From an uncultured Gammaproteobacteria bacterium (GTDB lineage Bacteria > Patescibacteriota > Microgenomatia > Daviesbacterales > UBA10151): a stretch of 64,000 nucleotides of DNA. The position numbers were made by a program, and so were the translations under genes. Below, piece by piece: positions 1 through 64,000 of the stretch (the stretch's first letter is position 1; each line of letters starts with the position of its first letter). Below the pieces are notes generated by a model, which was given only the letters and a program-made list of their open reading frames with translations, did not search any database and was not told the origin of the DNA. The stretch spans positions 40,340 through 104,339 of the forward strand of contig CAYMZD010000001.1 of the NCBI GenBank assembly GCA_964394855.1, given 5' to 3'.

Positions 1-655
1 AACCAAAGAAGGCATCACTTGTACCTTTACCAATCAACTAATTCCACCCACCTTGCTTTTAACTAAAACCAATAACAGGTTAGGTTCCAGTATCGGGCCT
101 GGGGGAGATGTCATCTATACCCTGACAGTGACTGCCAAAGGTAGCCCCATGAGCAATGTGAGCGTAACAGATCTTTTGCCTGCTGGTTTTGTCTATCAAA
201 CAGGCTCTTGGACAGCTAAGTCTAGTGTTCGGGGAGATCTCAAGGCTTTGGGTATTACCACCGAACCTACCTATGCCTCTCCTGGCGTTTGGCAATTGGG
301 AAATATGATTGTAGGTGAGGTGGTTACTTTAACTTTGCTAGCCAAGACGAGTGACAATATTGATCTGGGACTTTATAAAGATCTGGCTTGGGCCAAGGGT
401 ACTGGGGCAGATGAAAGTCGGGTTTTGGCTAATGCCTTAAGTGGTATTTTCGTCGGCACAGAAGTTAACGTGGTACGGGATGACCAGGGAGGAAAAGATG
501 TGAGTATCACTAAAGAAGAAGAGGTGTTGGGAGCCTCAATAGAGCTGCCAGCCACCGGAGCAAATGCTGGTTGGTTAGTACTGGCTTTTGTCCTGCTTTT
601 AACTGGAGTAGGTTTGGTGGCAACTGGTATTACCTTAAGGAGAAAATATGACTAA
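1..655 (+). CDS. Cell-surface protein with DUF11-like repeat and C-terminal LPATG sortase signal. The 5' end is truncated by the window edge.
   Basis: The frame is open back to base 2. The C-terminus has LPATG, then a hydrophobic stretch and an RRKYD tail. The body has DUF11-like LTVT...VSVTDLLPAGF segments. Confidence 0.65.
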   Translation, partial: TKEGITCTFTNQLIPPTLLLTKTNNRLGSSIGPGGDVIYTLTVTAKGSPMSNVSVTDLLPAGFVYQTGSWTAKSSVRGDLKALGITTEPTYASPGVWQLGNMIVGEVVTLTLLAKTSDNIDLGLYKDLAWAKGTGADESRVLANALSGIFVGTEVNVVRDDQGGKDVSITKEEEVLGASIELPATGANAGWLVLAFVLLLTGVGLVATGITLRRKYD

Positions 656-1604
656 ATTTTTATCTAAATTATTGGCGACTGCGGTGATGTTTTTATTCTT
701 GGCAGGGTCAGTTTATGCCAGCGATTTATCTGTCAGATTAGAACAACCCAAAACTCCCACCACTCTATCAAGTTTTAAGATCACCTTTGTGGCCTTAGAT
801 GTACAAGATAGAGCTGTGACTGTTAAATGTTTCAAAAAAGCACCAGGGGACGCTAGTTTCTCTCAATACGGAAGTGATATTTCTCTGCCGGCAGGAGGAG
901 ATACAGGCACTTGTGAAGTGACCTCTGCCATCCTCAATCAAGATGGCAACTTTGACTTTTATGTTTCTGCCCAGGCGAACGGTGACACAGAGCAAAGTTC
1001 CATAGTCACACTGAAGCGTCAAACTAGCAGCCCAGGTACTCCCCAAAGTTACAGTAAGGAAAAACTTGCCTCTGGTTGTGAATACAAAATTAGTTTTAAA
1101 ACTGCTGATGATAATGGAGAAACTTCCAAGGTAGAAATTTACCGATCAGACCAAACTAGTTTCAACGCTGATTCAGGTACCAGAGTGGGCACTGTTTCCA
1201 TAGGTTCAAATCAAGAAGGCAGTTTCACTAACAGCGTACCAGATTGCGGCAAGACTTGGTATTTTGCCATTCGCGCTTTCAATGGAGTGGGAAATGGTTC
1301 TGGAGTAACTGGTGATAGTGAAACTGTGGTGGTCACTAAAATTGCAGAAACATCCCAGCAGGCAATACCGGTGACAGAGTCGCAAGTTTCCCAGGGCAGT
1401 ATTTTAGGCCAAGCCATATCCGAAGGTGGGGAAGGCCAAACCCTGGGTGAGGCCACCAAGGAGGCCCAAGAGGAAATCACACCATTACCCAGTTCAGAAC
1501 CAACAGGAGCCGGGGGTCTTTTGACAGGACGCAATTTCTTCCTGGCACTTCTTGTTATAATAATCCTGGGCGGGATATATTTCTACCGCAAATCCAGAGT
1601 CTAA
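648..1604 (+). CDS. Secreted surface protein with signal peptide and C-terminal membrane anchor, a probable sortase substrate.
   Basis: N-terminal signal peptide (cleavage near VYA-SD). C-terminal PLPSSEPTG, then a hydrophobic segment and an RKSRV tail. The body is Ser/Thr/Gly-rich. Confidence 0.5.
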   Translation: MTKFLSKLLATAVMFLFLAGSVYASDLSVRLEQPKTPTTLSSFKITFVALDVQDRAVTVKCFKKAPGDASFSQYGSDISLPAGGDTGTCEVTSAILNQDGNFDFYVSAQANGDTEQSSIVTLKRQTSSPGTPQSYSKEKLASGCEYKISFKTADDNGETSKVEIYRSDQTSFNADSGTRVGTVSIGSNQEGSFTNSVPDCGKTWYFAIRAFNGVGNGSGVTGDSETVVVTKIAETSQQAIPVTESQVSQGSILGQAISEGGEGQTLGEATKEAQEEITPLPSSEPTGAGGLLTGRNFFLALLVIIILGGIYFYRKSRV

Positions 1605-1612
1605 CTTATTTT

Positions 1613-2203
1613 ATGAAAAAACTCTCCTCTGTCCTGATTATTTTAGGTGGAGTGACCTTTTTTGCCTCCCTGACCATATTTATATTGACTTTTTACCCTG
1701 TGATATCAACAGAGGTTAGCTACCAGCTAAATAAAACACAAAATAAGCCCCTTGAGCTAAAACCTGTGGATACCAATTTTGGGGTGGTGATACCCAAAAT
1801 CACTGCCAATGCTAAAGTTATAGAAAACGTGAGTCCCTTTAATCAGCAGGAATATCAATGGGCCTTAACAAAGGGGATAGCTCACGGCTTGGGTAGCTCT
1901 TTCCCTGGCCAAGTGGGTAATGTTTTCTTGTTTTCTCACTCATCTGTTAATTTTTATGAAGCACAAAGGTATAATTCAATTTTTTATCTTTTAGATAAGC
2001 TGGAAAAAGGTGATGTTATCTATCTTTATTTTAAAAATGAAAAGTTTCAGTATCAGGTCAGCGAAAAAAAGCTGGTTTGGGCAAACGAAGTCAACTATTT
2101 AAAGGGCCAAGGTTTTACTAAAACAGTCACTCTGATGACCTGCTGGCCTCCCGGAACAACTTTTAAAAGGCTGTTGGTGCTGGCGGAAATAGTCAACAAA
2201 TAG
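1613..2203 (+). CDS. Sortase family transpeptidase
   Basis: N-terminal TM anchor, an FLFSHS catalytic His region and the TLMTC active-site Cys motif. It sits directly downstream of two cell-wall-sorting-signal proteins. Confidence 0.75.
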   Translation: MKKLSSVLIILGGVTFFASLTIFILTFYPVISTEVSYQLNKTQNKPLELKPVDTNFGVVIPKITANAKVIENVSPFNQQEYQWALTKGIAHGLGSSFPGQVGNVFLFSHSSVNFYEAQRYNSIFYLLDKLEKGDVIYLYFKNEKFQYQVSEKKLVWANEVNYLKGQGFTKTVTLMTCWPPGTTFKRLLVLAEIVNK

Positions 2204-2214
2204 CATTAAAGCAT

Positions 2215-3198
2215 ATGAATAATCTGCAATCTCTTCACAGTCACACCATTTTTTCAGATGGACTTCTTAACCACCTGCAGGTTTTGGATGAGGCGGAGAA
2301 AAGCGGCATATCAGTTATAGCTTTTACAGACCATGATGTTTTGCCTGATCAAAAAATCATTAACCAGTTAAGAAAGAAGAATCATCCGGTCAAATGGATT
2401 TTAGGGGTAGAACTAACCTGTGGTGAGGTGGAGATGTTTCACATTGTCGGCCTTTTTATTGATCCCAAGAATATTGCACTGCAAAATCATTGTCAAAAAA
2501 TTCTCAAACAGCGAAGAAAAAGAGCCAAAGATACCATCAGTCATTTACAAAACCTGGGATTTGATATTTCCTTTAAAGAAGCCTCCAGTTTTGCCAAGGG
2601 TCCATCTATTGTCTGGCCTCATATAGTATCGGCACTTTTGGCTAAACAGCAAAATCATCAGTTGATGGAAAAATACAGGGAAAAGGCTGCACAGCTTGGC
2701 AAAAAAAATTCCAACTTAGAACTAAAATATCAGGCTATGATTGATCAAGGTTCTAACCAGTATCCTTACAGATTATTCCTGCGGGAAGATAGCTTTTTTC
2801 CTCCACACCATCAAAAAAGCGATTATCCAAATCTAGATAGGACGGTTTCTTTGATTAGAGGAGCAGGGGGTTTGGCTGTAATTGCTCACTATTCTACTAT
2901 CAGGGAAAAAGTTTCCCTTTTGGATATTGAAAAACTACTAAAACAAGGGAGAATTGATGGTTTAGAGGTGGTTTTTGGTTTTTGGGCCTATGGCACAGTG
3001 GAAGAAAAAGATATTGAACAAGATAGACAAGCTATAAAAAAGTTGGTTAAAAAATATAACAAGGTGGCTGCCGGCGGAGGCGATTTTCACAAAAGAGAGG
3101 ATTTTCAAAAATATACAGAGGCTAAATGGTATTCAAGGGATAGTATTGGGCTTTTTGAAAAAATTATCCAAAAATATCCCCAATTTGATAAAATATAA
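2215..3198 (+). CDS. PHP-domain metal-dependent phosphoesterase
   Basis: HSHTIFSDG and FTDHD motifs typical of the PHP (polymerase/histidinol phosphatase) fold. Confidence 0.55.
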   Translation: MNNLQSLHSHTIFSDGLLNHLQVLDEAEKSGISVIAFTDHDVLPDQKIINQLRKKNHPVKWILGVELTCGEVEMFHIVGLFIDPKNIALQNHCQKILKQRRKRAKDTISHLQNLGFDISFKEASSFAKGPSIVWPHIVSALLAKQQNHQLMEKYREKAAQLGKKNSNLELKYQAMIDQGSNQYPYRLFLREDSFFPPHHQKSDYPNLDRTVSLIRGAGGLAVIAHYSTIREKVSLLDIEKLLKQGRIDGLEVVFGFWAYGTVEEKDIEQDRQAIKKLVKKYNKVAAGGGDFHKREDFQKYTEAKWYSRDSIGLFEKIIQKYPQFDKI

Positions 3199-3205
3199 CT
3201 TAAGA

Positions 3206-3277
3206 CGGGGTGTAGTTCATCGGTAGAACGCTCGCTTTGGGAGCGAGAAGTAGTGGGTTCAATTCCCTCCACCCCGA
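3206..3277 (+). tRNA. tRNA-Pro (anticodon TGG)
   Basis: Cloverleaf drawn by hand. Acceptor CGGGGTG/CACCCCG, D stem GTTC/GAAC, anticodon stem CTCGC/GCGAG with loop TTTGGGA, T loop TTCAATT. Confidence 0.75.
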
Positions 3278-3284
3278 CTTAAAA

Positions 3285-4130
3285 ATGAGGAGATTAATTT
3301 TTTTAAGTTTAATACTATCAGTGGTGTTTTTAGTTTTTATTTGGCAACTGACTGCTTCAGGCATGGTCCAAAAAGCCCCGCCTTCAACTCCCACCAATAC
3401 TATATCCACCCTGGCAGCCCAGAAAACTGCTCCGTCTCTTCCTCCTCAAACAGGCAGGCAATCAAGGGTCCCCATTTTGCTTTATCACTACATTGGTAAC
3501 AATCCTATCCCATCAGATAAAACCAGGGATGCCCTAGAGGTTACACCTCAAAAATTTGACGAGCAAATGGGCTACCTTTCCCAAAATGGTTACACCCCCA
3601 TTACATTGGACACCATGGTGGCAGGTTTAACAGGCGCTATTTCACTTCCTCCAAAACCGGTAGTTATTACCTTTGATGACGGTTATGTGGATTTATATCA
3701 TAATGCCTTCAAAATCCTGCAAAAATACCAGTTTAGAGCCGTAGCTTTTATACCGACCGGATTAATTGGCACTAGCTATTATGCCTCTTGGGATATGCTT
3801 TCGGAAATGCAATCAAGCGGACTACTTTCTTTCGAGTCACACGCTGTTTCCCACTCCAATTTAACTAGTTTGACAAATGAGCAAATTACCAGGGAGCTAT
3901 CAGAAAGCAAAAACACCTTACAGGCCAAGTTTGGTATTCCTGTTAATTTTTTAGCTTATCCTTATGGAGCTTCCAATGGAGTAGTTTGGGAAAGCTTAAA
4001 AAAAACCGGCTATGTGGGAGGATTAGGAACTTGGAGCTCTAATATTCAAAGCGAGGGCACCATGTATAATATGCCCAGAATTAAAGTTTCTGGCAGTTGG
4101 ACCCTACCTGAATTTGCCTCCAGATTATAA
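3285..4130 (+). CDS. Polysaccharide deacetylase (NodB homology domain). The start was moved downstream of the tRNA to MRRLIF.
   Basis: ITFDDGY motif and a HAVSH region. N-terminal TM or signal segment. Confidence 0.65.
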   Translation: MRRLIFLSLILSVVFLVFIWQLTASGMVQKAPPSTPTNTISTLAAQKTAPSLPPQTGRQSRVPILLYHYIGNNPIPSDKTRDALEVTPQKFDEQMGYLSQNGYTPITLDTMVAGLTGAISLPPKPVVITFDDGYVDLYHNAFKILQKYQFRAVAFIPTGLIGTSYYASWDMLSEMQSSGLLSFESHAVSHSNLTSLTNEQITRELSESKNTLQAKFGIPVNFLAYPYGASNGVVWESLKKTGYVGGLGTWSSNIQSEGTMYNMPRIKVSGSWTLPEFASRL

Positions 4131-4144
4131 GGAATTGATTTTCC

Positions 4145-4399
4145 CTAGTTTTCCCTTGGTCTGGCGATATTAACCACGATCTTTCGATCATCAACATCTA
4201 GACCATTTAAATTTTTAACAGCCGTTTCAGCTTCCTCATCTGTTGACATTTCCACAAAACCAAAGCCACGAGAACGACCTGTGTCGCGATCTTTAACCAC
4301 TTGAGCCGAAACAACAGTTCCTGCTTGGGAGAAAATCTCTGCTAGCCTGGCATCATCAACTGCCCAGGGAAGAGAACCGACGAATAATTTTTTAGCCAA
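4145..4399 (-). CDS. RRM-type RNA-binding protein (TTG start)
   Basis: RNP-1 and RNP-2 motifs (LFVGSL and RGFGFVEM). The size, 84 aa, is typical. Confidence 0.75.
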   Translation of the reverse strand: MAKKLFVGSLPWAVDDARLAEIFSQAGTVVSAQVVKDRDTGRSRGFGFVEMSTDEEAETAVKNLNGLDVDDRKIVVNIARPREN

Positions 4400-4520
4400 A
4401 AAATATCACCTCACTTTCTTTCTATGCGCGAGGTGATTTTAAGTTAAATTAAAGTTCACTCTACACACTCTAGTCTTAAGTATGACACAACTTCTTTAAA
4501 AATGCAAGCACCAAAAGTAG

Positions 4521-4545
4521 CGCAATAATCGCGCAGGAAATCACG
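4521..4545. repeat. 25-bp direct repeat copy A (CGCAATAATCGCGCAGGAAATCACG), just 3' of fic
   Basis: Identical 25-mer found again at 5654-5678. Confidence 0.9.
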
Positions 4546-4549
4546 CAAA

Positions 4550-5608
4550 TTATTTATTAAGGATATAATATGTGCTGGGGCCCTTGCCTTGAGGTTTCAA
4601 TAAACCATTATCCACCAGTCTTTTAAGCTTCAGTTGAACCGAGCGTTTGGCCAGCTTTAAAATATCCACCACATCGCCGGAGGTAATCCTGCCTGTGGTA
4701 GACAAGAAATCCATAATCTGCATCTCATCCCGATCCAGGAAAATTTGCTCCGAGCGTTTACTGACCCTGCCAAAACCAATGGATTGAACCTGTTCCAGCA
4801 CTTTTCTGGCCTCAACTAAAAATCCTGTGGTGAAGTATTCCAGCCAATTGGTGAAATCTCTGCCTTGGACATATTCTTTACCTTCCTCCAAGTGCTCGGC
4901 ATTATAATAGGCCAGTCTACCTCGATTGTAATAATCTTCCAACACTAATATTTTTCTAAAATCCCAACCCATTCTGTAAAGTAGGAGTTGAGTAAAAAGT
5001 CTGGCCAAACGTCCATTACCGTCTGTGAAAGGATGCACTGACACAAATTCCAAATGAAAAACTCCTGCAATAATAATCGGGTGAGTGCCAGAATTTCTTA
5101 CCTTTTGCATCCAATCTAACAGATCACTAATAAGCTTGGGAGCTTTCTCGGCCGCAGGTCCTTTAAAGCGCAGCATTTCTTTTCCTCCTCCCAAATCATC
5201 CAAAACATAAATATCCCCAGGCCTAAGCTTACCCACCTTATCTTTTTCCACCAGACCATCCATCACTGTTTTGTGCATGAAAAGGATCTCTTGAAGAGTA
5301 AGATCGCTCTTCCGAAGAGCCATTTCATCCAGTAACTTCAAAGCTCTAAGATAATTTTCAACTTCCAAAATATCTTTTTGAGGAGCACGAACGCTTTTTC
5401 CTTCGGAAACTTTTCCCACTTCAAACTGCGCTAATTTATTACCCTCTATGGAGGTTGAGGTATGAGCCATTCTTAAAATTGCCTGACGACGCAGCTGGGC
5501 CTCATTTAATGGTAAAACGCGGGAGCGCTCCACTGCCGCTTTAATCTCGGCGATCTCCGCTATACGGGATAAAATGGTAGAGGTAATAAGGTATTTTGGT
5601 TCAAACAA
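4550..5608 (-). CDS. fic: Fic family protein (AMPylator), class II with intramolecular inhibitory motif and C-terminal winged HTH
   Basis: Canonical HPFTDGNGRLARL active-site motif. N-terminal STSIEGN inhibitory helix motif (S/TxxxEG/N). Confidence 0.85.
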   Translation of the reverse strand: MFEPKYLITSTILSRIAEIAEIKAAVERSRVLPLNEAQLRRQAILRMAHTSTSIEGNKLAQFEVGKVSEGKSVRAPQKDILEVENYLRALKLLDEMALRKSDLTLQEILFMHKTVMDGLVEKDKVGKLRPGDIYVLDDLGGGKEMLRFKGPAAEKAPKLISDLLDWMQKVRNSGTHPIIIAGVFHLEFVSVHPFTDGNGRLARLFTQLLLYRMGWDFRKILVLEDYYNRGRLAYYNAEHLEEGKEYVQGRDFTNWLEYFTTGFLVEARKVLEQVQSIGFGRVSKRSEQIFLDRDEMQIMDFLSTTGRITSGDVVDILKLAKRSVQLKLKRLVDNGLLKPQGKGPSTYYILNK

Positions 5609-5653
5609 TCGGAGCGCGCCTCCTTTCTACAGTTATATTATACCACAATATCA

Positions 5654-5678
5654 CGCAATAATCGCGCAGGAAATCACG
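5654..5678. repeat. 25-bp direct repeat copy B, just 5' of fic. It lies immediately upstream of a TATAAT -10 element at 5683-5688.
   Basis: Identical 25-mer to 4521-4545. Confidence 0.9.
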
Positions 5679-5680
5679 TA

Positions 5681-6409
5681 GTGTATAATGATCTTGTGAA
5701 AGCTATTTTGGTCATGCCTAAATCCTTAATGGTATTGGCACTTTTACTGGCAGCTTTATCTTCTATTATCTACTTTCCATCTTCAGATAGAATTCTGGTT
5801 ATTATTTTGGCTGTTGCTACTGCTTTAATCTCTGATTTGATTTTTACTAAAGTTAGGGGAGTGCCGCCGTTTTTAATGTCGGCTGCTTTAGTTTCCGGAT
5901 TAATCATTGGTCTTTTGGTATCTCCATCTTTGCCTTGGTACATACCAGTTGTAGCTGCTACCGCTGCCATGGGAATTAAAAATTTCTTTAGGGTAGGGGA
6001 CAACCATATTTTTAATCCTGCCGCCTCTGGTCTATTGGTGGCGCATTTAATTTTTAACCAGCATGTTTCCTGGTGGGGAGTTTCCTGGCAACAGTCTATC
6101 TTACCAGTAGCTATTCTTTTAACCCCGGTTCTAGTCTCGGCTTATTACCTGAAGCGTTACTCAATAATCTTGCCATTTTTGCTGGTTTATGCCATCCTAA
6201 ACAGGGTAATTTTTGATCCCACGGTGATTTTTTTTGCCATAGTGATGTTGCCTGAACCTAAAACCTCTCCTAATGAACTTATGCCACAGATTGCTTTTGG
6301 CTCTTTAGTGGCCCTGGGTTCATCATTTATCTTATTTGCAGATCCGCTCATAACTTCGCTCCTTCTGGCAAATTTACTATTTTACTTAGTCAAAAATTTT
6401 AAATTGTAA
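5681..6409 (+). CDS. Polytopic membrane protein, possibly RnfD/NqrB-like. The true start is probably at MPKSLMV near 5720.
   Basis: Multiple TM segments. An HIFNPAASGLL segment is reminiscent of the FNPA motif of the RnfD/NqrB family. The assignment is weak. Confidence 0.3.
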   Translation: MYNDLVKAILVMPKSLMVLALLLAALSSIIYFPSSDRILVIILAVATALISDLIFTKVRGVPPFLMSAALVSGLIIGLLVSPSLPWYIPVVAATAAMGIKNFFRVGDNHIFNPAASGLLVAHLIFNQHVSWWGVSWQQSILPVAILLTPVLVSAYYLKRYSIILPFLLVYAILNRVIFDPTVIFFAIVMLPEPKTSPNELMPQIAFGSLVALGSSFILFADPLITSLLLANLLFYLVKNFKL

Positions 6410-6416
6410 GCTCAAT

Positions 6417-6920
6417 ATGATTGAAGACGAAAATAGACTGTACATTCCACCAAGATATATTAAGGATCAAGAAAGACCAGTCATCTTTTTAGCAGGACCA
6501 ATTGTGGGGGCTTGGGATTGGCAGGCTGAAGCTACCTCAAGACTACTTAAAGAAAACTCCCACATTTTGGTGGCCAATCCCAGAAGACCAGAGCTAAATG
6601 CTGATTTTGATTATGCAACCCAAGTTGAGTGGGAAACTGACCATTTAAAAAGAGCTAGCCAGCTGGGTGTTATTTTATTTTGGCTGGCTAATGAGGTTAA
6701 CCATTATCATGAAAGACCATTTGGCCAAACTACCAGAATAGAGCTAGGAGAGTGGATGGTCAGACACGTCTATGAAAGGACTCGGATAGTTTTAGGGATT
6801 GATTGGAGATTCCCAGGAGCTAAATATATCAGGGACAGATTTCAAGCAGAATGTCCCAATGTGCCAATTAAAAACACTTTGGCTCAAACTTGTTTAGAAG
6901 CTTTAAAGTTACTTAAGTAG
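6417..6920 (+). CDS. Nucleoside 2-deoxyribosyltransferase-like protein
   Basis: N-terminal VIFLAGPI...W region resembling the Rossmann-like core of this family. Motif-level only. Confidence 0.35.
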   Translation: MIEDENRLYIPPRYIKDQERPVIFLAGPIVGAWDWQAEATSRLLKENSHILVANPRRPELNADFDYATQVEWETDHLKRASQLGVILFWLANEVNHYHERPFGQTTRIELGEWMVRHVYERTRIVLGIDWRFPGAKYIRDRFQAECPNVPIKNTLAQTCLEALKLLK

Positions 6921-6937
6921 TTTTTTCTTCTTATTAT

Positions 6938-7396
6938 TTAGGACTTAAGTGGAAAATTAGGGAAGAATTCAGGATGAGTTAATTCCGCCAAAATCATATG
7001 GTCACTGACTGGAGCCATAAACGCTAGTCTTTTTACTCTACGTACAGATGTTAATTTTTCGGAAACCGATTCGCCCAAGCTTTTTGATAATGGTCTGCCT
7101 GATCGGAGTCTGTCTTCACATCTACTAGCAACTCCTCTAGCAACCCTCTCCAGAGGTGGAGCCACAATCAGCCGTTCTTCCCTTAAAAGATCTTTCAAGG
7201 TCATCTCAAATCTGACTTTTGCTTCAGTTCTAGTAAATATTCTAGTAAATAAAGGTATTCCAAAAACTACAGTTATAACTGCATAAACATAGATAAGTTC
7301 CTCTAGCCTGTGATTAATACTGGCTTGCTCTCGATTAAAATATCCAGATTCTAAAAGCCTTTCTAGTGCAATTTGTCCGGGTGTTCTTTCTGGCAT
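6938..7396 (-). CDS. Hypothetical protein
   Basis: ORF only. One predicted TM helix. Confidence 0.4.
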   Translation of the reverse strand: MPERTPGQIALERLLESGYFNREQASINHRLEELIYVYAVITVVFGIPLFTRIFTRTEAKVRFEMTLKDLLREERLIVAPPLERVARGVASRCEDRLRSGRPLSKSLGESVSEKLTSVRRVKRLAFMAPVSDHMILAELTHPEFFPNFPLKS

Positions 7397-7507
7397 ACAG
7401 ACGGTATTTTAACTCATTATGAAGCAGGTTTCAAACTATGAGTGCTAATTCAAATAGAAGCCATAGCCGTGAGCGATGGTGAGTTTGTCGAACTAGAGTC
7501 GAACTGC

Positions 7508-7577
7508 TGCGGGACTAGGAGTCGGACCTAGATAGACAGATCCAAAGTCTGTCGTCCTACCATTAGACGATCCCGCA
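7508..7577 (-). tRNA. tRNA-Gln (anticodon TTG)
   Basis: Reverse complement reads GCGGGAT...ACAGA-CTTTGGA-TCTGT...CTAGG-TCCGACT-CCTAG-GTCCCGC-A. Acceptor, anticodon and T arms all pair. Confidence 0.6.
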
Positions 7578-7624
7578 ATACAATGCTAAAATTATATCAT
7601 GAAGTTTAAGCGAAAAGTGGATAT

Positions 7625-8203
7625 TTAAGTCTTACCAGTTAACAAGGCATCTATAATATCATGAGGTAGTGCAGCAGTGTTAAGCAAGGCTTTTCTGGCT
7701 AAGCTGCCAGCTTCTGAACCAATCTCATCTGCCGCCTTAAGGGTACCGACCACCGCATCCTTGGCCAGCTCACCCGTATCTACTCCTATTTCATGAGCTG
7801 CTTGGATAGCTCCTTCCACTGCAGAAACAGCAGCTTCTCCCACATCTCCACCTACCAAAGATACACTTTTTACCACACTGCGCGCTGCTTCAGTAGTAGC
7901 GGCACCGACATCTCCACCTACCTCCTTAACACCGGCAATGACCCCTGTCACTAAACCAGAAGAGGCTTGAGTGGTTGATACGCCTGCCCCTGAAGCCACT
8001 TTCACTCCTTCAGTAATAACCTGACCTACTGCATCTACCGAAGACGCTGCTACTTCACCACCGGCTTGGAGAGTTTGAACTATATTATCCTTGGCAATGT
8101 CTCTGCTGGTTGCCACCACATCTCCCACACCAGACACCACCGCAGATAAAGCATTTTTTAAATCATCAGCAATATTGGCCATTGATATTAACATAATACA
8201 CAT
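7625..8203 (-). CDS. Ala/Gly/Val-rich repetitive protein of unknown function
   Basis: About 20-residue periodic repeats of the form GGDVG..AA..AV..; no catalytic motifs. Confidence 0.45.
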   Translation of the reverse strand: MCIMLISMANIADDLKNALSAVVSGVGDVVATSRDIAKDNIVQTLQAGGEVAASSVDAVGQVITEGVKVASGAGVSTTQASSGLVTGVIAGVKEVGGDVGAATTEAARSVVKSVSLVGGDVGEAAVSAVEGAIQAAHEIGVDTGELAKDAVVGTLKAADEIGSEAGSLARKALLNTAALPHDIIDALLTGKT

Positions 8204-8244
8204 ACACTAAATTGTCAATACCAACAAAATCCAAATGACTTAAA

Positions 8245-8817
8245 CTAATCTGATTTGTAGATGGCCAATGTCAAGTTATCATTTTCCAGCCCAAACCTAA
8301 ACTCCACCGGATATGGCTTATTGTTGGTAATATATAAGTTTTGCACTGCATTAGTTAAGACCCGGCCGGGATAGCTGTAAATAGACACCCCATATTCCTT
8401 GGGAATATCAGGAATCTCGGCAAAATTATGGTTGGTGGGAGCTTCCACCTCCAGCCCGGCATTTTTGGCCACTAAATTCATCAAAGAAGCCAAGTGGCAC
8501 ACTCCATCACCTATTAAATATCCATCAGATTTAAAACCTTCTTGGAAGTTAAAATGAGCATTGGTGGTTTTGACAACTTTACCGTGGTATTTCTCAAAGG
8601 TATCTTCATGGAAGGCAAAAGTCTCACCTGGGTTAAGGGTAAACTTATAAGCTCCCAGATATTTTAAGGTCAGCAGGATGTTATCTCTAAAAACAGAGTT
8701 GACAAATCTATCAGGCTGTCTGTTGGTTAACGACATGGTATAAGAGGTTATTGCCTGCTCTGGTATAGGCCCTAGTAAGGAAATGGTGGCCATGATGGCC
8801 AGAATATGGTTTAACAT
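8245..8817 (-). CDS. VanW-like domain protein
   Basis: GDGVCHLASLMNLVAKNAGLEVE...NH segment resembles the VanW core (GGVCQ...NH). Confidence 0.4.
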   Translation of the reverse strand: MLNHILAIMATISLLGPIPEQAITSYTMSLTNRQPDRFVNSVFRDNILLTLKYLGAYKFTLNPGETFAFHEDTFEKYHGKVVKTTNAHFNFQEGFKSDGYLIGDGVCHLASLMNLVAKNAGLEVEAPTNHNFAEIPDIPKEYGVSIYSYPGRVLTNAVQNLYITNNKPYPVEFRFGLENDNLTLAIYKSD

Positions 8818-8887
8818 ATCGGCCTATTATATCAGACTATAAGCTAACTTGCAAATCTAGTACCGTTGGTGTTATATAATTTAGGTA

Positions 8888-9538
8888 ATGCCCAAAATAA
8901 TTTTGTTAGGTTTAGCAGTGGCTGCTGTGGTATTTTTTTCCAAAACTTTAAATTTAGATTTTTTAAAAAAGCAGCCCAATTTAACTTCTCCTGCCACATC
9001 TTTCACTTCACAAAAAAGTCAGCTTTATACCAATAAAGAGGTGGGGATGACGCTAGAGATTCCCACCGGCTTCACTATATTTGAAGAAAGTGAAGCAGAT
9101 TATTATCAGAAAAGTAAGGCAAATTTTAGAAAAAACTTTACCGGGTATGTCGGTTTCGCACCCCCCCAAGTTATTAAAACTTTCTACTTAAAAGGTCATA
9201 CCGATAACCTGGCCAGTCTTTATGACTCATCTCATTTTAGTCTATGGGTATTTGAAAATGCTGATAATTTAACCATCGGCGAGTGGTATAAAAACTTTTG
9301 GTATTATCCCTTTGTGTGGGGGGAATTTACCGAGCCGATGAAAGGTAGTCATGGCCCAAATCTAGAAGCCACCATTGCCGGACAATTGGCCAAATATAAT
9401 ATAATTTCCTACCAGCCTGGTAAACCAAAATTCTATTATCTAGCCACCAAAAACAGGATGTTTTTATTTAGAATTTTAGATTCCCAGGAAAAAGATATCG
9501 GTTTTAAAGTTTTATCTAGTTTTAAGATGGGGGAGTAA
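8888..9538 (+). CDS. Hypothetical exported or membrane protein
   Basis: N-terminal hydrophobic segment. No recognisable motif. Confidence 0.4.
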   Translation: MPKIILLGLAVAAVVFFSKTLNLDFLKKQPNLTSPATSFTSQKSQLYTNKEVGMTLEIPTGFTIFEESEADYYQKSKANFRKNFTGYVGFAPPQVIKTFYLKGHTDNLASLYDSSHFSLWVFENADNLTIGEWYKNFWYYPFVWGEFTEPMKGSHGPNLEATIAGQLAKYNIISYQPGKPKFYYLATKNRMFLFRILDSQEKDIGFKVLSSFKMGE

Positions 9539-10523
9539 AAGTGGCAATGGCAGCCCCCAAATAATCCCCAGGCATGTACCCTTTTCTTCGCACATCAGGA
9601 ATCCAAAATTCTTGTCCATCCTTATCTGGTTCAATAAAGCCTGCTTCCACTTGATACACCCAATATGCTTCTTCCCTCTTTTCATCTACCACCAAGATAG
9701 GTTCTTTTAGCACCCTGACCAAGTCTCTATTTCTAACATAAGGCCAACTAGGATCTTTGTCTGAACTGGAGCTAGGTCTTAATAACACCCCAAAGGTTTT
9801 GGGGTCATAGCTTTCCTCATCATCCTCCACTTTTATAATTGAGTTCACCAGATACCTTCTCAATTCTTTGGGAATGGCCTTAATGGAGAAATCAGCTCCC
9901 AGGAAACTACCCATAAAATCATACCTTGCCTGCAAAACCGAAGCTTCGCCTTGATAGCCTGTGGCTTGAAGATAAAGAATTCTTCTTCTAAACCAAGTAC
10001 CGTTATCAAGATATTTACTGAAAGTCCAAGCAAAATTATCCCAATCCATGATAAAGGGAGCAAGAAAACTATCCACTTCAGTCAGTCTGGTATTTCTAAT
10101 AGAGGCGGCATTTTTAAAGATAGCCTCATCAACTGCTTTTCTGTAGCCATCCAATAATGCTGGCTCCTGTCTTAAATAATACCAACCTAAAGAAACAAAG
10201 GGGTGAGCATTTATTCCCAGATGTAAAACGTCCACATCGGCAATGGGCATTCTGTAATCAGCTACCACCACAGTCTCACCAGGGACTTGCTTACCTGTTT
10301 GTTCCAAAGTTTGTAAGGCTTGCCGAAGAAGTGTTAAATATGTAGCCAGAACAGTTGGTTTTTGGTCAACAGATTGTTCCGGTGGAGTAGGGGTCACTGG
10401 AGCTGCGGGGTGAGTTTGGGCTGGAGGTATACCCTCATTTGGTGAATGAAGAAGCCACACTGTACCTGCGGCCAAAGCCAAAGTACCAAGCGCGCCCCAT
10501 TTAACTTTTGCTTCAACAGCCAT
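9522..10523 (-). CDS. Hypothetical secreted protein
   Basis: Signal-peptide-like N-terminus and a Pro/Thr-rich linker. No motif recognised. Confidence 0.4.
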   Translation of the reverse strand: MAVEAKVKWGALGTLALAAGTVWLLHSPNEGIPPAQTHPAAPVTPTPPEQSVDQKPTVLATYLTLLRQALQTLEQTGKQVPGETVVVADYRMPIADVDVLHLGINAHPFVSLGWYYLRQEPALLDGYRKAVDEAIFKNAASIRNTRLTEVDSFLAPFIMDWDNFAWTFSKYLDNGTWFRRRILYLQATGYQGEASVLQARYDFMGSFLGADFSIKAIPKELRRYLVNSIIKVEDDEESYDPKTFGVLLRPSSSSDKDPSWPYVRNRDLVRVLKEPILVVDEKREEAYWVYQVEAGFIEPDKDGQEFWIPDVRRKGYMPGDYLGAAIATFTPPS

Positions 10524-10540
10524 AATTTGAGCAGATTATA

Positions 10541-11284
10541 TCATACCCCTAAATATTGGGCCAAAAACCTGCGGAAAATTGCCTGGCGATCAAACATTAA
10601 ATAAGCTAAACGCAGCATTTCTTTCCTTTTTCTGACCTGCAACTCCTCTGAATGGCTAAATCTGGCTATTACTGGTTTAAAACGGCCGTCTCTGCTCAAT
10701 AACACATCTTCTGCCAGCAAAGGAGTCACCTTCAAACCAAAACTTTCTGTCAAATACAAGGCAGCCCTCATATGATATCTGCTGGTCAAAAGCAAAATTT
10801 TTCTCCACTCATATTCTCTGGCTAACCTGGCTAGTTCTATTATATTGGTGTCTGTGTGTTGAGATCGTTCCTCTACAACTATCGCTGGCAAGGGTATTTG
10901 ACTAAAAGCTCCCTCTGCCGCCAGATATTTTCTTCCTAGGAAAGTTTGCATCACCCCTGCAGCAGAAGGAGACAAAGGATCTACCCTACCTCCCAAAAAG
11001 ACCAGATTTTGAGCTAGTCCTTGTCTATATGCTTCTGCAGCCGCTATCGCTCTCATTTTACCCACAAAATCAGGTTCAGCTTCAACTTTATTATTTTTCC
11101 TGGCACTACCTGCACCTAAAGTAGCTATCACATCAAAGTCAGCTTCTTTAGGGGAACTGCCTATTTGACCATCAACTGATGCTAAAGCCAGATAGTTACG
11201 GGCAATGTGAGGAAGAGTTACCCCTAAAATAGTACCTGCAGCTGTTAATTTAAAAAGCGTTCTTCTTGATAACCGTTCCATCAA
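10541..11284 (-). CDS. DUF218 (YdcF/ElyC-like) family protein
   Basis: Tat/Sec-like N-terminus. The SRYHMRAALYL motif is characteristic of DUF218. Confidence 0.5.
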   Translation of the reverse strand: MMERLSRRTLFKLTAAGTILGVTLPHIARNYLALASVDGQIGSSPKEADFDVIATLGAGSARKNNKVEAEPDFVGKMRAIAAAEAYRQGLAQNLVFLGGRVDPLSPSAAGVMQTFLGRKYLAAEGAFSQIPLPAIVVEERSQHTDTNIIELARLAREYEWRKILLLTSRYHMRAALYLTESFGLKVTPLLAEDVLLSRDGRFKPVIARFSHSEELQVRKRKEMLRLAYLMFDRQAIFRRFLAQYLGV

Positions 11285-11326
11285 TACATACCATCTTAGC
11301 CAAAAATCAAGTAAAATTAAATAGTC

Positions 11327-12208
11327 ATGAAAATATTTTTCTTAGCTTTTTTAATAATAATATTTTTAGTGCTGGCTATAACCTCTTATCCCATCTCCTT
11401 TTCCCGTTGCGATCAACCAGTTCGCTTTAAAATTGAATTTGTTGACAAAAGATTTAATTTATCACGGGATGAATTTTTGGCTCGTGTCCAAGAAGGAGCA
11501 GATATTTGGAACAGAGCCTTTGGCAAAACTTTATTTACCTATTCCCCTCAAGGACCCTTAAGAATAAGCTTGGTGTTTGATGAACGCCAAGCCTTAACCA
11601 ATCAAATCAACCAACTGGAAGGTGAGCTAAAAAGCAATCAAAACGTACTTCAACCCCAAGTGGCAGAATATGAGCAAAAAGCTGAAAAATTTAAAAAACG
11701 CCTGGCCATTTTAAATGAAACTATTGATACCTGGAATAGACAGGGTGGAGCACCGCCAGCTGAATATAACAAACTGATAAAAGAGCAGGAAAGCTTAAAA
11801 AAAGAGGCAGAAAGTTTAAATGCCATGGCTAAATTGTTAAATCTTTCAGCTGTCACTTATAATGCCCAGGTTGATAAACTCAATCAGACAGTTGATACTT
11901 TTAACCAAACACTGGAGGATAAACCAGAGGAAGGTCTTTTCGACCCGGAAACTAAACAAATTAAGGTCTATTTTAACAGTAACTCCCAAGAACTCCTGCA
12001 TACCCTGGCTCACGAATTTGGTCATGTTTTGGGCTTACAACATCTGTCCAGCAAAAGCGATATCATGTATGCTTTTAGTACCAAAGTAACACAACCTTCT
12101 GAAAATGATCTCCTGGCCTTAAAAAATATCTGCCGTCCTTTCAATGTCAGGGAAATTATTCAGTTTAATCTTTTTAATCTGCTTACACCACAATATCGTC
12201 TATATTGA
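11327..12208 (+). CDS. Secreted zinc metalloprotease (metzincin-like) with central coiled coil
   Basis: HEFGHVLGLQH (HExxHxxGxxH) zinc-binding motif followed by a Met-turn candidate (DIMY). Signal/TM N-terminus. Confidence 0.65.
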   Translation: MKIFFLAFLIIIFLVLAITSYPISFSRCDQPVRFKIEFVDKRFNLSRDEFLARVQEGADIWNRAFGKTLFTYSPQGPLRISLVFDERQALTNQINQLEGELKSNQNVLQPQVAEYEQKAEKFKKRLAILNETIDTWNRQGGAPPAEYNKLIKEQESLKKEAESLNAMAKLLNLSAVTYNAQVDKLNQTVDTFNQTLEDKPEEGLFDPETKQIKVYFNSNSQELLHTLAHEFGHVLGLQHLSSKSDIMYAFSTKVTQPSENDLLALKNICRPFNVREIIQFNLFNLLTPQYRLY

Positions 12209-12264
12209 CTTTTAACAAAAGTTTGTGTCTACAATGGAGGTAGGGAGGAGGTGGTAAAGACAAA

Positions 12265-12459
12265 ATGGCGACAGTTGATCAAGTAGCAAATCTTTTAGTG
12301 GTGGTTGGTGCCTTGAATTGGGGTTTGGTAGGTTTATTAAACCTAAATTTAGTGAGTAGTTTATTGGGAGCTGGCTCAACTTTGGAAAAAGTTGTCTATG
12401 TCTTGGTAGGAGCGGCTGGACTTTGGGTGCTTTGGAAATGGTTTGGCGGAAAGAAATAA
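12265..12459 (+). CDS. Small membrane protein, DUF378-like
   Basis: GALNWGLVGLL motif and two TM helices. Strong GGAGG RBS upstream. Confidence 0.5.
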   Translation: MATVDQVANLLVVVGALNWGLVGLLNLNLVSSLLGAGSTLEKVVYVLVGAAGLWVLWKWFGGKK

Positions 12460-12503
12460 TTTAGGTTAATGTTATTATTTTTGCAGATTAAGTTCTGCTT
12501 TTA

Positions 12504-12532
12504 AAATCCCTCGCATTGGGCGGGGGATTTTT
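12504..12532. terminator. Bidirectional intrinsic terminator hairpin (AAAATCCC...GGGGATTTT)
   Basis: Perfect 8-9 bp GC-containing inverted repeat with flanking A/T runs. It lies between convergent DUF378 and tRNA-Gly genes. Confidence 0.55.
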
Positions 12533-12536
12533 ATGG

Positions 12537-12608
12537 AGCGGGCGATGGGACTCGCACCCACGACCTTCTCGTTGGCAACGAGACATTCTACTGCTGAACT
12601 ACGCCCGC
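12537..12608 (-). tRNA. tRNA-Gly (anticodon GCC)
   Basis: Acceptor GCGGGCG/CGCCCGC, anticodon stem TCTCG/CGAGA with loop TTGCCAA, discriminator U. Confidence 0.8.
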
Positions 12609-12626
12609 ACTGAGCATGTCGAAGTG

Positions 12627-12699
12627 TGCCGAAGCGGTGAATCGAACACCGATAAGACGCTCTTCAAGCGCCCGCCTTGACCACATTGGCAACTTCGGC
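12627..12699 (-). tRNA. tRNA-Phe (anticodon GAA)
   Basis: Acceptor GCCGAAG/CTTCGGC, anticodon loop TTGAAGA, T arm CGGTG-TTCGATT-CACCG, discriminator A. Confidence 0.8.
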
Positions 12700-12715
12700 T
12701 TGAGCATATTTTAAA

Positions 12716-12919
12716 CTATTTCCTGAAAAAATTAAAGAACATGGTTAAAATTACCGAAATGATAATTGAGGAAACCCAGGGGATGTAGACTTTTACACCT
12801 GGGCGATCAATATAAATATCCCCGGGGATTTTGGGTAACCCTCCCACTAAATTCCACAGCAACCCCAACAGTAGAAATACCACTCCCAAAAGCGTCAAAA
12901 TTTTACCAATATCTTCCAT
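12716..12919 (-). CDS. Small membrane protein, DUF2905-like
   Basis: 67 aa with two TM helices and an LPKIPGDIYIDRPGVKVYIP motif. Confidence 0.45.
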   Translation of the reverse strand: MEDIGKILTLLGVVFLLLGLLWNLVGGLPKIPGDIYIDRPGVKVYIPWVSSIIISVILTMFFNFFRK

Positions 12920-12989
12920 TAATAAATTATATCATGCCTGACTTGACATGGGTAATTTAGTTTCTTTATAATAATACTATACTACTATT

Positions 12990-13370
12990 ATGCCGACTGA
13001 TAATGAGGGGAGAGACAACGGAGCTGATCTACCTCTTCCAGAAACGGCCCCTGCACACAAAGCGCCTCCAATAAATGTCATAGCAGAGGATGATAGAACA
13101 ATCACCTTGCAATATCCCAATGGTGATCAAAGAAGAGTCAGTAAAGAGTGGCTTCAAGCAGAATTACAAAATAGACGGCCAATATTGGCGCAAACCAAAG
13201 GAGTTTTTGTTGTTCAAGAACTAGACGGTACTACCTCGGTAGTACCGAAGAAGCAGGAACTAAAACCAGCTGAAATCTATCCCGGGGAAATAGTGGCGGG
13301 ACAAACACCTACCCACTGGGTTATTGACTCTAACGGCTCTCAATTTCTTCAACCAAAACGTTTTTATTAA
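12990..13370 (+). CDS. Hypothetical protein
   Basis: ORF only. Confidence 0.35.
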   Translation: MPTDNEGRDNGADLPLPETAPAHKAPPINVIAEDDRTITLQYPNGDQRRVSKEWLQAELQNRRPILAQTKGVFVVQELDGTTSVVPKKQELKPAEIYPGEIVAGQTPTHWVIDSNGSQFLQPKRFY

Positions 13371-13372
13371 TA

Positions 13373-13449
13373 TGGTGGACTCGAGAGGACTTGAACCTCT
13401 GACCTTCTCGGTGTAAACGAGACGCTCTAGCCAACTGAGCTACGAGTCC
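13373..13449 (-). tRNA. tRNA-Val (anticodon TAC), CCA encoded
   Basis: GGACTCG acceptor, anticodon loop TTTACAC, T arm GAGG-TTCAAGT-CCTC, 3' CCA present. Confidence 0.85.
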
Positions 13450-13450
13450 T

Positions 13451-13536
13451 TGGTGCCGGGGACAGGACTTGAACCTGCACGCCTTTGGGGCACAGCCACC
13501 TCAAGGCTGCGTGTATACCAATTTCACCACCCCGGC
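13451..13536 (-). tRNA. tRNA-Leu (anticodon GAG), long variable arm, CCA encoded
   Basis: Acceptor GCCGGGG/CCCCGGC, anticodon stem CAGCC/GGCTG with loop TTGAGGT, long variable arm. Confidence 0.8.
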
Positions 13537-13585
13537 TTAGGTTTACCCCGAGCACTTCGGTACACTCAGTGTAAACTTGTCTAGG

Positions 13586-13670
13586 GGTGCCCAGGAGAGG
13601 AGTCGAACCTCCACGCCATTGCTGGCACTGGTTCCTGAAACCAGCCTGTCTACCATTCCAGCACCTGGGC
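13586..13670 (-). tRNA. tRNA-Leu (anticodon CAG), long variable arm
   Basis: Acceptor GCCCAGG/CCTGGGC, anticodon stem CTGGT/ACCAG with loop TTCAGGA, T arm GGAGG-TTCGACT-CCTC. Confidence 0.8.
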
Positions 13671-13726
13671 TTAACTTTCATATTTTAGCGTATTTTGACA
13701 TTGTATGCTATTCTTTAAATACAAAA

Positions 13727-14725
13727 ATGGACCAGCAAAGAATTGTCACCTTGGGAGGAGGAACTGGTCAATTTTATCTACTGTCCGGTTTAAGAGAACT
13801 GAATTCCCCATCCTTAATCACAGCCATTGCCGGTAACTGGGATTCGGGTGGTTCATCCGGCAGGTTGCGAACCGAGCTGGGAGTACTGCCTCCGGGTGAT
13901 ATCAGAAGATGTGTGCTGGCCTTAATGGAAGATGAGCAGCAGCGCAGGATAGCCCAAAGCCTTTTTGATGATCGTTTAGAAGAGGTCAACGGCCCCTTAA
14001 AAGGACACAGTCTGGGAAATTTAATCAGTGTCCGCTTAGACCATATTTTCCGTGGCCAGGATCGTGGCACTGATGCCCTAAGAAAACTTTTTCGCATTCA
14101 AGCTCAAATTTTACCGGTCAGCCTTAATGATTTACAGCTTTTAAGCACAACCCAAAAGGGGATTGTTATTGAAGGTGAGGCCAATTTGGACCTAAGAAGA
14201 AAAAGGCAGGATTTTGATCCTCAAGATAGAATCATCAGAATTTATTTTAATACCAGAGCCGATCCCAACCCGGCAGCTCTTCTGGCCATTCAAAAAGCCG
14301 AGAAGATTGTTTTCTCGGCCGGTGATTTATACACCAGTGTTTTACCTCACCTGCTGGTTGATAAAATAGCCAAGGCTATTTTGAAATCTAAAGCCAAGTT
14401 AATTTTTGTGCTTAACTTGATGACCAAAAAGGGGGAAACTGATTTTTACAAAGCCTCTGACCATTTAAAGACTTTTCTTTTTTACTTGGGAGATAGAAAT
14501 AGGTTAGATTATATAATTACCAATAGCAAGCATTTAGAAGAAGAGATCTTACAGATTTACGAGCAGGTTGATCAGGAACCGGTTCAACTGGATGTGAGAA
14601 ATTGCCTTGATCTGGCACCTCGGGTCAAGATTATCAAAAAACCTTTGGCTAGGTATTTACACAAAGAGCACTTGTTAAGACATGACCCAGCAAGATTAGC
14701 CAGGGCAGTTTTAGAACTAAACTAA
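13727..14725 (+). CDS. YvcK/CofD-like (UPF0052, gluconeogenesis factor family) protein. The start was moved past the tRNA to MDQQRIV.
   Basis: N-terminal LGGGTGQFYLLSGL glycine-rich motif typical of the YvcK/CofD family. Confidence 0.6.
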   Translation: MDQQRIVTLGGGTGQFYLLSGLRELNSPSLITAIAGNWDSGGSSGRLRTELGVLPPGDIRRCVLALMEDEQQRRIAQSLFDDRLEEVNGPLKGHSLGNLISVRLDHIFRGQDRGTDALRKLFRIQAQILPVSLNDLQLLSTTQKGIVIEGEANLDLRRKRQDFDPQDRIIRIYFNTRADPNPAALLAIQKAEKIVFSAGDLYTSVLPHLLVDKIAKAILKSKAKLIFVLNLMTKKGETDFYKASDHLKTFLFYLGDRNRLDYIITNSKHLEEEILQIYEQVDQEPVQLDVRNCLDLAPRVKIIKKPLARYLHKEHLLRHDPARLARAVLELN

Positions 14726-14783
14726 TATCCTGTAGTATTTGACTTTCTGCTTAAAATTTGTTATAATTCCCCTTACAAAAATT

Positions 14784-15359
14784 ATGAATAAACTTAAATT
14801 ATTATTAATACCAGTATTACTTTTGACTTTAAATATACTTCCCCCAGAAAGGCCAGTTTCGCCTCTTCAAAATAGCAAAAATATTGAGGCTAAAAAGCTA
14901 GATCAAAGAGCCAGAATTTTGGCTGATTATTTTGCCTCTTATAATTCACCCTTGCAGTACCAAGCACAGGATTTTATTGAAGCTGCCGATACTTATGGAG
15001 TGGATTGGAAACTAGTTCCGGCTATTTCCGGAGTGGAGTCAACTTTTGGTAGGAAGGCTTATGGATATAATGCTTGGGGATGGGGGATTTATGGAAATCA
15101 GGCTTTGGGGTTTAAATCATGGAAAGATGGCATTTATACAGTGACTGGCGGTTTGAGGAAAAACTATCTTGACAAGGGCTTAAAAGATCCTTATGCCATT
15201 AATAAGATTTATGCTGCCTCTCCTTCTTGGGGATGGAAGGTATCATATTTTATGCAAGATTTGGAAAACTTTATTCAAAAAAAACAACCACGGGCCACTG
15301 GTACTAATCAGCTGGTAAAAACAGCAGCCCCTTCGGCCACGCTGGCATATCAGAATTAA
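14784..15359 (+). CDS. Secreted peptidoglycan hydrolase-like protein (glucosaminidase-like)
   Basis: Signal peptide. AISGVESTFGRKAYGYNAWGWG resembles the AxxESxxG core of glucosaminidase/FlgJ-type muramidases. Weak. Confidence 0.3.
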   Translation: MNKLKLLLIPVLLLTLNILPPERPVSPLQNSKNIEAKKLDQRARILADYFASYNSPLQYQAQDFIEAADTYGVDWKLVPAISGVESTFGRKAYGYNAWGWGIYGNQALGFKSWKDGIYTVTGGLRKNYLDKGLKDPYAINKIYAASPSWGWKVSYFMQDLENFIQKKQPRATGTNQLVKTAAPSATLAYQN

Positions 15360-15376
15360 ACTGCTATAATTTCAGC

Positions 15377-16666
15377 ATGAGATTACTCATCGCAATTCTA
15401 TTGGGAAAATTAATAGCCATCACTGTCCGAGGTTTTAGAATTGGTGGCGGTTCTGCTGCACCTGGACTTTGGGCCTTATTGATTGAACCTCATCTAGTTG
15501 AAAAGCTAATCAAGCAGATTCCCAAAAATGTGGTTATTACAGGCACCAATGGTAAAACCACCACAGCCAGAATATTGGCTCATTTGGCTAAAGAGGCAGG
15601 ATTAAAAGTTATCAGAAACCACACCGGCTCAAACTTGGAACGGGGCATTGCCTCTACACTAATTTCTAACTACCAGCTACTAACTACTAACTACCCACCT
15701 GATTTAGGGATTTGGGAACTGGATGAGGCGGCTTTTAACTCTGTTGTCCATAAAATCAAACCACAGGCGGTGGTTTTTTTGAATGTTTTCCGGGATCAAC
15801 TAGATAGATATGGCGAGATTGACACAGTGGTAAAAAATTGGTGTCAAACCCTGAAGTCTCTGAATAAAAAAACCGCGGTTTTAGTAAATGGTGATGATGC
15901 CAATACTTTGAAACTTCAGTCATGTTTTAAAGGCCAGGTGGAAACTTTTGGAGTGGAAGATTATAAAATTCATGGGGAAAACTTGGAACATAAAACCAAA
16001 AACTTGAAACTGGATTTTGAGGCTAAAGATGTTCTGGCAAATGGATTAAATAGCTTATCATTTCACATATCAAAATTTCTCGATCGAAGAAAAATGATAA
16101 ACATTTACGTAAAACTCCCTCTACCAGGATTTTATCATGTTTATGATGCCCTAGCTGCTATCGCTTCGGCCCATCTTTTGGGTTTCTCCACCCCTAAGTT
16201 AGTTAAGTCACTTAAGAATTTTTCTCCTGCTTTTGGCAGGGTGGAAAAATTACCATTTGGATTTATTTTTCTTATTAAAAATCCAGCCGGAGCAACCCAA
16301 GTTTTTGAAACAATTGCCCCAAATATCAAACAGGGAGATAGAGTTTTACTGGCTCTCAATGATAACTTGGCTGACGGAACAGATGTGTCTTGGATCTGGG
16401 ACAGCCAATTCGAACATCTTCCAAAGACTTATACTGTTGCATCAGGTAAAAGAGCCCATGATCTGGCTGTCCGCTTAAAATATGCCGGATTTGATCCTAA
16501 ACATATCCTAGTTGAACCTAACCTAAAAAAGGCTCTCAAAGAGGCTAGGACAGGCTTAAAAGGCCAGTTATTTATCTTACCTACTTATACTGCCATGCTG
16601 GAATTACAAGGTATTCTTGCCAAATCAGGCTTAAAGCCTCATTATTGGGAGGAAAACTTAAAATGA
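15377..16666 (+). CDS. murT: Lipid II isoglutaminyl synthase subunit MurT (Mur ligase central domain plus a DUF1727-like C-terminal domain)
   Basis: GTNGKTTT Mur-ligase P-loop. Sized and placed as the partner of the adjacent GatD homolog. Confidence 0.7.
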   Translation: MRLLIAILLGKLIAITVRGFRIGGGSAAPGLWALLIEPHLVEKLIKQIPKNVVITGTNGKTTTARILAHLAKEAGLKVIRNHTGSNLERGIASTLISNYQLLTTNYPPDLGIWELDEAAFNSVVHKIKPQAVVFLNVFRDQLDRYGEIDTVVKNWCQTLKSLNKKTAVLVNGDDANTLKLQSCFKGQVETFGVEDYKIHGENLEHKTKNLKLDFEAKDVLANGLNSLSFHISKFLDRRKMINIYVKLPLPGFYHVYDALAAIASAHLLGFSTPKLVKSLKNFSPAFGRVEKLPFGFIFLIKNPAGATQVFETIAPNIKQGDRVLLALNDNLADGTDVSWIWDSQFEHLPKTYTVASGKRAHDLAVRLKYAGFDPKHILVEPNLKKALKEARTGLKGQLFILPTYTAMLELQGILAKSGLKPHYWEENLK

Positions 16667-17391
16667 AGCTTATTATTGGTTATTTATATGGGAACTTAAT
16701 GAATATTTATGGAGACATGGGCAATATAATTGCTCTTAAAAAAAGGGCCCAGTGGAGAGGAATTGAGGTGAAAGTAGTTAATATTTCCTTAGGTGTCAAG
16801 CTATCCCACCCTCCAGGTGGGATAAAACCTGATATTTATTTTTTCGGAGGAGGGCAGGACCAGCAACAGGAAATAGTGGCAAATGATTTAAAAACAAAAG
16901 GTAAAATTATTAAGCAGGAGGTGGAAAGGGGAGTACCGCTTCTCTCGATTTGTGGAGGCTATCAACTGCTTGGAGAATACTATAAACCACACAAAGGACC
17001 AAAACTACCGGGCGTAGGACTATTTCCGGCTTATACCGCGGCCGGAGACAAAAGAATGATTGGCAATATTGTCATAGATTCTCAATTTGGAAAATTAGTC
17101 GGTTTTGAAAATCATTCAGGAAAAACATTTCTTAAAAAAGGAGCTCAATCTCTAGGGAAAGTAGTTAGGGGTTTTGGTAATAACGGAGAAGACCAAACAG
17201 AAGGCTGTATTTACAAAAATGCCATTGGCTGTTACATGCACGGCAGCTTACTTCCCAAAAATCCCCAGTTGGCTGACTGGCTACTACAAAAAGCCTTAGA
17301 AATTAAATATGGCCAGGAAATTGAGCTTCAACCCCTAGATGATATTTTAGAACTCCAAGCCCACCAAACAGCTATCAGCAAATTTGCTTGA
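16663..17391 (+). CDS. gatD: Lipid II isoglutaminyl synthase glutaminase subunit GatD (CobQ-type GATase)
   Basis: NLYGDMGNIIALKKRA, ICGGYQLLG, GFENHSGKT, GFGNN and YMHGSLLPKN segments parallel S. aureus GatD as recalled. Overlaps murT by 4 nt. Confidence 0.75.
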   Translation: MKLIIGYLYGNLMNIYGDMGNIIALKKRAQWRGIEVKVVNISLGVKLSHPPGGIKPDIYFFGGGQDQQQEIVANDLKTKGKIIKQEVERGVPLLSICGGYQLLGEYYKPHKGPKLPGVGLFPAYTAAGDKRMIGNIVIDSQFGKLVGFENHSGKTFLKKGAQSLGKVVRGFGNNGEDQTEGCIYKNAIGCYMHGSLLPKNPQLADWLLQKALEIKYGQEIELQPLDDILELQAHQTAISKFA

Positions 17392-17866
17392 CAACACCAA
17401 ATTCCACTGCTATTATCAAAACATGGCTGCTGAACAACAGGAAGCTGAATTAAAAGTTTCCAGGCAAAGGCTTCAGGATATTGTTAATACCCGTGTAGAA
17501 ATCCCAGCTCAAACCCTTTTTGAATCCGTACAGGAAGTTTTACAAGTCCGGGGAGGAGAAAGGTGGAACCTACTCGATGAACTGATGCTCTTAACACCAG
17601 CAGGAATAGATGTATTTGTGGGCTGGAGAGAAAAATCGCCAGCATATCCATGGGATACCACCAATATAGGAACATACGATGAGGGTGCAGCACATAATTA
17701 TGAAGTAAGGCATGAGGAGGGCCAATCTGAAGTTTATATGTTATATGAAATAACCAATTTAGATACAAGAGAAGGAAACGCGGTTAGCAATTCCGGTAAC
17801 CTGGCTCCAGCCAGGCTCTTGAGTATTCTAGCTGATGCCCACATGCATACACCCTTGGAATCCTAA
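17384..17866 (+). CDS. Hypothetical protein
   Basis: ORF only. Confidence 0.35.
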   Translation: MLDNTKFHCYYQNMAAEQQEAELKVSRQRLQDIVNTRVEIPAQTLFESVQEVLQVRGGERWNLLDELMLLTPAGIDVFVGWREKSPAYPWDTTNIGTYDEGAAHNYEVRHEEGQSEVYMLYEITNLDTREGNAVSNSGNLAPARLLSILADAHMHTPLES

Positions 17867-17870
17867 AAAG

Positions 17871-17951
17871 TGCCCAGGAGAGGAGTCGAACCTCCACCCC
17901 TTGCGGGACATGGTCCTAAACCATGCGCGTCTGCCATTCCGCCACCTGGGC
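17871..17951 (-). tRNA. tRNA-Leu (anticodon TAG), long variable arm
   Basis: Acceptor GCCCAGG/CCTGGGC, anticodon stem CATGG/CCATG with loop TTTAGGA. The T arm is identical to that of tRNA-Leu(CAG). Confidence 0.8.
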
Positions 17952-18013
17952 TTAAGTTATATTTTACACCAAATTTGACTTCTTGACTAAAAGTTGTAAA
18001 ATAAAGCTCATAA

Positions 18014-18670
18014 ATGAGCAGTTTAACCAAAAACCCTACCAAAAAAATTCCCGGCTGGAAGCTTCCAGGTGCTATTGGCTGGGAAGGATGGCCTGATGCT
18101 GTTGACGTAGAAACTGAAATCTCCAGAGAACCAGAACCTGTTCTTGATCCTGCTAAAAAGGTCTTGGGAACCTTATTTTTTAACACTCCTACTGTTTTTG
18201 ACGCAATTTTGGATATTATTCCTTCCTATATATTACAAAAAGAACCGGCTCCACCTCCCAGCCCAGAAGCAGAGCAGAAAAGAGCAGAAGGAAGTTTTAT
18301 GAGAGAGAGAACCCAAAGATTGACCGCAGAAATTAGAGAGGTGAAAGTAGCTAAACACCAAGAAGTGGCAGCAACAGCCCAACGGGTTTCCGACGGAGCA
18401 ATAAGTTATCTAGATGTACTTAGGGAGGTTTTTGTTAACACTGTACCACTTCAACCAAGCCAACCAACTAATGAAGGTCCAGCAAGTATTGGAAAAAATG
18501 AAGTAATGGTGGTTTGGCAAAAAAGACAAGCTCAAATGAAAGAGGCAGAAAAAGCACAGCAGACAGAAAAATTGGTTTCAGTAAAGCCTAGTAGAGGATT
18601 TACCATGGGTCAAGGAGAGCTGCTAAAGGGTGGAGAAAACCCACAACACTTTACCAGAAGTGCTGGCTAA
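18014..18670 (+). CDS. Hypothetical protein
   Basis: ORF only. Pro-rich middle, charged C-terminal half. Confidence 0.35.
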   Translation: MSSLTKNPTKKIPGWKLPGAIGWEGWPDAVDVETEISREPEPVLDPAKKVLGTLFFNTPTVFDAILDIIPSYILQKEPAPPPSPEAEQKRAEGSFMRERTQRLTAEIREVKVAKHQEVAATAQRVSDGAISYLDVLREVFVNTVPLQPSQPTNEGPASIGKNEVMVVWQKRQAQMKEAEKAQQTEKLVSVKPSRGFTMGQGELLKGGENPQHFTRSAG

Positions 18671-18681
18671 TTTTCCCTGAT

Positions 18682-18758
18682 GGACTCGTAGCTCAGTTGG
18701 CTAGAGCGACCCCTTGACGTGGGGTAGGTCAGAGGTTCAAGTCCTCTCGAGTCCACCA
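18682..18758 (+). tRNA. tRNA-Val (anticodon GAC), CCA encoded
   Basis: Same acceptor, D and T arms as tRNA-Val(TAC). Anticodon stem ACCCC/GGGGT with loop TTGACGT. Confidence 0.85.
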
Positions 18759-18785
18759 AAATGTGATATGTGATAAGATATTTAT

Positions 18786-19022
18786 ATGACAGAGGAAATT
18801 GAAAAACATTTATCTGCCAATATGAACTTAAGTAAAAAACAGATTATGCTGGCCAATTTTTTGGGAGGATTTTCCTGGGGAGTAGGATCAGTCATTGGCG
18901 CTTCAGTGGTAGTGGCCATTATCGGGACCATTTTGACCAAAATGGGAGTTTTCTCTGCTATTGGGGGGTTTTTTGAACAATTAAATGCTTTAAAAAACCT
19001 GCCTCAAGTCCCGAATTTATAA
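18786..19022 (+). CDS. Small membrane protein (hypothetical)
   Basis: 78 aa with two TM helices. Confidence 0.35.
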   Translation: MTEEIEKHLSANMNLSKKQIMLANFLGGFSWGVGSVIGASVVVAIIGTILTKMGVFSAIGGFFEQLNALKNLPQVPNL

Positions 19023-19031
19023 ATAGTAAAA

Positions 19032-19517
19032 ATGGTTACTGAAGAAGAAAAACTAATAAAATTAAATTTAGGCGGTTTGGGGAATAGAGAAAAATTAGTA
19101 CTACAACAGGTATTTAGTGAAGATCAATCAGCAGCACAAGCAGCCAGAATCAGATTACAAATGGCCTGTATTACCAATCAAAAAAGAGTGGTGGAAAAAC
19201 TGGCCAGTAGCCTGACACCGAAAGAGATAGAAGAATTAACAGCCAAGGCCAAAGCTAATCTGCACCATTTAGCAACAGCAAATCAATTGTTGGTTGTTCA
19301 GGCTCACAGGAGAGAAGAACCACTACAGCTAAGTGAAGCTGGGAGGCCAATTTTTGTCCAAGCAGTCACCCTAGATTTAGATCGGGGGTTAGTCCATGTG
19401 AACCCAAGAAACCCAAATTTTGAAGCTGCTAAGTATGGTCAAATCGCCAAAGTCCTACAAGCTCTTGGCCTAGCCCCTTACCAACAAGCGCAAGTTAATG
19501 ACCTCACAAGTGTTTGA
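19032..19517 (+). CDS. Hypothetical protein
   Basis: ORF only. Confidence 0.35.
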   Translation: MVTEEEKLIKLNLGGLGNREKLVLQQVFSEDQSAAQAARIRLQMACITNQKRVVEKLASSLTPKEIEELTAKAKANLHHLATANQLLVVQAHRREEPLQLSEAGRPIFVQAVTLDLDRGLVHVNPRNPNFEAAKYGQIAKVLQALGLAPYQQAQVNDLTSV

Positions 19518-19546
19518 CAAATGATGCAGGATGAAGGGATTTTCTG

Positions 19547-20770
19547 ATGGATAAAAATCTAAAAGACCATAAACAAATAGGTCAAGAATTAGAATTATTT
19601 TTTACCCATGATATAGCTCCTGGAGCTCCTTTTTGGCTTCCTAGGGGTATGGTAATTTTTAAGGAGTTGGAAAAATATATCCGAGAACTAACTGAAAAAG
19701 CAGGATATTTGGAAACTTCAACACCAATTATGGTGAAATCCGAACTTTTTAGGCAGTCAGGTCATTGGGAAAAATTTGGTGAGCACAATATGTACAATCT
19801 TCAACTTTCGGATGAAGCAGATGACTCAAAACCAGTGGGTTATACTTTAAAGCCAATGAATTGCCCGGAGTCGACGATTATTTATAGATTTCGGCCCAGA
19901 AGTTATAAAGAATTACCTCTTAGGCTTTCGGAAATAGGCAGACTTCATCGCAGGGAAAAATCAGGCGAGGTTAACGGGTTGTTGCGGGTCCGCCAGCTAA
20001 CCATGGATGATGCACATATTTATGCTACAGAGGATCAGATTTTTGATGAAATTTCCAATATTTTAGATATGATGATGGAGTTTTATAAAAGCTTTGGATT
20101 TGAATACGAGTTTAGATTGGCAACAAGACCAGAAACAAGAGCCGGAACAGATGAAATGTGGGAGAAAGCGGAGAAGGCTCTTGCGGATGTTTTGAAGAAG
20201 AAGAGTATCAAAGCTGGAGATAAAATGGGTGACGGAGCATTTTATGGTCCTAAAATAGATGTGCATATTAAAGATGCTCAAGACAGGGAATGGCAACTTG
20301 CCACAGTTCAGCTTGATTTTCATCAGCCGGAGGCATTCAAATTAGAGTATATTGATGAAAAAGGCGGCAAACAAAGACCGGTGATGATCCATCGAGCCAT
20401 TTTCGGTTCTTTTGAAAGATTCATTGCTATTTTAACTGAACATTTTCAAGGGGCTTTTCCGGTGTGGCTTTCACCGATACAGGTGATGATAATTCCCATC
20501 ACAGAACGAAACAACGCCTATGCTAAAAAAATAGCTGATTCTCTAGTACATGAGAGTATTAGAGTAGAGGTAGACGAAAGAGCTGAAACCATGCAGGCTA
20601 AAATCAGGGACGCCCAGATGCAAAAAGTGCCTTACATGTTAATTGTGGGTGATAGGGAAGAAATTAAACAGAAGGTGGCTGTTCGCACCAGAGATACACA
20701 AGATCTGGGGACTATGCAACTTAATAAATTTTTAGATAAAATTAACAAGGAGGTTGAATCAAAGTCCTGA
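19547..20770 (+). CDS. thrS: Threonyl-tRNA synthetase, catalytic plus anticodon-binding domains only. The N-terminal TGS and editing domains are absent.
   Basis: Class II motifs (FRPRSYKELPLRLSEIGRLHRRE, RVRQLTMDDAHIY, FYGPKIDVHIKDAQDREWQLATVQLDF). Conserved thrS-infC-rpmI-rplT synteny. Confidence 0.8.
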   Translation: MDKNLKDHKQIGQELELFFTHDIAPGAPFWLPRGMVIFKELEKYIRELTEKAGYLETSTPIMVKSELFRQSGHWEKFGEHNMYNLQLSDEADDSKPVGYTLKPMNCPESTIIYRFRPRSYKELPLRLSEIGRLHRREKSGEVNGLLRVRQLTMDDAHIYATEDQIFDEISNILDMMMEFYKSFGFEYEFRLATRPETRAGTDEMWEKAEKALADVLKKKSIKAGDKMGDGAFYGPKIDVHIKDAQDREWQLATVQLDFHQPEAFKLEYIDEKGGKQRPVMIHRAIFGSFERFIAILTEHFQGAFPVWLSPIQVMIIPITERNNAYAKKIADSLVHESIRVEVDERAETMQAKIRDAQMQKVPYMLIVGDREEIKQKVAVRTRDTQDLGTMQLNKFLDKINKEVESKS

Positions 20771-20811
20771 ATCTGTTAAACTTAAGGCCAATTGATGGGA
20801 TAAAGCTCGTG

Positions 20812-20867
20812 ATGGACGATCCGATAGAGTATGCTGATCAGAAGAAAAAGGAGAGTTAGGATCGTCC
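20812..20867 (+). promoter_or_regulatory. Stem-loop with a 10-bp perfect stem (TGGACGATCC...GGATCGTCCA) in the infC leader. Candidate L20-type or IF3 autoregulatory element.
   Basis: Perfect 10-bp inverted repeat seen directly. A 36-nt loop carries AAGGAG. The stem ends 8 nt before the infC start. Confidence 0.4.
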
Positions 20868-20874
20868 AAAATAA

Positions 20875-21432
20875 ATGGGTAAGTTTTATAGACTAAACGA
20901 GCATATTCAGGCTTCAAAGTTAAGGGTTATTGACGGCGAAGGTACTCAACTGGGCCTTTTGACCAAGGACGAAGCGCTGAAAAAAGCTAAGGATCAGGAA
21001 TTGGATTTGGTTGAAGTAGCTCCTAATGCTGACCCACCTGTTGCTAGGATTGTAGATTTTCAAAAATTCAGGTATCAGGAAAATAAAAAAGAACACGCTG
21101 CCAAAAAGGGTGGAGAGGGGGAGTTAAAAGAGTTGTGGCTCTCACCCAGGATAGCAGAACATGATTTAAAAATTAGGTTAGATCATGCGCTTGAATTTTT
21201 GAAGGAAGGGCATAAGGTCAAGCTGACTGTCAAATTTAAAGGGCGGGAAATGGCCCATCCGGAATTCGGCCATTTAGTTCTGCAAAAAGCACTGGATTAT
21301 TTTGGCAGCAGTGCGGTGGTGGAAAGAGAAGCAAAATTCGAGGGAAGAAAACTGTCGATAATTGTGATAAAAAGTAAAAAATCACCAAAGGAGGAAGATG
21401 AAACAGCGATCCAAGATAAAACAAAAAACTAA
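20875..21432 (+). CDS. infC: Translation initiation factor IF-3
   Basis: RLNEHIQASKLRVIDGEGTQLG...DLVEVAPNADPPVARIVDFQKFRYQ matches the IF-3 N and C domains. Confidence 0.85.
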   Translation: MGKFYRLNEHIQASKLRVIDGEGTQLGLLTKDEALKKAKDQELDLVEVAPNADPPVARIVDFQKFRYQENKKEHAAKKGGEGELKELWLSPRIAEHDLKIRLDHALEFLKEGHKVKLTVKFKGREMAHPEFGHLVLQKALDYFGSSAVVEREAKFEGRKLSIIVIKSKKSPKEEDETAIQDKTKN

Positions 21433-21610
21433 AAAAGCAGTTGAAAAAAGAATAAAAATCACCTCTTCGGGAAAGATTTTAAGAAGACATCAGCTTGGTG
21501 CGGGGCATTTAAAAAGAAAAAAGACCAAAGGAGCACTACTCCGCCATAAAAAGATGAGGGAATTTTCCAAGGGAGATTTAAAGTCATTGAAAAAATTATT
21601 AAATCTATAA
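21398..21610 (+). CDS. rpmI: 50S ribosomal protein L35
   Basis: MKQRSKIKQKTKKAVEKRIKITSSGKILRR signature. Confidence 0.8.
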   Translation: MKQRSKIKQKTKKAVEKRIKITSSGKILRRHQLGAGHLKRKKTKGALLRHKKMREFSKGDLKSLKKLLNL

Positions 21611-21757
21611 CAGAAAAGATGGGCAGACAAACAAAAAATTTTAGACAAAGCGCCAAATCAATGTCAGGCTCAAAAGGAGCTCAAAATTTTGCCAAAATAA
21701 ATAGGAATGCATGGCATATGAAAGTTATAAATTTCCTAAAATTTAGAGGAAAAAATT

Positions 21758-22105
21758 ATGGCCAGAGTTAAACGAGGCGTTACATCACATCGAAGGCATA
21801 AAAAAGTTTTACAGCTTACCAAAGGTCATCGGGGTGGCCGGAGTAAGTTAATCAGGGAAGCAAAATCTTCGCTGTTACATGCCGGAGAGTACGCTTTTGC
21901 CGGCAGGAAACTTAGAAAAAGAGACATGAGAAGGCTTTGGATTTTGCAACTGGGAAATGCAGTTCGGGCAGAAGGCTTGAGCTATTCCAAATTCATTGCC
22001 TCCCTCAAGCTTAAAAATATTCAGCTTGATCGCAAGATCCTGGCTGATTTGGCAGTCAACCATCCAGAAGATTTCAAAAAAATAGTGGCTGTAACTAAAG
22101 AGTAG
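21758..22105 (+). CDS. rplT: 50S ribosomal protein L20
   Basis: MARVKRGVTSHRRHKKVLQLTKGHRGGRSKLIREAK signature. Confidence 0.9.
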   Translation: MARVKRGVTSHRRHKKVLQLTKGHRGGRSKLIREAKSSLLHAGEYAFAGRKLRKRDMRRLWILQLGNAVRAEGLSYSKFIASLKLKNIQLDRKILADLAVNHPEDFKKIVAVTKE

Positions 22106-22126
22106 ATTATGCTAATCTGGTAATTA

Positions 22127-23320
22127 GTGTTCTATCGCTCAATCTTGCATCACCGCCAATTTAGATACCTGGGTGCTTTTTATCTGCACTCCATAGTTCG
22201 TTTATTCGCTGTTTCAATTTTTCAGATTTTTAGTAGCATTTATATTTATCAATCTTTACGGGGATATGGTACGGAGACCCCCCAAGCCTTGGCGCTTACC
22301 TCGCTTTTTTTTGCTCTTACTTTTTTGGTACATGCTCTATCTATAGCACCATCGCTTTGGTTGATTAACAAAAAGGGGTTGCGTTTTTCCGTTTTTTGGG
22401 GCAACATTTTTCTGATCGGCTTTTTTCTGCTACTGTATTTGGGAAAATTTGATCCCATTTTTTTCATCATAGCCGCGGTTTTGGGAGGTTTGCAAATCGG
22501 ACTTTACTGGACCGCTTATCATATTTATTTTGCCGAACTAAGCGATGATTCAAAACAGGGAGAAGAAATCGGTATTAGTGTTTCTTTGTCTGCCATCGCC
22601 TCAATCGGCGGTCCAGCTTTCGGGGGTCTCCTGATCGGTTATGCTGGTTTTGGGGCGACTTTTCTGGTGATGACAATTTTAATCGGGCTGGCAGTTCTAC
22701 CTCTAAAATATCTACCCAAACAAAAAGATATTATCTCCATAGATATCCTGCAGACAGTCTTGGCCCTGGCTCCCAAAAAGGAAGCACGCAGCTACTTTGC
22801 TCTTTTCGGTTTTGCGGTAATTGATCTAGTGGGCGGTAATTTCTGGCCGCTTTTTGTCTTCCCTGCCTTGGCTGGATTTATCGGGGTTGGATTCATGGGT
22901 TCGCTGGTGGCCCTGGTGGCTACCGTTACCACCATTACTACCGGTTTCGTTATTGACCGATTAGGTGTAAAAAAAGTCTTGACTGTCTTATCTTCGCTGG
23001 ACTCCCTTACATGGATCATTAAACCCTTTGTGGTTACCCCCCTCCATATCTTCTCGGTAGCCGGTATCTCTGCTTTCACCACTGCCGGGCAGATGATGTC
23101 AGTTGATACCTTAGTTTATGAACGAGCCAGACATGAAAATCTGGTGGCCTATATCGTTCAGAGAGAAGTGGGTCTGGCTTTGAGTAAATTTATTTTTCTG
23201 CTTTTGATGGGTATATTATTTTGGTTTGGATTACCACTGGTATTCATTTTTGTGATGGCGGCTTTGGCCGCCCTGGGAACCAGATTATATCCAGAAGAAC
23301 CGCTGGCTACCATAAAATAA
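22127..23320 (+). CDS. MFS-type transporter
   Basis: About 12 predicted TM helices. No soluble-domain motif. Confidence 0.5.
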   Translation: MFYRSILHHRQFRYLGAFYLHSIVRLFAVSIFQIFSSIYIYQSLRGYGTETPQALALTSLFFALTFLVHALSIAPSLWLINKKGLRFSVFWGNIFLIGFFLLLYLGKFDPIFFIIAAVLGGLQIGLYWTAYHIYFAELSDDSKQGEEIGISVSLSAIASIGGPAFGGLLIGYAGFGATFLVMTILIGLAVLPLKYLPKQKDIISIDILQTVLALAPKKEARSYFALFGFAVIDLVGGNFWPLFVFPALAGFIGVGFMGSLVALVATVTTITTGFVIDRLGVKKVLTVLSSLDSLTWIIKPFVVTPLHIFSVAGISAFTTAGQMMSVDTLVYERARHENLVAYIVQREVGLALSKFIFLLLMGILFWFGLPLVFIFVMAALAALGTRLYPEEPLATIK

Positions 23321-23344
23321 CGAATTTGTGCTAGAATCAAGGCT

Positions 23345-24391
23345 GTGGAAGAAAAAATTTCTCAAATTCAAAAAAAGTTTTTAGAAAAGATTAAAGTGGC
23401 CCAGACTCTAAAAGAGCTGGATGAAATTTTTCTTGGACTTTTTGGGAAAAAAGGAGAGTTAACACTGCTGCCCAGGGAATTTCCCAAATTATCAGACGAG
23501 CAGCGCCGTAGTGTTGGACCTTTATTTAATTCTGTAAAGCAAAATTTGGAAGAAGAAATAGAAAAACGAAGGCAAGAAATTAGAGAAGAGGGATACAAAA
23601 AACTGGAAACAGAAAAGTTTACGCTGCAACCCTTAAGGTTGCCAGTTAAAAAAAGAAAAGGATTGATTCACCCCCTTGATCAATTTGAACAGGAAATTGT
23701 GGAACTATTTGCCAAAATCGGTTTCCAGCAATTTAGCGATGCTCCGGAAATTGACACTGATGAATATAACTTTGAGCTTCTCAATATACCAAAGGATCAT
23801 CCTGCAAGAGATCTCCAAGATACTCTGTATATAGCTACAAAAACTCAACAAGGCAAAGTACTTCTTCGAACCCAAACTTCAAATTCACAAGTCAGGATTT
23901 TAAGAAAGTATAAACCGCCCATTAGAATGATGGTTTTGGGTAGATGTTTTAGACATGAAAATCTGGATGCCAGACATGAGCACACCTTTGATCAATTCGA
24001 ATTAGTTTATGTTGATAAAAATTTAAGCATGGCTAATCTACAATATCTTTCGGAGTATTTTTTAAGGCATTTTCTAGGCAAAGATATTAAAGTTCGACTG
24101 CGCCCAAAATATTATCCTTTTGTGGAACCTGGAGTTGGCATTGATGGCTTGTGTATTTTTTGTAAAGGTCAAGGTTGTAAAGTCTGTGGAGGAGTGGGTT
24201 GGTTGGAAGTAGGCGGAGCCGGTATGATTCATCCTCAAATTTTAAGAAACGGTGGAATTAATCCCGATGAATATACCGGCATTGCATGGGGACCGGGACT
24301 GGAGCGAATTTTAATGCTAATGCATGGGGTAAACGATTTAAGGCTTTTTAGAAACGGAAATTTAAAGTTTTTGGAGCAATTTAAAAAATGA
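23345..24391 (+). CDS. pheS: Phenylalanyl-tRNA synthetase alpha subunit
   Basis: PARDLQDTLY, FRHENLDARHEHTFDQFE and YYPFVEPG...GWLEVGGAGMIHP motifs. Carries a Cys4 (CxxC-x4-CxxC) knuckle. Confidence 0.85.
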   Translation: MEEKISQIQKKFLEKIKVAQTLKELDEIFLGLFGKKGELTLLPREFPKLSDEQRRSVGPLFNSVKQNLEEEIEKRRQEIREEGYKKLETEKFTLQPLRLPVKKRKGLIHPLDQFEQEIVELFAKIGFQQFSDAPEIDTDEYNFELLNIPKDHPARDLQDTLYIATKTQQGKVLLRTQTSNSQVRILRKYKPPIRMMVLGRCFRHENLDARHEHTFDQFELVYVDKNLSMANLQYLSEYFLRHFLGKDIKVRLRPKYYPFVEPGVGIDGLCIFCKGQGCKVCGGVGWLEVGGAGMIHPQILRNGGINPDEYTGIAWGPGLERILMLMHGVNDLRLFRNGNLKFLEQFKK

Positions 24392-26034
24392 AAGTAAGTA
24401 TTAGTTGGTTAAAAGAATTGGTTGATTTAAAAGTTCCTGTTGAAGAACTGATAAGACTTTTGCCTCTTCGGACTATTGGCACCAAAGAAATTACAGATGA
24501 TTTTATAGAGCTAGATATGAAAGGCTATAACAGGGCTGATTTACTTTCCATGAGAGGAGTGGCTAGGGAAGTCGTTGCGATAACAGATTCAAAATTAAAT
24601 CTTAATGATGAGAAAACTGATTTTCCCGGTTTGCCAACAGTAGATGTAGATGTGCAAGATAAAAACCTTTGTCCTGTTTACTGCGTAGCAGCAATCGAAA
24701 ACCTTAAAGTTGAACACTCAAATGAGACATGGGTAAAAAAGTTATCCGACTGTGGAATACGCTCCATTAATAATGTGGCTGATGTTACCAATTTAGTGAT
24801 GCTGGAATATGGTCAACCCTTGCATGCTTTTGATGCCAGGGGGGTAAAAGACCAGGCAATTATTGTCCGGACAGCCGAAAAAGGAGAGAGAATAACTACA
24901 TTAGACGGGAAAACACGGGATTTAGATATTAGTGATTTATTAATAACTGATTCACAAAGTGCTTTAGGTTTGGCCGGAGTGATGGGAGGAAAAGATTCGG
25001 AAGTTTCTGATTCAACCACCGCAATTTTACTGGAAGCGGCCATTTTTGACCCGGTGTCTATTAGAAGAACCGCCCAAAGACATGGGCTTCCGTCTGAAGC
25101 TGCTAAAAGATTCCAGCATGGACTGACTAAAACTAATTTACTGCAGGCTTTAGCAGCAGCCATCAAAATGTATGAAAGCTTGGGTGGAAAATTAACCGCT
25201 ATCACGCTTATTGGTGACCTTGAAGATAAACCAAAAACCGTTAACCTCACTCAAGCAAAAATTAATTCTTTAATTGGGGTGGAAATATCACCCGAGCAGG
25301 TTGAAGAATACTTAAAAAGAGTGGGTGCCAACGTATCCCACCTGGAGGGTGGGTTAGCTTGGCACATTCTACCCCCTTATTGGAGGTTGGATATAGAAAT
25401 TGAGGAGGATTTAATTGAGGAGGTAGCCAGGATGTACGGGTATGAGAAAATTCCACCGCGAGAACTAGAAGGAGAGCTGCCCGAAAAAATTGACCAAAGT
25501 TTACCTAATTTCATTTATGATCTTAAAAAAACTCTCGCTGATGTTGGTCTAACTGAAGTACAAACCTATTCATTTTATTCAACAGATGTACTGAATAATC
25601 TGGAATGGAATAAGGAAAACTTGGTCAAAGTGGCTAATCCCATCTCATCTGAAACGCAGTATTTAAGAGATAATCTTTGGCCTAATCTTTTAGAAGTTGT
25701 GGCCAAAAATATCAAAAATGGTTTTAGGGATGTGGCCATTTTTGAAATAGGAAAAGTTTACCAGCCCCAACAAGATGATTTACCAAAAGAAAATTACAGA
25801 TTGTCCATAGCCGTAATGAATGGAACCGATAATCCATTACAAGAATTAAATCAAATTTACCAAGGTGTGAAGCTAGCACACCTCCAGGGTGTGCAGATGA
25901 AGAAAGAATATTTCCACCCGGTGAGGTTTTCTCCACCCCTAGCCGAAGTTCATCCCAGAATGGTTAATAAATTTGGTACAGACCAGCGAGTGGCCATTTT
26001 AGAGGTGGATTTTAATTCAATGATAGCGGCGTGA
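24388..26034 (+). CDS. pheT: Phenylalanyl-tRNA synthetase beta subunit, domain-reduced (548 aa). It lacks the N-terminal OB-fold and the C-terminal FDX-ACB domains.
   Basis: B3/4 region with NRADLLSMRGVAREV, B5 region with PPYWRLDIEIEEDLIEEVARMYGY, core region with FEIGKVY and HPRM. Coupled to pheS by a 4-nt overlap. Confidence 0.8.
   Translation: MKVSISWLKELVDLKVPVEELIRLLPLRTIGTKEITDDFIELDMKGYNRADLLSMRGVAREVVAITDSKLNLNDEKTDFPGLPTVDVDVQDKNLCPVYCVAAIENLKVEHSNETWVKKLSDCGIRSINNVADVTNLVMLEYGQPLHAFDARGVKDQAIIVRTAEKGERITTLDGKTRDLDISDLLITDSQSALGLAGVMGGKDSEVSDSTTAILLEAAIFDPVSIRRTAQRHGLPSEAAKRFQHGLTKTNLLQALAAAIKMYESLGGKLTAITLIGDLEDKPKTVNLTQAKINSLIGVEISPEQVEEYLKRVGANVSHLEGGLAWHILPPYWRLDIEIEEDLIEEVARMYGYEKIPPRELEGELPEKIDQSLPNFIYDLKKTLADVGLTEVQTYSFYSTDVLNNLEWNKENLVKVANPISSETQYLRDNLWPNLLEVVAKNIKNGFRDVAIFEIGKVYQPQQDDLPKENYRLSIAVMNGTDNPLQELNQIYQGVKLAHLQGVQMKKEYFHPVRFSPPLAEVHPRMVNKFGTDQRVAILEVDFNSMIAA
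25864..25893. repeat. REP-like element copy inside the pheT CDS (GGTGTGAAGCTAGCACACCTCCAGGGTGTG)
   Basis: About 28/30 identity to the REP at 40332-40360. Its 17-mer core is identical to 38744-38760. Confidence 0.7.
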
Positions 26035-26394
26035 TCTTCTCATTCTTAAACCCTCTATATTCCTGGAAGTATTAAAAGTATGAGTAACTGCTGGTAAAAT
26101 TTCTTCCAATAAACTTCTCTGAGGCCCATCAACCGAACTTAGTTCAGACACCACCAGATCATTAGCTTCTCTAGGGGAAGCTTGACCTGAAAATACTATC
26201 ATTCTTATTTTAAAAATTCTCTCCACCGGGCCTAATACCTCAATAAATCTATCGGGGAAGCCTTCAATTTTACCATTCAGTATTTGCTGAAAACGAAGCC
26301 ATGCGCTTTCCGGATTTGACTCTTCGTCTCTAAGCCTATCCAGCTCTTGAGCTAAACCGGTTTCTTTCAATCTACCAAATCTTTCAGTAACCAT
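26017..26394 (-). CDS. Hypothetical protein
   Basis: ORF only. Confidence 0.35.
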   Translation of the reverse strand: MVTERFGRLKETGLAQELDRLRDEESNPESAWLRFQQILNGKIEGFPDRFIEVLGPVERIFKIRMIVFSGQASPREANDLVVSELSSVDGPQRSLLEEILPAVTHTFNTSRNIEGLRMRRSRRYH

Positions 26395-26400
26395 TATTTT

Positions 26401-28920
26401 CTATAAAGCCACTGTTACTCCAATAGAGGCGGAAAACTTACCTCCATTTTGATCCTCCAAGGTGGCGGTGATAGTGTGGGAACCTTTATCACCCACTGGA
26501 AACTCCACATGCAAAGCAAAGGGTGAACTAGTTTGATTTGTTTTTTCACCCCCATCAATAAGCCAAGTTACTTTCTTCACTCCAGCCGGAGAATTAACGC
26601 TAGCCAAAACATCAAACACTCTCGGCACATTAGCTCCATTGGCCACATTGACAATTTCAATCACTCCACCTCCTCCTGTGGTAAATCCGGGAATACCACT
26701 ACAGCCCTTGGTTGCTCCCACCAAACGGGGATCAGGAGAAGTCAACACCCACTCATCTATGCCCCGCTGCCATTTATCAGCTCCCGTGGGATCATTTTCT
26801 TTCAATATCACCACATCTTTATCATCACCCTCCTCTCCATCTCCAGCCAGACGGTGAGGGTTTTGCCGGCAAACTTTAGCTCGCTGGTAGGCATTTGATT
26901 CACCCTTGGGTTCGGTTCCAGTAATAAAATATTCTTTTCTGGTGGGTGAACCGGCGTGGGGTGCACCAAAAATCAAGCCGTCTGTATCAACCTGAATAAC
27001 ATTACCAGATCTTTCAAATGGCTCATTGGGCAAATCCTTTAACGCAGTTTTCATTATTTTATTCCAAATCGGAGAGGCACCTGTGACACCTGATGCTACC
27101 TTTGGATCCATGGGGGAGTTATCATTATTTCCCACCCATACTCCCACCACTCTGGAGGGAGTAAAACCGATGGTCCAATTGTCCTTTTTTTGATCTGTAG
27201 TGCCGGTTTTTACCGCCACAACCTTACCAGCAATGTTAAGTATGGAATTGGAGCCAAACACGGCAGTTCTAGCTCCGTTATCTGATAAAATATCAGAAAT
27301 AATAAAAGCTATACCTTCATCTAAAACTTTCCTACCATCAGTTGGTTTATATTCAAAAAGAGTTTTACCTTTACTGTCAGTTACTTTTAATATGGCCACT
27401 GGATCAACTTGTTTACCCTTATTGGCAAAGACAGCAAAGCTAGAGACTAAATCCAACAGTCTGACTTCTCTTCCCCCCAAAGTTAAAGATAACCCTACAG
27501 AATTGACATTTTCCGTACTAGGCTCCCAAGTAGTCAAACCCATTCTATAACCTAAATCCAAAACATCTTTGACTCCTACCAAAGCTAACATTTTCACAGC
27601 TGCAATATTAATGGAATTACCCAAAGCATATCTTACTTGCATTGGTCCGCGATATTGACCATCATAATTAACAGGAATATAGGTTGGTTTATTACCGCCA
27701 GGAAACTCTGTTTTGACATCCATTAAGGTATAGCTGGCGGTGTAACCTTTTTCTAAACCTTTGGCATAATTTATTGGTTTGGTGGCAGAGCCTGGTTGAC
27801 GAATGGACAGGGTAACATTGACATTACCATCGTAGTCCTTGGCAAAATAATCTTTAGAACCAACCATGGATAAAATTTCCCCGGTTTTAGAGTCTAAAAC
27901 CAAAGCCGCACCATTACCTACCTTAGCACTCGCCAGTTTGGTCACTTCTTCTTTGACTTGTTTTTGGGCTTCTTCTTGCAGTTTATAATCTAAAGTGGTG
28001 GTTACTCGCAATCCTCCTTGTTCCACCAATTTATCCCCAAATTGTTCTATCAATTTTTCTTTGACATAAAGGACAAAATGAGGCGCTTTAAAACCAACTT
28101 CATTTTGCGATGTTCTGTAGGTTAACTCTTCCTTTTCAGCGTCATCTTGCTGTTTTTTGCTGATGTAACTATCTTCTACCATCCGGCGCAATACCTCTTT
28201 TTGGCGAACTCGAGCTAGCTCCGGTCTTGAACCATATGGGGAATAGACAGAAGGTCTCTGGGGAAGCCCAGCCAAAAGAGCTGCTTCGGCCAAGGAAAGT
28301 TCACTGGTATGTTTACCAAAATACAAATTAGCTGCTGCTTCAATTCCATAGGCTGTTCCACCATAAGGAATTTCATTTAAGTACATTTCCAAAATTTGAT
28401 CTTTAGAATAAGCTCTCTCCACTTGGATGGCCAAAATAAATTCTTTTATTTTTCGCGGCAGGGTTCGCTCACCAGAAAGGAGGGCATTTTTAACTAGTTG
28501 TTGAGTCAGAGTAGAACCGCCTTGAATACGCTGATGTATTACCAGTTCAAAGAGTGAACGAATAATACCAGGGATGGAAAACCCACCATGTCTGTAAAAT
28601 TCTTTATCTTCTATGGCTACAGTGGCTTGTTTGACATAGTCAGGCACATCTGAAAGCTTAATGGGGGTACGGTTTTGATTTTGATAAATATCATACAAAA
28701 GCTCACCACTGCGGTCATAAATTTTGGTGGATTGGGCTACCTCTCTACTAGTAAGCTCCTCCGGAGAGGGCACTTGGGTGGCAAAAAAAACCACTGACCC
28801 AAAAAGCAGCAACAAAAATCCCACCACTAAGAAAAGCATACCAGTGGAAAGATTGGTTAAAAATTTAAAGCGCCATAGCGACGAATATTCCTTTCGCGCC
28901 CGCCATGAACCAAGGGACAT
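26401..28920 (-). CDS. Class A penicillin-binding protein (PBP1A-type transglycosylase-transpeptidase) with C-terminal beta-rich extension
   Basis: N-terminal TM. Glycosyltransferase GGSTLTQQLVKN motif. Transpeptidase SATKP (SxxK) and KTGTT motifs. Confidence 0.85.
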   Translation of the reverse strand: MSLGSWRARKEYSSLWRFKFLTNLSTGMLFLVVGFLLLLFGSVVFFATQVPSPEELTSREVAQSTKIYDRSGELLYDIYQNQNRTPIKLSDVPDYVKQATVAIEDKEFYRHGGFSIPGIIRSLFELVIHQRIQGGSTLTQQLVKNALLSGERTLPRKIKEFILAIQVERAYSKDQILEMYLNEIPYGGTAYGIEAAANLYFGKHTSELSLAEAALLAGLPQRPSVYSPYGSRPELARVRQKEVLRRMVEDSYISKKQQDDAEKEELTYRTSQNEVGFKAPHFVLYVKEKLIEQFGDKLVEQGGLRVTTTLDYKLQEEAQKQVKEEVTKLASAKVGNGAALVLDSKTGEILSMVGSKDYFAKDYDGNVNVTLSIRQPGSATKPINYAKGLEKGYTASYTLMDVKTEFPGGNKPTYIPVNYDGQYRGPMQVRYALGNSINIAAVKMLALVGVKDVLDLGYRMGLTTWEPSTENVNSVGLSLTLGGREVRLLDLVSSFAVFANKGKQVDPVAILKVTDSKGKTLFEYKPTDGRKVLDEGIAFIISDILSDNGARTAVFGSNSILNIAGKVVAVKTGTTDQKKDNWTIGFTPSRVVGVWVGNNDNSPMDPKVASGVTGASPIWNKIMKTALKDLPNEPFERSGNVIQVDTDGLIFGAPHAGSPTRKEYFITGTEPKGESNAYQRAKVCRQNPHRLAGDGEEGDDKDVVILKENDPTGADKWQRGIDEWVLTSPDPRLVGATKGCSGIPGFTTGGGGVIEIVNVANGANVPRVFDVLASVNSPAGVKKVTWLIDGGEKTNQTSSPFALHVEFPVGDKGSHTITATLEDQNGGKFSASIGVTVAL

Positions 28921-28962
28921 ATAATGAAATTATACCAGAAATTAGGTATAATAAGTTTTATC

Positions 28963-29045
28963 CCGGAGGTGGCAGAGCGGCCAATTGCACCAGACTGTAA
29001 ATCTGGCGGGTTTTCCCTGCGGAGGTTCGAATCCTCCCCTCCGGA
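28963..29045 (+). tRNA. tRNA-Tyr (anticodon GTA) with long variable arm
   Basis: Acceptor CCGGAGG/CCTCCGG, anticodon stem CCAGA/TCTGG with loop CTGTAAA, variable arm CGGGTTTTCCCTGC, T arm GGAGG-TTCGAAT-CCTCC. Confidence 0.8.
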
Positions 29046-29165
29046 CCCTACATCTATAAGCAAATAAAAAATCGCTTGTCAAGACTACAAGATATTGAGC
29101 TTTACTTATATCCGCGAGCCTGCAGATTAAACATGGTGGCATATTGACCATAGCCATTGCTTTAA

Positions 29166-30359
29166 TTGTACTGCAAATATTATAATCAAACCATGACTAG
29201 TGAGGAAAAATTTAAGCTAATCACCAGAAATCTGGAAGAGGTGCTGACAGAGGAGGAACTACGGGCACTTTTAGAAAGTGGCCAACCACCCAAACACTAC
29301 ATTGGTTTTGAAATTTCCGGCAAACTGCACATTGGCTATCTTTTCACCTGCTTGAAAGTTAAAGATTTGCAGGACGCGGGCGCAGAAACTATTATTTGGT
29401 TGGCAGATTTACATTCGGCCATCAATGACAAACTTGACGGCAACATTGAAACCATCAGAAAAGTGGCCAGGGGATATTTTACTGACGCTTTTAAGGCGCT
29501 TTTTCAGTGTGTTGGAGGAGATCCGGAAAAACTGCAGTTTAAACTGACTTCGGAAGAGTATGCCAAAAATCCCGACTTTTGGCTGACCATGCTAGAAATT
29601 GGTAAAACTACCACTCTGGCCCGCACCAAACGCTCCGTGACCATTATGGGCAGGGAAGAATCAGATGATATTGATACCGCTAAACTTTTTTATCCCATCA
29701 TGCAGGCAGCTGATATTTTTCTTTTGGGAGTCAATATTGCTCATGCCGGAGTGGACCAGAGAAAAGTGCATGTGATTGCCCGCGACAGCGCTTCTGCATT
29801 GGGAAAACCAAAACCCGTAGCCATTCATCATCCCATTCTTTTGGGGTTAACACCCTCCATTCTAAAAATATCAGTCCATGAAGAAATTAAGGTTCAAGGC
29901 AAAACTTCTGTTTCTTTAGATCAGGGAGAAATTATTCCGAACGAAGAAGAAGATATTAGAGATAAAATTGCAATGAAATCTAAAATGAGCAAGTCAAAAC
30001 CGGGCAGCGGCATTTCTATTCACGACAGTCCCGATCAAATCAGACAAACCATCAACGGGGCCTATACCCCGGAGGGCCAAATAGAAAATAACCCCATTCT
30101 AAACTGGACCAGATATTTAATTTTCTATGGTGAAGGATCACTAACCATCTCCAGAAAACCGGAACATGGGGGAGATATTACCTACAATTCTTATGATGAT
30201 TTGGAAAAAGATTATGTAGAAAAAAACTTGCATCCACAGGATTTAAAAATGGCAGTGTCAGAATGGTTAATCAAAAAACTTGAACCAGCAAGGGACTACT
30301 TTGAAGATCCCAAAAGAAAATCTGCTTTGGAAGAAATTGAAAGATTAACTTCTGCGTAA
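29166..30359 (+). CDS. tyrS: Tyrosyl-tRNA synthetase, archaeal/eukaryal-type class I, with an insertion before KMSKS
   Basis: IGFEISGKLHIGYLF (HIGH region) and ADLHSAIND parallel archaeal TyrRS. KMSKSKPGS motif. Adjacent to tRNA-Tyr. Confidence 0.65.
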   Translation: MYCKYYNQTMTSEEKFKLITRNLEEVLTEEELRALLESGQPPKHYIGFEISGKLHIGYLFTCLKVKDLQDAGAETIIWLADLHSAINDKLDGNIETIRKVARGYFTDAFKALFQCVGGDPEKLQFKLTSEEYAKNPDFWLTMLEIGKTTTLARTKRSVTIMGREESDDIDTAKLFYPIMQAADIFLLGVNIAHAGVDQRKVHVIARDSASALGKPKPVAIHHPILLGLTPSILKISVHEEIKVQGKTSVSLDQGEIIPNEEEDIRDKIAMKSKMSKSKPGSGISIHDSPDQIRQTINGAYTPEGQIENNPILNWTRYLIFYGEGSLTISRKPEHGGDITYNSYDDLEKDYVEKNLHPQDLKMAVSEWLIKKLEPARDYFEDPKRKSALEEIERLTSA

Positions 30360-30701
30360 TAAACTTGGACTTTTAGGATGAAGTTTACGCCCTATAACGA
30401 TATCTTCTCTAAAAACATTAAAATATTGAACGAGTAAACATGACAAACCCAAACCAAATGTTCCAGCAGCTCCAACTCCTACACTTCTCAACCCCAAAGT
30501 TTCCACAGCTACTTGTGTATCAAAAAGTCTAAAGACTAGAACACCACCCAAAACACCTATTGCCGTAAGACCAAGTGTTAATAACAAACTTTTCCAAGGT
30601 AATCTTCTTGACCCTCTTTCAGAAAATTCAGGAGGAGTAGTTTGCAAAAATCCCTCTAGGGCATAAGGTCCACCATCTAATTCCATACCCCATATATACA
30701 C
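30345..30701 (-). CDS. Small membrane protein (hypothetical)
   Basis: Predicted TM helices only. Confidence 0.3.
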   Translation of the reverse strand: MYIWGMELDGGPYALEGFLQTTPPEFSERGSRRLPWKSLLLTLGLTAIGVLGGVLVFRLFDTQVAVETLGLRSVGVGAAGTFGLGLSCLLVQYFNVFREDIVIGRKLHPKSPSLLRRS

Positions 30702-30791
30702 CTTTTCCCATTAGATTTGCAAACTGATAAAATCAGTCTACAAATAGGCAAAAAAGAAGTCTAAAGTTTTTTAACCGTTTTCAAATGGGTA

Positions 30792-31097
30792 TCAGCGGAT
30801 CAATAGCCTGATCCACTTATTTTTATCTTCCACCCCCCAAATTCTATCTGTAATAAGATAGGTGGCTGAAGCCAAAATGGTAATACCAACACATGCCCCT
30901 AGTACAATCATGGCTGAAGCATTTTCTTGATCTTTAGACAGTAAATAACCTATCCACCCACCCACACCTGCTCCTACCATCCAAGCCAGGGAGTGCATGG
31001 GTCTTCGCAAAAAATGCCATCTTTGATGACCTTGCTCGGGTTGAGGTGGAACTTCTAAAGGTTGAATCAATTCACCATCTAATTCTGGTCTTGGCAT
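30792..31097 (-). CDS. Small membrane protein (hypothetical)
   Basis: Predicted TM helices only. Confidence 0.3.
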   Translation of the reverse strand: MPRPELDGELIQPLEVPPQPEQGHQRWHFLRRPMHSLAWMVGAGVGGWIGYLLSKDQENASAMIVLGACVGITILASATYLITDRIWGVEDKNKWIRLLIR

Positions 31098-31098
31098 A

Positions 31099-31560
31099 TT
31101 AATAAAATCTTCCTCTTGATGATATTACCGGTGAACTGATAGCAACTTCACCTATTTTTGAAATCAATTGTCCTGCTGTATTTACTGCCGGCTCGGCCAA
31201 TGCTCCTGCGCTAACCCCTGCAGCCAAAAGTCCAGCAGCCAAAGCAAATGCAATTCTGGCCGAACCTCTTTGTTCTTTTGCAATGTCCAAAAATCTTCTA
31301 TCAATTTCACGTAACCTGGAAGGGGTTGACCTATATGCATCAGGCCGAAAAAACCCAAACAAACCAATAAATCCCGCGGGAATTAACCAAGAAGCTACAC
31401 TGATAATGGGGTTTTGTAACGATTCCGAAATAAAATTTCTAACATGTTCCGGCCAATTAGAAGTAATCACCAGATATTCGCCGGCTGCACGAAGAGCCAA
31501 GCCCAACGCTACACCCCCTCCAGTCCATATTAATTTTTCTCTCATGCCTGGATAATACAT
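31099..31560 (-). CDS. Membrane protein (hypothetical)
   Basis: Predicted TM helices. Adjacent to the previous ORF, so likely co-transcribed. Confidence 0.3.
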   Translation of the reverse strand: MYYPGMREKLIWTGGGVALGLALRAAGEYLVITSNWPEHVRNFISESLQNPIISVASWLIPAGFIGLFGFFRPDAYRSTPSRLREIDRRFLDIAKEQRGSARIAFALAAGLLAAGVSAGALAEPAVNTAGQLISKIGEVAISSPVISSRGRFY

Positions 31561-31732
31561 CTTTATTTTTCAAATTTCAAGATGTATCATATTCTTATGA
31601 TGTATTCGCCGAAATTTAAAATTTTCTGGATTATTTTATCGCTTATTGCCGGATTGGCCATTTTGATCTTTTCCCTGCTACCGCTTCTAACCACACTTTA
31701 GCGTTAGACGCATTTCGTGCTAAAATACCTAC

Positions 31733-33754
31733 ATGAAACTTGACAGTCCCTTGACCAAACTGCCGGGGGTGGGTTTTACCATGGCCCAAAGAGTTAAAAG
31801 ATTAAATCTTTTGACAGTTGAGGATTTAATTAACCATTATCCCTTTAGGTATGATGATTTTTCTCAAGTTCAGCCAGCCGCCGAAGCTCAAATAGGGGAA
31901 AATGTCACTTTACAAGGAGAAGTCTGGTCCATCAAAAATGTTTACACCCGCTTTGGCAAAATCCTAACTCAAGCTATTTTTAATGATAGTTCATCCCCCA
32001 TAACCTTAACCTGGTTTAACTCCCCATGGTTAATAAATCAAATGAAGGTAGGGGATGGGTTACAAATTTCAGGCAAGCTGACTAAATACAAAAATAAGCT
32101 ATCAATCATGGCACCTGTCTGGGAAAAACTGTCTTCCCAACTACCCGCTTCACTACCAACTCTCCATACCGGCAGATTAGTCCCGGTTTATCCAGAAACT
32201 TACGGGGTAACCTCCAAATGGCTTCGGACCAAAATAGCTTATTTATTACCCCAAGTGCTGGATAAAATTTCGGACCCGCTGCCGAATGATATCAGAAACG
32301 GTATGCTGCCACTTAACAATGCTCTGGCGCAAATCCATTTCCCGGCCAATTGGGAAGAAGCTGAAACAGCCAAAGAAAGGTTGGGTTTTGATGAGCTTTT
32401 TTATATCCAGCTGGCCACTTTAAAAACCAGGCAAGCTTGGCAAAAAAAACAGGTCACTGATCCATTAGAAATTGATCAAAAAAAGATTGACCAATTTATT
32501 AGAAAGCTTCCCTTTAAACTCACCAACGCCCAGGAAAAAGTTTTGCAGGAAATCATTGCAGATTTACAAAAAAATATTCCCATGAACAGACTTTTACAAG
32601 GAGAGGTTGGCTCGGGTAAAACTGTGGTAGCAGCTATTATCAGTTATTTAGTCTACTTAAATGGCCTGAAAACATTATTTATGGCTCCCACGGAAATTTT
32701 GGCCTTTCAACATCATGATACTCTAAAAAATCTTCTTGAACCCCATGGAATCACTGTGGGGATTTATACGGGAAGCAAAAAGAGTTCAGAATTAAGCATT
32801 AAGAAGGTTGTTGTTGGTACTCATGCACTTCTATCTAAAAAATTATCTATCGAGGATGTCGGATTAATAGTCGTGGATGAGCAACAAAGATTTGGGGTAG
32901 AGCAACGCACACTTTTGCGCTCCAAAGCCAAAGTCCCACATCTTTTAACCATGACTGCCACCCCAATCCCGCGAACAGTGGCCCTAACTTTATATGGGGA
33001 TTTGGATATGTCAGTGCTTGATGAGCTCCCCAAAGGCCGCCAAAAAGTTAAAACCTATTTAGTACCGGAGAAAAAAAGATTGGATTCTTATAAATTTATA
33101 GAGAGTCATGTTAGAGCAGGGGAACAAATTTATATTATCACTCCCTTGATTGAACCCTCTGAAACTCTGATAACAGTCAAAGCAGTAAAGCAGGAGTTTG
33201 AAAAATTAAAAAAGATTTTTCCCAATTTTGGGCTTGGTCTTTTGCACGGCCGGATGAAAGGGAAAGATAAAGAAAGCATTACGGCAGATTTCCGCCAGGG
33301 TAAGACCCAAATTTTGGTTTCCACCTCGGTGGTGGAAGTGGGCATGGATAACCCCAATGCCACCATCATAGTTATTGAAGGAGCCGAACGCTTTGGCCTG
33401 GCTCAACTTCACCAGCTGCGGGGTAGAGTTGGCAGGGGGGTAAAAGAATCCTTTTGCTTACTCTATACATCAGATCCGTCAGCAGACAGCCAGAGATTAA
33501 AGTATCTGGAAACTACTTTTGATGGATTGAAACTGGCGGAGCTAGATTTAAAAATTAGAGGTTCGGGTGAGCTTTTCGGCACCAAACAAGCAGGTAGATT
33601 TGAGCTTAAAATTGCCTCTTTATCTAACTTAAGTTTAATTGAAAAAGTAAGAATTGCTGCCCAAAAATTACTAGAGGATAGTCCCACTCTTGACAAATAC
33701 CCACTCATACAGGCAAAATTACAAAGTATTACATCAGAAGTAATGCCTGATTAA
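31733..33754 (+). CDS. recG: ATP-dependent DNA helicase RecG
   Basis: Wedge/OB N-terminal domain. Helicase motifs GEVGSGKT, DEQQRFGV and QLRGRVGRG. Confidence 0.85.
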   Translation: MKLDSPLTKLPGVGFTMAQRVKRLNLLTVEDLINHYPFRYDDFSQVQPAAEAQIGENVTLQGEVWSIKNVYTRFGKILTQAIFNDSSSPITLTWFNSPWLINQMKVGDGLQISGKLTKYKNKLSIMAPVWEKLSSQLPASLPTLHTGRLVPVYPETYGVTSKWLRTKIAYLLPQVLDKISDPLPNDIRNGMLPLNNALAQIHFPANWEEAETAKERLGFDELFYIQLATLKTRQAWQKKQVTDPLEIDQKKIDQFIRKLPFKLTNAQEKVLQEIIADLQKNIPMNRLLQGEVGSGKTVVAAIISYLVYLNGLKTLFMAPTEILAFQHHDTLKNLLEPHGITVGIYTGSKKSSELSIKKVVVGTHALLSKKLSIEDVGLIVVDEQQRFGVEQRTLLRSKAKVPHLLTMTATPIPRTVALTLYGDLDMSVLDELPKGRQKVKTYLVPEKKRLDSYKFIESHVRAGEQIYIITPLIEPSETLITVKAVKQEFEKLKKIFPNFGLGLLHGRMKGKDKESITADFRQGKTQILVSTSVVEVGMDNPNATIIVIEGAERFGLAQLHQLRGRVGRGVKESFCLLYTSDPSADSQRLKYLETTFDGLKLAELDLKIRGSGELFGTKQAGRFELKIASLSNLSLIEKVRIAAQKLLEDSPTLDKYPLIQAKLQSITSEVMPD

Positions 33755-33828
33755 TCGCCCTTGTCAAAAATTGCTCATTTGCAATTTTTGCAAGCGATCT
33801 CGCGCCAAAGGAAAGGAGGGCGCTCCGA

Positions 33829-34026
33829 TTGCCGCAAGAACCAAAAAGAAGACATTCTAAAGCCAGAAAGCGAACTAGACGCTCTGCCATCAAACTAGCT
33901 AGCGTTTCTCTTATTGCTTGCAAAAATTGCGGAAAGCCCACCCGTCCCCACATGATGTGTGTAGAATGTGGCTTTTATGCTGGTAAGCTTGTTGGCAAAC
34001 CAAAAGCTAAGGTGAGTACTGCTTAA
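33829..34026 (+). CDS. rpmF: 50S ribosomal protein L32 (zinc-ribbon type, TTG start)
   Basis: [15 protein letters not shown]-terminus and [20 protein letters not shown] zinc ribbon. Confidence 0.75.
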
Positions 34027-34364
34027 TGAAAACCTCTCGTGATCCTAGACACCAAAAACGTGTTCGTTTAATACAACAACTGTTTTCCTGGGATTTGAAT
34101 AAAACAACTCCAAAATCAACCCTAAAAGATATTGTTGACAAACTAGCTGAAATTGATGAAAGAATAAAGAAAGCGGCACCACAGTGGCCGATTGAAAAAA
34201 TTAATCGCATTGATTTAGCTATCTTGCGTTTGGCCGCTTTTGAGTTATTATTAAAAAAGACCCCACCAAAAGTGGTGATTGATGAAGCAGTCGAGCTAGC
34301 CAAAAAGTATGGCAGTGACTCTTCTTCTGCCTTTGTTAATGGGGTTTTGGGTAAACTAATTTAA
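34026..34364 (+). CDS. nusB: Transcription antitermination factor NusB-like
   Basis: [17 protein letters not shown]-terminal motif and a [12 protein letters not shown] helix. Right size. Confidence 0.6.
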
Positions 34365-34367
34365 TTT

Positions 34368-34610
34368 ATGTCAAACGAAAAAGTGCAAGAAGAAGTTATT
34401 ACTTTGATAGCCCAGTTTTTGGGATTATCTCCCCCAGATTTGGATAAACACTCTCTTTTGGAAGAAGATTTGGGCCTAGCCCCCATTGAGTTAAATGATC
34501 TATTGGCAGAACTGGCTGACCATTTTAAAATTTCTTTCAATTCAGAAGAGGTTTCAAATCTTAAAACCATTGACGATATCATTTTTTTAGTGGAAGATAA
34601 TTTAATTTAA
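34368..34610 (+). CDS. Acyl carrier protein homolog lacking the phosphopantetheine-attachment serine
   Basis: ACP-like 80-aa acidic four-helix pattern. The ACP DLGADSLD motif is replaced here by DLGLAPIE (Ser to Pro). Sits upstream of rnc as acpP does in Firmicutes. Confidence 0.55.
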   Translation: MSNEKVQEEVITLIAQFLGLSPPDLDKHSLLEEDLGLAPIELNDLLAELADHFKISFNSEEVSNLKTIDDIIFLVEDNLI

Positions 34611-34613
34611 GTT

Positions 34614-35303
34614 ATGTTAAATGACCAATTCGAGCCGCTCCTTAAAAGAATAGGTTTAAAATTCACCAATTTAAAGTTACTGCGCACTGCATTTACCCAT
34701 CGTTCGTATTTGAATGAAAACAAAAAAGTAGACGAGTCAAATGAGAGAATGGAATTTTTAGGGGACGCTGTTTTATCTTTTATAGTTTCCAGCTATCTTT
34801 TTCAGCTGCGGCCAAATGATCCAGAGGGAGATTTAACTAATCTTCGCTCCTATATTGTTCAGACCAAATCTTTGGCAGAGGTGTCAGAGAAATTAAATCT
34901 GGGACATTATTTGCTTTTATCAAAAGGTGAGGAGATTTCCGGGGGGAGAAAAAACACTCAACTCTTAGCTAATACCTTTGAAGCTTTATTGGGGGCAATA
35001 TATTTAGACCAGGGGCTTGGTACAGCTGCAAAGCTAATCCATAAATTCTTATTACCTATTTTTGAAAGAGAATTACAAAAAGGCCCCCCTAAGGATGCTA
35101 AGTCTCGTTTGCAGGAGTTAGTACAAACTCAAACTAAAAAATCTCCTCTCTATAAAATTTTAAAAACTTCTGGTCCAGATCATGCCAAAAAATTTTTGGT
35201 GGGAGTTTTTGTGAAGGGTCAAAAACTAGGCGAGGGAAGTGGTAGTAGTAAACAGGAGGCAGAAGAAATAGCTGCAAAAGAAGCTTTGAGAAAATTGACC
35301 TGA
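34614..35303 (+). CDS. rnc: Ribonuclease III
   Basis: ERMEFLGDAVL RNase III signature and a C-terminal dsRBD (GEGSGSSKQEAEEIAAKEAL). Confidence 0.9.
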   Translation: MLNDQFEPLLKRIGLKFTNLKLLRTAFTHRSYLNENKKVDESNERMEFLGDAVLSFIVSSYLFQLRPNDPEGDLTNLRSYIVQTKSLAEVSEKLNLGHYLLLSKGEEISGGRKNTQLLANTFEALLGAIYLDQGLGTAAKLIHKFLLPIFERELQKGPPKDAKSRLQELVQTQTKKSPLYKILKTSGPDHAKKFLVGVFVKGQKLGEGSGSSKQEAEEIAAKEALRKLT

Positions 35304-36677
35304 TTAAACTCGTACGCTCGTGGGTTGGCTAAGTTCCACCTCAATTCTTCTTTTAATGAATTTAGGAAGTTTAAGAAATTCAGATTCAAGGGCATCTTTT
35401 GGTCTAACATGCGGTTTGACAAAAGTATAACCTTCTGGCAAGTTCTCCAGCACTCTAATACCTGTTCGAGTTTCAAATTCTCTAATTCTTCGGATTTGGT
35501 TCGGGGTAATATTACCTATCCTTTTAAATCCTGAAACTTTATGTGGCCTAGGGGGCATTCTATCTATTATTACGTCCCCATCTCCTTCTTTCTTTCTGGT
35601 TGGTATTCTTTTCACTCGAGGAATGTACACCCATTGATATTTTTTAGGTTTTTTGTCTTCGTCTCCAGCGTCACCCCTACCACCATCCCTTATTCTGAAA
35701 GGGGTTAAAATGTTAATAGATATTACCATGTCTCTATAAACTTCTGCCAAAATCTTACCCAATTTATCCTCAGCTTTTTCGGACGCTTCGGATGGTAAAA
35801 GTAGAAACTGCCTTGAATCAATTGATCCCTCGTCTAAATCTAATCCCAAAAGATATTCGCCTTGTCTGGTCATAGCTTTACCCCACAGCATTTTTCCTCT
35901 TTCCATAATGGTAAATTTTTCTAAATCCCCGCCATGCTTAATAAAAATCTCTGCTCCTTCTGGTGGAACTATGAAGTGCTTTCGAAAAAAAGCCTCTTCC
36001 AAAGATTCTTCAATCTCTCTTGCAGGCTCTGGAATTGTTAAATCAGCGAGATCATCGACTGCGAGAAAATATTCTGGGATAACGATTGTTGTTTCCGAAT
36101 AAAAGTCATGAAGCCTGTAGGGGATGCTGAACTGCATAGCTATATTTTGTCTTGCCCATTCCTCAATCGTCCCTTGCTGAAGATAGCGTGGTTTCCAAAT
36201 AGGGGTCTCTTTTGCACAAACTAAAATTCTTTCAGGACCACAAATTAAAGAGTACATAAATAAATAAGGGGACTGATAGATGTTTCTGAACACAAAATTA
36301 CCGGCATTAATAACTTCTCTAATGCTCCTTGATAAAGAATCTAAAAAGGCATAATCGTTTCGATTTCTTATACTTTTTATTATTTGGCCAACTTCTTGAA
36401 CATAATAATCGACAAAAGTATTCTCATACAAAGCTCCACGTCTTTGCAGCGTCTGACACAATGTATGCATGTTGGCAAGGAAGGAGTTTTCTCTTGTCAT
36501 TACCATCCTGGGCCAGTCTGGTATTGTAGGAAAGGAAGGTCCTAAAACTTGACTAGCTAAAGTACTGGCGGCTATCTCTAGAGTTTGTCTCTCGCCTTTG
36601 GGTTTACCCCCACTGCCAATTTTTTGATATCCACCAAACGCTTCTATTGGTGCCCAATTGGAACTTTCTTTATCCAT
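35304..36677 (-). CDS. Hypothetical protein (457 aa) with no recognisable motif and a basic C-terminal region
   Basis: Long ORF with consistent codon usage. Antisense-strand ORFs in the same region are short. Confidence 0.5.
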   Translation of the reverse strand: MDKESSNWAPIEAFGGYQKIGSGGKPKGERQTLEIAASTLASQVLGPSFPTIPDWPRMVMTRENSFLANMHTLCQTLQRRGALYENTFVDYYVQEVGQIIKSIRNRNDYAFLDSLSRSIREVINAGNFVFRNIYQSPYLFMYSLICGPERILVCAKETPIWKPRYLQQGTIEEWARQNIAMQFSIPYRLHDFYSETTIVIPEYFLAVDDLADLTIPEPAREIEESLEEAFFRKHFIVPPEGAEIFIKHGGDLEKFTIMERGKMLWGKAMTRQGEYLLGLDLDEGSIDSRQFLLLPSEASEKAEDKLGKILAEVYRDMVISINILTPFRIRDGGRGDAGDEDKKPKKYQWVYIPRVKRIPTRKKEGDGDVIIDRMPPRPHKVSGFKRIGNITPNQIRRIREFETRTGIRVLENLPEGYTFVKPHVRPKDALESEFLKLPKFIKRRIEVELSQPTSVRV

Positions 36678-36773
36678 AATGAGAGATATTATATAATAAC
36701 CTATATTTAGAAATCCAGGGTGGATAAGTTTGATGGTTGACGTCGCACAAACTCTCCTTTATACTTAATCTCC

Positions 36774-37256
36774 ATGGTAAAAATAAGGTTGATGAGAATA
36801 GGCGCCAAGAAAAGACCCTTTTATCGGGTAGTGGCAGTGGATGAAAGAGCTAAAAGAACAGGAGCTTATCTTGAACTTTTGGGAACCTATAATCCCTTGA
36901 CTCATCCTCATGAGATAAACTTAAAACAAGACAGAATTGATTATTGGGTCAAACAAGGAGCAAAGATGTCAGATGGATTTTTAAGGATCATCGGCAAAGC
37001 ACCCCAGAGACCACCAAGAAAGCCCAAAAAGACAAAGGCCCCACAGGAAGAAAAAACAGAAGAAGCGACCGAAGTGAAGTCTGACGCAGCTTCTCGACTG
37101 TCCGAGGCAGGCGAGAGTGGTGGCGAGAGCACAAGCTCTGACGTGCACGAGCCCGCTCGAGCCGGTTCCGAACCGCAAGCCGGCAGCGAGGAAGCCGAGT
37201 TGGAGAAGCAAGACCAGACCAACGAAGGAGCAGCCCCCGATGAAAGACCTACTTGA
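36774..37256 (+). CDS. rpsP: 30S ribosomal protein S16 with an approximately 75-aa acidic, GC-rich C-terminal extension
   Basis: MVKIRLMRIGAKKRPFYRVVAVDERAKRTGAYLELLGTYNPL S16 core. The extension is Glu/Ser/Ala-rich. Confidence 0.8.
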   Translation: MVKIRLMRIGAKKRPFYRVVAVDERAKRTGAYLELLGTYNPLTHPHEINLKQDRIDYWVKQGAKMSDGFLRIIGKAPQRPPRKPKKTKAPQEEKTEEATEVKSDAASRLSEAGESGGESTSSDVHEPARAGSEPQAGSEEAELEKQDQTNEGAAPDERPT

Positions 37257-37479
37257 ATTTATTGTCACCAATCTAGTTTCTAAACCAGAAGCTGTCAATA
37301 TTGACGAACAAAGAAATAATGGAGAAGTCAATTTAACTCTAACTGTTGATCCAGCTGATATGGGTTTGATAATTGGTAAGGGGGGTCAAACCATCAGAGC
37401 AATTAGAAAATTATTAACCGTTAGATCTATTGCGGAAAATGTCAGGGTGAATTTGCAACTGGTGGAACCAAATTCTTAA
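37240..37479 (+). CDS. KH-domain RNA-binding protein (YlqC/UPF0109-like)
   Basis: GLIIGKGGQTIRAIR KH GxxG motif. The start was moved to MKDLLEF. Conserved position between rpsP and trmD. Confidence 0.7.
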   Translation: MKDLLEFIVTNLVSKPEAVNIDEQRNNGEVNLTLTVDPADMGLIIGKGGQTIRAIRKLLTVRSIAENVRVNLQLVEPNS

Positions 37480-37483
37480 TTCT

Positions 37484-38146
37484 ATGCGAATTAGCATCAT
37501 CACTTTATTCCCGGAAGTTTTTGACCCTATCTTACACTCATCTATTTTAAAAAGGGCTCAAAAAAAGGGGCTGGTTGAATTTGAATTAATTAATCTGCGT
37601 GATTTTGGGGAGGGAAAACACAAAGTAGTTGATGACCGCCCCTTTGGTGGGGGAGCAGGCATGATTTTGCGGGCAGACATTTTAACTAAAGCATTAAAAT
37701 CAATTAATCAGGGAAAAGTTATCTTAACCTCTGCATCTGGAAAAACATACAAACAGGCAGTGGCGCAAAAACTATCTAAGTTGGATCATATCATTATAGT
37801 TTGCGGTCATTATGAAGGGGTGGACCAAAGGTTTATAGATATTTATATTGATGAGGAAATCAGCATAGGGGATTATGTGTTAACTGGCGGGGAAATTCCT
37901 GCTATGGTGATAGTCGATTCTGTTGTTAGATTAATCCCCGGAGTTTTAGAAAAACCGGAAGCTACCCAAAATGAATCCTTTTCCCAGGGACTTCTAGAGT
38001 ACCCACAATATACCAGACCAGAGGAATTTGAAGGAGAAAAAGTACCCAAAGTTTTACTTTCCGGAAACCACGCTGAAATTGCCAAATGGCGAAATAAAAA
38101 ATCATTGGCAAAAACTAAAAAAATCCGCCCTGATTTACTCAAATAA
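37484..38146 (+). CDS. trmD: tRNA (guanine37-N1)-methyltransferase TrmD
   Basis: MRISIITLFPEVF N-terminus, a GGGAGM-type SAM region and ILTSASGK. Confidence 0.9.
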   Translation: MRISIITLFPEVFDPILHSSILKRAQKKGLVEFELINLRDFGEGKHKVVDDRPFGGGAGMILRADILTKALKSINQGKVILTSASGKTYKQAVAQKLSKLDHIIIVCGHYEGVDQRFIDIYIDEEISIGDYVLTGGEIPAMVIVDSVVRLIPGVLEKPEATQNESFSQGLLEYPQYTRPEEFEGEKVPKVLLSGNHAEIAKWRNKKSLAKTKKIRPDLLK

Positions 38147-38190
38147 ATACATATAGTTGTATAATTGTATAATGTAGTATAATATAAAAA

Positions 38191-38739
38191 ATGTCGAGAA
38201 TAGAGGATTTAGTCAAATATCAAGATAAAACAGCGAAGTTAAGCCTTCAAATTCAAAAAGGTATTAGAACTGGGGATACTGATTCTACATACGACGCACT
38301 GGCGCAATATACAGTACTAATGATCGCCGGGGGAGAATCCGTTAGAGATAAATCTGCAGAAGTACTCAATTCTCAATTATTTGCTCAAACCCTACAAGAA
38401 GCTATTGATTCAATCAGACAAGACCAACCAAGAAGAGGTCTTTCGGAATTATTGAAGTGGAATTCTCGGTGGGATGACTTAACGCCGGAAACAGTAGCAA
38501 CGGTACTTTTACCACCCCATCTTATGCCAATAGCAGTGCGTGCTATACGCGTTTGCAGAGATGCTTTTGACGATTCTGCTCAATTTATTTCCCCGCGCTT
38601 TAGGAAAAAACAAGCACAGGCTGTCTTGGGTTACCTAGATTGGGCACACGGACACATTAAAGATCCCACAAAACCTGTTAATCCAGGAGAAGCTTTTGAT
38701 GATTTTGGGTTGCAATCTATGCTCCCATTTAGACAGTAG
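38191..38739 (+). CDS. Hypothetical protein
   Basis: ORF only. AT-rich promoter-like region upstream (38147-38190). Confidence 0.4.
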   Translation: MSRIEDLVKYQDKTAKLSLQIQKGIRTGDTDSTYDALAQYTVLMIAGGESVRDKSAEVLNSQLFAQTLQEAIDSIRQDQPRRGLSELLKWNSRWDDLTPETVATVLLPPHLMPIAVRAIRVCRDAFDDSAQFISPRFRKKQAQAVLGYLDWAHGHIKDPTKPVNPGEAFDDFGLQSMLPFRQ

Positions 38740-38743
38740 TCTT

Positions 38744-38760
38744 CACACCTCCAGGGTGTG
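38744..38760. repeat. REP-like hairpin (CACACCTCCAGGGTGTG)
   Basis: 6-bp stem CACACC/GGTGTG around a 5-nt loop. Same family as 39590, 40344 and 25877. Confidence 0.7.
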
Positions 38761-38818
38761 GTAGTTCGAGGAGATCTGCTAACTTGACAATTATAAAATC
38801 CCATAATATAATTCCCTC

Positions 38819-39571
38819 ATGCCTGAAGTACTTTCATTTAAAACTCAATTAGAAGGGTTTGCCAAAAATCCTCTAGAGATAAGTGGACCCTCTGGTGTTG
38901 TGGCTGTACTTGCTTCCATGACACCTGATAATATCAATCCTCAAACATTACGTGATTTAATGGTTTCATCTCCGGTTGATGTACCTACTATTGTGGAAGA
39001 AACTCTCAGGGGATTATTTTTAATTGATCCTGATCAAGGAACAACTATGAGAGCTTTCACTGAGGAAGCTACGGTACTAGTATTTAACAATGGATTACCC
39101 GTTGGATATTACGAAATGGCTGACGGAGAGGTTCATAGAAACCACGGGGCTAAAGAATATGGGTACACCTTACTACCATATGCTGCTCGTAAAGGAGCAC
39201 GGAGATGGCATATGGAATTAAAAGGACCTGATTTAGGAGGAATGATGGGACTGTTTTGGAGTACTTATAGTATAAGAAAAAATTACGCGTATTTTAAAGA
39301 GCTTGGTCCTGAAAACGTTGGTGTTTTTATCGGAGATGCTGCTGTGAATCTAGATTCACATAGGTTGGTTATTGGAGTTAGCGGAGCCCAAATGACAGAG
39401 GAATTTTTAAGGTTTTTAACTGGAGGAAATGTAAAAGAACATACAATAGAACTTTTTGCTGGGATAGGCGATGAGGTTTTGGCTGAAGGAATAGCACAAA
39501 GAATTAAAGATCCACGGCTGGTAGTAGCTCGAATCCATCCTGACATACGGCAAATTTCCACTTGGCACTAA
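38819..39571 (+). CDS. Hypothetical protein
   Basis: ORF only. Bounded on both sides by REP-like hairpins. Confidence 0.4.
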   Translation: MPEVLSFKTQLEGFAKNPLEISGPSGVVAVLASMTPDNINPQTLRDLMVSSPVDVPTIVEETLRGLFLIDPDQGTTMRAFTEEATVLVFNNGLPVGYYEMADGEVHRNHGAKEYGYTLLPYAARKGARRWHMELKGPDLGGMMGLFWSTYSIRKNYAYFKELGPENVGVFIGDAAVNLDSHRLVIGVSGAQMTEEFLRFLTGGNVKEHTIELFAGIGDEVLAEGIAQRIKDPRLVVARIHPDIRQISTWH

Positions 39572-39589
39572 ACACACACCTTCATGTTG

Positions 39590-39606
39590 CACACATCCAA
39601 GGTGTG
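39590..39606. repeat. REP-like hairpin (CACACATCCAAGGTGTG) upstream of the RAYT gene
   Basis: Same motif family. Preceded by an additional CACACACC half-site at 39573-39580. Confidence 0.7.
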
Positions 39607-39647
39607 ATAGGTTGACACCTTAGTATTTTTACCATATTATTTTATTT

Positions 39648-40316
39648 ATGGCCTACAGAAAAACCCCAGTTGTAAATGGAGAGATATACCATGTTTACAA
39701 CAGAAGTAACGGACAACAAGAAATATTTTTATCCGCAAAAGATTATCAAAGAGCAATGGAAGTTTTTAGGTTCTACCTCTTTGGAAAACCATCTCTTCGC
39801 TTCTCCTTCTATAACCGTTTACCAAAAGACCAGAAACCTAAATACTTAGAAGGGTTATATTTAGGCAAGCCAATCGTAGATATAATCGGCTTTTGTTTAA
39901 TGCCTAATCATTTCCATTTTTTACTAAAGGGGCTGGAAGGAAAAGGAATAAATCAATTCATCAGCAATTTCCAAAATAGCTATGCCAAATATTTCAATAT
40001 TAAAATGACTCGTACTGGATCACTATTTCAGCAAAATTTTAGAGCTGTAAGAATTGAATCAGACGAACAACTTATTCACGTTTCCAGATACATTCATCTT
40101 AATCCTATTACAGCTTTTCTGGTTAGAACAATGGAGGAACTAGAACATTATCAATGGTCATCTTATCCTGATTATATACAAAGAGGGAAAACTTATATTA
40201 AAAAAGGTGTCGTTTTAGATCATTTTAGATCTATTGCAGATTATAAACAATTTATGGCCAACCAGATAGACTATCAAAGAAAATTAGACCGGATAAAGCA
40301 TTTACTAATGGAATAG
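39648..40316 (+). CDS. REP-associated tyrosine transposase (RAYT, IS200/IS605-like Y1 HUH transposase)
   Basis: GEIYHVYNRSNG beta-strand motif, MPNHFHFLL HUH motif, and RYIHLNPITAF...HYQWSSY carrying the catalytic Tyr. All parallel the RAYT/TnpA-REP family. Confidence 0.75.
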   Translation: MAYRKTPVVNGEIYHVYNRSNGQQEIFLSAKDYQRAMEVFRFYLFGKPSLRFSFYNRLPKDQKPKYLEGLYLGKPIVDIIGFCLMPNHFHFLLKGLEGKGINQFISNFQNSYAKYFNIKMTRTGSLFQQNFRAVRIESDEQLIHVSRYIHLNPITAFLVRTMEELEHYQWSSYPDYIQRGKTYIKKGVVLDHFRSIADYKQFMANQIDYQRKLDRIKHLLME

Positions 40317-40331
40317 TGCAGTTTTACTAGC

Positions 40332-40360
40332 GTGTGAACGTAGCACACATCCAAGGTGTG
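40332..40360. repeat. REP-like element (GTGTGAACGTAGCACACATCCAAGGTGTG) downstream of the RAYT gene
   Basis: Three-arm GTGTG/CACAC/GTGTG element, near-identical to the copy inside pheT. Confidence 0.7.
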
Positions 40361-40371
40361 TAATGACTACT

Positions 40372-41073
40372 CTATTCAAAGGGGTTGGATTTGCCGCGCG
40401 GTAAAGGCACATTTTGGCTGATACTACCTGTAGTTTTTTGAGCTTGAAACAATCTCACCAGTATCTTTTGCTCTTCATCAGAAATTTTTGGCAATGCCGC
40501 TTCTACAGAACCCAATTGCTGGGGATTGGAAGCAAAGAAAACTTCAATAGTTAAGTTGGCAGTAACTCCCCCAAATCCTTTAGCTGCTGACAAATCTATG
40601 GAACTAACTTTCATCACCCTAGAAGCTTTTTCTATACTCTCTACCAAACTTTCTAGGCCACTTTTTGAACCGAAGACTTCCAGTTTCATAGTGTAATTTG
40701 ATACTGCAGCAGCAGTGTTGGTTTGTACTTGTCCCAACTGAATTGTATTCAGACTTAAACCTGAACGGACAGTCAGATCTTGTAAAACCCCCACGATATC
40801 AGCAAAATCTTTATCTGGGGGTAGCGCGATAACGGAAATTTGCAATTGTTTTTTTAGCTCCTCTGTATTAATATTATTTAACTCTGCAGCTTTTACTTCT
40901 AGATTTTGCAGGCGTTGGGAAGAATTTTCCAGATTTTCTCTCTCTTTTAAATAACTTTTAAGCTGTGGCAAGATAACTGCTGCAATTAAAAACAAGCTAG
41001 CCACACCAATCAATACCGGGTAAATAATTATTTTATATTTAAGATAAAAGTTTATTAAACTTTCTTTTCTCAT
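40372..41073 (-). CDS. pilO: Type IV pilus assembly protein PilO-like
   Basis: Single N-terminal TM helix, a coiled coil and a periplasmic domain. Position after pilN. Confidence 0.5.
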   Translation of the reverse strand: MRKESLINFYLKYKIIIYPVLIGVASLFLIAAVILPQLKSYLKERENLENSSQRLQNLEVKAAELNNINTEELKKQLQISVIALPPDKDFADIVGVLQDLTVRSGLSLNTIQLGQVQTNTAAAVSNYTMKLEVFGSKSGLESLVESIEKASRVMKVSSIDLSAAKGFGGVTANLTIEVFFASNPQQLGSVEAALPKISDEEQKILVRLFQAQKTTGSISQNVPLPRGKSNPFE

Positions 41074-41612
41074 CTTGCCACCATTTTTAAATTAGCCCTA
41101 AAAATGCCATCTTTTCCCCTAGAAAGACTCTCTATATCTATCTTAGCTACCTTTTCAAAAACCTGATCTGAAGTTAAATTAGTAACTAGATTACTTAAAC
41201 TGGCAGAATTAGAGGCAATTAGAGAGATTAGAATATTAGCAGATTTATCTACTGTCAGAGCGGTGACTACTATTGATGGAGGAATTGTTTTATTAATTAA
41301 ACTATATACTGATGCTTGTTTGGAGGGGGGACTGCTCACTTTAGCGATACTGATTAAGCGGTTTTTTAAGTAGACTAGGCTCACTTCTTTATCTTTAAGT
41401 TGACCAATTTTTTCCTCTGCGGCTTGAGCCTGAATATTCGCTTTGGTAATATTTTGTGATTGAAATATCCGCAAACCGGCAGTGGCTGATGATAAAAAAA
41501 CTAAAACTAGTAGGGCAGAAGTAGATAAAAACTGGACCAAGTGAAATTTAGCTAGTTGTTTTTGACGCTCGGCATCCTCTCTGGGCAACAAGTTAATGCT
41601 TATTTTTTCCAT
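41070..41612 (-). CDS. pilN: Type IV pilus assembly protein PilN-like
   Basis: N-terminal INLLP motif followed by a TM helix. Confidence 0.6.
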   Translation of the reverse strand: MEKISINLLPREDAERQKQLAKFHLVQFLSTSALLVLVFLSSATAGLRIFQSQNITKANIQAQAAEEKIGQLKDKEVSLVYLKNRLISIAKVSSPPSKQASVYSLINKTIPPSIVVTALTVDKSANILISLIASNSASLSNLVTNLTSDQVFEKVAKIDIESLSRGKDGIFRANLKMVAR

Positions 41613-41615
41613 AGA

Positions 41616-42668
41616 TTAGTCCTCTCGCAGAGCCAATCCCACAGCTACAGAATATAAAGATGCATCTTTAGCCAGCTTGACCTTGACATTACTTTCTTTG
41701 GCCAAAAAATACCAAGGATCAGCTTCTTGCACTTCTAGCCCCAAATTACTGGCTAAGTATTGAACTAGCCCGGGAAGTTTAGCCCCTCCACCAGAAAGCA
41801 CCACTCTTTTTATTTGATTTTGAGGGTTTTTCGTTTGGAAAGCTTGAGTGACTCTTCTGGCCTCCTCCACCATCACATCTGTGACTGGTTTTAGCGCTTG
41901 GTAAACCTGTCCCTCCAGCTGATCTGGTAAAATCCCGTAAACTTTTTTGTATTCTTCTGCCTGCATCATCTCAAAATTAAAGTGTCCTGCTATTGCCCTG
42001 GTTAAAGCTAAACCTCCAGTTGAAATAGACCTTGTCAAAAGAATTAAACCTTTTGACACCACTGCAAAATCAGTCGTGGTCGTACCCATCTGAACAATCA
42101 ATGTAGTAGGAGAAAAAGGATTATTACCCACTAATGCCCTGGTGGAGGCGATAATCTCTGTTTCTAAAGCACGGACTTTAACTCCGGCCATCTCCAGCAC
42201 TTTAAGATATTTATTGATAATATTTTTAGGGGATGCCACCACAAATACCACTGTTCGACCACTCTTATTAATTCCTGGGCCTCGCTCACCTTTGGCTCGA
42301 GAAAGAACTTGCCAATTCAAGTTCACCTCGCTGACAGGCAGTGGAATAAATTCTTCTGATGCATATCTAATGGCAGGGGAGAGTTCGGAATCTGAAAGAT
42401 AAGGAAGATCATCAATCACTCTGGTAAAAACTTTTGATTCTGGCAGAGCCGCCACTACTTCTTTATATTCAATCCTGGCAGCTTGAAAAAGTTTTTTAAT
42501 AGCCACAGCCACAGCTTCCAAGTCCAAATCACCATCAGAACTTAAACCTGGCTGTGGTGAACCTATCATCCCCAGGGAGAGTAGCTTGGGAGGGTTATCG
42601 GATATAGACAAAGCCACTGCCTTAATGGAAGAAAAACCAATATCTAAACCAACAGAAGACTTACTCAT
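41616..42668 (-). CDS. pilM: Type IV pilus assembly protein PilM (actin-like ATPase fold)
   Basis: VGLDIGFSSIKAVAL N-terminus and an FtsA/PilM-like architecture. Confidence 0.7.
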   Translation of the reverse strand: MSKSSVGLDIGFSSIKAVALSISDNPPKLLSLGMIGSPQPGLSSDGDLDLEAVAVAIKKLFQAARIEYKEVVAALPESKVFTRVIDDLPYLSDSELSPAIRYASEEFIPLPVSEVNLNWQVLSRAKGERGPGINKSGRTVVFVVASPKNIINKYLKVLEMAGVKVRALETEIIASTRALVGNNPFSPTTLIVQMGTTTTDFAVVSKGLILLTRSISTGGLALTRAIAGHFNFEMMQAEEYKKVYGILPDQLEGQVYQALKPVTDVMVEEARRVTQAFQTKNPQNQIKRVVLSGGGAKLPGLVQYLASNLGLEVQEADPWYFLAKESNVKVKLAKDASLYSVAVGLALRED

Positions 42669-42720
42669 ACGTATTGTTACCTTATTCCATTGTAAATTGA
42701 AACTCTAAGATTGTAAATTG

Positions 42721-44511
42721 TTATTTTATTTGATAAGTTCCTTTAACAAGCGAAAATGAACCGCCGGGGCCTGATGAGAAAAGAGTACTAGATAAACCCT
42801 GCTCATAGTTAATGATTGAGTTGTTGGTCAACGTTATTTTCCAGGCCGTCAGTTCTTTAAACTGATTGTCATTTCCAGGATTAATTATTCCTTTATCAGC
42901 ATAAAAAACTCCACTGTTACCATTGTTGCCAATAGCAATGGCATCTTCGTTGTTGGTCCTTGAATCAAAAGTAGCAAGAGCCATCAGCAGGCTACTTCCT
43001 TGACCAGTCCCTTCTAAATCATTGTTATTCCCCAAAGTTACTTTACCGTCAACCACCACCACTCCAGAGGTGACGCCATACTCTGGAGATAACCTCAATC
43101 TATTATTATTTCCTAGGCTTAAATTACCAGTAATCCAAATTGGAGATTTGACTGTCACAGTACAATTACTATTAAAGCTGACGTTACCGACAATTTTCTT
43201 ACTTTCCAGTACGGAAACACAATTGGTAATATCGCCTAAACTTGTGCCGGCTGCTGCTGCTTGGTTTTTCCACTCTGTAATGTTAGCTTCGGAGATGGGG
43301 AAAACCTTGGGGGGAGAATCAGCTGAACCTGGATGACACTTAGGATTATTACTGCAACTTTGCCCTGAAACTGTGGAATTAATAATTGTCTGATAAAAAG
43401 CTTCATCTATAATAGTTATATTCTCAATGGTATTGGCATAAACATCATTTTGGACTTGAAAATTATTACCTCCCCTGATAGACGTGACAGTACCGCCCAT
43501 ATAGGTCTTAAAGCTTAATTCTCCACTAAATGCATTCCAAGTGGGATTTCCTGTTGACCAGTTGGGGGACCAAAGTGGTAAGCCCCTGGCATAACTTTGG
43601 GCCAGATCATTTTGCCAAATCCAAAAATTGCTGTTATCAGAGGATGTATCAATCATTAACCAATAGCTGGTATTAGCCAGAAGTTGGGGAGAGCTGGAAA
43701 ATGTCACGTCAATCCAGCCGAAACTCGATGTCACCAAACTACCAAATAGAGTACCTGTGGTGATGACTCCATTTTTATCTGGTTTACCATCGTCGTCGCG
43801 CATTATTCTGACTATGACATCAGCAGGGTTCCCTTGTTTTTTGATTTTGAGGGAAATTTTATTGATGGTAGATGTTAAGCTTGGTTTAAAACTTTGAGCC
43901 ACATCTAATCTGACTTCACCGTTAACAGATTTGCCAAAAATAAAGTCATTACAATTACTTCCTTCACAATCCGTCTGTTGATCTGGGTTTGGTTGTATTC
44001 CTCCTGCCACCCAAGCATCTCCCGTAATGACATTATTATTACCAGCAATAATATTACCATTGGAATAAATGGTCCCCTGAACCTGATTATTATTACCAAG
44101 CTCTAAACCCCCTTCGCCAACTTGAATACCATAAACAAAAGATACGCCCACTCCTTTTGAGGCTTCTATTTTGATCGTTCTTTTGACCTTGGGGTCTTCC
44201 TTATTGGGGATATACCCTGTTGCCTCAATAATTTTAGTGACCGTATTTTTGGTAGTAATATCAACAGCATATGCACCACCCCCCAAAGAAGTTTCTGGCT
44301 CACCACTGTAACTGTCACCAGTTTTATTAAGTGAAACTATGGCTTTATCTATACCTGCTTCTGCTAGCGCAGCAGCTTTTTCAGCTTCATAAGAATAGGT
44401 GGTGTTATTAAAGTAAAGTGTGGCTCCGCCAATAAGCGATAAAGAGAAAACAAGCACCACCGCCACTACAATAATAACCAACACAAAAGCTTCTCCTCTT
44501 TCCTTAATCAT
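42721..44511 (-). CDS. Large PilX/PilY-like pilus-associated protein with parallel beta-helix-like GNNN repeats
   Basis: PilX_N-like hydrophobic N-terminus (ERGEAFVLVIIVVAVVLVF). Repeated LGNNN/AGNNN/IGNNG beta-helix-like segments. Confidence 0.5.
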   Translation of the reverse strand: MIKERGEAFVLVIIVVAVVLVFSLSLIGGATLYFNNTTYSYEAEKAAALAEAGIDKAIVSLNKTGDSYSGEPETSLGGGAYAVDITTKNTVTKIIEATGYIPNKEDPKVKRTIKIEASKGVGVSFVYGIQVGEGGLELGNNNQVQGTIYSNGNIIAGNNNVITGDAWVAGGIQPNPDQQTDCEGSNCNDFIFGKSVNGEVRLDVAQSFKPSLTSTINKISLKIKKQGNPADVIVRIMRDDDGKPDKNGVITTGTLFGSLVTSSFGWIDVTFSSSPQLLANTSYWLMIDTSSDNSNFWIWQNDLAQSYARGLPLWSPNWSTGNPTWNAFSGELSFKTYMGGTVTSIRGGNNFQVQNDVYANTIENITIIDEAFYQTIINSTVSGQSCSNNPKCHPGSADSPPKVFPISEANITEWKNQAAAAGTSLGDITNCVSVLESKKIVGNVSFNSNCTVTVKSPIWITGNLSLGNNNRLRLSPEYGVTSGVVVVDGKVTLGNNNDLEGTGQGSSLLMALATFDSRTNNEDAIAIGNNGNSGVFYADKGIINPGNDNQFKELTAWKITLTNNSIINYEQGLSSTLFSSGPGGSFSLVKGTYQIK

Positions 44512-45070
44512 TTCTTAAATTTGCCTCCGTTGTAGCTGTACTTACCTCAAAACTAGCTCCTGCTTTTTGTTTTAAAGTTAAACTTAAACTAACTTTCACT
44601 GCCGCTGTTGGTAAAACTTCCTGACCGTTGGAAGCAAAATATTGAAAAAGTATGCTGTCAACATTGTTTGTTAAAATTAGGTCGGCTGATTTTCTAGAAC
44701 TTTGACTATTGGGTAGTAATTGATAGCGTAGCTTATCAGTCTCTTTTGTATAAACAGCATAATCAAAAAAATCAGTCAAAACAAAACCTGATGCATCAAT
44801 GGAGGGAAGTTTTAAAACTAAGGTGGTAGCAGAACTGGTGTAGCTTTGAGGTGGAGCTTCTGGGAAACCCGAGGCAACTGACTGCGCTCCCTTAATTACC
44901 TCTCTGATATTCTCCATGGAATCATTTAAACCTAAACCTTGAGAAACTCGAGAAGACTGTTGATAAAATAAACCAGTATTATTGACCAAAATTGAAACCA
45001 ACAGCACCGCTACCACTGTCCCCACCGCCATAATGGTCAGGACTTCTACTAAGGTAAAACCACGACTCAT
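44504..45070 (-). CDS. Prepilin-type N-terminal cleavage/methylation domain protein (minor pilin)
   Basis: MSRGFTLVEVL class III signal peptide (G|FTLxE). Confidence 0.7.
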   Translation of the reverse strand: MSRGFTLVEVLTIMAVGTVVAVLLVSILVNNTGLFYQQSSRVSQGLGLNDSMENIREVIKGAQSVASGFPEAPPQSYTSSATTLVLKLPSIDASGFVLTDFFDYAVYTKETDKLRYQLLPNSQSSRKSADLILTNNVDSILFQYFASNGQEVLPTAAVKVSLSLTLKQKAGASFEVSTATTEANLRND

Positions 45071-45465
45071 TGCCCTAAACCCCCTTCAGAAATTAAAGTT
45101 TTTAAAGATATCTCCTGATTCTTACCTTCATTTTTCCAACTAACTTTAACGGTTATTTGTTTAGTATTTTCTCCTTGTGTGCAAATTAAGGGATTGCAGT
45201 CCTCAACTAAAACGCTGCCACTACCAGATGGTAAAAGATTTATTCTGGAATCAGTAATGACAGTTTCCCCATTGGCTAGATTAACAAAACTGATAGCACG
45301 TTTATCTTCTATCTGTTTGGTGGCTATCTCGCGAGCCAAACTCTGATGATTAGCCTTACCAATAAGATTAATAGAGTTGGGAAGATTACCTATTAAAAGT
45401 ACTAAAAATCCCACCAGCACAGTTACTAGTAATATTTCAATTAAAGAAACACCGCGTGAATTCAT
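45067..45465 (-). CDS. Prepilin-type protein (minor pilin)
   Basis: MNSRGVSLIEILLV (G|VSLIE). Confidence 0.65.
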   Translation of the reverse strand: MNSRGVSLIEILLVTVLVGFLVLLIGNLPNSINLIGKANHQSLAREIATKQIEDKRAISFVNLANGETVITDSRINLLPSGSGSVLVEDCNPLICTQGENTKQITVKVSWKNEGKNQEISLKTLISEGGLGQ

Positions 45466-46328
45466 TTAGTAATTTCTCCAGCCGAAAAAATGGCATAGTC
45501 AAAATAAAAAGGTACTACCTTATCCAACTTAAAAACCTGAACTTTCCGCTGTGTTTCCCCTGCAGTACCGGTGGAGGTGACTATTCTGGCTTGAGGCGGC
45601 AGAGAACAGGCATTAGTACCACAACTTCCACCCCACGGCAAAACCGCAAAGGCTTGAGAGGTACTGCTATATAAAATTCTAGCTCTTAGCAGTATTAGGG
45701 TGGGGGTAATCCCAGACAAACTTAAAGAATTACGACAATAAAAGACTCTGTTTGGCCCCATGGTGGTAGAAATTGTTGGCAGAGAATTTGAACAGTTGGC
45801 AGACACGTCCTGAAAACCATTGGTACTGGCTCTTCCGGAATTTGAATCAAAATAAAACTTTTTGCTCTGGTAAGCTCCGGCGACAGAGTAAATAACAGTC
45901 ACCTCTATAGCCGGTCGCTCCTGCGCATTTTGAATATTTGGCATACCCCAGGCAATCTCCAGCCATGGTTGATCATAATATTTAATTAATGTGACAGGAT
46001 CTGCCAGCCAAACCTGCGCAATTTCTTCTTTGCTAATAGGCGGATATTCCAAACTCTGATTTGCTGCTGGCAAATTGGCTTTAATATCTACTCCAGCTGT
46101 AGCATTGGATAAATCAGCTACTTGGAAACTGGAATCAGAGGTAAAATTTTGTCTCAAAGCCCGTTCCAGACCTGCTTCAGCCGCAGAAAAGGCCCTGGAA
46201 GATTGTTCAACTTTGGATGACGAAGATATATCTAGCAGACTTCTTTGAATGACAGAAATGCCTATGGCCAAAGCTACTGTCATCACCAAAACTAGTATTA
46301 AAATTATCTGACCGTTTTGTTTTGCCAT
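45462..46328 (-). CDS. PilX_N-like pilus-associated protein
   Basis: MAKQNGQIILILVLVMTVALAIG hydrophobic N-terminus. Located within the pilin array. Confidence 0.45.
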   Translation of the reverse strand: MAKQNGQIILILVLVMTVALAIGISVIQRSLLDISSSSKVEQSSRAFSAAEAGLERALRQNFTSDSSFQVADLSNATAGVDIKANLPAANQSLEYPPISKEEIAQVWLADPVTLIKYYDQPWLEIAWGMPNIQNAQERPAIEVTVIYSVAGAYQSKKFYFDSNSGRASTNGFQDVSANCSNSLPTISTTMGPNRVFYCRNSLSLSGITPTLILLRARILYSSTSQAFAVLPWGGSCGTNACSLPPQARIVTSTGTAGETQRKVQVFKLDKVVPFYFDYAIFSAGEITK

Positions 46329-46332
46329 ACTA

Positions 46333-46896
46333 TTATCTTAGCTCAATTGTGGTAGTAAATGTAACTTCATCTGTTTGAGCCAAGATTGCCTGTGCTGCTT
46401 CCACGGCTGGACCTAAAATAAAATTAATTGTCACTAGATCCTTGTAGCCAGGAGCCTTGTCTCTTTTAAAATAGCCTGATCTCACTGACACCCCTTTTTT
46501 AGGATCATTATCTGTTAAAAGCTCTGGTGACACAGATACATCGGTACTGCTACACCAAGTGCTACTTGATACGGCTGTGGGTTTATCTCTTTCAATAAAA
46601 CCATTTGCACTGGGGGGTGATTTAAAACGGAAGCGCTCATACAGTCCATTTTTGACAATTATGACTGTATCAGAGGGAGTACTGGTTAGCGGACAAACAA
46701 CCAAGTCAGCACCTCTGATAGTTTTATCCATTATTTCCAAAGAGGCCTGACCGTTTTGTTTTATAGAGGCCAAAACCTTGGCCTTGTCGCCTCCACGAAT
46801 TGAGCTGATAAAAATTTCCGTGATCACTATACCCATAATGGCCACTACCGCAGTCACCACTAAGATTTCTACCAGAGTAAATCCCTTTTCACTCAT
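46333..46896 (-). CDS. Prepilin-type protein (minor pilin)
   Basis: MSEKGFTLVEILVV. Confidence 0.7.
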   Translation of the reverse strand: MSEKGFTLVEILVVTAVVAIMGIVITEIFISSIRGGDKAKVLASIKQNGQASLEIMDKTIRGADLVVCPLTSTPSDTVIIVKNGLYERFRFKSPPSANGFIERDKPTAVSSSTWCSSTDVSVSPELLTDNDPKKGVSVRSGYFKRDKAPGYKDLVTINFILGPAVEAAQAILAQTDEVTFTTTIELR

Positions 46897-47438
46897 AATT
46901 TTCTTAAAACTGTGATCAATCTAGATTCATGTGGTCCAGCAAAATCAGTCCATTGAACTACCGCAGTGACCTTTTTTTCTTTATCAAAATTTAAGGGTTC
47001 ATCAGATAAAATGATTATTCTTTTAAAGAGCATCTTTTCTGGGGGAGGTGGAACAGGTTCAGCGGCAGATTCAGGAAAGGTGGTGCTCGAAGCAACCCAA
47101 ATTAGGTCACTACTGGTTGCATTGAGCTTAAAATAACAATCTCCGGCACTACCACAACCACTATAGATGGGATACTCCCAGATAGCTCCAGAGGGATTGC
47201 CATTCCAGGAATTAACTGCCCCGGGTATTAAAACAGTACTATTTCTATCCCTACCAGTTCTGACCTTTTCTATCCCTTCTTGAGCCAATTTAGTAGCCTG
47301 TGCTTGATTTTTGGCAATTTGAGCATTGCGTAAACTAAAAATGGCCGCAAAGACCAAGGCCCCCACTACCAAAATAGCTACCGCTATAACTATGATCACT
47401 TCCAATAAACTTTGTCCCTTTTCCCTGCTACTGAACAT
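46893..47438 (-). CDS. Prepilin-type protein (minor pilin)
   Basis: SSREKGQSLLEVIIV (G|QSLLE). Confidence 0.65.
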   Translation of the reverse strand: MFSSREKGQSLLEVIIVIAVAILVVGALVFAAIFSLRNAQIAKNQAQATKLAQEGIEKVRTGRDRNSTVLIPGAVNSWNGNPSGAIWEYPIYSGCGSAGDCYFKLNATSSDLIWVASSTTFPESAAEPVPPPPEKMLFKRIIILSDEPLNFDKEKKVTAVVQWTDFAGPHESRLITVLRKL

Positions 47439-48018
47439 AAACTCTACCTCCTTTTTCTATTATCACCTGTTTGGTGGAGGTTGTCTTGGTATTTTTTAAC
47501 TGAACTTGAAATTGATTACAAGTTTGATAAGTCACCCGGTCAATAGACGACTCAAAATAAATAGCATTAGTTAAAGGTTTAAAAATAACCGCCGCATATG
47601 AGGTAACATCAGTGGGGAAAGTATTTTCACAACCCGCACTGCCACTGTCAAAAATCTTTTCAATAATGATACTTGAGGGTAATTCATATTTATTGATCAC
47701 TGATTGAGTGAGCACAGCTCCATTGAAATAATAACAGTGGGTTTGAACTATATACTTGCCTTGCTGTTTATAAAAATCAATTTTCCATTGGTCAACAGGC
47801 TGATTAGCACATTTAAGATTAGTTGAAGCATTAGTTTGGGCTGTTCTTAAATTGCTCTGCAAATCTAACAGTGCATTATTTAGAGCTTGTTCCTCTCCAA
47901 AATTCCTAAAACTGGGAATGGCCACCACTCCCAGTATGGCTACCACTGAAATCACCACCAAAAGTTCAATTAGAGTAAAGGCATTCGGGGCAGCTTTGCC
48001 CATATTTCCATTGTACAT
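47428..48018 (-). CDS. Prepilin-type protein. The start was moved to MYNGNMGKAAPNAFTLIELL.
   Basis: NAFTLIELLVV class III signal. Confidence 0.6.
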   Translation of the reverse strand: MYNGNMGKAAPNAFTLIELLVVISVVAILGVVAIPSFRNFGEEQALNNALLDLQSNLRTAQTNASTNLKCANQPVDQWKIDFYKQQGKYIVQTHCYYFNGAVLTQSVINKYELPSSIIIEKIFDSGSAGCENTFPTDVTSYAAVIFKPLTNAIYFESSIDRVTYQTCNQFQVQLKNTKTTSTKQVIIEKGGRVYVQ

Positions 48019-48043
48019 TGTGCAAGTATCCATTGTACACTCC

Positions 48044-48544
48044 CTAGGGAGCTGTGACCGCCAGGTTATATCCTGCTGGTAAAGGAGAGGCGCAATTTGT
48101 CGGATTAGAAATCCCGGTAGGATTCTCCAGATTGGCATACAAACAATAGCCGTTACAGATTGTGATGTCATTATCGCAGCCAACACCAGAAGAAGAATTG
48201 TATGGCACATAGAGATATTGAGAATTTGAGGAAAGAGGATCGACCGGCACCCTGTTCATGTAAGTTTTAGCACCCACCGGATCTGTCAAGTTGCAGGGAC
48301 TGGTGGTATTAAAGGCCACTTTTCCGGCGCTACAGGTCCCACCGTTAAATAACGAATAATTAGATTGATCGTTATGATATTGTTCCAAGGCGGATTGGAT
48401 GGTTTTTAAATCAGATTGCCTCTTGGCATCTCGGCCCTGCCTCAAAACTGTTTGATAGGAAATAAATCCAATCACAGAAAGGATGGCAATAATACTGATG
48501 GCTACCAAAAGTTCAATTAGGGTAAAACCACCATTTTTACTCAC
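48044..48544 (-). CDS. Prepilin-type protein, probable GTG start giving a VSKNGGFTLIELL leader
   Basis: GGFTLIELLVAISIIAIL. The first ATG would give an atypical 24-aa leader. Confidence 0.6.
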   Translation of the reverse strand: MSKNGGFTLIELLVAISIIAILSVIGFISYQTVLRQGRDAKRQSDLKTIQSALEQYHNDQSNYSLFNGGTCSAGKVAFNTTSPCNLTDPVGAKTYMNRVPVDPLSSNSQYLYVPYNSSSGVGCDNDITICNGYCLYANLENPTGISNPTNCASPLPAGYNLAVTAP

Positions 48545-48548
48545 AGCT

Positions 48549-49013
48549 CTATTGTTGGTTGGCCTTGCAGTATGTTCCACCAGCTTCCAAGGTGGCACAA
48601 ATTATCCAGGTATTTTGGTTATATGGTGGTTGGCCAGGCCCCAGAGCAGTACCAGTAGAGTTATTACAAGTTCCACTAGCAGTCCAGCAATACCTGACAG
48701 AAGCAGCAGTCTGTGGATCTAGGGGTAGTGAACTATCAACAAACCAGTCTGGATTAGAACAATTATAACTATATGTGGGAAAGGGCGAGTTGGCACACAG
48801 GCCTGGATATTTCCCGACATCAAACTTACCATAATGAACTTCCATGGCTTTAGATATAGCATCAATATCTCCTCTCCTTTTGGCATCTCTGGCATTTTTT
48901 TGGACACCGCTAAATACGGTGATGCCAATCACAGAAAGAATGGCAATAATGGAAACTACGACTAACAGTTCAATCAGAGTAAAGCCCCTTGAAGTGGGCA
49001 GAAATTTTCTCAT
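48549..49013 (-). CDS. Prepilin-type protein
   Basis: SRGFTLIELLVVVSIIAIL. Confidence 0.7.
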   Translation of the reverse strand: MRKFLPTSRGFTLIELLVVVSIIAILSVIGITVFSGVQKNARDAKRRGDIDAISKAMEVHYGKFDVGKYPGLCANSPFPTYSYNCSNPDWFVDSSLPLDPQTAASVRYCWTASGTCNNSTGTALGPGQPPYNQNTWIICATLEAGGTYCKANQQ

Positions 49014-49060
49014 CTATAACTATTATTTAGGAAAAATTAATACTTTGTCAAGTGCCAATC

Positions 49061-49951
49061 CTAAAATATCAACTTAAGTATTTGGTTGCCCCAGAAAAGA
49101 ACCGTTAGCGAGCCCAATACTAAAAACGGCCCAAAGGGGATGGTTTGTCCAAAACTTTTTTTACCCATGATGACTAAACCAACCGCCACCACTGCTCCTG
49201 ATAAAAATGCCAAAAGAACTGCCAAAAGGGCTAAAGGAAAACCCAATCCCAGTCCTATAAAAGCCCCCAACTTCACATCACCCCCACCCATACCTTTTCC
49301 CCGGGTTAACATAATTAGCAGTAAAAAAAATCCAGCAATACCTATCCCTAAAAGAATCGACCAAAAGATAGGTTCTATAATCATGACTATATGCCTTTTT
49401 AGGTAATCGTTGTGAGGAGGCAAAAGAAACCTGCCCAGAGAATCACCCGCCAGATAGTAGTAGAGATACCAGATTTTATAAACAGTCACTGCTACCAATG
49501 AGGCAAAAGTGATAATAATAGCCGGTATCATCACTTTATCTGGAATAAGGTTTTTCTTTAAATCAGTCAAGGTGACTACTGCTAAAACAGTGATAAAATA
49601 TATTTTAAAGACTAGCTCATAGAAAAAAATGGTTAGTTTAAATTGATTACCAAGAGGTGGTGAGTTGGTCAAAGATTGTCCAAAAAGCATTGCTATTAAA
49701 AGGCCCAAAAATATCTCCACCCATAAATAGTTCACGCCTATTTTTTGGTGGCAAAAACGACATCTGCCTTTGAGCAAAACATAGGACAAAACAGGAAAAA
49801 GGTCGTACCACCTAATAGCATTCTTGCATTTAGGACAATACGACCTTCCTAAAAAAGATACTTTTTTTAGACTTCTCTCGGCCAAAGCTTGCGCTAAACT
49901 TCCTATGATACTACCTATAATAAATCCGAAAAAAAGCCAAAGTACTAACAC
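49061..49951 (-). CDS. pilD: Prepilin peptidase (A24 family) PilD
   Basis: N-terminal CPKCKN...CRFCHQ zinc-binding tetracysteine and polytopic membrane domain with GGGDVKL. Confidence 0.8.
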   Translation of the reverse strand: MLVLWLFFGFIIGSIIGSLAQALAERSLKKVSFLGRSYCPKCKNAIRWYDLFPVLSYVLLKGRCRFCHQKIGVNYLWVEIFLGLLIAMLFGQSLTNSPPLGNQFKLTIFFYELVFKIYFITVLAVVTLTDLKKNLIPDKVMIPAIIITFASLVAVTVYKIWYLYYYLAGDSLGRFLLPPHNDYLKRHIVMIIEPIFWSILLGIGIAGFFLLLIMLTRGKGMGGGDVKLGAFIGLGLGFPLALLAVLLAFLSGAVVAVGLVIMGKKSFGQTIPFGPFLVLGSLTVLFWGNQILKLIF

Positions 49952-49957
49952 TTAAAT

Positions 49958-50491
49958 TTAGTAAGCACACCCAGCCACTACTCCAATCAACTTGAGATTG
50001 GAACCGACTTCATACTTGGTATCATCATCACCGCCATCTTTAGTCATCTTATCTTTTTGTTGATCAGATTCCAAGATAGCATTGATTTCCCAAGCGTCAT
50101 TATCGGCACAATAAGCATAATGAGCGGTAGCATCATTAGTTGGATCAGCTGGTAGGGTTGGTACCGAAACGCTCTTTTGGCTACCTAAATTCACCTTCAC
50201 CCATCCTGTACCATCAGATGGTCTAGAGTTTGCATCCGAACTCTTCCCAGAGCAGGGATAGGCTGCTCCACTACATAAGATTGCGCCACCGGAGGTAGTT
50301 GCCTCTTGGACAGCCACATTGATGGCTTGTTGCAAATTAGCTAAATCAGTTAACCTTGCAGAGTCACGACCACGCCGAGTTAACTCGAGCGGGTTAATAA
50401 TAAGTACTACTACTGCTGCCAAAATAGCGATGATAGCTATCACCACCAAAAGTTCTACTAAAGTGAAACCACGGGCAGATTTTCTAGTCAA
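49958..50491 (-). CDS. Prepilin-type protein (candidate major pilin)
   Basis: SARGFTLVELLVVIAIIAILAAV. Its position beside pilC and pilD suggests the major subunit. Confidence 0.65.
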   Translation of the reverse strand: MTRKSARGFTLVELLVVIAIIAILAAVVVLIINPLELTRRGRDSARLTDLANLQQAINVAVQEATTSGGAILCSGAAYPCSGKSSDANSRPSDGTGWVKVNLGSQKSVSVPTLPADPTNDATAHYAYCADNDAWEINAILESDQQKDKMTKDGGDDDTKYEVGSNLKLIGVVAGCAY

Positions 50492-50609
50492 ACCTTCTCA
50501 CCTCCTTACTTTTTGTTTATGACTAAATCTATTGTAGACATATCTTTATTAAGTTAGTCAAGAGGGAAAAATTAAAATAACGTTGTCAGCTTTAGACGAA
50601 GTCGCAAGC

Positions 50610-51812
50610 TTAAAACGAAGTTGTAAGCTTATAAATGGGCAAAATGATAGAGAGCACCAAAAATGTCACACCAATACCCAAAACTATCAAAATAATTGGT
50701 TCAATAGCCACAGTTAAGTTCTTCACTAAATGGTCTGATTCCGACTCAAAATATTCGGAAAGTTTATAAAATATTTCATCAACTTTTCCTGTCTCTTCTC
50801 CCACCCGCACCATTTGTCCCACAATTTTGGGGAAAACCGGTAAACTCAAAAGTTGAGCGGAAAAATTCAAACCTCGTTCTACTCCAGAATAAGATTCTTT
50901 GAGAGCCTGTTTAAAAACACTATTTTGAGTGACGTTTTCCACAATGTTAATAGATTCCAGCAGGGGGATGCCAGCTGCAGTTAAAAGACCAAATGTACGA
51001 GTGGAGGTGGTTAAAGTAACATTAGTGATAACCTTACCCACAATGGGAATACGAAGATAGAGTCTATCCAAGGCAAATCGGCCTTGGGGAGTTTGAGCCC
51101 ATCTTTTTAGTGCTATGATAGAAACAATTAATAAGGCCAACATGACCCACCAATAATTAATAAATAAATTTGATGTGGCTATTAATATTTTGGTGGGTAA
51201 GGGAAGATCCAAAGTTGATTCTTTATAGAGAGATGTCAGTTTAGGAATAACAAAGGTCATCATAATAATCACCACCGCCACCATCATAGAGACTACTACT
51301 ATTGGATAAATCAATGCTCCTCTCACTCTGGCGCGAAATTCTCGATCCTTTTCCAAACTATCTGCCATTTTAAGTAAGACTTCATCTAATTTTCCAGATG
51401 CTTCACCGCTTTTAACCAGATTAATGTAAAGAGGAGGAAAAATGTCTTTGTGTCGGGAAAGCGATAGGGCAAAAGGAAATCCTCCTTTGATATCATTGGA
51501 AATTTCCCCCAAAATCTTTTTTAATTTTTTATTAGTTTGTTGCTCCTCTAAAATATCCACAGATTCTGAAAGTGTTAGGCCGGCACTAACCATGGTAGCT
51601 AGTTGTCTGGTCATGGTCACTAGTTCCGAGAAGCTGACTCTATCAAAAAGTCTGGCCAAAAAATTATCTCCACTTTCAGCTTTAGGAGTCACAGAGATAA
51701 CCACCAAACCCCTTTTACGAAGCAATAAAACTGCCGTGTGTAAATCAACTGATTCTATGACACCTTGATGTTCCTCCCCCTGTTTATCTTTGGCTTTATA
51801 AAAAAAATTCAT
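50610..51812 (-). CDS. pilC: Type IV pilus platform protein PilC (GspF family)
   Basis: Two GspF-type repeats and three TM segments. Typical size, about 400 aa. Confidence 0.8.
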   Translation of the reverse strand: MNFFYKAKDKQGEEHQGVIESVDLHTAVLLLRKRGLVVISVTPKAESGDNFLARLFDRVSFSELVTMTRQLATMVSAGLTLSESVDILEEQQTNKKLKKILGEISNDIKGGFPFALSLSRHKDIFPPLYINLVKSGEASGKLDEVLLKMADSLEKDREFRARVRGALIYPIVVVSMMVAVVIIMMTFVIPKLTSLYKESTLDLPLPTKILIATSNLFINYWWVMLALLIVSIIALKRWAQTPQGRFALDRLYLRIPIVGKVITNVTLTTSTRTFGLLTAAGIPLLESINIVENVTQNSVFKQALKESYSGVERGLNFSAQLLSLPVFPKIVGQMVRVGEETGKVDEIFYKLSEYFESESDHLVKNLTVAIEPIILIVLGIGVTFLVLSIILPIYKLTTSF

Positions 51813-51830
51813 ATATAAAATAAAGTGATT

Positions 51831-52883
51831 TCAGCCAAGTAGCTTATCTAATAAATCTGGTCTTAGGGCATATCGCATGGCCACTTCTGCGGAGATCTTC
51901 CCAGCCTTGACCAAAGTTGCCAGAGAATATTCTAAACTCATCATACCCAACTCGGCAGAGGTTTGAATTAAATTATCCAAAAGATAAGTCTTTCCTTCCC
52001 TGATGATATTTCTGGTAGCTGGCACACCAAATAAAATTTCCGTGGCCAATGTTCTACCGGGGGATAGGGTAGGCACCAGTCGTTGTGATATAATTGCTTC
52101 CAAAGTGGCAGCCAGCTGCAAGCGGATTTGTGGCTGCTGATTTTGTGGAAAGACATCAATAATACGATCAATACTTTGAGAGGCGGAATTAGTGTGTAAG
52201 GTGGCAAAAACTAAATGACCAGTTTCAGCAATAGTCATGGCAGAGGAGATAGTTTCCAAATCGCGCATCTCGCCAATTAGTACCACATCTGGATCTTCTC
52301 GCAAGATTGCCTTTAAGGCATTGCTCCAAGATTTTGTATCTGAATAAATTTCTCTTTGGGAAACTAAAGCTTTTCCTCGAGGATAAACATATTCAATGGG
52401 GTCCTCCACAGTAATGATATGAGCTGGCCTCTGGTGATTAATACTGTTAATGAAGGCGGCTAAAGAGGTAGATTTTCCCTGACCAGTGGGGCCTGTCACC
52501 AGAATAAAACCCTGTTTTAAGTCAGTAATCTTACTCAATACCTGCGGCATACCTAACTCCGCCAGACTGCGAATAGTCAGAGGTATCATTCTCAAGGCTG
52601 CCGCAGGATAATTTTTTTGTTTGTAAAGATTGACTCGGAAACGTCCTTTTCCCTCAAAATCAAAAGAAAAATCTAGTTCCCAATTTTGAAAAAAAATATT
52701 TTTTTGTGTTTCTGTCACTAACGAGGTAATCATGCTTTCCACACCGGATGGGGAAAGCAGGTCTTCACCAGGAACAGGAAAAAGTTCTCCCTGAATTCGC
52801 ATCAAAGGAGGAAAACCAACCACTAAGTGCAGATCTGAAGCATTCTTACTGATAGTTAGCTCAAGTAATTGTTGAATAGTCAT
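51831..52883 (-). CDS. pilT: Twitching motility retraction ATPase PilT
   Basis: VTGPTGQGKSTSLA Walker A and AETGHLVFATLHTNSA His box. No N-terminal GSPII_E N domain, which separates it from PilB. Confidence 0.8.
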   Translation of the reverse strand: MTIQQLLELTISKNASDLHLVVGFPPLMRIQGELFPVPGEDLLSPSGVESMITSLVTETQKNIFFQNWELDFSFDFEGKGRFRVNLYKQKNYPAAALRMIPLTIRSLAELGMPQVLSKITDLKQGFILVTGPTGQGKSTSLAAFINSINHQRPAHIITVEDPIEYVYPRGKALVSQREIYSDTKSWSNALKAILREDPDVVLIGEMRDLETISSAMTIAETGHLVFATLHTNSASQSIDRIIDVFPQNQQPQIRLQLAATLEAIISQRLVPTLSPGRTLATEILFGVPATRNIIREGKTYLLDNLIQTSAELGMMSLEYSLATLVKAGKISAEVAMRYALRPDLLDKLLG

Positions 52884-52884
52884 G

Positions 52885-54606
52885 TTATTCTTCTGCCACC
52901 CTTAAGACCTCTTCCAAAGAGGTCACCCCTTCTAAAACTTTTAAATAACCGTCTTGTTTCATCGTCATCATGCCAGTCTGGCTGGCTGATTCTTCTATCT
53001 CTTGGGAGGTGGCGTGTTCTAAAATCTGCTTGGCGATGTTTTCCGAAATAACTAGCACCTCAAAAATACCAATCCTCCCCAAATAGCCAACATGATTACA
53101 CTGCACACATCCTTGGCCCTTAAATAATTTTAAGTAAGGTGCATCTTTAGATTGAGGAAGTAAACGACCCAGTACTGCTTTAATGTTCTCCACCACTTCA
53201 GGTGGTGCCTCAAACTCAATGCGACAGTTGGGGCAAATCTTTCTCACCACCCTTTGAGCAGCTATGGCATTAACTGCAGAAGCCAACAAAAATGGCTCTG
53301 CTCCCATATCTAAAAGTCTGGGTAGTGCCCCGGCAGCAGTGTTGGTATGTAAAGTGGAAAAGACCTGATGACCAGTTAGAGCAGCCTGAATTGCCAAATC
53401 AGCAGTTTCACTGTCACGAATTTCTCCCACCATAACAATATTTGGATCTTGGCGCAGAAATGAGCGCAGGGCCGAGGCAAAAGTTAAACCAATAGCTGGG
53501 TTAACCTGAACCTGATTAACGCCAGGAATTTGATATTCAACTGGATCTTCAATAGTTAAAACATTAACCGATGTCTTAGAAATTTTGGTCAAGACAGAAT
53601 AAAGGGTGGTAGTTTTACCTGAACCAGTTGGGCCGCAGACTAAAATGATACCATGAGGCCGAAGCAGCTGGCTTTCCAGATTTTTTAAGGCTAAACCCCG
53701 CAGCCCTAACTCTTGTAGGGTGGGGGCGGCCACGCTTTTGGGAAGAAGTCTCATCACCACTTTTTCTCCAAAAACCGTAGGAATGGTGGAGATACGCAGA
53801 TCTACCACATTTTTGTTATAAGTAAAAGTAAAACGACCATCCTGGGGTAGGCGTTTTTCATCTATTTTTAAAACTGCCAAAATCTTGATGCGGGAAACTA
53901 GGGCATCATGTACTCCTTTGGGTAAAATTATTTTTTCATGCAAAATGCCATCAATCCGAAAACGTACTCTGGTTTTCTCCTCCATTGGTTCAATGTGAAT
54001 ATCTGAAGCGCGAGTTTTAATGGCATATTCTAAAAGTTGGTTAATAATATTGGCCACCGGTGCTTCTCTGATAACCTCGGGAGCTTCTATGGCCACTTCT
54101 TGAGGATTAATGGCCGAAACTTCTTTTAGGGCTGATGTCACCTCTGTGGTTAAATTTTGAGCATATTGGTCGCTGACCGCTTTTAATATATCCTCCGGTA
54201 AACCTAAAAATGGTTTAATCCTCATGCCGCTTTTTTTCTCAATAAATTGAATTACTTGTAAATCTAGAGGGTCTGCCATGGCTACATAAAGCTCCTCACC
54301 CTTGCGATCAAAAGGAACTAAAATATATCTTCTGGCCACTGGTTCTGGAATATAATTAAGAATATCAGCGGGGATGGCTTTACCTTCAAGTTTGACAAAG
54401 GGAACATTCAAAAGTGTTGCTCTGGCTGCAGCTATTTTTTCCGTCGGCACCAAATTATGTTCAACTAGGATTTTTTCCGTAGACTGACCCGTATTGATAC
54501 TCTCCAATTTGATGGCTGAAAGTTGGTCTTGAGTCAAAAGACCCTGTTGAAAAAGAATATCGGCAATGGAGGGATTTTCCTGTGTTTGAGCAGTTTGGTT
54601 GGGCAT
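52885..54606 (-). CDS. pilB: Type IV pilus assembly ATPase PilB (GspE family). The start was set at MPNQTAQ.
   Basis: N-terminal GSPII_E N domain. VCGPTGSGKTTTL Walker A. CPNC...C tetracysteine motif. Confidence 0.8.
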   Translation of the reverse strand: MPNQTAQTQENPSIADILFQQGLLTQDQLSAIKLESINTGQSTEKILVEHNLVPTEKIAAARATLLNVPFVKLEGKAIPADILNYIPEPVARRYILVPFDRKGEELYVAMADPLDLQVIQFIEKKSGMRIKPFLGLPEDILKAVSDQYAQNLTTEVTSALKEVSAINPQEVAIEAPEVIREAPVANIINQLLEYAIKTRASDIHIEPMEEKTRVRFRIDGILHEKIILPKGVHDALVSRIKILAVLKIDEKRLPQDGRFTFTYNKNVVDLRISTIPTVFGEKVVMRLLPKSVAAPTLQELGLRGLALKNLESQLLRPHGIILVCGPTGSGKTTTLYSVLTKISKTSVNVLTIEDPVEYQIPGVNQVQVNPAIGLTFASALRSFLRQDPNIVMVGEIRDSETADLAIQAALTGHQVFSTLHTNTAAGALPRLLDMGAEPFLLASAVNAIAAQRVVRKICPNCRIEFEAPPEVVENIKAVLGRLLPQSKDAPYLKLFKGQGCVQCNHVGYLGRIGIFEVLVISENIAKQILEHATSQEIEESASQTGMMTMKQDGYLKVLEGVTSLEEVLRVAEE

Positions 54607-54631
54607 ATCTCCATTATGGTAAAATTGCGCT

Positions 54632-57245
<2,614 letters not shown>

Positions 57246-57249
57246 TAGA

Positions 57250-57996
57250 ATGAGTAACTATTCAAAAATAGCTGCTATAGTTTTAGCTGCCGGCAAAGGC
57301 ACCAGAATGGGCAGTAGTATTCCAAAAGTTTTGTTGCAAATTGGGGGTAAAACTTTAGTAACCCACACTTTGGACAAATTACAAGTTGTCGGCATAAATC
57401 ATATTTACATTGTAGTAGGTTTTCAAAAAAATGAAGTTAAAAAAATATTAGACAAAAAATGGAACTTTATTGATCAAAAGAAGATGTTAGGGACAGGAGA
57501 CGCAGTCAAGAAAGCTCTTCGCCATATTCCAAAAGAAGTAGATAAAATTTTAGTGATAAATTCTGACGATGCTCTTTTTTATCAACCTAAAACATTAACT
57601 GAAATCATCCATAGATATCTAAAATCCAAGGCTAAGATGACTATTTTAACCTCTATTCAAAAAGGGGTTGACATTTCCGGCCGCGTTATCAGAAATGAAA
57701 TTGGCAAAATAATTGAGATTAAACCAAATTCCCAAATGAGCGAAGAAGAGTTGAAACAAAATAATGAGGTAGTTTGTGGTTTATATATTTTTGATCGCGA
57801 TTGGTTGGAAAAAGAACTTCCCAAGATAAAACCGGGTAAAAAAGGCGAATACAATATTACATCACTAATAGATATAGCCTTGCAATTTAACTTACTACAG
57901 GATATAATATTATCTAACCCAGACGAATGGCGAAGTATTAATACTCCCAGAGAGTATAAAAATGCCAAAAATCTGTGGCAAAAATTATATGACTGA
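57250..57996 (+). CDS. Sugar-phosphate nucleotidyltransferase (GlmU N-terminal-like)
   Basis: AIVLAAGKGTRMGSSIPKVL (GxGTRM) nucleotidyltransferase signature. Confidence 0.65.
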   Translation: MSNYSKIAAIVLAAGKGTRMGSSIPKVLLQIGGKTLVTHTLDKLQVVGINHIYIVVGFQKNEVKKILDKKWNFIDQKKMLGTGDAVKKALRHIPKEVDKILVINSDDALFYQPKTLTEIIHRYLKSKAKMTILTSIQKGVDISGRVIRNEIGKIIEIKPNSQMSEEELKQNNEVVCGLYIFDRDWLEKELPKIKPGKKGEYNITSLIDIALQFNLLQDIILSNPDEWRSINTPREYKNAKNLWQKLYD

Positions 57997-58972
57997 ACAT
58001 AAAAACGGTAAAGAGAGAGCAGATTTTCATGTCCATCTAGGCGACAGGGAAGATGCTGATATTGTTAGAGAAGCCTTGGATAATCACGTTACTGTGGTGG
58101 CCGTAATGGATAGAGGCATTGTCCGTATTGAAAAAGTGAGGAGGTTAGTTGCCTTGGGTGAAAAAGCCGGAATAATAATAGTTCCTGGGGTAGAATGTTT
58201 TACGGAAATACAAGATAAGAGCGGTAAAACAGCTCCTTTTGAACTTATTGGCCTAGATTTTAATCTGGGTTCGCCTACATTATTTAATGATTTTGACCCT
58301 CGAGGAGAAGTTTATTCAGGAAGACATGATGTTAAGGTAACTTTCCAACGAGAGTTTCTGGAGAATCAGGGTTTTAATATGACCCCCAACGAACAAACTC
58401 AATCAATGTGGGACATAGTTAATTCTGCTCAGATACTTGATACTGCAGTTAGACTTTGCGGTATTGCGGCTCAAGACAAAGCTACTATATCCAGATTGAT
58501 ACAATCTACAAAGTTCCAGAGCGAACTTGAATCGCACCATTCCCACCGACCACAAGATAGGGGGGACCTAGCCAAATTCCTTTACTGGAAATATTTCGCT
58601 TATGGTACTCCCGGATATAAAAAATGGCATCCAGAACCTAAAACTATTATAGATTCCATTAAAAAATCCGAAGGAGTGGTTTTATTGGCTCATCCCAGAT
58701 TTCAGCATGTTCAAGGAGATCTTACTATTTTAGATGTCATGGCAGATATCTTTAAATTGGGTATTGACGGTTTAGAAGGATGGGATCATGGTAACCTAGA
58801 TATAGAACTTGCTATAATGGCCAGAAGAAGAGGATTGTTGGTTCTGGGGGGAAGCGGTAGGGATATCTCATATAACAATAGAATCCTTGGTAGAGGCGCG
58901 GTTGGAGAGGAAGAAATGTTTATCTCCCCCAGGAGATTAAAGGAGCTAAAAGCTTATCCAAGAAATCGTTAG
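57962..58972 (+). CDS. PHP-like metal-dependent phosphoesterase (hypothetical)
   Basis: DFHVH N-terminal His pair and a later HP...GSG region. Weak. Confidence 0.35.
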   Translation: MPKICGKNYMTEHKNGKERADFHVHLGDREDADIVREALDNHVTVVAVMDRGIVRIEKVRRLVALGEKAGIIIVPGVECFTEIQDKSGKTAPFELIGLDFNLGSPTLFNDFDPRGEVYSGRHDVKVTFQREFLENQGFNMTPNEQTQSMWDIVNSAQILDTAVRLCGIAAQDKATISRLIQSTKFQSELESHHSHRPQDRGDLAKFLYWKYFAYGTPGYKKWHPEPKTIIDSIKKSEGVVLLAHPRFQHVQGDLTILDVMADIFKLGIDGLEGWDHGNLDIELAIMARRRGLLVLGGSGRDISYNNRILGRGAVGEEEMFISPRRLKELKAYPRNR

Positions 58973-59015
58973 TATAAATTGTCCGGCTTTAATTTATCAC
59001 AAGCCTTTTCTAAAA

Positions 59016-59660
59016 CTAAAAACAAACCAATCCATCTGGATCGGTTTGTCGGCGTATTTCAATTGCTCTTTTACCACTAAAGGGCATTTGTAATATTTTC
59101 TTTTGAGCGTCATAAGCCAACCTAGCTGCATCCTTTGGAGTTAACAACAACATGGGAACTCTACGATCAGCTTGAGGCGTTAACCCCTCAATGATAATAG
59201 GAAAATGATAATTAGCACTTCCTTCAGGAAAAGGCCTTTCAAGATGACTGACTGACACACTCCCCAACTTAACATCTGGTTGGCGAATCACTCGGGCCAG
59301 CGGTCCCTCCCCAGTATATAATCTCTCTACGATATCCGGTAGGGATGGGGAGGAATTTAGGTTTCGCAACTCAAGTTCTCTTAATCTTCGTTGTAACCTG
59401 GGAAGTAAAAGCTTTAGATCATCCATACTCATGGCAGCCAAAAACCGTTTTTTACAATCATCGCCTGCAAAACTCATCCCATAAATTACCACTTCCAGAT
59501 CAAGCATATCCACATATTCTCTGACACCATCAAAAAGTCTAATTCCCACTAAGCCAGCAGGTAGGGGATGCTCAAGGCCTTTTTCAGGGATCTGGGTACA
59601 ATAATTAGCCACTAGACCAGTGACTAAACGAGGTTTTATCATCTGCTCCAAAAGCGCCAT
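59016..59660 (-). CDS. Hypothetical protein
   Basis: ORF only. Confidence 0.35.
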   Translation of the reverse strand: MALLEQMIKPRLVTGLVANYCTQIPEKGLEHPLPAGLVGIRLFDGVREYVDMLDLEVVIYGMSFAGDDCKKRFLAAMSMDDLKLLLPRLQRRLRELELRNLNSSPSLPDIVERLYTGEGPLARVIRQPDVKLGSVSVSHLERPFPEGSANYHFPIIIEGLTPQADRRVPMLLLTPKDAARLAYDAQKKILQMPFSGKRAIEIRRQTDPDGLVCF

Positions 59661-59673
59661 TTTTTTAATTGTA

Positions 59674-60693
59674 TCACAATCCGCGCTTTAATTTGCGCCA
59701 TCTTTCTAAAATATAGATAGGTAGATATTTCCATTTCTTGAAGGGATAATCTTGAGCGTGAACAAAATCAATTTGTTTTCCTCCAAAGCCTTTTTTGAAA
59801 AGAGATAAACCATACCAAGGATGTTTGGGGGAGTTGGTAGGAGCAATTCCCCAAAAGTTATAAAAGTTGCACCTGCGAGAGCGGGCTTCTTTGATGGCTT
59901 CCCACTCTGCTAAATATGAGGCGCTTTCACCGCTGCGGTGAAGCGTGGCTCCCTGATGATAAAAAGCTCCTTTGCCATAAAAAATAACCATTAAGGCAGC
60001 TACATACCTTGTCTGGTGTTTTTCCAAAAAAAGCATAGCCTGGTTTGTTTTTACAAAAGTTTTAAATTCTTCCTCCAGATATTTATCAGAAAAAGGCACA
60101 AAATTTTCTCTTTCTACGGTTTGATGGTAAAGCTTTAAAAATATTTTCATGTCTTTTGGATCGGTACTTTTCTCTACTTGCCAACCACTCTTGATAGCTT
60201 GGCGAATTTCATAGCGAGTAGTTTTTCTCATCTCGGCCAGAAGCTCTTCCTCCGATCTCCCCTCCAAATCCAAAATCCAAGAACTTTCTGCACTCATGTG
60301 AATAGGAGCATTAATAAACATCTGTTTCTTAAACATAAGCAGATATTTTGGACTGTTCGGTAAAACAGGAGAAATTCTAACAAAATCCACTCCTAAATCC
60401 TGACCCATTTTTTTTAGGAACTTTAAGAAAAATTGCCAGTAACTAGCTTCATCTTTCTGAAAAATTGGTCCATGTGGACAAAATAAAAAGGTGCCTCTTT
60501 TGGCAAAAACTTTCACCACCAGAGCCACACCTGCTAACTTTTCTCCATCAAAAATTCCCAGCCTAAATATTTCATCACCCATGTTTTTATTAAACTCACC
60601 CCAGTTCCATGACTGGAAAAAAGTATAAAGGGGAGAGCGAGCAATAAAGCTGTCCCAAATCTGTTGATTTTTGACTTCAGTGATTTTTAACAT
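59674..60693 (-). CDS. FemAB-family peptidoglycan aminoacyltransferase-like protein
   Basis: N-terminal FFQSWNWGEF motif and a two-GNAT-like-lobe size, about 340 aa. Confidence 0.5.
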   Translation of the reverse strand: MLKITEVKNQQIWDSFIARSPLYTFFQSWNWGEFNKNMGDEIFRLGIFDGEKLAGVALVVKVFAKRGTFLFCPHGPIFQKDEASYWQFFLKFLKKMGQDLGVDFVRISPVLPNSPKYLLMFKKQMFINAPIHMSAESSWILDLEGRSEEELLAEMRKTTRYEIRQAIKSGWQVEKSTDPKDMKIFLKLYHQTVERENFVPFSDKYLEEEFKTFVKTNQAMLFLEKHQTRYVAALMVIFYGKGAFYHQGATLHRSGESASYLAEWEAIKEARSRRCNFYNFWGIAPTNSPKHPWYGLSLFKKGFGGKQIDFVHAQDYPFKKWKYLPIYILERWRKLKRGL

Positions 60694-61867
60694 AAAAATT
60701 TCTGACCACCTTGATAATTTTTTCTATATCTTTAGAAGACATATTGGGACTAGTTAAAAGATTGACTGATTTGACAGCCACTTTTTCTGCTACCGGACAT
60801 GAACTTATTCTGTAGCCTATTTTTTTAAGGTCTGTATCTTTAGGAGCCACTACCGAATCATACCAGTTCCCCAAATATAAACCTCTTTTCTTGGCATATG
60901 CCAGCAACTTTTGGGGTTGATCAACCAAAATGGTATAACGAAGCAAGGGGAAACCTTGGGGTGGATGTTTAATGGGTAAATCTTTCAGCTGCCAGCCGTA
61001 AAGCCGGCAAATTTCCAACCGCTTCTGATTAAACTTGTTTAGTCTTTCAAGTTGTAAAAGGGCCAGGGAAGCCAAACTACCAGACATTTTCCTGGGGAAA
61101 ATTTTTGGTTGCTGGCCTATTTTTTCCTGATTTAAAACTGCTTTTGAAAGCAAATTCAACTTTTGTAGGATAAAATGCAGCAACCTTCCCAAACCGAAAT
61201 CATAGGTTTTAATAATAAAAAACATCGCCGGGTTAAAAAAGAGCTGTTGAATAGTCCATAATATTGATGGCTCATCCAAACTACTTTGAAATTGCATAAT
61301 TTTTTTAGCTAAATTCATACTGCCAGTTACAGCCATACCTCCAAAAACGCAAGATATAACTTTATCCCTGCCAAAACTAAAAAAAGCGGCGTCTCCTGTT
61401 ATTTTATCCGGCCAACCATGAGCAAAGTCTTCCACCACAAATAAATTATGTTTTTTAGCCAAGGCCATGATCTTATCTATGGGGGCAGGAATGCCAAAAG
61501 TATGCTGAACTACCACCACTTTAGAGTGGGGAGTAATTTTTTCTTTTAAATCTTGAGGGTCCATATTAAAAGTTTGTTCTTGAATATCCACAAAGACCGG
61601 TTTTAAACCAGACCATAAAACTGCATCTGGCACTGCCACACAGGTATAACTTTGAATTAATACTTCCGCTTCTGGGGGTAGCTCAAGAGACTTTAAAATA
61701 GCCATCATGGCTACCCTGCCGGCATTAAAAGAAATTGCATTGCCATATTTTTTGGCAAATAATTTTTCCAAAACTGCCACGGCTTGACCTCTTTTGGATG
61801 GACTCACCAAAAGTTTTAAGGACAGTGCTGCATCTTGCCAAAAAATATTAGGTCCCAGCGGTGTCAT
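60677..61867 (-). CDS. DegT/DnrJ/EryC1/StrS-family PLP-dependent aminotransferase-like protein
   Basis: FFSFGRDKVISCVFGGMAVTG segment matches the family Lys-containing motif (SFHPTKNLG). Size fits. Confidence 0.45.
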   Translation of the reverse strand: MTPLGPNIFWQDAALSLKLLVSPSKRGQAVAVLEKLFAKKYGNAISFNAGRVAMMAILKSLELPPEAEVLIQSYTCVAVPDAVLWSGLKPVFVDIQEQTFNMDPQDLKEKITPHSKVVVVQHTFGIPAPIDKIMALAKKHNLFVVEDFAHGWPDKITGDAAFFSFGRDKVISCVFGGMAVTGSMNLAKKIMQFQSSLDEPSILWTIQQLFFNPAMFFIIKTYDFGLGRLLHFILQKLNLLSKAVLNQEKIGQQPKIFPRKMSGSLASLALLQLERLNKFNQKRLEICRLYGWQLKDLPIKHPPQGFPLLRYTILVDQPQKLLAYAKKRGLYLGNWYDSVVAPKDTDLKKIGYRISSCPVAEKVAVKSVNLLTSPNMSSKDIEKIIKVVRNFYVKNH

Positions 61868-63345
61868 ATTAGTTCCTCCAAAAACTTCTTGGCATTTTTA
61901 CCCTCAAATAAAATCACATAACCTTTTTGATTAAATTCCCTTATATCATGACCCTTGGTAGTCCATACTAATTTGTCCACCACTTCTTTAGCCCTTTTTT
62001 CTACCTCTTCATAAGCTTCTTCAGTTTCCTCTCCCAACTCAATCATGGGGGAGAGAACCGCCACTTTTTTCATATTTTTGTATGATGTCAGATAATCCAG
62101 CGCCGCTTTCACACCTTCCGGATTAATATTGTATGTATCATCAATTAAAATTACTCCATCTTTAGATTTGATAATCTCCATGGTACCTTCAGCCGGCTTT
62201 AGGGTTAAACAGGCTTTGACTATTTCTTTCAAACTCATCCCCAGCTCCAAGCACACTGCAAATGAGGACAGAAGATTGGGTACATTTTGTCTTCCCAAAA
62301 GATTACTCAAAATATGCTGTTTTTGGCCTTTTGTATAAACATCAAATGACAAACTTTGCGTTGAAATTTTTATATTGGTGGCATAAATATCCCTTTTGTT
62401 TTTAGCAGAGTAGAATATTTTCTTAACATGGTATTGGGAAGCATTTTTGACAATATATTCATTGTCGGCATTTAATACAGCTAGTCCGTTTTGGGGGAGT
62501 GATTCAACCAGTTCAAACTTAGTTTTGATGATATTTTCCATTTTGCCGAATAAAGATAAATGCTGACTGGAAATGGCAGTTAAAATACCAATTTGGGGCT
62601 TGACTATCTTACACAAAGCTTTTATCTCACCAAGTTTATACGCTCCCATCTCCACAATTAAAATCTGATGCTTTGGGGTTAAACTTTTTAAAATAAATTG
62701 GGCCACACCCATTTCTGTATTCACATGACCGGGTGTAGCCAAGCATAAAAATTTATTCTCTAAAATTTGTCTTAAAAATTCTTTGGTGGAAGTTTTACCA
62801 AAACTGCCGGTCACCCCAATCACTGTTAGATTTTTGCTGGCAACAATCTTTTGCTCGGCTAATCTTACAACCCGCGCTTTGTAAATCTTCAGTAAACCTC
62901 CCATCAATAAAGTGGTGGCAGCGGCAGTTAAGGGAATCAAACTATCAACCAAAGCCAGAACCAGGTAAGCATCGGTTTTAAACAGCCAAACGTTCACAGC
63001 AATCATCAAAACCAGTGTTTGCCATATTCTCAAGGTAAGCTTGGGAAGAAGCAACCTCTTCCTGATAATATCGAAGGTCAATTTCACAAATAACCCTCCA
63101 TAAAGAAAAGCAAACAAGGGATAACCTATTAAAGGATTTACCCAAAGTTCAACCAGCACGAAGACCTTAATCAAGACTAGCGGACCAAAAAATAACCGCC
63201 TGCCCTCCTTAGTTTCCAGATGAGCAATCATCCGATCCAACCGGTATTCTTTAATCTGCCACCAAAAAAGATGTAAGAAGGCATTTTTCAAGGTCACAGC
63301 CAAGCCAATAAGGAAAAAGAATAAAAACAACCAATTTATATCCAT
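61864..63345 (-). CDS. murF: UDP-MurNAc-tripeptide--D-Ala-D-Ala ligase MurF-like, with an approximately 160-aa N-terminal polytopic membrane domain
   Basis: VIGVTGSFGKTSTKE P-loop and C-terminal DDTYNINPEGVKAAL (MurF DDSYNANP-type). The N-terminus has 4-5 predicted TM helices instead of the usual MurF N-domain. Confidence 0.6.
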   Translation of the reverse strand: MDINWLFLFFFLIGLAVTLKNAFLHLFWWQIKEYRLDRMIAHLETKEGRRLFFGPLVLIKVFVLVELWVNPLIGYPLFAFLYGGLFVKLTFDIIRKRLLLPKLTLRIWQTLVLMIAVNVWLFKTDAYLVLALVDSLIPLTAAATTLLMGGLLKIYKARVVRLAEQKIVASKNLTVIGVTGSFGKTSTKEFLRQILENKFLCLATPGHVNTEMGVAQFILKSLTPKHQILIVEMGAYKLGEIKALCKIVKPQIGILTAISSQHLSLFGKMENIIKTKFELVESLPQNGLAVLNADNEYIVKNASQYHVKKIFYSAKNKRDIYATNIKISTQSLSFDVYTKGQKQHILSNLLGRQNVPNLLSSFAVCLELGMSLKEIVKACLTLKPAEGTMEIIKSKDGVILIDDTYNINPEGVKAALDYLTSYKNMKKVAVLSPMIELGEETEEAYEEVEKRAKEVVDKLVWTTKGHDIREFNQKGYVILFEGKNAKKFLEELI

Positions 63346-64000
63346 TTTTTAATCTCCTCGGCCACCAATTTGGCTTTCACCAAGGGCAGATTGTGTCTTA
63401 AATCTTTAAAGATTTTTAATTTTGAGTTGGGGATTTTTTGGTGGATAAGATAGGCTTGAGGCAGAGAAGTATAGCTATCTTTCTCTCCCCACAAAATCAG
63501 GGTGGGGGATTTTATTTGAGTCAACTTTTGAGTTAAATCTTCCTGTAAAACTTTATTCATTATTTTTTTCATTTGAGGGGAAGCTTTTTGGTAATCCGAG
63601 CGTCTCATCAAAAAAGATAGAATAAGAGGAAAGGGGGTGTTTTTTAGAAGCTTGGCTGTTTTAATCTTCAGCTTTATCAGTCCACTCTTTTTCCTCACCA
63701 CAGCAGCTCCGCAAAGAATTAATTTTTTTAATTTGTCAGGATCACTCAAAGCTACTTGGGCAGCCACCTGACCGCCAAAAGAATGGCCAAAAAGATGAAA
63801 GTTGTAAGCTCCTTGTTTCTGGGCTTGTTCTACCACATACTTGGCGTAATCTTTGATTCCCCAAACGAATTTGGGCTCTTGGGTATCTCCAAAACCTGGC
63901 AGTTCCAGATTTAAAACATTAAAACTTTTCTTTAGTTCATCTGCTAGCGCTGCCAATGATTTTTTTGATCCGCCCCAGCCATGAAGCAGGACTATTGTTT
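63336..64000 (-). CDS. Alpha/beta hydrolase. The 5' end runs off the window.
   Basis: HLFGHSFGG nucleophile elbow. The frame stays open upstream to the window edge and encodes VLLHGWGGS. Confidence 0.65.
   Translation of the reverse strand, partial: TIVLLHGWGGSKKSLAALADELKKSFNVLNLELPGFGDTQEPKFVWGIKDYAKYVVEQAQKQGAYNFHLFGHSFGGQVAAQVALSDPDKLKKLILCGAAVVRKKSGLIKLKIKTAKLLKNTPFPLILSFLMRRSDYQKASPQMKKIMNKVLQEDLTQKLTQIKSPTLILWGEKDSYTSLPQAYLIHQKIPNSKLKIFKDLRHNLPLVKAKLVAEEIKKWI

What the first reader, a model, noticed from the sequence alone, without database searches (positions are those of the whole stretch)
40372..54606. 14-kb type IV pilus island with eight prepilin-like genes and a 596-aa beta-helix PilX/PilY-like protein
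Complete inner-membrane machinery (PilB, PilT, PilC, PilD, PilM/N/O) with no secretin. The pilin repertoire is unusually large. The large protein at 42721-44511 combines a PilX_N-like N-terminus with GNNN parallel-beta-helix repeats, a candidate tip adhesin. In episymbiotic CPR bacteria such pili are implicated in host attachment and DNA uptake. The cluster abuts the REP/RAYT locus.
Basis: partly seen in the sequence, partly recalled or inferred. Interest (0 to 1): 0.5.

Follow-up and report, generated by a model that had tools for sequence, protein, structure and literature searches.

The report
CPR type IV pilus locus, ComZ-like tip pilin
This is the standard secretin-less type IV pilus gene cluster of a Candidatus Daviesbacteria (CPR) bacterium, and its 596-residue protein is predicted to be a pilus-tip subunit carrying a large beta-solenoid and sugar-binding-like head, a candidate receptor for host surfaces or DNA.

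Summary
Window 40372-54606 (minus strand) is one tightly packed 17-gene cluster: PilB, PilT, PilC, pilin p1, PilD, seven further prepilins (p2-p8), a 288-aa PilX_N-like protein, the 596-aa protein (BIG) and PilM/N/O. No secretin was found in the window. The organism is Candidatus Daviesbacteria.

Eight genes carry a G(-1)/E(+5) prepilin signal. Eight is also the most common and lowest count in 25 complete related loci, so the repertoire is not unusual for the clade.

BIG is as conserved as PilC and PilM. Its ligand (glycan or DNA) is unresolved.

Verdict: a known kind of system with an undescribed ComZ-like tip-pilin variant. Moderate interest.

The parts
52885..54606 (-). pilB, the extension ATPase (573 aa from the internal ATG; the longest ORF runs to 54717)
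   Evidence: Pfam T2SSE 3.4e-133 and MshEN 2.2e-18. Walker A GPTGSGKTT and a CPNC...CVQC tetracysteine are visible in the translation. Start choice.
51831..52883 (-). pilT, the retraction ATPase (350 aa)
   Evidence: Pfam T2SSE 6.6e-45. Walker A GPTGQGKST, with no N-terminal MshEN domain and no tetracysteine.
50610..51812 (-). pilC, the platform protein (400 aa)
   Evidence: Pfam T2SSF, two stretches, 4.7e-62.
49958..50491 (-). p1, a prepilin (177 aa, MTRKSARG|FTLVE) and a candidate major pilin
   Evidence: N_methyl 1.6e-09. Strong AAGGAGGTGA ribosome-binding site and a 118-bp upstream gap. It is the best-conserved pilin in relatives, median 68% identity.
49061..49951 (-). pilD, the prepilin peptidase / N-methyltransferase (296 aa)
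   Evidence: A24_N_bact 1.3e-22 and Peptidase_A24 1.3e-08. CxxC...CxxC and GGGDVK motifs are present in the translation.
48549..49013 (-). p2, a prepilin (154 aa, GspG/PilA-like); this family varies in copy number among relatives
   Evidence: N_methyl 9.5e-08. TIGR01710 GspG 7.5e-09, below cutoff. Relatives carry 1-5 p2-like copies. The best sigma-70-like site of the region lies at 49051-49022, which is weak evidence.
48044..48544 (-). p3, a prepilin (GG|FTLIE); the ORF extends to 48598 and the probable start is the GTG at 48544
   Evidence: N_methyl 4.1e-08. GspG model 1.4e-10 over residues 24-130, below cutoff. Start analysis.
47428..48003 (-). p4, a prepilin (MGKAAPNA|FTLIE), GspH/FimU-like; the ORF extends to 48210 and the probable start is the ATG at 48003
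   Evidence: N_methyl 1e-04. TIGR01708 GspH 3.8e-07 and ComGD 7e-06, below cutoffs. Start analysis.
46893..47438 (-). p5, a minor prepilin (KG|QSLLE), PilV/GspI-like, and a paralogue of p7
   Evidence: TIGR02523 PilV 9e-04. hhalign of p7 against p5: probability 98%, E 2.3e-13, 124 columns, full length.
46333..46896 (-). p6, a minor prepilin (KG|FTLVE), GspJ-like by paralogy with p8
   Evidence: hhalign of p8 against p6: probability 98%, E 1.4e-13, 173 columns, full length. The control pairs align only over the N-terminal helix.
45462..46328 (-). 288-aa PilX_N-like protein lacking E5 (NG|QIILI), the GspK/PilX-class member of the first trio
   Evidence: PilX_N 1.2e-04, 22.4 bits against a 25.5-bit cutoff. 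None of 47 orthologues has E at +5. Its N-terminus aligns with that of BIG, hhalign probability 94.5%.
45067..45465 (-). p7, a small minor prepilin (132 aa, RG|VSLIE), GspI/PilV-like, first member of the conserved trio
   Evidence: Weak NCBIfam hits to XpsI 6.7e-04, PilV and ComGE. It lies immediately upstream of p8-BIG in nearly every locus that includes that region, in both Microgenomates and Parcubacteria.
44504..45070 (-). p8, a minor prepilin (188 aa, RG|FTLVE), GspJ-like, second member of the trio
42721..44511 (-). BIG, the 596-aa ComZ-like GspK-class tip pilin (whole gene)
44146..44511 (-). BIG residues 1-122: N-terminal signal (RG|EAFVL, no E5), an alpha-1 helix of about 60 residues and a four-stranded sheet, forming the pilin-like domain
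43498..43896 (-). BIG residues 206-338: a jelly-roll (choice-of-anchor R, CBM-like) domain inserted in the solenoid
42724..43497 (-). BIG residues 339-596: the C-terminal beta-solenoid with a flanking helix (408-421) and a highly conserved C-terminal tail
41616..42668 (-). pilM (350 aa)
   Evidence: Pfam PilM_2 3.3e-50.
41070..41612 (-). pilN (180 aa)
   Evidence: Pfam PilN 1.7e-04, 22.0 bits against a 22.8-bit cutoff. Its position between pilM and pilO is conserved.
40372..41073 (-). pilO (233 aa)
   Evidence: Pfam PilO 1.5e-08.

Best explanation
The locus encodes a complete monoderm-type (secretin-less) type IVa-like pilus of a Candidatus Daviesbacteria bacterium.

Machinery. PilD cleaves and methylates the eight G|xxxxE prepilins. 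PilM/N/O and PilC form the membrane platform. PilB extends the filament and PilT retracts it.

Priming. Assembly is primed by a GspI/J/K-type minor-pilin complex made of p7 (I-like), p8 (J-like) and the 596-aa protein BIG (K-like, no E5). BIG therefore sits at the very tip.

The head. BIG's pilin-like domain carries a head of about 470 residues. The head is an ice-binding-protein-type beta-solenoid, as in Thermus ComZ, with a CBM-like jelly-roll inserted in it. It is too bulky for the filament body. It is presented at the tip as the binding module, for a host-surface glycan or for DNA.

Second trio. A paralogous trio (p5, p6 and the 288-aa PilX_N protein), together with the GspH-like p4, forms a second tip or priming set. 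It is used either alternatively or stacked beneath the first.

Shown here: gene content, signal motifs, predicted folds, paralogy, synteny and conservation. Inferred: tip location, the order of assembly, processing of BIG by PilD, and the ligand.
For: - Machinery domains are present.
- Prepilin motifs are present in the window and across families. p1-p8 have G-1/E+5 in nearly all of 28-71 orthologues each. The 288-aa protein has E5 in 0 of 47 and BIG in 4 of 72.
- The ComZ paper describes exactly this combination and argues for a tip location on steric grounds (PMC6561018).
- Synteny: p7-p8-BIG are adjacent in nearly every locus that covers that region (80 fetched). This includes Kaiserbacteria, Doudnabacteria, Paceibacteria and Curtissbacteria, where the trio sits next to PilB-PilC or PilM.
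- Paralogy of the two trios is full-length and pair-specific.
- BIG is conserved like the cytoplasmic machinery: median 60% identity, against PilC 66%, PilM 66%, PilD 55%, PilN 39% and PilO 33%. In distant CPR, BIG at 37% exceeds PilC at 32%. This fits an indispensable assembly role.
- In the one CPR system studied genetically, TM7x locus one has the same parts list. Its largest minor pilin, PilX1, has a jelly-roll domain, has no predicted PilD signal, and is proposed as a tip protein (PMC11623550).
Against: - Nothing here is experimental, and no filament has been seen for this organism.
- The resemblance to ComZ is in fold only. Profiles of the family find no PDB sequence even at E<=10.
- The ComZ-defining topology has the solenoid inserted before the last pilin strand. 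In BIG this rests on a C-terminal strand (586-594) modelled at pLDDT below 50.
- p7's GspI-likeness rests only on size, position, sub-threshold NCBIfam hits and paralogy to a PilV-like protein.
- No complex prediction could be run.
- Strong sequence conservation of BIG is atypical for a host-specific adhesin.
Confidence: 0.7

Rival explanations
1. BIG, with p8, is specifically a ComZ-type DNA receptor. The pilus tip binds extracellular DNA and PilT-driven retraction delivers it to a ComEC channel. This would supply nucleotides or genes to an organism that cannot make them. It is a sub-case of the tip-pilin model with DNA as the ligand.
For: - ComZ is the best structural match of BIG, and ComZ with PilA2 binds DNA (PMC6561018).
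- p8's second-best match is a Thermus competence-locus pilin, TTHA1219.
- High conservation of BIG across CPR classes fits an invariant ligand such as DNA.
- Type IV pili plus competence proteins are reported as widespread in CPR (PMC6744442).
- PilT is present.
Against: - There is no sequence homology to ComZ, so the DNA-binding lysines cannot be mapped.
- The ComZ authors found no electrostatic signature to transfer.
- BIG carries a CBM-like jelly-roll that ComZ lacks, which points to glycans.
- No comEC, comEA or dprA lies among the roughly 60 window ORFs scanned.
- In TM7x the dispensable pilus did not affect competence, and the essential one could not be tested.
Confidence: 0.25
2. BIG is a tip lectin or adhesin. 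The jelly-roll and solenoid head binds a polysaccharide on a host cell, such as cell-wall glycan or peptidoglycan, to establish episymbiosis, and retraction pulls the cells together. This is also a sub-case of the tip-pilin model.
For: - The choice-of-anchor R domain passes its NCBIfam cutoff.
- Its fold matches CBM6, CBM36, esterase CBMs and phage baseplate or receptor-binding proteins.
- TM7x PilX1 has a jelly-roll resembling lectins and CBMs, and sugars inhibit host binding (PMC11623550).
Against: - Host-specific adhesins usually diversify, whereas all BIG domains are uniformly conserved.
- Some CPR homologues lack the jelly-roll entirely, so it is an accessory rather than the core function.
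- No host is known for Daviesbacteria.
Confidence: 0.35
3. BIG is a membrane-anchored beta-helix enzyme, such as a polysaccharide lyase or depolymerase, or a general surface protein. On this view it merely sits in the pilus operon and is not a pilus subunit.
For: - BIG has no hit above threshold to any pilin Pfam model.
Against: - No enzyme family was hit in Pfam or NCBIfam, even at E<=1, across 35 members.
- The N-terminal helix plus sheet matches GspK.
- BIG has an invariant Gly before the helix and the AEAG(I/V)DKA motif shared with the PilX_N protein.
- Adjacency to GspI- and GspJ-like genes is maintained across CPR classes.
Confidence: 0.05

Closest known systems
ComZ of Thermus thermophilus (PDB 6QVI), the competence-pilus tip pilin encoded in the pilA1-pilA2-pilA3-comZ-pilA4 locus
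   Same: - A GspK-like pilin domain is fused to a large triangular beta-solenoid of the ice-binding-protein type.
- It lacks the canonical E5.
- It is not recognised by pilin predictors.
- It is encoded among GspI/J/H-like minor pilins.
- It is too bulky for the filament body.
   Different: - No detectable sequence homology.
- BIG has an extra jelly-roll domain of about 130 residues inserted in the solenoid.
- The host is a secretin-less, monoderm-like CPR bacterium rather than a diderm.
- DNA binding is untested.
- The insertion topology is not confidently modelled.
GspK / XcpX / PilX-class minor (pseudo)pilins and the GspI-GspJ-GspK tip complex (PDB 3CI0, 5VTM)
   Same: - There is a three-gene small / medium / large module.
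- The large member lacks E5.
- The p8 model matches GspJ proteins best.
   Different: - GspK's alpha-helical calcium-binding insertion is replaced by a beta-solenoid plus jelly-roll.
- NCBIfam GspK, GspI and GspJ models are hit only far below their cutoffs.
- The system builds a retractile pilus (PilT is present), not a type II secretion pseudopilus.
Nanosynbacter lyticus TM7x T4P-1 locus and its minor pilin PilX1 (PMC11623550 / PMC12206443)
   Same: - It is a CPR bacterium.
- Its locus has PilM/N/O, PilB, PilT, PilC, PilD and several pilins.
- The largest minor pilin lies last in the pilin array, has a jelly-roll (lectin/CBM-like) domain and has no predicted PilD signal.
- That pilin is proposed as a tip protein.
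   Different: - Gene order differs, with pilMNO first.
- TM7x has five pilins in the locus, against ten pilin-like genes here.
- A beta-solenoid is not described for PilX1.
- Homology between PilX1 and BIG was not tested here.
Modular pilins of Streptococcus sanguinis (PilB with a vWA module, PilC with a lectin module) and Caldicellulosiruptor tapirins
   Same: - These are monoderm type IV pili whose minor pilins carry grafted adhesion modules.
- The S. sanguinis PilB pilin module is the fifth hit of p8.
   Different: - The grafted folds differ.
- S. sanguinis modular pilins keep E5 and can sit in the filament body.
- To my knowledge, tapirins are not pilin-fold proteins.

Membership tests
Type IVa-like pilus system, monoderm/CPR type | PilB-type extension ATPase (T2SSE with an N-terminal MshEN/GspE_N domain) | tested here: met
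   T2SSE 444 bits and MshEN 66 bits.
Type IVa-like pilus system, monoderm/CPR type | PilT retraction ATPase | tested here: met
   T2SSE 154 bits in a 350-aa protein with no N-terminal domain.
Type IVa-like pilus system, monoderm/CPR type | PilC platform protein, PilD prepilin peptidase and PilM/N/O alignment proteins | tested here: met
   All hit their Pfam models. PilN is 0.8 bit under its cutoff but conserved in position.
Type IVa-like pilus system, monoderm/CPR type | Prepilins with a class III signal (G/A at -1, E at +5, hydrophobic helix) | tested here: met
   Eight genes in the window. The motif is nearly universal in their orthologues.
Type IVa pilus of diderm bacteria | PilQ secretin (with PilP) | tested here: not met
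   No Secretin hit among about 60 window ORFs, nor in the 10-kb flanks of related loci by homology to window genes. PilQ absence in CPR is published (PMC6744442). The rest of the genome was not searched.
GspK/PilX-class tip minor pilin (for BIG) | Pilin-like N-terminus with Gly before a hydrophobic helix and no E5 | tested here: met
   RG|EAFVL in the window. G6 is invariant, and +5 is L/I/V in most of 72 orthologues.
GspK/PilX-class tip minor pilin (for BIG) | Alpha/beta pilin fold similar to GspK | tested here: met
GspK/PilX-class tip minor pilin (for BIG) | Co-encoded with GspI-like and GspJ-like partners | tested here: met
GspK/PilX-class tip minor pilin (for BIG) | Passes the curated family model (NCBIfam GspK equivalog or Pfam PilX_N) | tested here: not met
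   GspK scores 13.8 bits against a 130-bit cutoff. The window protein has no PilX_N hit; 8 of 35 homologues hit PilX_N at E<=1.
GspK/PilX-class tip minor pilin (for BIG) | Cleavage by the prepilin peptidase and physical presence at the pilus tip | not testable with these tools
   This needs N-terminal sequencing or mass spectrometry of sheared pili, and immuno-EM or cryo-ET.
ComZ-like competence tip pilin | Pilin domain plus an ice-binding-protein-type triangular beta-solenoid | tested here: met
ComZ-like competence tip pilin | [quoted passage not shown] | tested here: inconclusive
   The model has a terminal strand at 586-594 after the solenoid, but at pLDDT below 50. The tail is the most conserved segment.
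ComZ-like competence tip pilin | Sequence homology to ComZ | tested here: not met
   Family profiles A1 and A8 find no PDB chain at E<=1 and E<=10 respectively.
ComZ-like competence tip pilin | DNA binding and a requirement for transformation | not testable with these tools
   This needs biochemistry or genetics.
PilY1 | C-terminal beta-propeller, with or without a vWA domain, and non-pilin | tested here: not met
Choice-of-anchor R domain (NF041539) | Score above the curated cutoff | tested here: met
   41 bits against a 30-bit cutoff, residues 214-334.
Pectate/polysaccharide lyase-type beta-helix enzymes | Family model hit or a close fold match with a catalytic site | tested here: not met

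The most novel reading that the evidence does not exclude
The p7-p8-BIG trio is the ancestral, near-universal tip complex of CPR (Patescibacteria) type IV pili. Its ComZ-like solenoid head is the primary receptor through which these auxotrophic ultrasmall bacteria capture extracellular DNA or nucleic acid, or a conserved host envelope polymer. The Daviesbacteria duplication into two I/J/K trios would then let one machine build two functionally distinct pili.
Probability: 0.2. Interest if true: 0.7.

Novelty: new variant of a known kind. Interest (0 to 1): 0.4.

Why it matters
CPR bacteria make up a large share of bacterial diversity. Those cultivated so far all live attached to other microbes and cannot make many building blocks. 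Their type IV pili are the leading candidates for host attachment and DNA uptake, but the molecule at the pilus tip that does the binding is unknown outside one Saccharibacteria strain.

This locus points to a concrete candidate. It is a well-conserved three-gene module, the GspI-like, GspJ-like and ComZ-like solenoid pilins, and it is shared by Microgenomates and Parcubacteria. It can be expressed, modelled as a complex and tested for glycan or DNA binding.

The cluster as a whole is ordinary for this lineage and should not be read as an unusual island.

Tried and rejected
- **AFDB Foldseek search.** The afdb50 library was not available.
- **Structure prediction of p8 with locus-derived orthologues.** I repeated it with database homologues.
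- **PDB sequence searches.** Profiles of BIG found nothing. Profiles of p7 and p8 found only the generic N-terminal pilin helix.
- **PilY1-like reading.** Rejected, because there is no propeller or vWA signal.
- **Lyase or tailspike reading.** Rejected as the primary explanation, because fold scores are weak and no enzyme family is hit.
- **Ice-binding function.** Considered only because of the fold and judged implausible as a function; the ComZ authors reached the same conclusion for ComZ.
- **Promoter and terminator scan.** Counts did not exceed shuffled controls, so it cannot identify the major pilin. p1, p2 and p3 remain candidates.
- **Repeat search.** It found no REP array adjoining the cluster. 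There are only short GTGTG/CACAC palindromes in the 55-bp pilO-RAYT spacer.
- **Literature searches.** No paper in the held library both mentions ComZ and ranks among the CPR papers returned. None contains DUF7305 or 'choice-of-anchor R'. This is a limited search, not proof of novelty.
- **Homology between BIG and TM7x PilX1.** This could not be tested, because no TM7x sequence was held.

Full report
**1. The observation**

ORF listing shows 17 collinear minus-strand genes from 54717/54606 down to 40372. Most junctions overlap by 4-11 nt, so this is one compact operon-like block.

Pfam identifies:
- PilB (T2SSE 3.4e-133 plus MshEN).
- PilT (T2SSE 6.6e-45).
- PilC (two T2SSF repeats).
- PilD (A24_N_bact plus Peptidase_A24).
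- PilM (PilM_2 3.3e-50).
- PilN (0.8 bit under its cutoff).
- PilO.

The finding's right-hand coordinate corresponds to the internal ATG of PilB, which removes an overlap with holB.

Eight ORFs have a class III signal with G or A at -1 and E at +5. The longest ORFs of p3 and p4 overlap upstream genes, and their real starts are probably internal, at 48544 and 48003. Two more proteins, of 288 aa and 596 aa, have Gly followed by a hydrophobic helix but no E5. The 596-aa protein contains four GNNN motifs and one GNDN motif.

About 60 window ORFs were scanned. None is a secretin or a competence gene; the neighbours are housekeeping genes. A Y1-transposase (RAYT-type) gene lies convergent to pilO.

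**2. Organism and context**

The 596-aa protein is identical to hypothetical protein HY387_00860 of a Candidatus Daviesbacteria MAG. Daviesbacteria belong to the Microgenomates group of Patescibacteria/CPR. Published comparative work already reports that CPR genomes co-localise PilB, PilT, PilC, PilM/N/O, PilD and pilins and lack PilQ (PMC6744442). In Nanosynbacter lyticus TM7x, such a locus builds an essential pilus (PMC11623550). The cluster as such is therefore a known kind of system.

**3. Is the pilin repertoire unusual?**

A scan of one genome per species with the BIG alignment returned 80 loci. Matching their ORFs to the window proteins shows one gene order in about 45 Daviesbacteria/Microgenomates loci: PilB-PilT-PilC-p1-PilD-(p2)n-p3-p4-p5-p6-PilX_N-p7-p8-BIG-PilM-N-O.

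Only the p2-like gene varies in number, from 1 to 5 copies. In 25 loci that span PilC to PilM, the count of E5 prepilins is 8 in 16 loci, 9 in 3, 10 in 5 and 11 in 1. The window therefore has the clade's baseline number.

**4. The 596-aa protein (BIG)**

*Sequence level.* It has no Pfam hit at E<=0.01. It passes the NCBIfam 'choice-of-anchor R' domain model at residues 214-334 (41 bits against a 30-bit cutoff). Among 35 family members, 8 hit PilX_N. Another 8 hit DUF7305 over the C-terminal solenoid, just below the cutoff.

*Structure level.* With a 20-sequence alignment, AlphaFold2 gave pLDDT 80. The model has these parts:
- A 60-residue N-terminal helix.
- A four-stranded sheet (residues 70-119).
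- Beta-rich solenoid turns.
- A beta-sandwich.
- More solenoid with one flanking helix (408-421).
- A final strand of low confidence.

Foldseek places the central domain with CBM6, CBM36, esterase CBMs and phage baseplate proteins.

*Comparison with ComZ.* The ComZ paper (PMC6561018) describes the same combination: a GspK-like pilin domain with an ice-binding-protein-like solenoid inserted before the last strand. ComZ has no E5 and is not recognised by pilin predictors. The authors place it at the tip for steric reasons, and it binds DNA together with PilA2.

BIG differs from ComZ in two ways. There is no detectable sequence homology. BIG also has an inserted jelly-roll, which shorter homologues of 391-473 aa lack, together with adjoining solenoid residues, about 175-352/380 in all. 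The PilY1 comparison is not supported.

**5. The partners**

p7 (132 aa) and p8 (188 aa) lie immediately upstream of BIG in nearly every locus that covers that region. This includes Kaiserbacteria (Parcubacteria group), Doudnabacteria, Paceibacteria and Curtissbacteria. In those genomes the trio sits next to PilB-PilC or PilM, while the other pilins of the Daviesbacteria locus are absent.

p7 gives only sub-threshold hits to XpsI/GspI, PilV and ComGE. The trio has the small / medium / large-without-E5 pattern of GspI-GspJ-GspK.

**6. Two trios**

Profile-profile comparisons give these results:
- p7 aligns full-length with p5: probability 98%, 124 columns.
- p8 aligns full-length with p6: probability 98%, 173 columns.
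- The N-terminus of BIG aligns with that of the 288-aa protein, including the shared AEAG(I/V)(D/E)KA motif: probability 94.5%.

The crossed controls, p7 against p6 and p8 against p5, align only over the N-terminal helix. The locus thus holds two paralogous I/J/K-type sets in tandem, preceded by a GspH-like p4. Across families, p1-p8 orthologues almost always have E5, the 288-aa family never does, and BIG almost never does.

**7. Conservation**

The table gives the identity of orthologues to the window proteins.

| Protein | Median identity, Daviesbacteria-type loci | Median identity, distant CPR |
|---|---|---|
| BIG | 60% | 37% |
| PilC | 66% | 32% |
| PilM | 66% | 25% |
| PilD | 55% | - |
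| PilN | 39% | - |
| PilO | 33% | - |
| Other minor pilins | 35-54% | - |
| p1 | 68% | - |

Conservation is even across BIG's domains, and the C-terminal tail is the most conserved part. This argues for an indispensable structural or priming role, or for a conserved ligand. It argues against a rapidly diversifying host-specific adhesin.

**8. Most likely mechanism**

- *Shown:* parts list, motifs, predicted folds, paralogy, synteny.
- *From established knowledge of GspI/J/K and PilVWX complexes:* E5-less subunits cap the filament and prime assembly.
- *Inferred:* p7-p8-BIG prime and cap the pilus. The solenoid/jelly-roll head is the tip binding module. PilB and PilT cycles extend and retract it.

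The ligand is open. I rate glycan at about 0.35 and DNA at about 0.25, conditional on the tip model, which I rate at about 0.7. The second trio may prime a second filament type, since p1, p2 and p3 are all major-pilin-like, or it may stack under the first. Multiple core minor-pilin sets per organism appear in the literature: a 2026 cyanobacterial preprint surfaced, though I saw only its title and abstract.

**9. Novelty and verdict**

The cluster is a typical CPR type IV pilus locus. The family of BIG is large, with more than 700 clusters at 50% identity and E<1e-30. It is unnamed in the source databases apart from one 'choice-of-anchor R' label. I found no paper linking ComZ-like pilins to CPR in the held library.

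I class it as a new variant of a known kind, namely modular GspK-class tip pilins. Interest is moderate at 0.4: useful and testable, but not surprising to a pilus specialist.

Noticed in passing
window 39648-40316 (+); relatives L011, L012, L013, L018, L023, L036, L042 (after pilO) and L014, L017, L018, L058 (inside the pilin array): The RAYT-type Y1 transposase gene sits convergent to pilO at the same position in at least seven related genomes, so it looks vertically inherited rather than a recent insertion. In four other relatives a RAYT copy lies inside the variable p2/p3 pilin region. This may relate to the p2 copy-number changes.
   Followed up: partly
window 40317-40371: The 55-bp spacer between the stops of the RAYT gene and pilO holds nested GTGTG...CACAC...GTGTG palindromes. 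These could be a REP-like element or a bidirectional terminator.
   Followed up: no
window 4521-4545 and 5654-5678: Two perfect 25-nt direct repeats (CGCAATAATCGCGCAGGAAATCACG) closely bracket the Fic/DOC-family gene at 4550-5608. This suggests a small inserted or mobile unit.
   Followed up: no
window 16793-16824 and 25334-25365: A 32-nt palindrome-containing sequence (TATCCCACC...GGTGGGATA core) occurs twice in inverted orientation at 94% complementarity. It is a candidate REP element for the RAYT.
   Followed up: no
window 53-2203 (+): A DUF11-domain protein, a 318-aa protein with no family hit and a sortase lie in a row. They may form a second, sortase-dependent surface protein or pilus system in the same genome.
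   Followed up: no
L001-L013, L024, L027, L031, L058, L060 and other 'binchicken' contigs: Many MAG records titled 'uncultured Gammaproteobacteria bacterium' carry the complete Daviesbacteria-type pilus locus at about 60% protein identity. Those titles are evidently placeholder mislabels. The 'uncultured Candidatus Saccharibacteria' titles of the same series should be treated with the same caution.
   Followed up: partly
L072:9789-10997 and L076:9460-10653, with the ORFs that follow them: Homologues of BIG that lack the jelly-roll insert (about 400 aa) are followed directly by very large E5-type prepilins of 547 and 662 aa. This may be a different way of attaching a binding module to the pilus.
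   Followed up: no
window 49022-49051 (-): The best sigma-70-like match of the region (TTGACA-18-AATAAT, 11 of 12) lies just upstream of p2, the copy-number-variable pilin. The scan as a whole was not enriched over shuffles, so this is only a hint about which pilin is most expressed.
   Followed up: no
window 35304-36677 (-): A 457-aa ORF has no Pfam hit at E<=1e-4. It is the largest unannotated protein in the window outside the pilus cluster.
   Followed up: no
window 12534-13670, 17870-17951, 18682-18758: There is a cluster of tRNA genes (Gly, Phe, Val, Leu, Leu) plus nearby Leu and Val genes. The two tRNA-Val genes, on opposite strands, account for the 77-nt inverted repeat I1 (88% complementary).
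   Followed up: yes
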